From Bispira polyomma (Eukaryota): DNA of 64,000 nucleotides. Shown piece after piece: positions 1 to 64,000 of this stretch. Every line of letters starts with the position of its first letter. Positions within the stretch are counted from its first letter, which is position 1. The notes under the pieces are model-generated. The model saw nothing but the letters and a program-made list of their open reading frames with translations. It did no database searches and was not told the origin of the DNA. Position numbers and translations under genes: made by a program. The DNA is taken from contig OZ287759.1 in the NCBI GenBank assembly GCA_965649765.1, positions 43,710,001-43,774,000 of the forward strand, in the 5' to 3' direction.

Positions 1-24188: not shown

Positions 24189-27100
24189 AGTTGCCGTGTG
24201 AACTACATGACTGGCATGAGTTGAGATTCACAGTCCCAGGATCCAGAGCATGAAGTTAAGATATAAGTTGACATTCCAAATTTCTTAAGATATTTGAAAG
24301 TTTCCACCAGTAAACACTGGCAAAAGTTAAAATTGGAGACCTTGTTTTATATGTAATATGGGAAGGACAAAGAAGACTCGCAGTAGTGCACCTCAAGCAA
24401 CAAAGAAACCCGCAACCACCAGGAGAGCAGCTTCTGCAAAAATCAAAGATCAAGTGGTAAAAAATTTGAGGGAAGCCGAGACAGAGGTATCCAAAAGGGG
24501 ATCTGACGGATTTTCTGGGGTAATGGCAATATTACAATGTCTCGAGTCGGCCAACGCTGATAATAACAAAAGACTAGACAAAGTAGAACTAAAAGGGACA
24601 GCTAATTCAACCCCTTTGACGTCCCCTGTAGTACCAGCCAGTAATGACACCATGTTAGATTTATGTCTTCACACAACGTTGTCATTACCTCAGAATCTAC
24701 ATCTACTTCAGACTGACCAGCAGTTTGGACACTTAGCCTTGTAACTGGCCACCAACATCATGACTACCAACGGGACGGCATTATTCCCAGGTGAGATGTC
24801 TTGAAATCCATCCCGGACGTTAACGCTGCTGTAAACCAAAGACTGGCTGCGTATGACAGTCAACTACGGTAAGAATTATCCTAAATTAAGACATCCTTAT
24901 GCCAAAAATCTGGCCGTTACAACACCACAGAAGTATGTGGTGTGGAACCTCAATAGCGCTAGGATGATAAGGGATGGATAGGAAGAACAGCCCAGAAGAA
25001 GCCAAACTTTGACGATCTTATTATGCCCTAGTGGGCAGCTGGGCAACTCGCCAACGTCGCCCAGGTCTTTAAACCTAATCTGATGAGGCAAATGCTACAC
25101 CAGATGATCTACTCGCTTAGGGATGCAGACACACTACCATGGATGACAGTGAGGGTAAAAACATGCAGCAAGTCGAAGAGGGGCAACTCGACTGGGCGAA
25201 CTTAACTCAATGGGCATTGAACCACCTTAGCACCTCTCAGCTGGCACTCGTTAAGCCTCAGACCACACACCAGGCTCAGAAGGCAAAAGTTTAGTGCAAA
25301 TTAGTACAAGATAATTGTCACCATCAAGTGGTATACTTAAATTTTCAAAAACATAAGAACTGGTCAGGCTTCTGCTATGTGACAAGAAGTACCACAAATC
25401 ATAGGTATCAGCATTTGGCAAATTTACCAGGTTTTCAGCTGGTGGTCACTACTAAAGAAAAGGTCATTATGTGTGTCCAAACATGTTATCATGTATATCA
25501 GTAAAAGATAGACAGTATGTGTAAACTAACAGGTAAGGTAAATATCAAAGAAGCACGGGGTGTCTAACTATAAACAAGCACAAATTCCTATTAAATCCCA
25601 ACTGAATATTGAAGCTTGGGAGGACATAACCCAAAATCACCCTGATAAAAAATATCACACAATATTTAAAGTTTGGTTTTCCACTGTCATTCAATGATTC
25701 CAAACAACATTTCCACTATTCACCCTTACTTACCAGGACCAAAGATATAAGTAAAAGACGAGTCATTCTTAACCTATCTTATCTGTTGGGTAATTCAGTT
25801 AATGACAACATTCGTCGGGGAATATATGATGACACGGAATTCTCACTAAAATTTCCCAGTATTGACAACATAACTGCAAGCATTCAAGACACTGAAAACC
25901 CACTTATGTTTAAGGTGGACGTGGCCTGCGCATTTAGGAACCTAAGAGTTAATCCAGCGGATGGCTTAAAGCTGGGCATCAAACATAACGACCAGTACTA
26001 CATTGACGCTACTGTTGCGTTTGGCCATGCCCATGGCATTGGGAGTTTTCAGCGCTGTTCGGATATCATAGCAGATCAGATAAAAACACTGGGCTACAAC
26101 CTGCATTGTTACATCGATGACTATGCTTGCACATGTCCAGGCTCTTAGGCAAAACAGCATTTTGACTATCTTTGTGAATTACTGAATTATGTAGGCCTCC
26201 CAATGAACCCTGATAAAGTATGTGCTCCTTCTACCAAGGTTACATTTTTGGGTATTGACGTTGACATCACTGAAGCAACAATCAGCATAACTAGAGAAAA
26301 TATTGCTGAAATATTTCAACATGTGTAGAACACAAAAATATCGTGGATATCTCGTACAAATTTTAATCTGTTTTAGGAAAATGACTTTACATTCACAAAT
26401 GTGTAAAACCGGCACTTGTTTTATTAACCGTCTTCTCTGAGTCTTTAGGGCTTCCCCTGGGGCTAAGCACTTCAAAATTACAAATAGTATTAAAAGTGAT
26501 TTAGATTGGTTTATCACTTTTCTTTTTAATTACAACGGGGTCACTTATATAAATCCCCTTCCAATTAAGGCAAACAAAGAAATGTATTTGGATGATGCCT
26601 CACAGGCTTGGGGGGAATTTGGAATAACCAGCTATATTACACACCCGTTTAAAACATATATGAATACGACCTGCATATTACACAATTAGGGATTGTCAAT
26701 ATAGTAGTAGCTTTGAAAGTTTGGGGAGAAAACTAGGCTCACCAAAAGGTGCCAGTCTGTTGTGACAACATGGCCGTGGTCTTGGTCGTCCAGACTGGCA
26801 AAACCAAGGGCCCATAGTTAGCCTCTTGTAACCGTAATATTTGGTTACTTACTTCAACACACGACATTACTTTAGAAATAGTACACATCAAGGGGATAAA
26901 AAACATACTGGCGGATGCTTTGTCCAGAATCTATTCGGACAAGCCTCCCAAACAAAGTATGATGCAGTTACTTAGTAAGAACATAAACTGGTTCCAATAA
27001 GTCACTTTAACTTGAATCTTAACATATAATTTCAGGTGCCACATCATCATCTGACACACTAAGACAGGCAGCTATTGACAGGATACACTCTGCCGTGAGA

Positions 27101-29147
27101 CCTTCTACCACAGCAGCATATTCCAGCCAATTCAGAACTTACTTGTCATTCTTATAGTTTGTTCACAAACAGGACATCACTGTCCATTCTGTATTAGCTT
27201 TCCTAGCATATCTGACACAGAACAACATCTCACCAAAAGTGGTGAACAATTATCTAGCAGGCATAAAGTTTATGTGTTGGAAGTATAATCTGAACCATAC
27301 AGTGCTGCAACATAATTCCATTGCTCTCTTCACACGTAGCCTCAGTCACACTTTTTCATTTAGATCTGCTCCAACAGGAGTATTTAAGATTAAGCAATTA
27401 TTGTCAATTTCGAAAACCTGTTATATACTTGGCGACCCTATACTCTATAGGGCCATATTTTTTATGGCATTTTATGGTTTCTTGTGCATGTCTAACATTG
27501 CCCCACACTCCAGGAAGAAATTTGATTCTTCAAAGCACATGCTGCGTCAAGATCTAATATTTGGTCCTCCTGGAGTTCATGTAATTATAAAATGAGCCAA
27601 AAACATGCAGGATTGTTCCAAATCACACGTGGTTCAATTACCAAAAATAAAAATACCCATTCTCTGCCCAGTTCGGGCTCTACAGAACCTCATGCAATCC
27701 AGGAAAACTTCAGATTTTTCACCTATCTTTGTAACTGTATGACCCCCACATCATCCCATAGTGGATTCACACATTAGGGAAGCTTTGAGAACAGTACTCG
27801 AGCATGAAGGCATAAATCACACTATCCATGGTTTCCATACATTCCGTAGATCTGGAGCCACACTGGCTTTCAACAACAACATATCTCTTCAGAACATCAT
27901 GGTACATGGGCTTTAGCGAAGCTCTGCTGTATGGACATACCTACAAGCAACTTCCCAAGCTGCCTCATTAATCCCTTCCACATTTGCAGAAATTTTCCCC
28001 TCTTCAGTTTGACTTTGGGTTTGGACTTATTAAAAATTTTACATATATTTTAGAATTTTAAATATTATGTTGATAAACCTGTACATAGATACTAACATGT
28101 ACAGAAAATAAATCTCCAAACCTTAATTTATGGTTATTATTTCATGACTTTAACAATCACCACATATTAAGGGAATTGTGACTAGCACGACCACTTTAGG
28201 GGTCTGCTGTATCAGTTCACACACCACAACTTTAATTACCAGTTCAGTAATTACTGTTCATTGAACCTTATCAGCCATAACCAATCACCTACTGACCCCC
28301 TCCTGAATTAGCTTATGCTGCCCTAACTTCTGGCACCATTTTGAAAGCAATTTTCCGCACTGGAAAAAGTTAAAATTACCTCCACCTTCCGCTTGTTCTC
28401 CTCCATGATTAAGGAAATTTATCTTTATCTATATAACTTGCATGTCACCACCAGCCGGTTCAAACCCGGATCTGTGTGGTGCTGGTTCTCAGCTTGCAAC
28501 TACTCCCTGGTGTGGGCTACTTGGGAATTTAGCTCTGCAGCTGGGAACCTTAACTGCTATGCGGCTAGGTGCCGTAGGACCCGGGTTCTAACTTTGCTGG
28601 TGATTTTGTTCGAGATGACAAAAGATTTATTAGCAAGTATTAACTTTATGTTACTTGAAATTTGTTAAACTTCATATGCACAATGAATGCAGAGACACTT
28701 TAAGAAAGGCATAAGGTTCACTGTTGATGAATGTTGGATAACCTCAGACGTGGTTCATTGGACCATTATGATAGTAAGAACGTAAATGTTGCATAATGCA
28801 CTATTATATGTTGCTAAAACAGACTTTCATGTATGCTTATGATCCTTTTACTGTTTTAATTGCAACTTTTAGTGACATACGTTATGGTTAATCGCTAGTC
28901 CTACATGTATGTTATCTATAGTATTATGTTATGTATGATTTTTTCTTACCTGTTTATATTATGCATGTCCGCTTATGTGGACTTATAGTTACCCGTATGG
29001 GTTTGTTAAAAAATTTACATATATTTTAAAATTTTAAATATTATGTTGATAAACCTGTACATAGCCACTAACATGTACAGAAAAGAAATCTTCAAACCTT
29101 AATTTATTGTTATTACTTTATGACTTTAACAATCACCACATATCAAG
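24189..29147 (+). mobile_element. decayed tyrosine-recombinase retrotransposon 1 (DIRS superfamily, PAT/Ngaro-like, no methyltransferase seen)
   Basis: gag from 24358; RT KVDVACAFRNL and YIDDY (25786..26148); RNaseH CDNMAVV and ADALSR; YR 27036-28012 with HTFRRSGAT; ~140-bp direct repeat 28029-28171 / 29006-29147. Confidence 0.92.
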
Positions 29148-32100
29148 AAAACTGTCCAAGTTTGTTGAGATATTGGAAGGCCAGCTACAATATAAGTGAC
29201 CAAGCCCTTTATTAAACGCCAGCTGGACTTCAAGTGTCCAAGCCATTTAATTGAAGTATCAATAACCCATATGGATAAGGGATAAGGTATTACTTTTGTG
29301 TGTAGATGAACAAAATTATACAAACTATGTTGTATAGTTTGGGCCATTTATTAACTACTGTTTAACATGGAATACTACAATTAATAAGCAATTAGTAATT
29401 TTAATATTATTATTTATTAGTATGATTGCTTTTGTACATGTGTGTATTAACCACACACATATATATGGTTGATAAACACAAGTTACATATGTAGTGAATA
29501 AAAGGGGCTGACCCTGAGCCCAATTGTGTTGTGTAGAAGAGTTGGTAAGGAATGATCGACCTCAGTCTTGTGAGCTGCATTAGTGTTTTGTGGATATGTA
29601 TATATAGCATCGCTCGTCTAACTGCCATGGAGTTTTTCACTTCTCATAAACGCATGGAATGTGTAGTGTGGGGCTGTATGGTGTATAATAGTTGCCAAAG
29701 TTTGTATTGCTTTATATGCCAATACTGGTGTTTATTTTGTTGATCACTTCATTCAATCTACAAAAACTACTTCGATAAGAAGACTTTTTTTACAGACATA
29801 AGTGATTGGATAGATAAGTGATTGGATAGATATGTTTCACAACACTGTGTCCAAAGTTACTAAAATTTTAGAAATAGGAATACAGTGGTTTCAAGAAATA
29901 GCTAATACTAATACCACATTCTGGCGACTTGTTTTTTGTGCCTGGTGTCTGTAAACTGTTAAACCCTGTATTTTCCTCTTGCATCCACCTTTTTTCCAGT
30001 TAATTTGGAAATGAGTGCACAAGTTTAAAAGAAACCACAGGGATCGGCGGGAAAGGATGGGTAGACAGCTTGAGTGCTTGGCCAATGAGAATCCTTCTTG
30101 CATCCAAAGATACCCAACTTTGGGTACATGAACCAATAGGGTAGTTTGTAACTGTTTAGGGGGTGATCTGGGAGAAAACTCTGGATGCCTCATGGTAGGT
30201 TCTTTCTCTTTTGTGTGTGGATTTTGGAGAGACAGGACGTGTTGTCAATAATAGGTATGAGTTTTTACATATCTTCATATGTGTGCCGTATTAACGGTTG
30301 ACCCCTAGGATGTATAGGGTGTAGCAGGTACCGGGGGGTGACAATAAATAATAATATTCCAAATTTAAACCAAACTATATTTTATTTTAGCAAACACACA
30401 CATCTAACTTTGTACACAGAGAGCTTGACCAGAACTATTTCCAGAGCTTCATAATAACACAGAGTCCAATAGCTGTTTTTTCTTTTTATCTAAGAACTTA
30501 TCCCCTTATTATACACCATGCTCTGTTGCTGAACTGTTACTAATTACTCTCTCGTAAACTATTCTCCTTTCATCTGATTCCTCTGTCAGAGAATATCTTG
30601 TGCTTATATACTGTACTAATTAAATATTTGATTAGTTCATAATATTAACAATAAAACTTCATTTATTATGTTAAATACAATACATGATACACATTATATA
30701 CTGAATGACCAATACTATACACCATGTGAAAAAGAGATAATATATAGCAGTTCATAATATTAGGAGCAAGAAGCATATAATTAGTGTCTGTTCATAACTT
30801 AAGCAAGGACTGCTTCATACTATAAACAGACATATAGACATATATTATGATTAGAACCTATGTGTACATACATTTAGGGAACACTCAACACTATAGTAAT
30901 TTATGCCATTTCTTTGATAATGATATGAACAAGGAGATTTCCACTTAAGATGTCACTGGTCATTACAGCAATTCATATGTCTGGAGCTACTTATTATAGA
31001 AATGATATGGCTGGAGAGTATGCTAGGTAATTTGTACCGTGGAATATCTATGTTTAAGAGAAAACTTAACTACTAAATGATTTTGCTGATATTACTGTTT
31101 TGAAGTATTACATTTTAATTACATTTCTTTATTTTAGCCTACTTTTAAATTTCGTCAATTTCTCATTTGGCAGATATGTGAGTTGTTATCAGGTTTAATG
31201 GGGATAGGTGGGGGGGGGGGACTGTGGGATAGCAGGTAATCATCTCACCATTATTCTAAATTTATTATAATAAAATCATGTACACTAGTGGGCTGTAAAA
31301 TTATTACTTTGAACTTTGGTTTGTAGGGGAGGTATCCAGTTCTCAGGTGAAGGCCTTTATTTGTAATCTTGACCTCTATTGGCGATTTCAATTTTATTCT
31401 GGACATACATGTCTGAAAACTGTATTTGTAAATTCATTCATTATCATACTTCATATAAAATACTTTGGGGCTAGGATTGGTCTTCCTGTGCCGGTCAGTT
31501 TCCCTGTTCAGACCAGAGGAAGGACTTCTGTCTTAGGTAATAGGTATGAGTATCTGTAGTTAGCTCTTTTCTCTTGTGATGGTTTTCGTAACTGCACATA
31601 AGTGTAATACTTCAATATGATTTCCTTATTTAAATGCTTTGAATAATGTTCTTACTTGCATTTATATTTAATTGCATTTGCTAAATATACTCACCCTTAC
31701 ATGATTTATGTATGTGTGGGTTGTGTAAATCTATGTTTTTCTGTTTCAGTTCCCCGTGGTTGAGGGAAAGTTGGTTCTATAAGAAACCTAAGACTAAACT
31801 TGCCTTATTCAACACAGTAAAAGAATTGCGGATATAGTTTATTAGTATCTAGCATTGTTAAATCTACAGGTATTATATACAGTTGATGACTCTAAGGTAG
31901 GGGCATAAGGTCAACTTAAACTCAGCAGTACAACTGAGGTGAACATAAGGTCATCTTAAATTAAGAGAAAGGTAAGGTTGACTTAAGGTCACCTTAAAAA
32001 CAGAAATTTAGAGGGCCTAAAGGCGGCCCTAAATTTAGTTTAAGAATAGCAACCTGTATCTGCAAGGTAAGATGATTAAGGGCACCATTCAGTGATCCTA

Positions 32101-32394
32101 ACTTTACTTTTAGATTTTATTATAACATACCTTGAGTTTGAGTTAGTCTGGAAGTTGAGGGCACCAAATGGTAGCCCTAACTTGAGTTTACTGCTGATTT
32201 ACAGCGTACTATAAAGGTTGCAAATTGATTTGGAATAAGATGTGTAAGAGCACATAATGTAATGAGATATAAGTTGACCTTATGCCCCAGGACAGTGGGA
32301 ACTGTGAACTGTCCAGTATGCATTTGTTATACATTAACATTTATATATTTATTTGACAGGTGAGCCATAGATGCCAGACCACCAAACACCAGAG

Positions 32395-33383
32395 TTACCC
32401 AGAAGTAGGTTGGAGAGCAGATCTGAAGGAGTCAACAACCTGAAAACCAGTCTGTGCAGAATCTGTTATATACCTCCACACGCAGTCCGATGTCCAGGTG
32501 CCATGACGCTGGATGTCGTGGATGTTGACATTATTGTTAAACGCGAAAGTGGCACCTGAACGCCGGAAGGCATGAAAAGTGAGATTTAGATGAGCACATC
32601 CCAGGAGTTGCAGAATGTTTTTCAGATGGCGCCGTACCCTGGTGTCAGTCAGGGGAATCCAAGAGCCACCTAGCCTGTATTGTAAAAGGGGAGCATTAGG
32701 GCCAGAGTGGGTGAGGGCTAAAGCATTCTTCAAAGCAGCAACTGGGCACAGATTAGAATTTCGCAGTACAGGAATATTTAATAATTTAATCTGATTATTC
32801 GTCTGCATGGTCTTTGACCATTTAATCAATAAGGTAATGTAGCCAGGTTTAAAAAGCACATCCCCTCTGGCCAAGTGCTTGAGGGGAGAAAAAGTCGCCA
32901 CAGAGTGGGGACACAAATTTGACAGCCTCAGAAAACTAAAAAAGCTGTTTAGGTAAACGGCCTTAAAAATTTGGCCCATATAAGTGCTATCACACTTAGC
33001 CACTAGGGCAGTTAACAAGGGGATATCAAATATAGCCTTTAACTTTGCTTGCAGGGGTCTATTGACAGCAAGAGCCTTACTAAAGTGGCCTATACGGGGA
33101 TCTAAAAAACAGTCCACATCTATATGAAAGAGAATGCACTTAGCCTTAACGACCGAGAGGTGATTAGCGATTTGAGAAGCTGACATGTGATTAAAGCTTA
33201 AAAATTCTAGAAAAGATAGAATACCAAACACATTCACCTGATCAACTGGCCATTGCATGAAGATCCCAAAGGCTAAAAACAGCTTAAACATACTGTCTTA
33301 GGCTCTAGCTGTAGACTCCGCGAAGGCAAAGTGCTGTTTTTTACAGGCTCAGCTTCTAAGTAAAGCATCCAATGGGTGAATGT
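32395..33383 (-). pseudogene. tyrosine recombinase of element 2
   Basis: Catalytic R (FLRLSN), K (WSKT), HxxR (HAFRRSG), H/W (RHGTW) and Y (VWRY) are present; two in-frame stops lie in the 92 nt upstream of the ATG at 33291. Confidence 0.9.
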
Positions 33384-33418
33384 CTGAAACATAAGGTACT
33401 GTATAGACAAATCAAGGG

Positions 33419-35639
33419 TTATATTGTCTGGTCAATTTCCAGTAAAGTGACATCAGTCTCCAGCCAATTAACTGGGCCAGCCCATTGAGCCAGTAAGTAC
33501 TCATTATTAGAAGTTTTGTTCCAACGGTAGAGAAGGTCTGCAATTATGTTCTTTTTACCTAGTATATGGACCACTCTGATATCTATATCAAATTTACTAG
33601 CCCACATAAAGATATTTCGACTATAGGCAGCAAGCAAAGGATCTTGGGTGCGTCCTGTTTCTAGAATACTCACTACAGCTTGATTATCACATTTAAAAAG
33701 GATTCTACTCCCCTTCCAGACCCTGGACCATAGTTTCAATGCTACTAGTATGTTAATCATTTCCAGGGAGGCAATATTATCAGTGGTCATAGACTCGGGT
33801 ACTTGTAAGTTATAAACTTCGTTCCGACAGATCCCCCCATGCCAGTTAAGCAACAATCTAACTCAACTTGTGCATAGATGGCCTTATGTGCAAAAAAGGA
33901 AACCCCATTAAACTGTTGCATAAAGGTTCTGAACCAGTTCAGATCACGCCTAAATTCCTCAGTTACACAAAATCTGATCTTGCTTTGGTTATCCCTAAGT
34001 AACTGCAGCATTCGATTGAGAAATACTCTGGCATATCTTATGCACTTGGCCACATATAATAAAGACCCTAACAGGGATTGGAGTTCTTTCTTTGTACAAT
34101 ATTTTTTATTCTTCCAAGTAGCACATTTTTCCCTAATTTCGCTCATTTTCTCAGCCGGAATGGAAGTAGTGAAATTCTCAGTATTTATAAGTATACCTAG
34201 ACATACAAACCTGAGTACTAGGGGGCACGAGCTTTGTCTGACTTACTGTCAGCCCTAGCTCCCTCAGAAGAGCCTGCAACCTGATATAGGTTATTGTATT
34301 TATTGGAAGCGATACAGTCAAAAAATTATCTACGTAGTTGTGGACTTTGTGTCCTTCTGCCTTCATGATAAATCTGACTGTGTCTGACAAACGCTGAAAT
34401 ATAGTACTTCCATTTTGATACCCAAAGGGGAGACACTTATCGATGTAATATTGCTTCCATTTCAGACCTAGTAGATTGATGTCCCTGGGATTGATCGGCA
34501 CGTGCCTAAAGGCCCTACTCACGTCGACTTTAAATATGTGGCAACCTTTACCCAAGCTGGTGACCTCCTTAGTGAGGTCATCAATAGACAGATAGGACAA
34601 TATAAATTCTGTTTCGAGATAGGAAATTTGAGATGCACCTCCATTTACTGAGTGGCCCTGTGACCAACTCAGATCCACTATAACTCTCCTGTTAACAGAA
34701 CTGGATTTCTCTCGTGTCATCATAGGTGAGCAACGTAATTGTTTAAGAGGGGGTTCTTTAAAAGGGCCTAATATCGCCCCAAATTTACACTCTTCCTCAA
34801 GATAAGCTTCTATATGCTCTGGAAAACTATCAGCAGAACTATGATTGGGATTTTCGGTTTGACTAATTTCGTTTCTACACACATCCAAAGGGAAGCCATA
34901 TTTTACCAGCAATGGCAATTGCCAGTCCCAGTAGTCAGTAAAATAGTCTTTCCATTTGTCAGCATTTAATTGGGATTTTACCGCCAGTTGTAAGCCCTTA
35001 TAGTTATGTCTCCCATCCCCCCGCAGTTTAGAATGCATTTCAAAGACATCGAGACCATGATTTTTTGAGCCATTATCCAGAATTTTGCATCCCAGAGTTG
35101 TGAGAGGGGTAAACCCATAACTTACATTGTTCTGCTCTTTCCATTTTTGATGAGTTTCATTAGACAAGGCCTTGGCCAGCAAATCTCGTTTATTACGTTT
35201 CTGCTTGAGCTCTAACGCAGGAGGCAACTAAATCACCCAAATTTGTTTCCTTATGGGTCTTTATGCAAGGAACCTTGCCTTTACATTTGCCATTGACACC
35301 ACTGATTTTGTTAGCTATTGGTTGTTGAGGACCCTTATAGGCTTCCATACTTGCACTTCCACTACCCTTGACCTCCTCATTGCTGCCCAAGGCAACATTG
35401 GTTTGGCTGAGGGGGTGAAATCTATTATGCCACGCAGAAGTGCGACACGTGTTAATTTTGTTCGAATTTACAATGGTAACCCTTTGGTCCAACTCACAGC
35501 TGTTGCTTTTATGTCGCGTGGAAGGAACAAAGGGGAACTTATTGACACTATTTACACTCGGTTTTTTGTGAATGCGTGGGAGGACCTGCCTGTGCACTTT
35601 CTTTACACAGGTCCGAATTTCCCCCACACGTTCACTCAC
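33419..35639 (-). pseudogene. RT-RNaseH of element 2 (frameshifted)
   Basis: KVDVSRAFRHVP, CLPFG, YVDNF, LLGSLLYVAKC, CDNQAVV, ADLLYR spread over consecutive ORFs. Confidence 0.9.
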
Positions 35640-35868
35640 CTTGTCCTAATCACATGTATTTACAGTTTTTCCATCACCATATTTGCTTTTATTTACCTTT
35701 TTCAACGCTTTGCTGTAAGAATAACGCGGCCGTGTACCTTTACTGTGTGCAAGCATTTTAGCTGTCGCAGCTTTATCCAACAAGTGAAAATCACTGAATT
35801 TTGACTTATAAAAAGTTCGTGAATAGACATTAATTTCTTGATTTACACTGCCAAACTGCAGTGGCTAC

Positions 35869-36856
35869 TCAGTTTTTTAAATTTTTCTTGCTACAGGTGT
35901 TGGTCTTGTGTGTTCTCCCACAGGCTTCACACACGTGTTTAAAATAGGTATTGCCTGTTTTGTGGCTGTTGGGGAATTTGCATGAGCCATCTTGGTAAAA
36001 TTTACAGTTGGCAGTTGATGGCTTACCTTGGGCATTACTCTTGTTTGAACCACGACTGACAGTGACCGAGCTGTTGCTAACAATATGTCGCAGGGCATGC
36101 GCTCTGCGAAATCTGTCCAACTTATCAACGTCCGACCAGTTAAGCTTGTCCATCTCCATATGAGTAAGGACAACGGCATGACATGCTTTTGCAGCTTCCC
36201 AAGAGAAGTCCTCCGCGTCCTCCATCAAATTTGCCATTTAATCAAGCATTATCTCACGGGTTTCATTCGATTTTTCTTCATGAATTATACGGGTAAACCC
36301 ACACACCCACTGGTTTAAAGATAGGTCATCGTATGTGAGTCTGGACTTAAAGTTGCCTGTCAAAACATGATTTTACAGCCACTCGACAACGCGTTTGACT
36401 AGCACATCAACGCCCCCCCCCCCCTTTGAGATTTCAATTTACCTGGATTCGTATTTTCATTTAACTGTTTAAGCTCAGCTAATCTTACTTCTACTTGATT
36501 CTGAATCTGGGTGTTTTTCCGTAGAAAATCAATCCCTGGAATTATATTATCAGAGGGCAACGTTTCGGCACTGACATTGTTCACAGAACTACTAGCGATG
36601 CCAGGATTTACAATGTTATTGGACACACTAGAATTTGAAATACTACCTCCTGGTTTTTGTCTGCTGCCAAAGCCGCTTCTGTCTGTTGGACTCGTTGATC
36701 CATCCGCTCCATCATTTTTGCCATAGATTGTAATTGCAACAATATTTGATTAGACACTACGTTAGATTCCAAACCTGTGGTCATTGATGGAGCATTTGGA
36801 ACAATTAAAAACTGCCGGCATTGTAAAATACAATGAATAAAATCAACTAAAAACAC
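35869..36856 (-). pseudogene. gag-like ORF of element 2
   Basis: ORFs 36608..36856, 36399..36626, 35869..36237; EDAEDFSWEAAKACHAVVL and a C-terminal zinc finger. Confidence 0.8.
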
Positions 36857-38660
36857 TAAAACCAGTCAAAAAATCAGACATAAACATCGAATTTCCAAGA
36901 TGTCTGTCTAAAAGTTGCTTGTACTGTGAACGCTATTGTTATAATGGCGGGCAATTTGAAGACGGTCACTTTATATACTACTCGCAATCAATGAAGCGTG
37001 GAGAGGAAGACTGGTACCCCAAGAACTGAGATCGCCAGCGCTGGGGCACTGCCTTACAAATTATTTCAATGTTTCTTTCAAAGATTCTATAAAATTAGTG
37101 TTTCCAAATTTGTGTTTCTGTTTTAATTATTCTTTCAATTATTCCATTAATTAGGGTTTTAAATGTGTAACCATTCTCCTGTTGTCACCTAAGATATCAT
37201 GATATTTCCCCTTTCCAAATTCTAAATGTTTTAATATCTACCCTTTCTTTAAAATTATATTGTTTTCTGCATACACCATTGTGTGTAATTATTTTAATTC
37301 CATTATTTTAATTTGGTTCCATGTTATGTTTTGGTCTGTGTTTATTTTTATGTTGGCCGCGGCCACCAGTGGGCGTTCACATTAAAATTAATATGTCATG
37401 ATACCTCTTGTGTCAACTTGTATTTCATTTACAATTAATTATGCATCCATTTTACATACATTTTGCCATGTTACACCCAACTGGGTATCCCATTTCATCA
37501 ATAAAACTGTATTAAACTTTATTATTATGATTATTACCTCTTGTGTTTCACTTAACATGTGTTTTATGTATTATTGATTTAAAACAATTCTTTAGTGTGA
37601 CCTTGATTGACCTTTAATTTAGTTTAAGGTTCACTTTAAGTTAAAATCCCTTTTTGATAGTTGTCTTTTTATGCGGCAACTTAGATAAGATCTCAGTGCC
37701 TCAGCTGCAAAAGTCTCATCTTGGCCATGGTGTTTCTACTCTACAGTTTATCTCGACAGGTGTAAAGAACAGGAGATGTTCAGGTGTCACGCTACCACGT
37801 TTACTTGAACATACAAACTAGTATACTGATTTAGTATAATTTAAGCAGTACCTAGGTTGGGGATGTAAGATAGTACAACTTAGATTTGGACTTGGTTGGT
37901 GGGATTCCCAGGTGGTTGGGGACAGTTTGTTGGTCTGGAACCACAGAGGAAATAGCCGACAATAAGGTTGCAATGAGTTTGGTCATCCCCGAGTACTAAA
38001 AAATACTGAAATCAGGTGATAAGGGCAGACATATATAATGGTTGTTTGAGCCATAAATTAACCTGGTGGCAGCTACTTGACTATAAAGTCTCATACTTTA
38101 TTGTTTTGGCCTAAGAAGGTATCCCTGTTCCGCCACATATAAGTCATATTCAGGCTGAGCATACGTTAGAGAATACCGGCCCAGGATAATTAAACCCTTT
38201 GCAAAGAGACTACTGACTGTGCCTGAGAGAATATACAACTAACTACAGGCTGTCCAGAGCAAGGATGATTGTGGTAAATGCATTTTTCATACTGGCCAGC
38301 CATTTTACCTGTCTCTTAACCACAAGACAACAGCTGCCTGATGTGATGAATGACTTGGTGATGCCTTGTTGTTGCCTGCACAACATTATGCGTCTGCTTT
38401 ACCCCCAAGCACATCAAAGACTAGCCGATGATGAAAACCAGGATCATAGATTGGTCAGCGGAAGGTGGACAAATGCTGCAAACATGGCAGACATGGATGA
38501 ACCACAACACGGCAACTGACTGACTGTGGCAGCAAAAAGGTAAAGACTTTATTCAAAGCATTACTACAGCAGCCCAGCAGGTTCTGTGCCATGGCAAGAC
38601 AAGATGATCTAGAAGCTCCTACCACAGGGTTGTAAGACCCAGGCAGTAATGGCAAAAACA

Positions 38661-38681
38661 GGCTCTTTCTAGAGCCACCCA
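38661..38681 (+). promoter_or_regulatory. histone-mRNA-type 3' stem-loop after Harbinger transposase
   Basis: AAAAACA-GGCTCT-TTCT-AGAGCC-ACCCA, 48 nt after the stop codon. Confidence 0.85.
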
Positions 38682-39956
38682 ATTTATTCAAATACAGTTA
38701 TTAAACTGTTTTTGTTCCAAAAAACCTAAAAACAAAACAAAACACAACTGTCCCTGAAAACAACGACTAATGAATTCAAAATCAGTACACAAGGCAAAAT
38801 GCAACCCCCAAAAAATTCAGACAATGATAAGCCACCCACCCAACCCAAACACAAGATGAAGTAAAAAATTAAACAAAGTCTCACAATTGACCCCAACATT
38901 AAATTTTTTTAACCCTTTCTTGAAAGTACCCATACAATATTGTAGCCTGCAAGAGTTCCCAGCTCACATAAGATGCCGCTGAGGCCAAGGGAGGAAGCCC
39001 TTTTGGTGGTGGTTTCTACTAGAGCAGCTCCAGGCGCAGCTGGGTTCCCGGTGCTGTAGCTGTTGCCGGGTACTAGACTGGGGGGTTGATGTGATGGTCT
39101 GAGGTATTGGGGTAGCGTGAAAGTCTCCATCTGGGTTCTTTGTTGCCCGGAAGGACTACCTTTTTTCGCCTTCTTCTGCTGCTCCTGCTCTCTGTGCTCT
39201 TCAGACTTTGTGGTGTACTTCTGCACCATTAGGAAGCTGTCTGTCTTGAATCCATAAACTCCGGGTGAATTGTCTTGATTTAGGCCGAATCCAACCCGCC
39301 TAGGCATCTTGGGACCACACTTCAGTGGGCTTGTGCATGAACTCCTTCCACTGGATCCCCATGGTCTGGCTGGTCTCAGTCCTTTTCCTCAGGGGCACCA
39401 TCAGTTCAGTGACGGTAGAGATGGGTTTGGTCTTCTTTGCCAACCTCCTTCCAGTGTTAACTGGGGTAGGGCTCCTCACATCATTTGCACTGTCCACATC
39501 AATAACATCTCCTGGCTGGTCGCCGCGACTGTTTGTCCGGCTGTTCATTCTTTTAGAAGGAGGTTGGCTCATGGTCTGTTGCTGTGCATCCTATAGATGT
39601 GTTTCTCCAGGTAGGTCATCTTCAATTTTATCCATTTGGCCTTGTCTCCCATGTCGTCTGCTCCAGCGCCTGATTTGCCAGTCTTCCCTGGTACAAATAT
39701 TTTTACGTAAAAGTCACGCACCCCTGGTACCACCCCTTCAGCCTAGTCCCTGTCACCTTGTTCTCTATTGGTTTAACATGGATCTCTTCAGCCTTGTCCT
39801 GCCACATCCTTTTCTGAGAGTCTTTGTAGTCCGAGAACCCACTGCTCCACCCACTCCAGCAAAGCATCCTCCACCTTATTCTCCACAAAGAGTGGGGCAT
39901 TACGTTTCCTCCTCCCCTTCCCCTCACCAGGATCATCATGCCACTGCATACAGTTG

Positions 39957-40118
39957 ATCAAGGTTCTGCATTGAAACCAGCGGCCAACAGTAAGGAACTA
40001 CCACATTTCCCACATAGACATTGACGAGAGGCGAACTGGTGACCATTCAATCTCCAGAGGTGAGAGACCAGTGATTGTGAAGTACACTGCTTGCCTACCA
40101 CTATGCCACCGTGGTCCC
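39957..40118 (-). mobile_element. tRNA-derived SINE, 3'-truncated; same family as 49210-49466
   Basis: Reverse complement aligns with 49210-49362 (TTCACAATCACTGGTCTCTCACCTCTGG; TATGTGGGAAA; GCAGAACCTTGA). Confidence 0.85.
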
Positions 40119-42750
40119 TCACCATATAATGAAGCAATATATATGTATATATGCTTTCCCAAAATGTGCATTTAAAAAAATGTTTTGACAACTAAAGATG
40201 AGGAATGCCCTATTTATATGCTGTGTGTCCCGTTATTGGGGGGGGGGGGGCTTTGAAAGACATGGGGGAGGAAAGTGGTGGCTCAGGATGCCATGTCCTG
40301 TCACCGGAATGGCGTTGGAAGACATAGGGTAGAAAAATATGAATCTGGATGGAAACCTATTGTCACTGGATTACTCGGAGTACAAATGTATTACCAATGG
40401 ATTACCAACGGATTGCTTGTGACGGAAAAGGATTAGCACAGGATGGCTTCCAACATTAACAAAGCACCAATGGCACAGCTTCCTATTGTGATTGGAGTGT
40501 GACTGTTTAGTGAAAGGGGGAAACCGGAGCACAAAGGCTTACAATCGGTTAAACAACAGGCCGCTTGTGACTGGCTGTATTGTTTATCAAAATTTTATTT
40601 CATAATATTGCTGGTATTTCCAATTATGTAAAGTAAAAAAATATGTATGCATTCCATTGCCCTGACATCTAACTACATTTTGTCCCCAAACAATTCCCTG
40701 ATATATTTGGATTTTAATTTTTTAAAAACCTCATACTTGGGCCATGTGGTGCAAGAGGTGAAGTTTGTAATTGTTCTCTGGATATATTTAATTAATTTTT
40801 TAAAGAAAAAAACACACCAATGACATGTGCGTGACAAAATAAATGGAGAAAAAAGTTACAAATAGACATGCAAAGTTGTATTCAAATATATATTTGGAGT
40901 AATATATGGGCCCCAGTTTGTTCTGGATAGGCTCTGTACCTCTAAAAGCAAGCCGAGGCCGACACCATGCAACTGCAATGAGGAGACAAGCAGCTCTGTT
41001 GTGAGCTGTTTGGTGAGTAAAACACACTATCTTGATTACTGATCCGGAAATGACTTACATATTTTCATGAACAGCACACCCTTTTGATCGCTTCCTGAAG
41101 CGATTTTGAGTGATCTTTCATGACACGTTGTCACACAGACAGAGAAAATAGACCTCCGTTACATAACGACTGGACAAAGCGGGAACGCGAAAGGAACAGT
41201 GTGAAAGCCCCATAGAAACCTATCCTATTTGATTGCTAAAGTATTATTCATTAATATATGTTGCGTGTAAATAAGATCAATGTTCTCAGATTATCATAAA
41301 TATGTTGAAACAACAACACAATAATTCTTTGTTGTACATTTTCTATAAAAAAAGCATAGTTTCAGTTGTAGATAATTAGTAAAATGCAACTATGCTTACA
41401 TTAAACATCTGTATTATCATTATGTATATTCTAAACTTTTGATAAAAGTATGTTTGTAAATTACAAAAGAGCTGTAAAATACACATATATTAACTAGAAG
41501 TGCACTGAATAAACCACATACCTCCGCTATGGTGTAAATGCCAAAACGTGAAAAAATAATGGTTCCCCCATTTTGTACAGATAAGTTAAAAAATTTGATA
41601 TATTCTTCCATGGCTTTTACCCCATCCACTAGCAAACTATATGGTTCTTACATATCTGGATGAGCTCATATGCTTTGGTGATTGTAATATTCACAGACTA
41701 TTACAAACTCCTTCCACTCCAGCCAGTCAAATTCCACATAAGATCACTTCAAAAATCGAACTGGTCTGTGATTTAGATACAGACCCAGACGTATCAAAAA
41801 GTAGATAAATAAATTATTTGACGAATTTTCTTGTAGTAGGTATAAGGTAAAATAGTCATTAATGTACACAGTGATACTTGGCTTTATCCAGTGACATGCA
41901 CTTCAATTTCATGGTTCCTTCAATTAAAATCATTTCTGCCAAAATACCAAAATGCAAAACATATGCTGTTATATCAACTCGATACATATTTAATAGAGTC
42001 ACTGTCATAACCAAAACATTCATAACATTGTACAGAAACTTTCAATCAAATGCCTTTTCAAAATTAATCAGCATCAAGTGACTAGGCCAAGCATACCTTT
42101 AAGTTGTGTCTTAAGTAGCAAGTCATAGTTTGGTCTTGTATTTTCATTTATCAATCTGGACAATTTAAAAAAAAAATTTGATATGAAGCAGGCTCAATGC
42201 AAAGAAACAGGTAATCTGGTATGGTATGTCAAACTACCATAGCAATGCAAAGTGAAACTGATTTGCTCCCCTGAACAACTATTTGGAAACTATTGGAAAC
42301 TTGGATTTATCTGCATAATACTTTTGCAAAGCATAAGCATTATGCTGCATCTAACTTCTCTTGTTTAGATTATCACAAGGCATGTTTTTATTTATGTGGC
42401 TTGATTTTTGCCACAGCCAGAAGTACATCGAAACACACACCCTTCTTCACAATAAATATCGAAATATTTGTTGTCGTTTTACATATGCAATATCACACTC
42501 CCCAAACAATAAATTTACTGTATGCGGTACAATGCTTGCCAGACAACGTTGATTTATTATTGCCTGATCGGTCGCCCAACCAGATTTTCAGGATTCTTGC
42601 AGGTATTACAAATATATGTGTGAATAATGACACCAAAGTAAAATTTGAATCAGGCTCAGAGACATTCTTGGAGAGGGATAATTTAGTAAAAAGTAATCTA
42701 TCTTTCAGAGAATCCAAAGAAGAAATGGTGATGTGTTATGAATACTTAGT

Positions 42751-43099
42751 GTTTGGCTTAAAACTCACCTAACGTTCTGATGTGCTATGTTGCGAGGCAA
42801 AATAAAGGGCTACTAATAAAACAAAAGATTAAAACTGACAATGAGTTGCCATTTTGGTGGAGTGCGTTGCATTTTTCATTTTTGTGTTGTCAGTTGAGTT
42901 ACAAAAGAAAGTTACATGGGCTTTTTTTCGCAACGCAACGCATGTTTCTAATATGAAACACAGGGTAGTCTGGAAATACATCAATAACGCAATGCTAACG
43001 CAGATAAAAATGCATTAATTAGTTTTCTAAAACTGCAAATGCAAGCAAAATTGCTAATGCAAATGCAAGCACAAATGCTAGGTGAGTTTTGGACCAAAC
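42751..43099. mobile_element. MITE ~350 bp
   Basis: TIRs GTTTGGCTTAAAACTCACCTA / TAGGTGAGTTTTGGACCAAAC; internal AACGCA/AATGCA repeats. Confidence 0.7.
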
Positions 43100-45748
43100 C
43101 AGTCAGTGTGCGATGTAACTGTGGTCGCGCTCAACTGCCGTGACTAACTCTTCGGTCCATCTATGAACTTGTAAAATTTAGATGCCCAACTTGCAAGTAA
43201 CTTTTTAAGGTTAATTTCTGATTAGTTGCGACATTTTACTCTCATATTTGATACATATTTCTTCATTTTCTAAGAGTTTTGCAAGGTCATTGTTGTTTAC
43301 CTTCTTTGTGAATCAATCTAAGAAGCATTTTCATTGGCTAAATACTGGGCTGTTGCTAAAATTCGTGGGCAATTCAAAATTCTCATATAAAATAGTAGAA
43401 TGACTTTGAATATATGAAGTGCCAAAGTTATTTCGCATTGATAAAAAATAATATTATATACTATGAATTTAACATTCATTCCCAAAGTAACACAATTTGT
43501 CTGTTGAATTTTGAGTGGTTGTCATTCGGAACTACTTGCATATTTAAAAGTATATAGGGTCAATCATGCTTACTATTTTGATTAGTAATACTGTGGGTGG
43601 GTAAAACTCGGAACTCCATTGTGAACTCCCTGGGAGAGCAAAATCGGCTAAATTGTGGCAGAAAATGTCTAGAAGTCGAATATGTGGCTATAAACTCACC
43701 TAGAAGTCTGGGAGGTGGCTGTAAAGTTGTATAGAAGTCTGGAAGGTGGCTGTAAAATTGCCTAAAAGTCTGGCAGATGACTATAAAATGGCCCGGGGTT
43801 CTGGTAAGTAGGTGCAACATTACTTAGGGGTCTGGAAACTGGCTGCTGTAAACTTGCCAATAGGTCTGCGAAGTGGCTGCAAAATTACCCGGAAGTTTGG
43901 GAAGTGGATGTTGATTTCCTAGAGGTGTGATAGGTTACTATAAAATTGCCTTGGTGTCTTGGAAGTGGCTGTAAAATTGCCACGGTTCTGGGAGTGGTTG
44001 TAACATTACTTAGGGATAAGTAAAGAGGCTGTAAAATTTCAGGATGTACACATCTATTTTAGCTCACAATGTCACTGTATATGTCTGTCTGCAAGCTTAT
44101 ATCTAGGTCTCATATAGACAAACCAGCAAAAAGAAGACACCACAAACATTTTTGTATCTATCAGTGAGTTTATGTTTCAACTTTGTTTCAGATTTGTCTA
44201 CATTCGAAGCACTTCGTTCATAACCCTGAGTATCCATAAGCATCAGTGGAGCTGCTGGGTACATTTTAGGATGTTTAAAACATTTGTGGCAGAAAGCTTG
44301 TTTGTGACGATTTTTGTGGGAGACGGGGCAGTTGCGCATACATCTTGATTAGTTTTAATTAGTTTTGGAACATTACTTATCAGTAGCAGGTTGTGTTAGC
44401 TTGTTGTACATTTGTGTCAAGACGTAGCAGTAAGTAACCATTCGTTTGTATTAGCGACGTATCAGTGGGTATTCCTTGGTATTTGTGATGTCTTTGTTTC
44501 TTATTGGTGGGGATTGGTGTCAGTGGGTGTTAGTGGTCGTGTCAGTTATGTGGTACAGGTTCATTTCAGATTATCCCAAAAGCACCACATCTTTGTGATG
44601 GTGGGATTGGGGAGGGTTTGAGGAGGTCTATTCGTGGATGAAAGTCCCCGAACCAGGATTTGTTAGATGCTACAAATACTGATGAATAAACATCTGTGTG
44701 AGATCAGGTCTTTGCTTACAAGTGCCGAATTTGTTCATATTTAGAAGAACTACCCGTGTTTATGAATTCATACAATGTCCAGACATTTATTGAGAAACCA
44801 TCAAATATACTATTACCAAAGCACTTCATCAAAAGTAGTTCAAATTAAACCTCAAAGAGTTAACCTCTACGTTTAACTGTTATATTGTGTTGACTTTACC
44901 ACAATTACATATTACAAATCTGTACATATGTATGACTTATGATGATTATGTGTATTGGTGGTGAAAATTTGGACCTGGCGATAAATAAAAAAAGGGGAGT
45001 AGCATTGATATAAAGCAACAGAGATATTCAAATATAATACCCCTGTTCCACTTAACCAATCATAGCTCCCAACCATCTCGATCTGATGATCTGGAGCTAC
45101 TCAGGGGTACAATTGGGAGTTGCTTCCGACTTATTTTTGGCTATCAGCAGCAATCGGGCCACTTGCTCAGGTTTTTAAACGTATTTGAAAACCTGTGCGA
45201 TAGGGTGACACACAATACCAATCAGGAGCAATTGGGAGCAATCGACTTATCGTTATGCCCAATGTTTTCAACGACCTATCTTTACAATCATCCCCGCCCA
45301 GGACCCAAATTGTGAGCAATTTTACAGAAAACCATTCTGAGTGATCGCGCCATCCCAATGATAGATTGGGAAGTCATCAACTTATCAGCCGTTGGTCCTG
45401 ACTTATCTTGTCATATGCTAAGAATAACTTGTTGGACTGTAAAGTTAACTTAGGCATGGTTTCCAATAGCATTGTAAAGATAACTCTTGAACACAACAAC
45501 TCAGGCCTGACAATGATAACTTGCGAGTGCATTTTTTTTGCTCACGAGTCAAATCGGAGGACCACAAACATATAAAAGGATACCATGACAGTAATCTTCA
45601 TCTCATTTAATTTTTAGCACCGAAGAGTACACATCAGAAAGTGGCAATTTTCATTGAATATATATTATAAGTTTAGGTCCTTGCTTTTTTGTTGTGAGTT
45701 ATAAGTTTAAAAGTTTTATATTGTACATTGTATATTTTTTGATTAAAT

Positions 45749-47120
45749 ATGCCACCCAAGAAGAGAGGATGGAAGAGGAAGATGGTGACTTATTATGAGG
45801 AGGAGGCTAGGGAGTTTAATGTTAACATACCTGAAGATGCTCTGACTGTGGTACCGGAGACCCAGTTATCTCAGTTTACAGCCCTGCAAGACACAGCAGA
45901 AACCCAGGATACAGAGGGACACGATTTAACTTGTGACGCCGAGGTGGCGGTCTTTTCCAGAAAGCAGATGAAGGAGCAGATGCAGACAGTGCTACTGACC
46001 GACAAACTGGAGGAGGCTGTCATCGACTTCCTCAAGGACAATGAGGGGCTATACAACACACACTGCACTGATTACAAGGACAACCAGAAAAAAAGAGTTC
46101 TGCGGGGTAAGGGGGCTTGATACTGGGGACATCAAGAAGTGGTTTCAGTCCCAGAGCACCATCTACGGGAAGATGAGTGTGCCAAAATCAGGTGAAGTCC
46201 CCCCCCCCCGGAGTTGACAGACAGATAAAGCCGGGTGAAGGACAACTTCAAGTTCCTGCTGACTCACATCATCCGCCAAGTGAACAGGACGGAGGGGTTC
46301 AAGTCCATCTCATCTGCCTTTGCTTCTGCTGGTCGTGGGTCGCAGACACCAACAGGGTCCCAGTCTGACACAGACCAGGCTAAACTGGAGGTGGAGGAGT
46401 CCTTACCGTTGTTGGCACCAGCTAGACTTTTCCAACAGTCATCTACCTATGGAGGGCAGTCCACTCCGACCCACTGTAATGCAATGACAGCCGACTTTAA
46501 GGATAGCATGTCCACGATGGAAGATAGGATAGCCGGCTTCCTGAAGGATGCCGTCAAACCAAATTCTGAGAAACCAAGAGCTACCTTCATGAACTGGCTC
46601 TCCTTAGAGACTGATAAACTGTTGGAAACTTTGTTCAACACTTTCAGAAAAGAGCAACTTACAGGAACAGTCTCAACAGGGGGTTGGACTCACACACCTC
46701 TAGCAAAGACCACAACAGTATCCACAATTTCAACCACAGCCAAGTACCACCTATGATATGGGGTCACCTACTTTTGTCCCACAGCAGCAACAGCAAGAAC
46801 AGCTGTAAATGTACCACATACAGCAATAACAACTCAGACCACAGATGTCACAACCTCCAAACCATTCACCCATCAAGACAGTTCAACAGTCACCAACACC
46901 AAGTGGAAGTGTAGCTAGTATATCTGATATCATGGGGACTATTCTGGCAATAGACAATCCCGGATCAGCTCAACAGTCTCATCAATGGTCAGACATATGG
47001 GCATAGGCCCAGGGGATATAAGCTACCAGAGCATTGACACAACTTCACATTATGAGCATCAGATAACAGACACAACCACCACAGCCCCCTCCTTAGCCCA
47101 AACCTCTGTTGAACCTGGTA
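45749..47120 (+). pseudogene. Harbinger MADF/Myb-SANT-like accessory protein
   Basis: MPPKKRGWKRK (NLS-like); EEAVIDFLKDNEGLYN...DYKD...IKKWFQSQST; Q/S/T-rich tail; TATAAAA at ~45571. Confidence 0.75.
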
Positions 47121-47142
47121 GACCAGGAGAGTGTACACGTCA

Positions 47143-47163
47143 AAACCTTTTCAGGGCCACCCT
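47143..47163 (+). promoter_or_regulatory. decayed histone-type stem-loop after MADF-like gene
   Basis: AAACCT-TTTC-AGGGCC-ACCCT; loop, 3' arm and ACCC are canonical, 5' arm damaged. Confidence 0.6.
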
Positions 47164-47620
47164 AATGTTTTAAAAATATTATCCAAGCTGTTTGTAAATT
47201 TAAAAAAAAACCTCACTACAAGAAGCATACTAGCCCAAAAAAAAACTTATCATACGTAAACACATAACAAAAACAATACTTGGCCCCTCCCCATAGAAAT
47301 AAAAATACACTGTTAAATTTTCAACTTGTGAAAGCCTTTAAAATATAACTCTGTTAACAACATTGTATGTATATAGGGGCAGGTAGTTTTTGACATAAGT
47401 CTATTTGATGGGGACAACAACTAAAAAAAGTTGTATTTAAGTATTTAAAATATTTCTACTGGGAGAGGCTATTATTTATCAGAGTTGTATTTGAAGGGGT
47501 TTTAATTCTGTTTTTATTTGTGTGTGCGTGAGGTAATTTATTTTGTGGGGCCAGTTCGCTTTTTATAGTGAGGTTTTATTTTCATTTAACAAACAGCTCA
47601 GATAATGTTTTTGGAACATT

Positions 47621-47641
47621 ATGGTGGCCCTGAAGAGGGCC
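47621..47641 (-). promoter_or_regulatory. histone-mRNA-type 3' stem-loop after Harbinger transposase
   Basis: AACCAATC-GGCCCT-CTTC-AGGGCC-ACCAT on minus, 25 nt after the inferred stop TGA (47669-47667). Confidence 0.88.
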
Positions 47642-47666
47642 GATTGGTTCTTCTTGCAGCTCAGCT

Positions 47667-48900
47667 TCATATTCTGTCGTTCTGGCACTGCCCCCTCATT
47701 GAGAAAGTACCCCATCAGTAGCTCACTCATTTGCTGCCCTGCTTAGATTTCTGTGGTCAGGGGGTTAGTGGTCTCCCACCAGTGCTTCCTGTGGGATGGG
47801 TGGGTCATCTTCGCTGTTTGCCTGGGGCTTTGCCTGGTTGATGGTGGTTGTTATCATATTATGCAAGACAACCCAGGCCATGTTTACAGTGGCTACCACT
47901 GTTGGTTCTTGTTGCATTGTTGTCACCAAGAGAAGGAATCTATGGACTAGTATTCCAAATTAATTCTCCAAAACCCTTCAACCCCTGGAAATTCTTTAGT
48001 TATATATGTGCTCGTAGGGGTTCATTCCTTGTCTGAAGAAGGGCTTCATCAGCCAGGGCTTTAGGGAAAATGTGTCGTCACCCAAGATAAAGTAGAGAAT
48101 GGGGGCCTAAAAGCACTTATGGCTTCAGTGGGGAAGTTGACTGAGCCATCTTCTATCCACTGTTTCAGTTCAGATTGATTGAAGATCTGTGCATCTAAGC
48201 TGGAGCTACTGGATCCAAGGTCCACCCAGAGGAATCTGTATTCTGCGTCAACGAAAGTCAGCATTACAATCTAGTGGAACCCTTGTAATTGAAGTATTCG
48301 CTCCACCCTTTCCTTGGGCATCTAATTGCAATGTGTTTTCCATCGATGGAGCCCATGACATTGGACACATTCCACATCTGCCAGTACTGAGCCTTCACCC
48401 TCTTCCAGCTCTCTGGAGTTGCAGGGCAAGACAAGAATTCCTCCTGGTATTCATCAATGATTGCCTGGCATACATGGAGGACTAACTTGGTAATGGTGGA
48501 CCTCCCGACTGCAAAGGAGTAATGTAGGGAACTGTCGATCTTCAGTCTAGGGAACAGTGGCTTCCTAAACCAGGTGGCCTGCTTCTCGATCCTATGCCTC
48601 ACCCTACTCTTTACCTTTTGGAGTGCATCATGGGCCATCCTCATGAAGTTACAGTATGACTCCCCATCTTGTAGTTCCAGGCATGGGAGAAGTGCACAGT
48701 AATGCCCATGTTCTTCACGTTGCTGGGCCATGGCTTTACCCAAAATCGATGTCTAGCCCTTCCTCGTGTGATGACTTTCCATTGAACTGTTATTCTTTGT
48801 GTCTGTCTCTCTTCCAAACATTTCTATTGTTCTTTGCAGATGTAAAAAACCCATCACTTGCAGTTGCACTGAAGCAAATAAAACTTGAATTACCCTCATA
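47667..48900 (-). pseudogene. PIF/Harbinger DDE transposase
   Basis: NVMGSIDGKHIAIRCP, YFNYKG, VDAEYRFLWVDLG, DAQIF, and C-terminal YFLNEGAVP; frameshifts and deletions. Confidence 0.92.
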
Positions 48901-49209
48901 ATCTCTATTACACTTTGTAGAACCATCTTGACAATTAAGATTTCAGATAAGCAACCTATATATAGGGTTGATACTTGACAATCTTGGACATTTCGAGGTT
49001 CCCACCAACGTTAATTACCAGGATCTGTTGGAGTAATCGAGCAGCCTCCCTGAGTCATCGTGAACCACTATGAGTGGATCGGGCAGCCTCCCCGAGTTAT
49101 CTTTACTATCGTAAGCAGTACTATCGACTTATCGCCCCGGATGGAGATGGTTGGGATGGCCATTCCTGCATCGGGAAGTCAAATTGGGCCGATTGTTAAG
49201 AACGGAACC

Positions 49210-49466
49210 GGGGCCGCGGTGGCCCAGTGGTTAGCAAGCATTGCGCTTCACAATCACTGGTCTCTCACCTCTGGGTGGCGCGAGTTTGAATCCCGTCGAT
49301 GCCTATGTGGGAAAGGTGGTAGTTCCTCACTGTGGGTCGTTGGTTTCTCTGCAGAACCTTGACCGACTGTATGCAGTGTTTCCTCCAGCGTTTCCAACTA
49401 CCCGTCCCAATATAACCTACTAAAAGGTACTAGAGTGGACGTTAAATATCTAAATTCAAATTCAAA
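49210..49466 (+). mobile_element. full-length tRNA-derived SINE with 14-bp TSD
   Basis: A box TGGCCCAGTGG, B box GAGTTTGAATCC, (AATTCA)n tail; TTAAGAACGGAACC duplicated at 49196-49209 and 49467-49480. Confidence 0.95.
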
Positions 49467-51323
49467 TTAAGAACGGAACCCCCGACATTATGATTATAAT
49501 TGTGTGACGCAGATTTTTCCGTGCTTTTCTTAAAAAATTGGGGGCAAATGATCCTGATCGATCGGCCAAGTGAAACACCCCATAACAACTAAATATATTG
49601 CAAACACCACCTAGCAAAAGTACTGTGTTACTCCATAGGGTGGCCAAACAATTACACAGTACACCAGATACATATAGTGAGTTTTTATTAGTGTGCAAGT
49701 GATTCACTTTGAAGTACAATAACACAAACCATATGTGGTAAATTGTCTACATTAGTCATTCAGAATGTACACGTCATATGACACGATTCACTCGGGTCGA
49801 TAGTTTATACTTTTACTCCAGCATATGCATGCAAGTCACAGGACACTATTCACTGCGGTCGAAAATCTACTTCAAATACTGACACAGATTTTAGTGTGTG
49901 TGTGTGGTACTTTTTTCAACATAATATAAATAGACTTTTTATGTGCATTATTTGCATTTGCAAAGAATCTGTGAACATAATGTAATCTACCTCGGGCACA
50001 AACAAATGGAATGATCTTCCATATTGAATTAATACTTTTTTTATTTACATTTTATTTGATGTCTATTCTCCTTAAAAGTGATCAAAAATGCTCTTTATTC
50101 TACATTATACTAACAGACTGCACTACAAGCAATGTAATAAATTCTGAACTTTTAAAATGTCAAATTAAATTACATGACAATATTAGTTCACCTAAGTATA
50201 GGCTAGGGACCATGTTTGTTTATACTTTGAAAATACGGAATACTTGGTGAGGTGCCGAAAAGTTATTTATGTCCAACATCCAGAATGTTTTTCAGACATA
50301 CACCTTAATTATATCACATCCCTTTTATGGTTCTCAAAATGGCACGAAGAAGTGTGCCCTCTTTGAAAATAGAGAATACTAGTTTTAAAGAGAAAATCCC
50401 CAGGCGTAATTTAAATTATATTGGAAGAGGATATGGTCAGTGGCACCGTATTCACTTTTATCAAAGCAAGTGTTAAGATTTAATCTAGCACTTTTGTGTA
50501 CTAGATTTAAGCCTAAGACTTGGGCAAGCCCATCGGTGAATATGAGCCTAGGTTACAGTACACAAAGAAACCATAAAGTTATCAAACACTGTGTTCATTG
50601 CCTTATATCCTGTACTGTACTTTTATCAAATAATTTTGTGCATCATTCAAATCGAAGTTATATCACTGTAGTTACATGCAATTCAGTAACATCAACGTTG
50701 AAATATTCCCTAATTTGCATAATACAAGGCACAATACCAATAGAACAAATTCGGTTAATACTTTATAGTATATACATCAGTCGAGTATAAGTGATGTATT
50801 AGTATATAGACATAAAGTTATTCTATAAAGGTTACTTTTAGTTTATTTTTACCAATGATCTTGAAAAGTAAAAAATAAAGTAACTCAGTGAAAATGTATA
50901 AGCTTAGAATCATTAAAAACTATGCAGAATACTTTGTTCGTTTTACTTTTTTTTATTATAGTTTGACATTACATATATATCAAAATAATAACTTCAATAA
51001 ATTCTCCTGATTAGAAAAACAAGTAAGGCAAATTCAAAATATTGCACAAATTAGAACATTTAATTTTTTGTCAATCCATTTAATAACAAAATTCACTCTG
51101 GAAAAATGTTCATAGTTTTCAATTATTCTCATTTCATTTAAATTAAACCTAAATAGTATAAGTATAAATAGCGGGTATTTAATATATATATATAATGTAA
51201 AAATACTATATGTTATGACAATATGAAATAGTATGTGTTATAAAGTGCCTCATTTAGGTTGGACTGACTGGATAGTATTTTTGTTCTTCTATATTATATG
51301 TAATACAAAAAAATATATATTAG

Positions 51324-51657
51324 ATGATCCCTGTGGTCTAGTGATTAGGGTGTTGGTCTGATGAGCAGGAGGTCCCCGGTTCTATTCCCGGTACCGGCCG
51401 CTAGTTTCATTTGGTGGGATAACATCCTCAAACAAGATGTGAACACAAGTTTACCTATTGGCTGGGATTACCACTTAAAATGGCGGTCCTCTGTCACTGA
51501 GTAATATCTCCAGTGGCAGATTAAAGGTCCTTGGGACGTTGACAAATGGTCATCCTTAAGCACCTCGGCGCCCATAGTGGCTGCCCATAAGCAACGCTGA
51601 AACGACGCTGTGTTCTATAAGTGCGCTATAACAAATGTACTATTTCATTTCATTTCA
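51324..51657 (+). mobile_element. tRNA-derived SINE with Deu/Nin-like core and L2-like tail
   Basis: A box TGGTCTAGTGA, B box GGTTCTATTCC; core GGCGGTCC...GTGGCAGATTAAAG; tail GTGCGCTATAACAAATG-(ATTTC)n; core assignment is from memory. Confidence 0.8.
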
Positions 51658-52589
51658 TAATCTATGTGAAGCAGGTGTCATAATAGTAACATAATTCTCT
51701 CTCTTTTTCTACAGTATTGAAAGTGTGAGTCATAAAGTCACTGTAACGTAATTGTATATAGACTCGGGCAATCACCACTAGAAACTAGTTTTACCCAAAT
51801 TTAGCCTCAGGGTAAAATGTAAATTTTGGTTATTCTTTTGACTAAACATTGCCCATTAGTGATTAATATTAATTCTAGTGAATTTCCTACAATCTGTGAA
51901 AAATAAATATGCAGTTAAACTGTCCACTTGTACAGTAATCCATACCACACAAAGTGTGTAGTATAAGACAATCACAAATAAAAGTAAGGCAATTAAGAAG
52001 AAAACTTATGTTATTATTATGCATATACTGTTCCACTTTGCCGAAGACCATATGGCCTCACATAGTAATGTTTGGTGATCTAAATGTGGCCCAAATTTAT
52101 GCATCATTATTAGCATACCAAATTATCACGGATTACCTAACCCCAGGGTCTAATTCAAATAAATCCATTGTAGTATCAATTTATAATTAAAAAAATTGTT
52201 ATCTACATGCACAAACTGTGTAGCAAATAACATAAATCAGGCTAAATATTGTCAACTTGAAAGTGATTAGCACTTTTGGGATCTTTAATTTAAAAATAGA
52301 ATCTACGCCAGTGTTATTTTATGTTTCATATGTGAAATGGCTAGAAAATGCTACCGAAAGTATTGATTTAGGAAAAATACTGCATGAGTGACACTTTCTT
52401 CTTCTAATAATTTATTGAAATAAACTTTGAATGGCACGGCAACATAGGGGTCTACTACCTCAGTTTACTATAATAACACACACTATCTTAAACTTTTAGG
52501 TACCCTCAGTTTATTCTTCTGTCTATCTCTCTATCCCTATCGACACTAATGCTACCCCTAGCTAGCTATTGTTAAGAGCCCTCCATATT

Positions 52590-54310
52590 GAAACACGACA
52601 CTGAAGGTAACACATGTGCAAGACCCAACAGTAGGGTTACTTGCCTAGGCATCGATTTCGACATTAACAAGGGCATCATTAGCATAACACAGGAAAAATT
52701 TAATGAGATACTTGAACAATGTGAAGACATTTACCACAGGAAATGGATTTTGCGCAACAAATTCCAGTCAATTTTGGGAAAATTGCTATATGTCCATAAG
52801 TGTGTGCACTCTGCTAGGGCTTTTATAAATTGATTACTTATGGAATTCAGAAACAACCCCAGAGCTAGTCGATTCATAATTAATAACAATATTCATAGTG
52901 ACATTGAATGGTTCCTAAATTTCCTTCCAAAATTCAATGGTGTCGTATTTATGAATCCTATAGCCTTTAGTCAGGAGCACTCTGTATACATTGGCGCTTG
53001 TTTGAAAGGAATGAGGACGATTTGGAGCAACCAAGTTTATGCCATTCCTTTTCATAATGAATACGGTCAAGACATTTCCATAGTGCACTTGGAAATGGTT
53101 AACATCGTTGTAGTTCTTCGCGTATGGGGTAAACAGTGGGCTTACAAACAGATTTCAATTAATTGCGACAACATGGCCGTGGTATTGGTTGTCGGGTCTA
53201 ATAAGACCAAGGATTCTTTCTTGGCTGACTGCTTAAGGGCAATATGGCTTATCACTGCCACATTTGACATCACACTTTCCATCCAACTTATACAAGGCAA
53301 GGCAAACACAATAGCTGATGCATTATCCAGACTGCATTCGGATAATCCACCCAGTGATACAATAATTAGGGAAGTTGAAAATACTTGTATTTGGCATCAA
53401 ATTCCAATACAGCATTTTAACCTAAATTTACACATATAATTGTGGGTGCCACCCACTACACCCACCAACAAAGAAATTTCAGTGCGATTTGTCAATTTTC
53501 TCACATAACACTCTAGCATTATATCTTAGGAGTATAAGACATACCTCCCATTTCAAACCACATCCCAAAGGGATATTTGAGATTCAACATTTAGTACTAA
53601 TTTTCAAAACTTGTGAAATTCTAGATGACCCCATACTGTATAGAGCCATTTTTCTCTGAGCGTTCTTTGGGTTCCTGCGAATGTCCAATCTGGCACCCCA
53701 CTCCACTCAGAAAGTTGATCCTTCCAGACACTTGCTTCGAAAGGACATCATTTTTGGCCCACCAGGGGCACATATTATCATAAAGTGGGCCAAAAACTTA
53801 CAAAACAGAGATCAGGCACACATTATTCAAATTCCACAGCTAGACAATCACACACTGTGCCCAGTCACAACACTCTGAAACTTGCTTAAATCTAGAACTC
53901 TCCCTGAAACTGCTCCCCTCTTTGCAGCCTTGTCACCTACGGGTAATACTATTACGGATTCTCATGTGAGGAATGATCTTAATCCACATTGGCATACCTA
54001 CCCAATCTCACAGTTTCCATACATTCAGAAGATCTGGTGCAACTTTTGCCTTTAATAATAATGTATCCCTTCAGAACATTACGTCTCATGGTCTATGGAG
54101 GTCTTCAGCCGTGTGGACTTATCTCAACACACAAGGCTGCTTCGATAGTATCCCTTACCTTTGCCTCTGTTATCCCTAAATCTTTCTACCTTGGCTTGGG
54201 TTCTTTAAAATCTTTTTAAAATTCTAAATTCTACCTCTGTTTAAATCTTATATCTGTACATAGCATTACTAACTTGTAGATAGAATAAAATTCTCAAACC
54301 ATCTTTTACT
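52590..54310 (+). mobile_element. 5'-truncated tyrosine-recombinase retrotransposon 3 (related to element 1)
   Basis: RT end and RNaseH (52588..53439, CDNMAVV, ADALSR); YR MSNLAPHS, IIKWAK, HTFRRSGAT; 3' UTR resembles 28030-28125. Confidence 0.92.
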
Positions 54311-55029
54311 GTCTTCAACCAAACAGATTAGAATGTCCACCAAACTTACCTGTAAGGTTGAAATATATCAACTCACAAGGTCAAACATTTGACCCCACAA
54401 GGTCATTTACTACCTATGTACTTTGAACTTATACATTATTGGGAACTGTCACTAATCGCTATTTTTGGTTAAAAAAATTTCTACTGATTTAAATTTTTAC
54501 TAGGAACTGATTTTCACTGTCCAAGTTCATCAGTTTAAAATAGGTATAATTAAATTCATAGTCAAAATGTCCACTACACTACAGTACTAATATGTTACAA
54601 AGGTAAAATGATATCTTTCCCTGAATTTTTAGGCATATGTAAAAGTAAAATTATTATCTAAAGAACAATTTATTTGACTACAGATGCAGGAATTCAAAAT
54701 GAAATGTTTGCGATTTTAGAAAAAATAAATTTTACACAAGATTGATTGTAACATGTACACTTTTTTCTGTATTACACGTATAAGTAATTGAACATGATAA
54801 TTAAATGCTTTACTATAGTGATACTTTTGGTTATGCAATGCAATGTCTCAACCCTATTTAGCTTAAGGTAAAACAATACTAACATTTGTGTAGAAGGGGG
54901 ATAAAACCACTTGATGTCAGTCCGAGGTAGCTGACACTTTCAGTCAACTAAAAGCTTAAGTCTTTCCTAAAACTCCCCCTCCTAATTAATTAGTATTCTC
55001 TGTTACATAAGTTCAAATGTCACCTCTCC

Positions 55030-58000
55030 AGCTATAAAAGCCCATGTTTTTGGCTTTCCAGTATCAAAAAGCATTGGTTATGAGAAATGCTATTGAATTG
55101 GATTGCAATTTATGCTTGTTTTGGCTTCAGTCTACTGGTTTGGGGACGTGCTTTCTTTATTTCCCGCACTTTTTGTGCAAAATATTCACAGCGATTACTC
55201 TGTTTTATTATTTTATCACACTGATTTAATCACATTTTTATTAACACACGTACCTAGCAATTACACGTAAACTGCAAATCGTTCAGTTTGTCGTTTCAGA
55301 GAATAAAAACATTTATGAGACTGTTATAGGTTTGAAGTTAGATTAAAACCGGAGTGATGGCTAACAGGACTGCTTTTTGTAAAAGATGTTATATTGTAGT
55401 TCATCGACCAGTCGAGCGTGACTGCCACTTGAATCTGACTGTGATGAGTGCACCCGACACCAGTGGTAGCAGAAAGAGGACCCAGGCTAAGGCAGACAAC
55501 GAACGAGGAAGGGCCAGTAGTGCGGCGGTGCAGACGGCAAGTGGGAGGCCTAAGATGATGATGGCGGGACCTAGCCAGGCTGAACCGGATCCTAACAAAC
55601 TGAACATTATCCTCAGTAAATTGCAATGGCTCGAGGAGGATATATGTTAGGTAAAACAGGACCAACAGCAGCAAAAGCTGGACTCTTTGTCAAAAGCTGC
55701 TTTTCCGGTGCATAGTTCGCCTGTACACTTGGGGTATGTCAAGGACCCTGAGGATGAATTAGATTTAGCCCCCGTGCATAGGTGGCTGCGTGATTCACAT
55801 TATGGCAATGACTTTCACCTGCAGGATATTTATGATCATGCGGATGACATTCTCCCAAGTCAGAAGCACCTCAGAACGAATGAGGAGATTCAAGCCCAAG
55901 TGGATAAGCAGCTCTAGAGGCACAGATGTCAATACCTTGAATTGCCACAACATGGTAAGACAAAACTCAAGTCTGGCTTGCACAAAACATCTGAGAACTG
56001 AGTAAAACACATTGTCAATTGGCCCCATAAACTTTATTATTTAAATTCCACTAAAAAACAGACCTTTTATGACGAACTCACTTCCATAATTGTGGGGGCG
56101 AAGCAATGTTGCTGTTGCAGTACAGCCTTTTGAGCGTGTTGGGGAAAGTTGTCCCCCCCCCCCCCCTTTGTTGACTTAAATGTAATCCAGGGCAGAACCC
56201 AGTCTTACCCATTGTGTGGAGATGTGTCCAGCGACGTGTGTTTGGATGAAAAGGTCAAGGTTGACAATGTTCAAAGCTTTGTGTGTGGGGGACAAAAGTG
56301 TCCCCCTTGTGTCAATTTAAATGTATTTCAGGGCAATCCCCTTGTTCACACCCCCGAGGTGTTGCCTGTCCACTCTCCCGAGAAAACATTAATTCGTGGC
56401 GTACCCCTTTGTAAGGCGTCAGCCTGTAATACAAAAACCAAAGAATTGCCTAAGAGCAATTGTGACAAATTAGGACTGGGTAAAACGTCTGGTGACAACT
56501 ATGGCTTCATGTTTGTGTTTAATTAGTTGTTGAGTGTCAGGGGGAACAGGAGCCATGTCAAATATGACTCACATGAGGAGTGAGCCGTGAAAGCTCATAA
56601 AAAGGTCACTGCTTTTGGATGTCACAATTATTTGGGTGTTAATAGATGAATACTTGGAGTTTGGTTACCCCCTTGATAGTTTTGTTTATAATAATGATGT
56701 CAAAGACCGTGATAGTGCCCCCCAGTACCCTGGTAGCATAAATGAGTACTTTATCATGGAGCGCCTGCACAAGGCTATTGCTGGTCCTTTTGAGACAACT
56801 CTATTCAAACATATACATTGTTCCCCTGTTATGACCCGTCCTAGGACGATAATAGCTTGTGTACAATTGTAGACTTGTCATGGCCTTATGATGCCTCTTC
56901 AGTTAACAGTGCAGTGAAGGACGGAGTTTATGATGGTCTTGAGTTTGCCATTACCACCTATACCATTGATATGCTAGTGGATAGGATAAATCACATTGGA
57001 CCTACTGCAAAACTTTATAAATTCAATCTTTTCCGCGCATTTCGAAATATCCAGATAGATCCTTTATGTTATGAAGATGCAGGTTTAAAGTAGAAAGGAA
57101 ACCCCTAAGTTGATATGGCTCTCATGACGGGCTATAAGCATGATGCGGCTATATGTAAGCGTATGATTGATAGTATATGTCGGTAAATTGAACAGAAAGC
57201 CTTTAAGATTTGAAATTATATAGACAACCTTGTCGGAAGAGTCTTGTGGAAAAGGCTAGGTCTTCATTCCAACATTTGTATAGACTAATTGAATTTCTAG
57301 GATTGCCAATTAACCCCCAAAAGGTCTGTGAGCCCGCCGACAGCATGCATTGGAATAATGGTGAATGCCAGTATTGGCACTCTTACAATACCTAGTGAAA
57401 AATTAGAATCAATACAAATTAAATGTCAACAATGGCGGAAAAAAGCCAGTGTACCCGTAAGAAGCTCCAGTCTTTGGTTTGAAAGTTGTTGTACATCCAT
57501 AGGTGTGTTAACCCTGCCCGTTTGTTTAAATAGGATGTTGAGACTGCTGAAGGACACATTCCTACAAAAGACCAGTGATTTCAAGGCTGACCTTAATTAG
57601 TTTGACGCCTTTTTGTATGATTTCAATGGTAGTTGAGATGCACTTGACAGGTGGTTATGTGCACGTAGTGTTTGTGGACGCCTCACTTGAGGGGATTGGG
57701 GCAAAGTGGGGTAAGAACATTTATGCTGCCTGGAATGTGTGGCTTTATGTATGTCGGGTTATACATTATTATATACAACTGTGTTAGTGTGGTGTGACAA
57801 CAAATTAGTTGTGTAGCCTCCCTTAACTCTAGGCGCTTCCGAGACCGGGGCCTAGCAACTATTTGGTTAGAAACTGCCAGGTTTAATATCAAATAAAAGC
57901 TAACACACACCCTGAGAGTTAAGAATGTCTACGCTGATCATTTGTCATGCATGTTTATCACTGGATATAAAAATTAACAGGTTTAACAGCAGCTGAGTAA

Positions 58001-59760
58001 CAAAAACTGGTGTGAAACATTACGACCTAAATAGTGAATTGTGATTTTTATTTCAGATCACCCTCTACAAAATTCCTTACCAAAGCAGCCAATTATAGAT
58101 TACAACCTGCTTTCAAGGGAAAAACAAATTAGGTCTACAGCAAGTGTGTCAGGCTTTTCATGACATTCTCAATATTTATTGCCAATTCTAGTGTCACATC
58201 TCTGCAATTCATACTCCAATTCATGGAGTATCTAGGCCAACAGGGTTTAAAACCCCCACTATTCACAATTACTTGTCTGCAATCCAGCATCAGTTACAAC
58301 TGTGGGATTATGACACCACTGTCTTTGCAAATCTTCAAATTAGGTTGTTTTTAAATCACTTACATTGTCTACTCCTTACACCCCACAGTTAAAAGGTATT
58401 ATCACCCTTCCCATACTCAGGGGTATTGTCCATAGCTGTAAACAATTGCATCATGCATGTGTGTACAAGGCATTATTCTTGACTGCCTTCTTTGACAGAC
58501 ACTTAACATGTGAAGATTTTAAATGGGGTGCTCCTTGGGTCCATGTAGTAATACGCTGTACGCTGGGCTAAAAACCTTCAAAGTACAACCAATACCATTT
58601 CGTTCAGATTTGTGCATTGCAGAATTCAATGTTGTGTCTAGTTTCAGCTCTACGTATTATATTTGACATAAACAGGAGCCCCCCTAACTCCCCTGTGTTT
58701 GTGTGCAGAATGGGCAGTCAACTCGCCCCCCTGATGGCTTATGAAGTTAGGCGTACTTTCAGGGAAAAAATGATTGAATTAACATAACATAACATAAACA
58801 TAACATATTGCATTTGATATTGCACATTTTTACAATTCTGTTTCAAATGCGCATTTACATGGAAGTCTACTTGTAATACTTGTCAAAGAGATATTTCTTA
58901 ACTTTTTTCCTGAACAGTTTTAGATTGTCACAGTCCTTGATGTTGCAGGGTAACTCATTCCATAATGATGGCCCGCTGACACTGAATGATCTTGATGCAA
59001 AAGTGTGTCGGCTTGTTTTAGGTACGAGAAGATTGTTTGAGAAAGTCGAGGATCTGAGTCGTTCTCTGAACACTGGTTTTTGAGACAGCAGGTTTTGCAA
59101 ATATTCTGGAGCATTTCCTTGCAGGCAATTGTACACAAGCACCATAATTTTGAATTCAATCCTGGCAGCAATTGGTAGCCAGTGAAGTAGCTTTCTGGAT
59201 TCAGTCGAGCTTTTATATTTTGTCCTATTAAGTACTAATTTGGCAGCTATATTTTGAACTCTTTGCAATTTCTTGATTTTTGTGGTAAACCAAACAGTAT
59301 ACTATTGCAAAAATCGAGATGTGACATTACTAAGCCTAGAACTACTGTGTGTGTTGCTTCCGTTGTAAGGGTGGATCTGATGTTTCTAATTCGGTGAATG
59401 TTTAGCATAGCTACTTTGCATTTATGGGTAATGTGTTGTTTGAAGTTGAGGTAGTTATTCAAATAGACTCCTAGATACTTAATGTCAGCACTTGAATTAC
59501 CATCTTCACCATTCACTTAGCACTCAATCTAAGTTGTTGCTAGCCTTCGATAATAGCGTTGAACTCCAGTTCACCATGGCCCATGGGGGATGGTGCTCCT
59601 CGGCAGTGTGGGCCTATCTCCAGTCAACCCCCAATGCATTTGCTGTGTGGCTAGATTCCTGCAACAAATTGTTACAAGCTAACTACCAGTATGGCGTTTG
59701 GGCATTTTTAGTAGTATACATTACATATATATTTATTACATATACTTTAACCAATCTTAG
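55030..59760 (+). mobile_element. heavily decayed tyrosine-recombinase retrotransposon 4
   Basis: TATAAAA at 55033; gag 55444-56090; RT IVDLSWP, FRAFRNIQIDP, YIDNL; RNaseH VDASLEGIGAKWG; YR 58057-58781 resumes at 59500 (AHGGWCSSAVWAY). Confidence 0.88.
58782..59491 (-). mobile_element. 5'-truncated L2-type LINE inserted in the YR of element 4
   Basis: LHWLPIAARIEFK, SRSFSVSGPSLWNELP; (TTATG)n tail; TTGAATTA duplicated at 58774-58781 and 59492-59499. Confidence 0.92.
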
Positions 59761-61019
59761 AAATTGTGTAACTTTAAAACTTAAGTGTACTCTAAAACTC
59801 AGTTACCCTTAAAGGTTTGCACTTTGCTGCAAAATTTCAGGCATATTTGTATGAAACGCAGAATTCTTTTTTTAAAGTGTAAAATTATGAATTTTGACTC
59901 AAGGTTGAATTAAAATAGCAAAGAGCTTCATAGGGAGACTTTAGGAGTTTAAGGTAATGAGCCATTTTGTGGCTATAAGCTGTGAAATAAGTAGTGAACT
60001 GAGGAGGCAGATCTCTGGGAATTATCAGCAATTTGTCACTGCATCCTTTTTATGGACCATAATCCTAAACGAGGCAGGTTCCAGAAACAAGGGTAAAATA
60101 GCTTTTTTGGGAGCCATAGAAAACCAGTGTAGTATTGATAAACGCACAAGTTTTTACTCCAAGGCTAATATTTACATATACTCAGCTCAAACTCATCCTC
60201 AAATCTTGATTCTCTATATAGCTTTGGACACAGTAAATATGTTTAAAGCTGACTTCATATTTGAATTCAGTGTTGATAAAACCTTGATATAAGAAAATAT
60301 AATGGATGGAAATCTATATATTTTACATGTTTCAAAAAGGCTCACACAATATACAATTGTGTAACTAAACATAACTGTGACTTCACGGAGTGGAAATTAT
60401 TGTGATGTTGATTACACCATAACCTGGTTTTGTTAGATAGAGGGTAAAAGGGGTGAGAGAGAGGAGGGGGGTAAAAATGAGTTAGACATACAGAAGGGTG
60501 ATAGAGAAGGGAGGGTAAAAAGGGTAAGTTCGATACGAAGGGGGTGGGGTGAGACATACAAAACAGTAAATGATGGGGGGGGGTAAGAGGGGGTGCAGGG
60601 GTCATTGAGAGAGAAGGTTGCAGGAGATTGATAAGGGTAGGCAGTATATTTCAGAAACTCCCTTTACTTTTTCTCACAAAAGCAGTGCATACATTTGAAG
60701 TTGAAGAATAAGTAATATGCCGCAGTAGTTAACTTAAGGTTGTTAATGTATGAATAATTTAATTATTTTGTGCTTTAGATCTTTAGATAGTTGTTTTTAA
60801 TTCGTGCATTCCTACATTTTCTCCTGATGTATCTTCAGAAAATTAGTTTAAGTAACCAAATTAAAAAGTACAGTATAGTCTGAAGTATCAAAATAATAAT
60901 TTAGGGCACAATTTTAACTTGTAATTAGCTCTTTCAATGGTTAATTCATTGTCATGTTTGTCCATGGTACAATGACACCCAAAACGCTCATTAAAATACA
61001 TGTATTAAGTTGCCTTAAG

Positions 61020-64000: not shown

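Follow-up and report, generated by a model that had tools for sequence, protein, structure and literature searches.

How a retrotransposon with a tyrosine recombinase (YR) expresses that enzyme is the question raised by this locus, and for YR retrotransposons the answer has so far only been guessed at, in the form of a frameshift. The window, the whole 64,000-nt stretch of Bispira polyomma DNA that was analysed (contig OZ287759.1, positions 43,710,001 to 43,774,000), holds four YR retroelement remnants. From one of these, element 2, the first-pass annotation had proposed a spliced fusion of the N-terminal half of Gag (Gag-N) to the YR, with the reverse transcriptase and RNase H (RT/RNase H) inside the intron. 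This core proposal gains strong support from comparative sequence analysis, in which the signals are conserved across diverged families, and the splice that we infer from them is likely the route by which the YR is made.

Element 2 (31747..37058, minus strand, as are all of its features below) is a decayed Ngaro-like copy with the order A1-gag-pol-YR-B and without A2 and B2. Its 5' split direct repeat A1 (36906..37058) matches the A2 repeat of the fuller copies L010, L012 and L017, and its 3' repeat B (approximately 31747..32380) is duplicated downstream in L009, L012 and L017. Proposed coding exon 1 (36443..36821), which is broken in this copy, encodes the Gag N-half with a CxxCx3H..C motif, a coiled coil and a short helix, and it ends at a phase-1 donor, CAG/GTAAAT (36437..36445), at the gag Gly of GKLKS; in the longer context ...AATCCAG/GTAAAT, the GT lies at 36442, 379 nt past the gag ATG at 36821. 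The proposed 3059-nt intron (33384..36442) would remove the gag C-half and the whole of pol. Within it lie the signal for a Gag-Pol -1 frameshift (35845..35878), whose sequence is conserved across families and consists of A_AAA_AAC (35878-35872), the gag stop (35871-35869) and a hairpin, and pol itself (33419..35868), a broken frame for a linker, RT (PF00078) and RNase H (PF13456) that lacks a methyltransferase (MT) domain and ends about 35-40 aa past RNase H. The candidate acceptor, ...TTTCAG/ (33384..33400, AG at 33385-33384), reads ...CCTTATGTTTCAG/ and is preceded, at a distance of 15 nt, by another AG in the same frame. Proposed exon 2 (32395..33383) would encode the complete YR, from an N-terminal helix through the R-K-H-R-H-Y catalytic motifs, and the YR ATG at 33291 lies 92 nt into it.

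The donor, the acceptor, their common phase, the length of the removed stretch and the ATG had all been read from the sequence correctly in the first-pass annotation; the acceptor does lie shortly 3' of the pol stop (33421-33419), but the gap to the exon is 35 nt rather than 34. Stops interrupt the frame of the gag ATG at 36764 and 36752 and that of exon 2 at 33351 and 33300; with both proposed exons broken, this copy cannot itself make the fusion. The same phase had also been claimed for the acceptor in elements 1 and 4 and for the donor in element 4, and these sites are present: element 1 has TTTCAG/G in phase 1 (27030..27036, plus strand; exon from 27036), 6 nt past the pol stop, and element 4 has ATG/GTAAGA at the gag Gly (55952..55960, plus strand; GT at 55955) and TTTCAG/A in phase 1 (58051..58057, plus strand; exon from 58057). 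The donor position of element 1 (~24886) and the acceptor of element 3 (~53446) are mutated. In the family of element 2, which has about 28 copies with the exon-2 start kept, the GT is retained in 26/26 loci and the AG in 21/26 (two locus pairs overlap one copy), but at ~95% identity this retention cannot show selection, and the evidence is carried by the diverged families.

Many copies, including element 2 (at window position 31747) and L002-L008, stop after a single B, unlike L009, L010, L012 and L017; such ends would be the expected product of recombination between B1 and B2. Elsewhere in the window, a decayed LINE-like element with an APE endonuclease (PF03372) and an RT (PF00078) lies at 9563-12360 (minus strand), and an inverted relative with 64-73% identity lies at 16383-17654 (plus strand). 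Fragments of another repeat occur twice, inverted, at 20652-24025 and 42670-52334 with 72-94% identity. An ORF at 61632-62093 (plus strand) resembles MADF weakly (E 4e-4, which falls short of the cut-off) and is possibly a Harbinger-type remnant.

A first look at the 1.03-Gb assembly yields 12,882 YR candidates, of which 131 were scored; 60 further loci together with the element 2 family fall into 19 clusters when grouped at 80% DNA identity, and a foreign set comprises 26 loci from metagenome assemblies with YR identities of 26-40%. No relatives were found among viral contigs. Complete copies contain gag (~340-360 aa), pol with RT and RNase H and without an MT, the YR, and repeats in the order A1...B1-A2...B2. 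The RT/RNase H (PF00078, PF13456/PF17917) is followed on the same strand by a tyrosine recombinase with YR motifs and a PF00589 match that is strong only in the relative L159 and weak in the window copy; L159 also gives a weak match to the SAM-like YR N-domain. In L151, L152 and L154 the split direct repeats are nearly perfect (A, 151 nt, 99-100%; B, 466 nt, 99.6%), with ~730 nt between A2 and B2 in this young family (L151:7016-7747), and the A1...B1-A2-B2 plan recurs in the copies L009, L010, L012 and L017 of the element 2 family. An MT family was found in none of the five complete pols, and the pols of L064 and L099 stop ~35 aa past the RNase H match.

These features bear on the "DIRS-like" label of the first-pass annotation, which in the DIRS1 sense has to be given up. 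DIRS1-like and PAT-like elements share the YR and the RT/RNase H with the present elements, but in both of them RNase H is followed by an MT, and the terminal repeats of DIRS1 are inverted and come with an ICR; here, the terminal repeats are direct and neither trait is seen. The split direct repeats and the Gag zinc finger (a weak CCCH match) are shared with PAT-like elements, but they are also common to the Ngaro-like structure and are not decisive. As defined in PMC4157794 and PMC3266345, Ngaro-like elements have gag, RT/RNase H without MT, a downstream YR and A1-[ORFs]-B1-A2-B2 repeats, and the elements are Ngaro-like by this structure, which in YR retrotransposons is homoplasious, as PMC4157794 warns. 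Some copies have further peculiarities: in L064:2209-3400 and its relatives, pol contains an open, poorly conserved region of 200-350 aa before the RT with no Pfam match, and in L070:2-2518 and L090:1033-4329, other elements (an 839-aa ORF and an endonuclease-like ORF pair) are inserted in the YR retrotransposon copies.

A comparison of diverged elements reveals that the best-scoring AG upstream of the YR lies in phase 1 in 36 of 40 (17/18 own-genome clusters and 19/22 loci of other hosts), compared with 110 of 316 control windows, although the counts across families are not independent because the families are related. The AG was selected by an automatic scorer from the stretch 30-120 nt ahead of a profile anchor within the YR N-terminus, in a set that left out the cluster of L143, three foreign loci without upstream DNA and one near-duplicate; the control windows lie inside the YR, were scored in the same way and divide between the phases as 112/110/94. 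In the element 2 family the scorer picked the in-frame AG 15 nt upstream, and the AG at 33385-33384 is the one at the position homologous to the other families. Protein similarity, judged by eye, starts at the AG. The pol frame very often ends in Ile-stop (ATATAA, ATTTAA or ATCTAA), 6-40 nt before the AG, and this motif may double as a branch point.

The donor is conserved as well. Its motif was found in 41/63 loci, with the GT kept in 39 of the 41, and the Gly codon at the GK motif, which was checked for free variation, is invariant (GGT in 38/38). A comparison of 14 gags, not all from different clusters, has 13 conserved Gly columns, and only at the donor Gly is GGT invariant; in pol Gly columns (n=21) GGT reaches at most 62%. 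A phase-1 G/GTAR occurs at the donor Gly in 11 of 13 gags (nine own clusters and four foreign), compared with 5/13 for the next-best gag site and 6/14 for the best site in pol; MAG/GTAA is found at the same place in all four complete gags of other hosts (4/4), and an element-1-type pattern, CAAG/GTAA, is found in 6/11 loci tested. The donor is located in a predicted interdomain linker of variable length, in which a Gly is followed by K, N, M, T or I (an A-starting codon) in 45/49 gag proteins against 247/858 in the background, a lenient count that accepts any Gly in the linker. These comparisons also address the explanation that AT-rich spacers and GGT glycines imitate splice sites by chance. 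In the analysed gags, Gly is encoded most often by GGT (115/287), a codon that readily creates a phase-1 G/GT and so makes donor look-alikes common: within 300 nt of the pol end, phase-1 donor-like sites are present in 18/29 elements, a single RNase H Gly accounting for 7-8 of these. The controls on phase, Gly columns, linker Gly and G/GTAR scans nevertheless speak against chance, which is extremely unlikely to account for the signals.

For Gag-Pol, the sequences point to a -1 frameshift or to UGA readthrough. In the own genome, A_AAA_AAC-stop closes 14/19 gags and is in most cases followed by a hairpin at a distance of 5-8 nt, and in intact copies of this type pol is open in -1; the same heptamer occurs in one foreign element. 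In the L145/L146 family and three foreign elements, pol lies in frame behind a UGA. Related families alternate between the -1 frameshift (window 35878-35845, minus strand) and the in-frame UGA (L159:1121, L160:1561, L168:1316 and L146).

For the Ngaro group, a -1 ribosomal frameshift from pol is the published model (Poulter and Butler 2015, as quoted in PMC13003380), and a Gag-Pol-YR protein made by such a frameshift or by readthrough at the pol end, with the AG incidental, is indeed suggested by a -1 pol/YR overlap in 8/29 elements, among them the element 2 family with its 10-nt overlap. In this set of 29 elements with a pol stop and an acceptor (picked by hand, four of them not the top-scoring AG), however, the frame of the YR relative to pol is -1 in 12, 0 in 11 and +1 in 6. 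Overlap of any kind occurs in only 11/29, and the gaps extend over 6-783 nt with stops. An in-frame slippery heptamer at pol-YR is found in 0/29, yet the gag-pol junction of the same elements has a clear slippery site. The variable frame, the few overlaps and the missing slippery site indicate that the published -1 frameshift, and with it the -1 overlap described as an Ngaro trait, cannot be general here. For fungal Ngaro elements, YRs in the same or a shifted frame have already been noted (PMC3783388). A conserved in-frame ATG or frameshift signal before the YR was looked for, and none is common to the 29 elements. For the non-overlapping families the frameshift route is already largely refuted, it would leave the phase-locked AG unexplained, and as a whole it is very unlikely; in contrast to that model, the elements combine a free frame relation with conserved splice signals.

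A real acceptor could also be paired mainly with a donor near the pol end, so that a short intron would produce a Pol-YR polyprotein. Annotated proteins with such a composition exist: among the 20 proteins obtained in a YR search restricted to 400-2000 aa, five (P0273, P0274, P0280, P0282 and P0284) have pol-derived sequence joined to the YR, and in P0273 from Mytilus edulis, which matches the locus L180, the predicted acceptor is used together with a phase-1 donor that lies 59 nt upstream of the pol stop. The join points differ between these annotated models, however, and only 4/29 elements have a phase-1 site resembling a donor 3' of the AD-x-L-S motif of RNase H. The commoner pol site (-140) would remove that motif, and no pol site exceeds the 6/14 given above, which makes this pairing improbable as the main one.

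The annotated proteins also include examples with the layout expected for the Gag-N-YR fusion. In six RefSeq models from scallop, amphioxus and coral, a non-pol N-terminal part leads straight into the start of the YR and motifs of the Gag C-half are missing, in a coiled-coil or Gag-N-like plus YR architecture (XP_033729484.1 from Pecten; XP_019616155.1, XP_066298120.1, XP_078616156.1 and XP_066278617.1 from Branchiostoma; XP_078360978.1 from Oculina). Three of them match Gag-N weakly (E 0.003-0.02), with hhalign probabilities of 0.2-14% for the three compared. In the cluster of XP_033729484.1, one junction is common to 8/8 members, and P0276 shows the predicted order of pre-donor helix, linker ending in Gly, and YR. 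Known here as annotated proteins, the RefSeq models are consistent with the splice and do not demonstrate it.

The YR might instead be translated from a nearby ATG or non-AUG codon, on an RNA with a non-coding 5' donor or from an internal promoter, with the gag GGT fixed for another reason. An ATG lies upstream in an open frame in 6/29 elements and within 12 codons past the AG in 6/29, but the other 18 of the 29 have no usable ATG in either position, and the first ATG of element 2 falls inside the conserved N-terminal helix. A non-coding first exon would also not keep the phase of the acceptor conserved. We consider this explanation quite unlikely.

For the spliced Gag-N-YR fusion, the following mechanism is proposed. 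A single promoter in repeat A1 would drive a full-length RNA, and all proteins would start at the gag ATG. Unspliced RNA would serve as the genome and as the template for Gag and for Gag-Pol, the latter made by the -1 frameshift at A_AAA_AAC and its hairpin or, in other families, by UGA readthrough. A fraction of the RNA would be spliced from the phase-1 donor in the gag linker to the phase-1 acceptor just past the pol stop, the gag donor at 36442 of element 2 pairing with the YR acceptor at 33384. The product, of ~480 aa, would combine the Gag N-half (zinc-binding-like motif, coiled coil and helix) with the entire YR. The clade looks like a one-donor/one-acceptor system because no conserved acceptor precedes the RT: a second one was looked for there and not found, the best positions reaching at most 4/15 in pol and 4/13 in gag. 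Splice efficiency would then set the dose of the YR, and the Gag N-terminus may target the enzyme to the particle, as the first-pass annotation had suggested.

The AlphaFold2 model of Gag (pLDDT 81, pTM 0.47) contains an N-terminal Cys/His motif, a helix at 50-91, helices at 122-147, the donor Gly152 in a linker, a helical bundle at 173-267 and a C-terminal Cys/His region. The proposed splice would retain the first Cys/His motif and the helices at 50-91 and 122-147 and lose the bundle and the C-terminal Cys/His region. The retained Gag N-half models as a trimeric coiled coil: the homotrimer reaches an ipSAE of 0.43, against 0.14 for the best control, and its contacts involve residues 53-89, with a pLDDT of 44-46 and agreement between runs in at least 35% of contacts. 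The mark applied to the trimer is passed by 21/30 homo-pairs of solved structure and by 0/23 monomers (17/29 and 0/30 for eukaryotes), although it is calibrated on two copies and a pass may come from model memory. RhxxhE, which is a trimer motif according to PMC5940361, is present in 38/49 gags. Through the shared coiled coil, Gag-N-YR may co-assemble with Gag and Gag-Pol on the RNP or cDNA of the element. A RhxxhE-type trimeric coiled coil also occurs in the structural protein ORF1p of LINE-1, a likeness offered as an analogy without a claim of homology. A fold search with Gag matched only generic helices (Z<=4.8) and barely covered the C-terminal domain, an ESM Atlas search returned only unnamed clusters, and a weak profile search with Gag-N returned only one full Gag.

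Copies of a spliced product were looked for in the genome. Spliced retrocopies are found at 0/28 exon-2 starts in the element 2 family and at 0/47 in the L093 family; the long YR frames of L183 and L184 were considered as retrocopies and rejected as decayed pol-YR runs. In DNA searches spanning the acceptor, the best 40 matches listed are all full-length, a listing that does not bear on retrocopies. Three sequencing runs of unrecorded kind (X1-X3) cover 30/30 bins in the manner of genomic DNA, and in these runs the proposed joint is absent from the 15 listed of 76 joints, which speaks neither for nor against the splice. No report of a spliced Gag-YR fusion was found in the YR retrotransposon literature covered, most subscription papers lying outside this scope. 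The abstract of the 2004 Ngaro paper of Goodwin and Poulter reportedly mentions spliceosomal introns in some YR elements.

One subgroup of the element 2 family (L014, L019, L020, L023, L026 and L030) shares a ~373-nt deletion that spans the gag end and the frameshift site (window 36138-35765), and in the subgroup, 5/5 of those covering the acceptor (33384) lack its G. The pattern suggests a non-autonomous lineage that had lost the frameshift site and the acceptor before it spread. The deletion of 373-375 nt was considered as a lost intron and rejected, having microhomology ends and no GT..AG; it is also seen in runs X1-X3.

The splicing strategy of retroviral env had been suggested as the model for the YR. 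The idea of a spliced-RNA strategy stands, but the closer analogue is a Gag-integrase (Gag-IN) fusion of murine leukemia virus (MLV). Retroviral env has its own start codon. In the MLV SD' RNA (P50/P60), as described in PMC10496198, a gag-internal donor is joined to a 3' acceptor, and an N-terminal part of Gag with integration-enzyme sequence is packaged in virions; the elements resemble it in the donor inside gag, the acceptor further 3' and the predicted fusion of the Gag N-part to the integration enzyme. MLV P50, however, is accessory and carries the last 116 aa of the DDE integrase, whereas the proposed YR splice would be the route to the entire recombinase. Conserved splicing that sets protein ratios is also described for the Ty1/Copia element EVD (PMC5580714), where the splice yields Gag alone, whereas that proposed for the YR elements would yield the integration enzyme.

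A broader reading, tentative and somewhat short of probable, is that animal Ngaro-like elements are built to produce their integration enzyme as a spliced Gag-N-YR chimera, in which the trimeric Gag coiled coil would load the YR into the RNP and the Gag N-terminus would help in target choice; the YR dose would be under host splicing control, and non-autonomous lineages would gain by losing the acceptor, as the subgroup with the gag deletion has. In Cafeteria, deletion of Ngaro ORF1 is described as coinciding with a changed target preference (PMC8547959), which would fit a role of Gag-N-YR in target choice. If true, this reading would explain mechanistically how ORF1 and the choice of insertion site come to be connected in Ngaro. 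A real splice would mean that annotations of this abundant animal group miss ~150 aa of the YR protein, and biochemistry and structures of the bare ORF would therefore concern a truncated enzyme. It would also offer a way to bring the recombinase to the cDNA and to select targets, and would turn host splicing into a control point.

Follow-up and report, generated by a model that had tools for sequence, protein, structure and literature searches.

Histone-type 3′-end cassettes on the genes of PIF/Harbinger transposons in the genome of Bispira polyomma

Here, we describe a fragment of a PIF/Harbinger transposon in the genome of Bispira polyomma, in which the transposase gene is followed by a histone-type stem-loop, an ACCCA tail and a histone downstream element (HDE). 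Judging by the alignment of related copies, the element is a dead fragment of a family (family A) whose active master would have carried this histone 3′ cassette on both of its genes, those for the transposase and for a MADF protein. [quoted passage not shown] The reading builds on the sequence of the cassette, its position and spacing, its match with the host histone genes, and its presence at the ends of both genes as well as in several families and other organisms. The fragment lies in a 64,000-nt stretch (the window; assembly GCA_965649765.1, contig OZ287759.1, positions 43,710,001 to 43,774,000), to which coordinates refer unless stated otherwise (Table 1); labels such as L007 denote other copies or sequences.

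The window copy and its family

The element with the window hairpin is a PIF/Harbinger transposon by its transposase, MADF gene, inverted repeats and TAA duplication. The transposase piece matches Pfam PF13359 (DDE_Tnp_4; E 5e-6) and is 82% identical to the family consensus protein, the nearest named relatives of which are HARBI1/ALP1-like. The first-pass annotation had attributed this protein to a Harbinger diverged from another copy at 47641, and rightly so, given that the transposase of the latter family (family B) shares 40% of its amino acids with that of family A. The MADF gene was recognized in the family A copy L003 (PF10545, E 8e-6). The left and right terminal inverted repeats agree at ~20/23 nt across copies, the window keeping the right end only, and a TAA target site duplication flanks both ends of copy L013, most single ends being TAA-flanked as well. 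The DDE_Tnp_4 transposase, the MADF gene, the terminal inverted repeats and the 3-bp TAA duplication (L013) are all shared with PIF/Harbinger transposons as described in PMC9179366, a source with no mention of a stem-loop; by contrast, both genes of family A end in a histone stem-loop and downstream element, which most of the relatives tested lack.

The window copy extends over ~38181-41212 and is heavily damaged. Its transposase piece contains stop codons and a frameshift, the 5′ two thirds of the gene and the left end are lost, and other family copies match the window only from 38181 onward. The 3′ end of the MADF gene, together with its own stem-loop and HDE, was removed by a deletion of ~450-600 bp near 38935-38950. 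The possibility that this copy is an active element was rejected on account of the truncation and the stop codons. Family A is represented by at least dozens of copies that are 73-83% alike (a lower bound) in searches that covered the 1.035-Gb animal genome. The copies lie ~10% from their consensus, so that the family is old and, among the copies seen, dead. Their alignment yields an intact 413-aa transposase with the three acidic motifs kept, together with a 425-aa MADF protein, likewise intact and encoded on the other strand; both are single intronless open reading frames.

The surroundings are rich in other mobile elements. A separate dispersed repeat of ~1.06 kb (37058-38115; 78-85% to other copies) abuts the truncated left end of the Harbinger, and a DIRS-like element with pieces of a tyrosine recombinase and a reverse transcriptase occupies 32395-37060, its end region having many genome copies at 91-97%. 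Elsewhere in the window, there are open reading frames for a LINE-type endonuclease (11524-12357, minus strand) and an RNase H-like protein (RVT_3; 52840-53439, plus strand), as well as an element that contains a 31-nt tandem repeat and is present twice, in opposite orientations (23140-23385 and 43668-44031). The two copies of the short element inserted in the MADF gene (Table 1) are 80% alike and lie in or beside both Harbingers.

Table 1. Features of the window that bear on the histone-type cassettes
Feature	Position	Strand	Remarks
PIF/Harbinger DDE transposase, 3′ remnant (family A)	38181-38612	+	about residues 274-413 of the 413-aa consensus
3′ UTR ahead of the stem	38613-38660	+	48 nt in the window copy, 58 nt in the family consensus
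Histone-type stem-loop GGCTCT-TTCT-AGAGCC	38661-38676	+	loop TTCT in the window copy
ACCCA tail	38677-38681	+	identified by sequence; cleavage predicted just past 38681 by the histone rule
HDE-like 20-mer	38689-38708	+	begins 13 nt past the stem; 15/20 to host H3
Convergent MADF (Myb/SANT-like) gene remnant	38939-39941	-	residues 31-380 of the 425-aa intronless consensus ORF
Unrelated insertion of ~180 nt within the MADF gene	39942-40120	.	another copy at 49210-49378
Right terminal inverted repeat (family A)	41190-41212	-	followed by TAG; family flank mostly TAA
Decayed cassette past the family B MADF-side gene	47143-47190	+	inverted repeat of the transposase-side end
Stem-loop and HDE past the family B transposase	47600-47646	-	RF00032 37.3 bits
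Stem-loop and HDE past the MADF gene of a third Harbinger	63376-63422	+	RF00032 25.9 bits; PF10545; HDE 15/20

The first-pass annotation placed the hairpin correctly, 48 nt behind the stop codon TAG (38610-38612) and directly before ACCCA. A cmscan of the whole window gave three matches to the histone stem-loop model RF00032 (38656-38702, plus; 47600-47646, minus; 63376-63422, plus), of which that at the family A hairpin scored 31.9 bits (E 2.9e-5), just below the gathering score of 34 bits. The hairpin is present in the minimum-energy fold, with a z of -3.3 for a 76-nt region that includes a second hairpin. The latter is formed by the downstream element (38692-38712), and the family consensus could adopt the same structure by using G-U pairs. 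This second hairpin may cover the U7 site, or it may be without significance. The stretch 38619-39195 is identical, with 0 differences, in contigs of two public runs, which come from one study and possibly from the source sample; because these contigs agree with the assembly, an assembly slip is an unlikely cause of the TTCT loop. Among RNA runs, no match to the sequence was found. The rule by which the cleavage position was predicted is that for histone mRNA ends (PMC10730174, 10.64898/2026.10.14.759114).

The cassette and the host histone genes

In the family consensus, the hairpin has a 6-bp stem and a 4-nt loop, with G-C at pair 2 and U at loop position 3, and is identical to the hairpins of the host H1, H2A, H2B, H3 and H4 genes. 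It is present in the other copies of the family as well: 20 of the 21 copies retain a loop, which reads TTTC in 13, TTTT in 5, TTTA in 1 and TTCT in the window copy alone, and in the remaining copy the loop is deleted. The C at loop position 3, which the first-pass annotation had singled out as unusual, is indeed private to the window copy, TTCT in a hairpin context occurring once in the genome, and the consensus loop over the 21 copies is UUUC, within the UUUN form that the annotation had proposed to look for. TTCT as a variant of the family was accordingly rejected. Given that U at loop position 3 is diagnostic for SLBP binding (10.64898/2026.10.14.759114), the window copy, having lost it, is probably inert. 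A 10-nt deletion in the UTR ahead of the stem is likewise private to this copy.

Within the family, the hairpin is conserved at 88.7%, the coding region at 92.6%, the upstream UTR at 91.8% and the downstream stretch at 90%, so that the expectation of a hairpin more conserved than its adjacent UTR was not borne out. We take this evenness to be the neutral decay of dead copies, which would decay evenly and hence display no excess at the hairpin; the comparison is thus uninformative on the active element.

The likeness to the host histone genes continues beyond the hairpin. In these genes, a purine-rich 20-nt element begins 13 nt past the stem and reads CAAGAACA, then TTA, then T[G/A]AG; the start at +13 is the same in the histone genes and in families A, B and C (the third Harbinger). 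The consensus HDE of family A agrees with that of H3 at 16/20 positions at the transposase end and at 18/20 at the MADF end, and the elements of families B and C agree with the best host histone at 15-17/20. In a test with the position held fixed, designed after a weaker sliding test, at most 8 of 50,000 shuffles were as good. The sliding test, against a crude histone consensus, gave p 0.03-0.04 for family A, 0.78 for B and 0.0002 for C, its weakness being due to one-base offsets that vary among histone genes. Judged by its position, the 20-mer appears to correspond to the HDE, with which U7 forms base pairs in histone pre-mRNAs (PMC10730174). The host encodes an SLBP gene; a search for its U7 snRNA gave no match with RF00066, with which the control was also silent, nor with a guessed pattern.

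BLAST comparison of the family UTR with the histone loci confines the likeness to the stretch from the first base of the stem to the end of the HDE (41 nt at 90%, 50 nt at 86%), outside of which matches occur only in A-rich runs. Upstream of the stem, identity to histone genes is at background (0.23; 0.27 between histone genes), and the two-box profile of family against histone is the same as that of histone against histone. No AATAAA stands directly behind the transposase cassette in the family A consensus. The host histone arrays are located at C4:54.70-54.81 Mb and C1:30.81-31.09 Mb; the H1 genes form a tandem array of their own with a 1727-bp period, separate from the core histone array with its period of ~4.8 kb. 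By eye, the host histones look spiralian. Overall, the cassette resembles that of replication-dependent histone mRNAs (RF00032, SLBP, U7 snRNP) in its 16-nt hairpin, ACCCA, spacing, HDE and intronless reading frames, and differs in that it is attached to non-histone genes of a dispersed mobile element, in the 15 nt between the MADF stop and the stem and, in the window copy, in the loss of U at loop position 3.

A second cassette follows the MADF gene in copies L007, L014, L015, L017, L019, L026 and L027, the two convergent cassettes lying less than 1 kb apart. The distance from stop to stem in the consensus is 58 nt for the transposase (48 in the window) and 15 nt for the MADF gene; compared to the 25-60 nt cited for regulated decay (10.64898/2026.10.14.759114), the former falls within the range, whereas the latter falls below it. 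Within the element, the two 3′ ends are inverted repeats of each other over ~120 nt (98/113 identical), the pre-stem UTR of the transposase being homologous to the final codons of the MADF gene and to its UTR. The stretch ahead of the stem is thus coding in the MADF gene and untranslated in the transposase gene, which suggests that the cassette end was copied from the former gene to the latter. Mutually inverted convergent 3′ ends are seen within each family (A copies L007, L014, L019 and L026; in family B, window 47146-47243/47541-47638), and in L007 the two cassette ends stand nearly back to back after an internal deletion.

Cassettes in other families and organisms

Family B shows the same doubling of the cassette. 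Its transposase and that of family A, 40% identical, are followed by UTRs that have no upstream sequence in common, and both keep the hairpin. The first-pass annotation, which had called the two UTRs unalignable, thus holds upstream of the stem (28% identity) and fails downstream, where both contain a histone downstream element. Neither is the T-A stem pair of family A the alternative form, as had been stated: all five host histone genes have T-A, and it is the C-G of the copy at 47641 that is the variant. On the same ground, we rejected T-A as a derived pair. At this pair (pair 4), the change between U-A and C-G involves both sides of the stem, with 0 mismatches in 16 distinct rows; as the rows are related to one another, and some were chosen for their hairpin, the count does not amount to a probability. 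That structure, beyond sequence, was conserved across Harbinger lineages, as the first-pass annotation had proposed, appears to be supported by the retention of the hairpin in families A and B and by this two-sided change, with the caveat that cassette bearers are scattered over the tree of transposases.

Across the genome, 8 of the 9 best dispersed RF00032 matches are Harbinger ends, the remaining one being a histone cluster. There are 656 exact hairpins of the C-G form, those listed being dispersed, and 0 matches to the reversed pattern. Exact links from a transposase end to a hairpin number 82, with at least 6 different intervening UTRs as judged by eye; most of the family B examples were selected for the hairpin.

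Among ten relatives chosen by protein likeness only (from oyster, limpet, mussel, crinoid, mudskipper, shrimp and scaly-foot snail, plus three metagenome sequences), with one copy or element read for each, nine are without the cassette, which is therefore dispensable for Harbingers. In Gigantopelta aegis, a decayed hairpin lies 83 nt past the transposase stop (L091:4816-4836). The convergent Harbingers L095 and L098 have AATAAA signals and no cassette. A U2 snRNA gene adjoins a Harbinger fragment of Anneissia (L094:237-428).

A pattern joining the V-P-W-Q end of the transposase to a hairpin recovered seven metagenome contigs, a set that is thus hairpin-selected; all seven encode Harbinger transposases and have perfect hairpins, 26-77 nt past the stop. 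These transposases are 42-61% identical to that of family A, five of the seven having full open reading frames of 435-459 aa. Their downstream elements are unlike the host's (5-12/20), each contig having its own. The sequence L112 belongs to the unclassified contigs in a metagenome associated with a foraminifer (PMC6783311). No linked match was found in viral contigs. On a transposase tree of 63 rows, from which near-duplicate and distant rows were dropped and in which the bootstrap is not fully settled, the cassette trait changes ~6 times, at least 3 of these changes being required by branches with good support, and its distribution shows no more clustering than that of shuffled labels. The data are compatible with a single clade of A and B (p-AU 0.73). 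We consider repeated gains and an early single origin with subsequent losses to be equally likely.

Function of the cassette and its implications

We propose that, in the active element, SLBP would bind the hairpin of the pre-mRNA, the host U7 snRNA would pair with the downstream element and CPSF73 would cut past ACCCA, these being the steps of the histone pathway (PMC10730174, 10.64898/2026.10.14.759114). The transposase and MADF mRNAs would then have no poly(A) tail, rely on SLBP for their translation and share the turnover of histone mRNA. The cassette, of ~50 nt, probably came from a histone gene of the host and would subsequently have been duplicated from the end of the MADF gene to that of the transposase gene. 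The benefit could be that the two proteins are produced during S phase, or else in oocytes and cleaving embryos. In cut-and-paste transposition, as known from Ac and P elements, copy number rises when the gap is repaired from the sister chromatid or when the element moves ahead of the replication fork. That expression at these times, when cut-and-paste raises copy number, was the benefit seems to us about evenly poised. More broadly, Harbingers of several animal lineages may have captured the histone 3′ cassettes of their hosts repeatedly and independently, each tuned to the U7 of the host, making theirs the first natural class of protein-coding, non-histone mRNAs processed by U7 and SLBP and free of poly(A), with transposition timed to S phase or early embryos; this is a tentative extension that we would sooner doubt than endorse. 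Speaking against the U7/SLBP reading are the 15-nt spacing of the MADF gene, the blank U7 searches, the weak outcome of the sliding test, the ~10% decay of all host copies seen, the hairpin-selected nature of the foreign set and of most family B examples, the nine of ten relatives without a cassette and the location of U7, the snRNP being concentrated in histone locus bodies (PMC10730174), away from which the dispersed transposons lie.

One alternative, in our view unlikely, is that the cassette is mainly a short, strong terminator between convergent genes, by which double-stranded RNA and small-RNA silencing are avoided, the timing being incidental. It fits the arrangement of two convergent genes with a cassette on each, less than 1 kb apart, and the missing AATAAA behind the family A transposase cassette, and, being still based on U7 cleavage, it overlaps the reading that we prefer and differs from it in the benefit. 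However, the cassette-free convergent Harbingers L095 and L098 cope with AATAAA, and the positions diagnostic for SLBP are kept, beyond the needs of termination alone. A somewhat less probable scenario is passive capture, in which an element acquired the end of a histone gene through a single accident and the piece then spread without function, through hitch-hiking and exchange between families. Donors were plentiful, with hundreds of histone genes in the genome, the 50-nt likeness is contiguous and includes the spacer, conservation within the family shows no excess at the hairpin, and the copying between the two ends of one element demonstrates that exchange does occur. Yet chance capture hardly accounts for cassettes that are always on the sense strand, 15-77 nt past the stop, on both genes and bounded by the functional boxes, for a two-sided pair change between families 40% alike, or for other organisms that carry other downstream elements, with at least 3 changes on the tree.

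Slightly less credence still attaches to the idea that the cassette mainly restrains the transposon, destabilizing or repressing its RNA through decay outside S phase or through U7 repression, with less harm to the host as a result. U7 represses human HERV1/LTR12 through HDE-like motifs that lack a hairpin (10.1101/2023.08.25.554787), and histone mRNAs are broken down as S phase ends (PMC12775136). This U7 repression of LTR12 is the nearest precedent, in that a transposable element contains a motif complementary to U7. Unlike family A, in which a full cleavage-type cassette stands at the 3′ ends of the genes of a DNA transposon, LTR12 belongs to a retroelement, with motifs that are close to the start of the transcript and affect transcription; in the Harbingers, hairpin and element follow the stop with the spacing of cleavage, and the cassette-bearing families reached hundreds of copies. 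Finally, the sub-threshold score of the window hairpin and its wrong loop position 3 could speak for a chance hairpin or an assembly artefact, which we regard as scarcely credible in the face of a perfect family consensus, of agreement between the assembly and two public runs, and of a chance expectation of ~1e-6 (~9e-7 per 100 nt for a pattern of such quality, fitted post hoc).

In a literature search, we came across no account of histone stem-loops on the genes of Harbingers or other transposons, a mention in older work (Davila Lopez and Samuelsson 2008; Marzluff and Koreski 2017) being possible, and transposons are not mentioned in an October 2026 survey of the histone 3′ machinery. The present locus adds a family, 40% identical to family B in its transposase, whose consensus hairpin is exactly that of the host, together with a host-specific HDE, an internal doubling and a scattered distribution. 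Replication-dependent histone mRNAs are described as the only known non-polyadenylated cellular mRNAs (PMC4604434). If the proposed SLBP/U7 processing is true, a transposon breaks the rule that histone mRNAs are the sole cellular mRNAs finished by a stem-loop and U7, and poly(A)-selected RNA-seq would miss its transcripts. RF00032 matches in such genomes are not safely histone genes, and hundreds of extra hairpins could compete for SLBP. Moreover, the dispersed copies would offer a natural test of U7 processing away from histone locus bodies, and the expression of the transposase during DNA replication would provide a route for copy gain by a cut-and-paste element.

What the first reader, a model, noticed from the sequence alone, without database searches (positions are those of the whole stretch)
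47143..47669. Harbinger transposon genes end in replication-dependent histone mRNA stem-loops (candidate SLBP/U7-processed, S-phase-coupled transposon)
Seen: both convergent genes of the 45038-49582 Harbinger end in a histone-like hairpin. The transposase has GGCCCT-CTTC-AGGGCC-ACCA (minus, 47641-47622), 25 nt after its stop. The MADF-like gene has a damaged AAACCT-TTTC-AGGGCC-ACCC (47143-47162). The same motif recurs, in sense orientation and just 3' of the coding region, in two other diverged Harbingers (38661, 63381). Stem position 4 covaries (T-A vs C-G). I found no histone ORF in the window. Established: a 6-bp stem GGYYYU/ARRRCC with a 4-nt loop, A/C-rich 5' flank and ACC(C)A 3' flank shortly after the stop is the SLBP-binding element of metazoan replication-dependent histone mRNAs. 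Those mRNAs are non-polyadenylated, U7-cleaved and S-phase restricted. Inference: these cut-and-paste elements may use the histone pathway to limit transposase and cofactor to S phase, when transposition can raise copy number, or to be stored in oocytes. Their mRNAs would be missed by poly(A) RNA-seq. I do not know of a description of this, but could not search.
Basis: partly seen in the sequence, partly recalled or inferred. Interest (0 to 1): 0.95.

Follow-up and report, generated by a model that had tools for sequence, protein, structure and literature searches.

The report
Harbinger transposons with histone-type mRNA ends
Hundreds of cut-and-paste transposon copies in this animal, and scattered related transposons in other sequence samples, end their genes with the hairpin and downstream signal thought to be exclusive to histone messenger RNAs; they probably use the cell's histone RNA-finishing machinery, but no RNA data could be examined.

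Summary
The transposase hairpin (47641-47626, minus strand, 25 nt after the stop) passes Rfam Histone3's cut-off. The partner-gene hairpin is a deletion-damaged copy within a ~200-nt inverted duplication, so the two are not independent. In this genome 438 dispersed sites carry a perfect hairpin plus the downstream element of the host's own histone genes (control 0), and 46% of transposase C-terminal motifs are followed by the hairpin's 3' arm. Among 80 metagenome Harbinger loci chosen by transposase alone, 9 have a perfect hairpin 23-107 nt after the stop and none elsewhere. Stem changes are compensatory, and a purine box mostly follows at fixed spacing. Carriers are not one clade (AU p=5e-10), so gains or losses were repeated. 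Best reading: SLBP/U7-type 3' ends on transposon mRNAs (~0.7). S-phase coupling is inference only (~0.4). Against: no RNA data, one abundant subfamily has a broken transposase hairpin, U7 is only a candidate. No paper describing this was found. This scan noted the same phenomenon before at other places of this genome (s1-590156, s1-688760, s1-686109, s1-637096).

The parts
45038..49582 (.). Degenerate PIF/Harbinger element with two convergent genes; imperfect TIRs (14/24), TAA on both flanks (45035-45037, 49583-49585)
45749..47121 (+). Partner (Myb/MADF-like) gene, broken; the stop is inferred as TAG 47119-47121 from relatives and is not secure
   Evidence: 32-44% to partner ORFs of L002, L005, L009; weak MADF hit in L009 (E 0.006)
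47143..47163 (+). Partner-gene histone-type stem-loop with 5' arm deleted, plus ACCC tail
47171..47192 (+). Downstream element (A-rich box, then AAGCT box) after the partner hairpin
   Evidence: alignment with host histone genes
47146..47243 (+). Left arm of the inverted duplication of the two 3' regions
   Evidence: I18, 82%
47541..47638 (-). Right arm of the inverted duplication
   Evidence: I18
47592..47613 (-). Histone downstream element candidate: CAAAAACA box 12 nt after the stem, then GAGCT box; same layout in host H2A, H2B, H4 and H1 genes
47621..47641 (-). Perfect histone stem-loop (6-bp stem, 4-nt loop, ACCA tail), 25 nt after the transposase stop
   Evidence: Rfam RF00032 37.3 bits; fold
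47667..48743 (-). Harbinger DDE transposase, broken by stops and frameshifts; stop TGA 47669-47667
   Evidence: about 42% to P0001 (PF13359, E 3.5e-31)
38241..38612 (+). C-terminal part of a second Harbinger transposase
   Evidence: tblastn
38661..38681 (+). Perfect stem-loop 48 nt after that transposase stop
63381..63401 (+). Stem-loop (5 of 6 pairs) with downstream element after a MADF-like gene of a third element

Best explanation
These Harbinger lineages have taken up the complete 3'-processing cassette of replication-dependent histone genes: stem-loop, ACC(C/A)A tail and downstream element, about 25-60 nt after the stop. In active copies the transposase mRNA, and in some subfamilies the partner mRNA, is most likely bound by SLBP, cut about 5 nt after the stem by the U7 snRNP/CPSF73 complex, and translated without a poly(A) tail. 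SHOWN here: sequence, position, strand, covariation, match to the host's downstream element, recurrence across the transposase tree, an SLBP gene in the genome. INFERRED: SLBP binding and U7 cleavage. MORE SPECULATIVE (about 0.4): the benefit is coupling to S phase or SLBP-rich germ cells, where cut-and-paste during replication raises copy number. Alternative benefits are tight termination of convergent genes (less double-stranded RNA) or escape from poly(A)-linked surveillance. The window's own copy is dead.
For: Genome-wide Rfam scan: hits 1-7 and 9 are Harbinger loci and rank with or above real histone genes. Exact hairpin pattern 2488 matches vs 0 control (includes histone arrays). GGCCC-type hairpin plus RAGCT box: 438 matches vs 0, dispersed over the listed contigs. 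168 of 364 transposase C-terminal motifs have the 3' arm 40-70 nt downstream, control 0, across subfamilies with unrelated spacers. Identity of transposon to histone sites is 85% in the stem, 83% in the tail, 45% in the spacer, 76% in the purine box and 25% upstream (partly Rfam-selected). Transposase-selected metagenome set: 9 of 70 loci with a full 3' flank (the truncated L117 included among the 9) have a 16/16 hairpin on the sense strand 23-107 nt after the stop; none elsewhere in 553 kb; scores are bimodal. Four further loci from assemblies have it (L084, L167, L172, L173). Three stem pairs show two-sided changes, 0/500 shuffles. A purine box starts 12-14 nt after the stem in 10 of 12. 11 of 12 carriers have an uninterrupted transposase frame. 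SLBP gene present. The 30 ISL2EU-like transposase loci have no hairpin of their own.
Against: One abundant subfamily (roughly a third of the first 100 rows, counted by eye) has a 3-nt insertion in the transposase-side loop yet multiplied; it may be non-autonomous, not tested. Most Harbingers sampled elsewhere lack the hairpin (about 87%), so it is dispensable for the superfamily. AATAAA lies downstream on both strands (47298; 47580, 47542, 47518 on minus). U7 was not found by Rfam and is only a candidate. From my own knowledge, efficient histone processing is linked to histone promoters and histone locus bodies, which dispersed transposons may not reach.
Confidence: 0.7

Rival explanations
1. 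SLBP binds the hairpin (export, translation, oocyte storage) on polyadenylated transcripts and U7 cleavage is minor: a bifunctional 3' end like that of some invertebrate histone genes.
For: AATAAA downstream of both window hairpins, of several foreign carriers and of a host H4 gene.
Against: The downstream element is kept at fixed spacing and matches the host's histone genes; its known role is U7 pairing. AATAAA is as common in hairpin-less loci.
Confidence: 0.13
2. Passive capture: a piece of histone 3' flank was picked up and carried along, and copied to the partner gene by inverted duplication or conversion, without function.
For: The two 3' regions of one element are homologous over about 200 nt, beyond the signal. 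A subfamily with a broken loop multiplied. Distribution is patchy.
Against: At least 6-10 changes on the tree, yet always the same position, strand and spacing. Foreign carriers have perfect stems and no half-decayed intermediates in the unbiased set. Compensatory changes. Flanks diverge to background while the cassette persists. No histone coding remnant next to the window's hairpins.
Confidence: 0.1
3. The palindrome works as DNA, for example as a binding site for the Myb/MADF partner, or as a Pol II terminator independent of SLBP.
For: Harbinger partner proteins bind short palindromic motifs (own knowledge).
Against: The motif is internal, not subterminal. It is strictly sense-strand, with asymmetric ACCCA tail, U-rich loop and downstream element. 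G-U pairs are tolerated.
Confidence: 0.04
4. Chance resemblance.
For: The motif is short.
Against: Reversed-pattern controls are 0. The chance that all 9 unbiased hits fall in the 2% of bases just after the stop is about 5e-16, treating loci as independent.
Confidence: 0.01

Closest known systems
Replication-dependent histone mRNA 3' end (Rfam RF00032; SLBP, U7 snRNP, CPSF73)
   Same: 16-nt hairpin consensus with invariant G2-C and loop U; A/C-rich 5' flank; ACC(C/A)A tail; mostly 25-60 nt after the stop (range given in bioRxiv 10.64898/2026.10.14.759114); purine-rich downstream element like the host's own; mostly uninterrupted ORFs.
   Different: It sits on transposase and partner genes. [quoted passage not shown] Transposon copies prefer C-G at stem position 4, host histones U-A. 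Copies are dispersed, not clustered.
PIF/Harbinger DNA transposons (HARBI1-like DDE transposase PF13359/PF04827 plus Myb/MADF partner)
   Same: Two genes, DDE transposase about 42% identical to intact relatives whose homologues are named HARBI1/ALP1-like, 3-nt TAA flanks, short TIRs.
   Different: No histone-type 3' cassette was found described in the paper searches. Most relatives sampled lack it, including two from Strongylocentrotus, one from Patella and one from Mercenaria.

Membership tests
PIF/Harbinger transposon | Harbinger-type DDE transposase | tested here: met
   42% to P0001 (PF13359, E 3.5e-31), whose homologues are named HARBI1/ALP1-like; broken in this copy
PIF/Harbinger transposon | Second gene with Myb/SANT/MADF domain | tested here: inconclusive
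   No Pfam hit for the window's pieces. Homologous ORF in L009 has MADF at E 0.006 and window 61719 at E 3e-4, both below cut-off
PIF/Harbinger transposon | TIRs and 3-bp TWA target duplication | tested here: inconclusive
   TAA on both flanks, but TIRs only 14/24 identical; other copies' ends could not be fetched
Histone 3' processing signal | Consensus stem-loop above Rfam gathering score | tested here: met
   37.3 bits; genome relatives up to 45.6; 6 of 11 foreign carriers above cut-off, the others 25-32 bits. Not met by the damaged copy at 47143
Histone 3' processing signal | About 25-60 nt after the stop, sense strand | tested here: met
   25 and 48 nt in the window; 23-67 nt in 12 of 13 foreign carriers and 107 nt in one
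Histone 3' processing signal | Downstream element at fixed distance | tested here: met
   Same two-box element as host H2A, H2B, H4 and H1; purine box at +12 to +14 in 10 of 12 foreign carriers
Histone 3' processing signal | Downstream element complementary to the host's U7 snRNA | tested here: inconclusive
   RF00066 found nothing over cut-off. Two candidates at G000:C5:22420644 and 22553898 have the complement followed by a U7-type Sm site and are not simply a transposon minus strand. They were selected for complementarity, and their 3' hairpin was not seen
Histone 3' processing signal | Host encodes SLBP | tested here: met
   PF15247 in two exons at C5:32.895-32.898 Mb
Replication-dependent histone-type mRNA | Transcript ends 4-5 nt after the stem, no poly(A) | not testable with these tools
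Replication-dependent histone-type mRNA | SLBP binding, U7 dependence, S-phase-restricted level | not testable with these tools
   Needs experiments

The most novel reading that the evidence does not exclude
Harbinger transposons in several animal lineages repeatedly captured their host's histone 3'-processing cassette and make the first known non-histone protein-coding mRNAs finished by SLBP/U7, which ties transposase production to DNA replication or germ-line SLBP and hides the transcripts from poly(A)-based surveys.
Probability: 0.4. Interest if true: 0.95.

Novelty: new variant of a known kind. Interest (0 to 1): 0.82.

Why it matters
Replication-dependent histone mRNAs are described as the only cellular mRNAs ending in this stem-loop instead of poly(A) (PMC4604434). 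A transposon using the pathway would break that exclusivity. It would give a post-transcriptional route to S-phase-timed cut-and-paste transposition. It would also be a natural test of whether the 3' cassette works away from histone promoters and clusters. Practically, expression of these elements would be underestimated by poly(A) RNA-seq, and dispersed Rfam Histone3 hits in invertebrate genomes may be transposons, not histone pseudogenes.

Tried and rejected
One search sent in the same batch still returned loci (used only for the U7 check); all later own-genome searches used loci=0, so I saw only coordinates, counts and the matched letters. RF00066 and a first U7 pattern gave only repeats or chance-level matches. 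The 30 best PF13359 hits were ISL2EU-like, useful only as a negative control; the single hairpin among them belongs to an H4 gene. Single origin of the trait in the sampled transposases was rejected. Hosts of the metagenome contigs could not be identified, so host-matching of the downstream element is shown only for this genome. Ten paper searches found no description; Lopez & Samuelsson 2008 was not held, and Repbase/Dfam could not be searched. The intron-less trend (Fisher p 3.5e-4) is confounded by clade and is only suggestive.

Full report
Observation. The window comes from a 1.035-Gb animal genome (G000, C12:43.71-43.77 Mb); I did not identify the species. The region 45038-49582 is a decayed two-gene Harbinger. 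It has a DDE transposase on the minus strand (about 42% to intact relatives) and a convergent partner gene on the plus strand. Both genes are broken. TAA flanks both ends and the TIRs are 14/24 identical. The only Rfam hit in the window is Histone3 at 47646-47600 on minus, 37.3 bits against a cut-off of 34, with the stem 25 nt after the transposase stop. The partner-side motif at 47143 is a damaged copy: a deletion removed its 5' arm and it does not fold. The two 3' regions are an inverted duplication (98 nt at 82%, about 200 nt with gaps), seen also in L004, so they are one cassette used twice. The sites at 38661 (48 nt after another transposase stop) and 63381 (after a MADF-like gene) are real. 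No H2A, H2B, H4 or H1 ORF lies in the window.

Genome-wide. Of the nine best RF00032 hits in the genome, eight are Harbinger loci; they score with or above real H2A and H1 genes. An exact hairpin pattern occurs 2488 times against 0 for the reversed control; the tandem histone-type arrays carry U-A at stem position 4 and dispersed sites mostly C-G. The C-G type followed 18-30 nt later by an RAGCT box occurs 438 times against 0. The stretch between holds an A-rich box 12 nt after the stem. Host H2A, H2B, H4 and H1 genes have the same two boxes at the same spacing. Transposon-to-histone identity is 25% upstream, 85% in the stem, 83% in the tail, 45% in the spacer, 76% in the first box and about 30% further on (these loci were partly chosen by the Rfam model). 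Choosing by transposase instead: 364 sites encode the C-terminal AVPWQ motif and 168 (46%) have the exact 3' arm plus tail 40-70 nt downstream, control 0, across subfamilies with unrelated spacers. Thirty ISL2EU-like transposase loci have none. An SLBP gene is present. U7 was not found by Rfam. Two places on C5 have the complement of the downstream element followed by a site fitting the U7 Sm consensus RUUUNUCYNG (PMC5054213), and they do not continue as a transposon minus strand. They pair with this genome's elements (-8 to -23 kcal/mol) better than with foreign ones (-2 to -12; background median -7), but this is circular and the 3' hairpin was not seen.

Other samples. Eighty metagenome loci were selected by transposase alone. 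Nine have a 16/16 hairpin with all six pairs, on the sense strand 23-107 nt after the stop, and there is none elsewhere in 553 kb; scores are bimodal (25-26 versus 20 or less). Rfam scores them 25-38 bits. Assembly look-ups added L084, L167, L172 and L173 with a hairpin and L171 with a damaged one; two Strongylocentrotus loci, one Patella, one Mercenaria and L168 have none. In 18 aligned hairpins 99% of cells pair and three of six pairs show two-sided changes, 0/500 shuffles (relatedness not controlled). A purine box begins 12-14 nt after the stem in 10 of 12, with differing sequences, one type resembling the sea-urchin element as I recall it. The hosts of these contigs are unknown, so host matching is shown only for G000. 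On the transposase tree the trait needs 10 changes, 6 forced by strong branches, and a single clade is rejected (p-AU 5e-10). Gain cannot be told from loss.

Mechanism. The anatomy is that of the whole histone 3'-processing signal, not only a hairpin. By the established pathway (bioRxiv 10.64898/2026.10.14.759114), SLBP binds the stem, U7 pairs downstream and CPSF73 cuts five nucleotides after the stem, giving a non-polyadenylated mRNA. Keeping stem, tail, spacing and downstream box through deep divergence, with compensatory changes, is best explained by use of this pathway in active lineages (0.7). The benefit is not shown. S-phase or germ-line coupling is plausible because cut-and-paste elements gain copies during replication (own knowledge). 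Prompt termination of convergent genes and escape from poly(A)-linked control are alternatives. Against: no RNA data; a large subfamily with a 7-nt loop on the transposase side; downstream AATAAA sites; absence from most Harbingers.

Comparison and novelty. The element is a Harbinger by its transposase; the partner domain and TIR tests were inconclusive in this decayed copy. The cassette meets the sequence criteria of a histone 3' signal; the RNA-level criteria could not be tested. [quoted passage not shown] A 2026 eukaryote-wide survey does not mention transposons. Ten searches found no report of this pairing, but subscription journals, Repbase and Dfam were out of reach. This scan's notes record the same phenomenon at four other places of this genome; they agree but are not independent evidence, and were read after my own tests had established the main result.

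No intact copy from this genome was read.

Verdict. A real, statistically overwhelming and recurrent feature: a known transposon family carrying a known RNA-processing signal that was believed exclusive to histone genes. New variant of a known kind, interest 0.82; function likely but untested.

Noticed in passing
G000:C5:22420644-22420675 and C5:22553898-22553929 (+): Two U7 snRNA candidates: 20 nt complementary to the host histone downstream element, followed by a U7-type Sm site. 3' hairpin not seen; selection was by complementarity.
   Followed up: partly
e.g. G000:C1:8955926(-)/8960633(+), C1:20724912/20729624, C2:7440142/7444843: Abundant subfamily with a 3-nt insertion in the transposase-side loop, while a perfect hairpin plus downstream element lies about 4.7 kb away on the other strand, facing outward (probably divergent gene layout; inferred from coordinates).
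   Followed up: partly
window 49212-49466 and 39942-40037: SINE-like insertion (tRNA-like head by eye) inside the Harbinger, with a 14-nt flanking duplication; a second partial copy lies in the 38-40 kb element.
   Followed up: no
window 22115-23860 and 43219-44736: Two inverted copies of a repeat element carrying a 31-nt tandem array.
   Followed up: no
window 32395-35227 (-) and 11524-12357 (-): Reverse transcriptase plus weak tyrosine-recombinase ORFs (DIRS-like layout); separate LINE-type endonuclease ORF.
   Followed up: no
G000:C4:54.707-54.812 Mb; C1:30.81-30.99 Mb: Tandem array of about 61 hairpin-bearing units of 1727 nt encoding histone H1 only; separate array with a 4.8-kb unit and four hairpins per unit (core histones presumed).
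   Followed up: partly
L007:1568-1542; L095:1813-1934: A second, degenerate hairpin-like sequence next to the main one, suggesting tandem duplication of the cassette.
   Followed up: no
L057: Dispersed H4 gene with stem-loop about 750 nt from an ISL2EU-like transposase, convergent.
   Followed up: no
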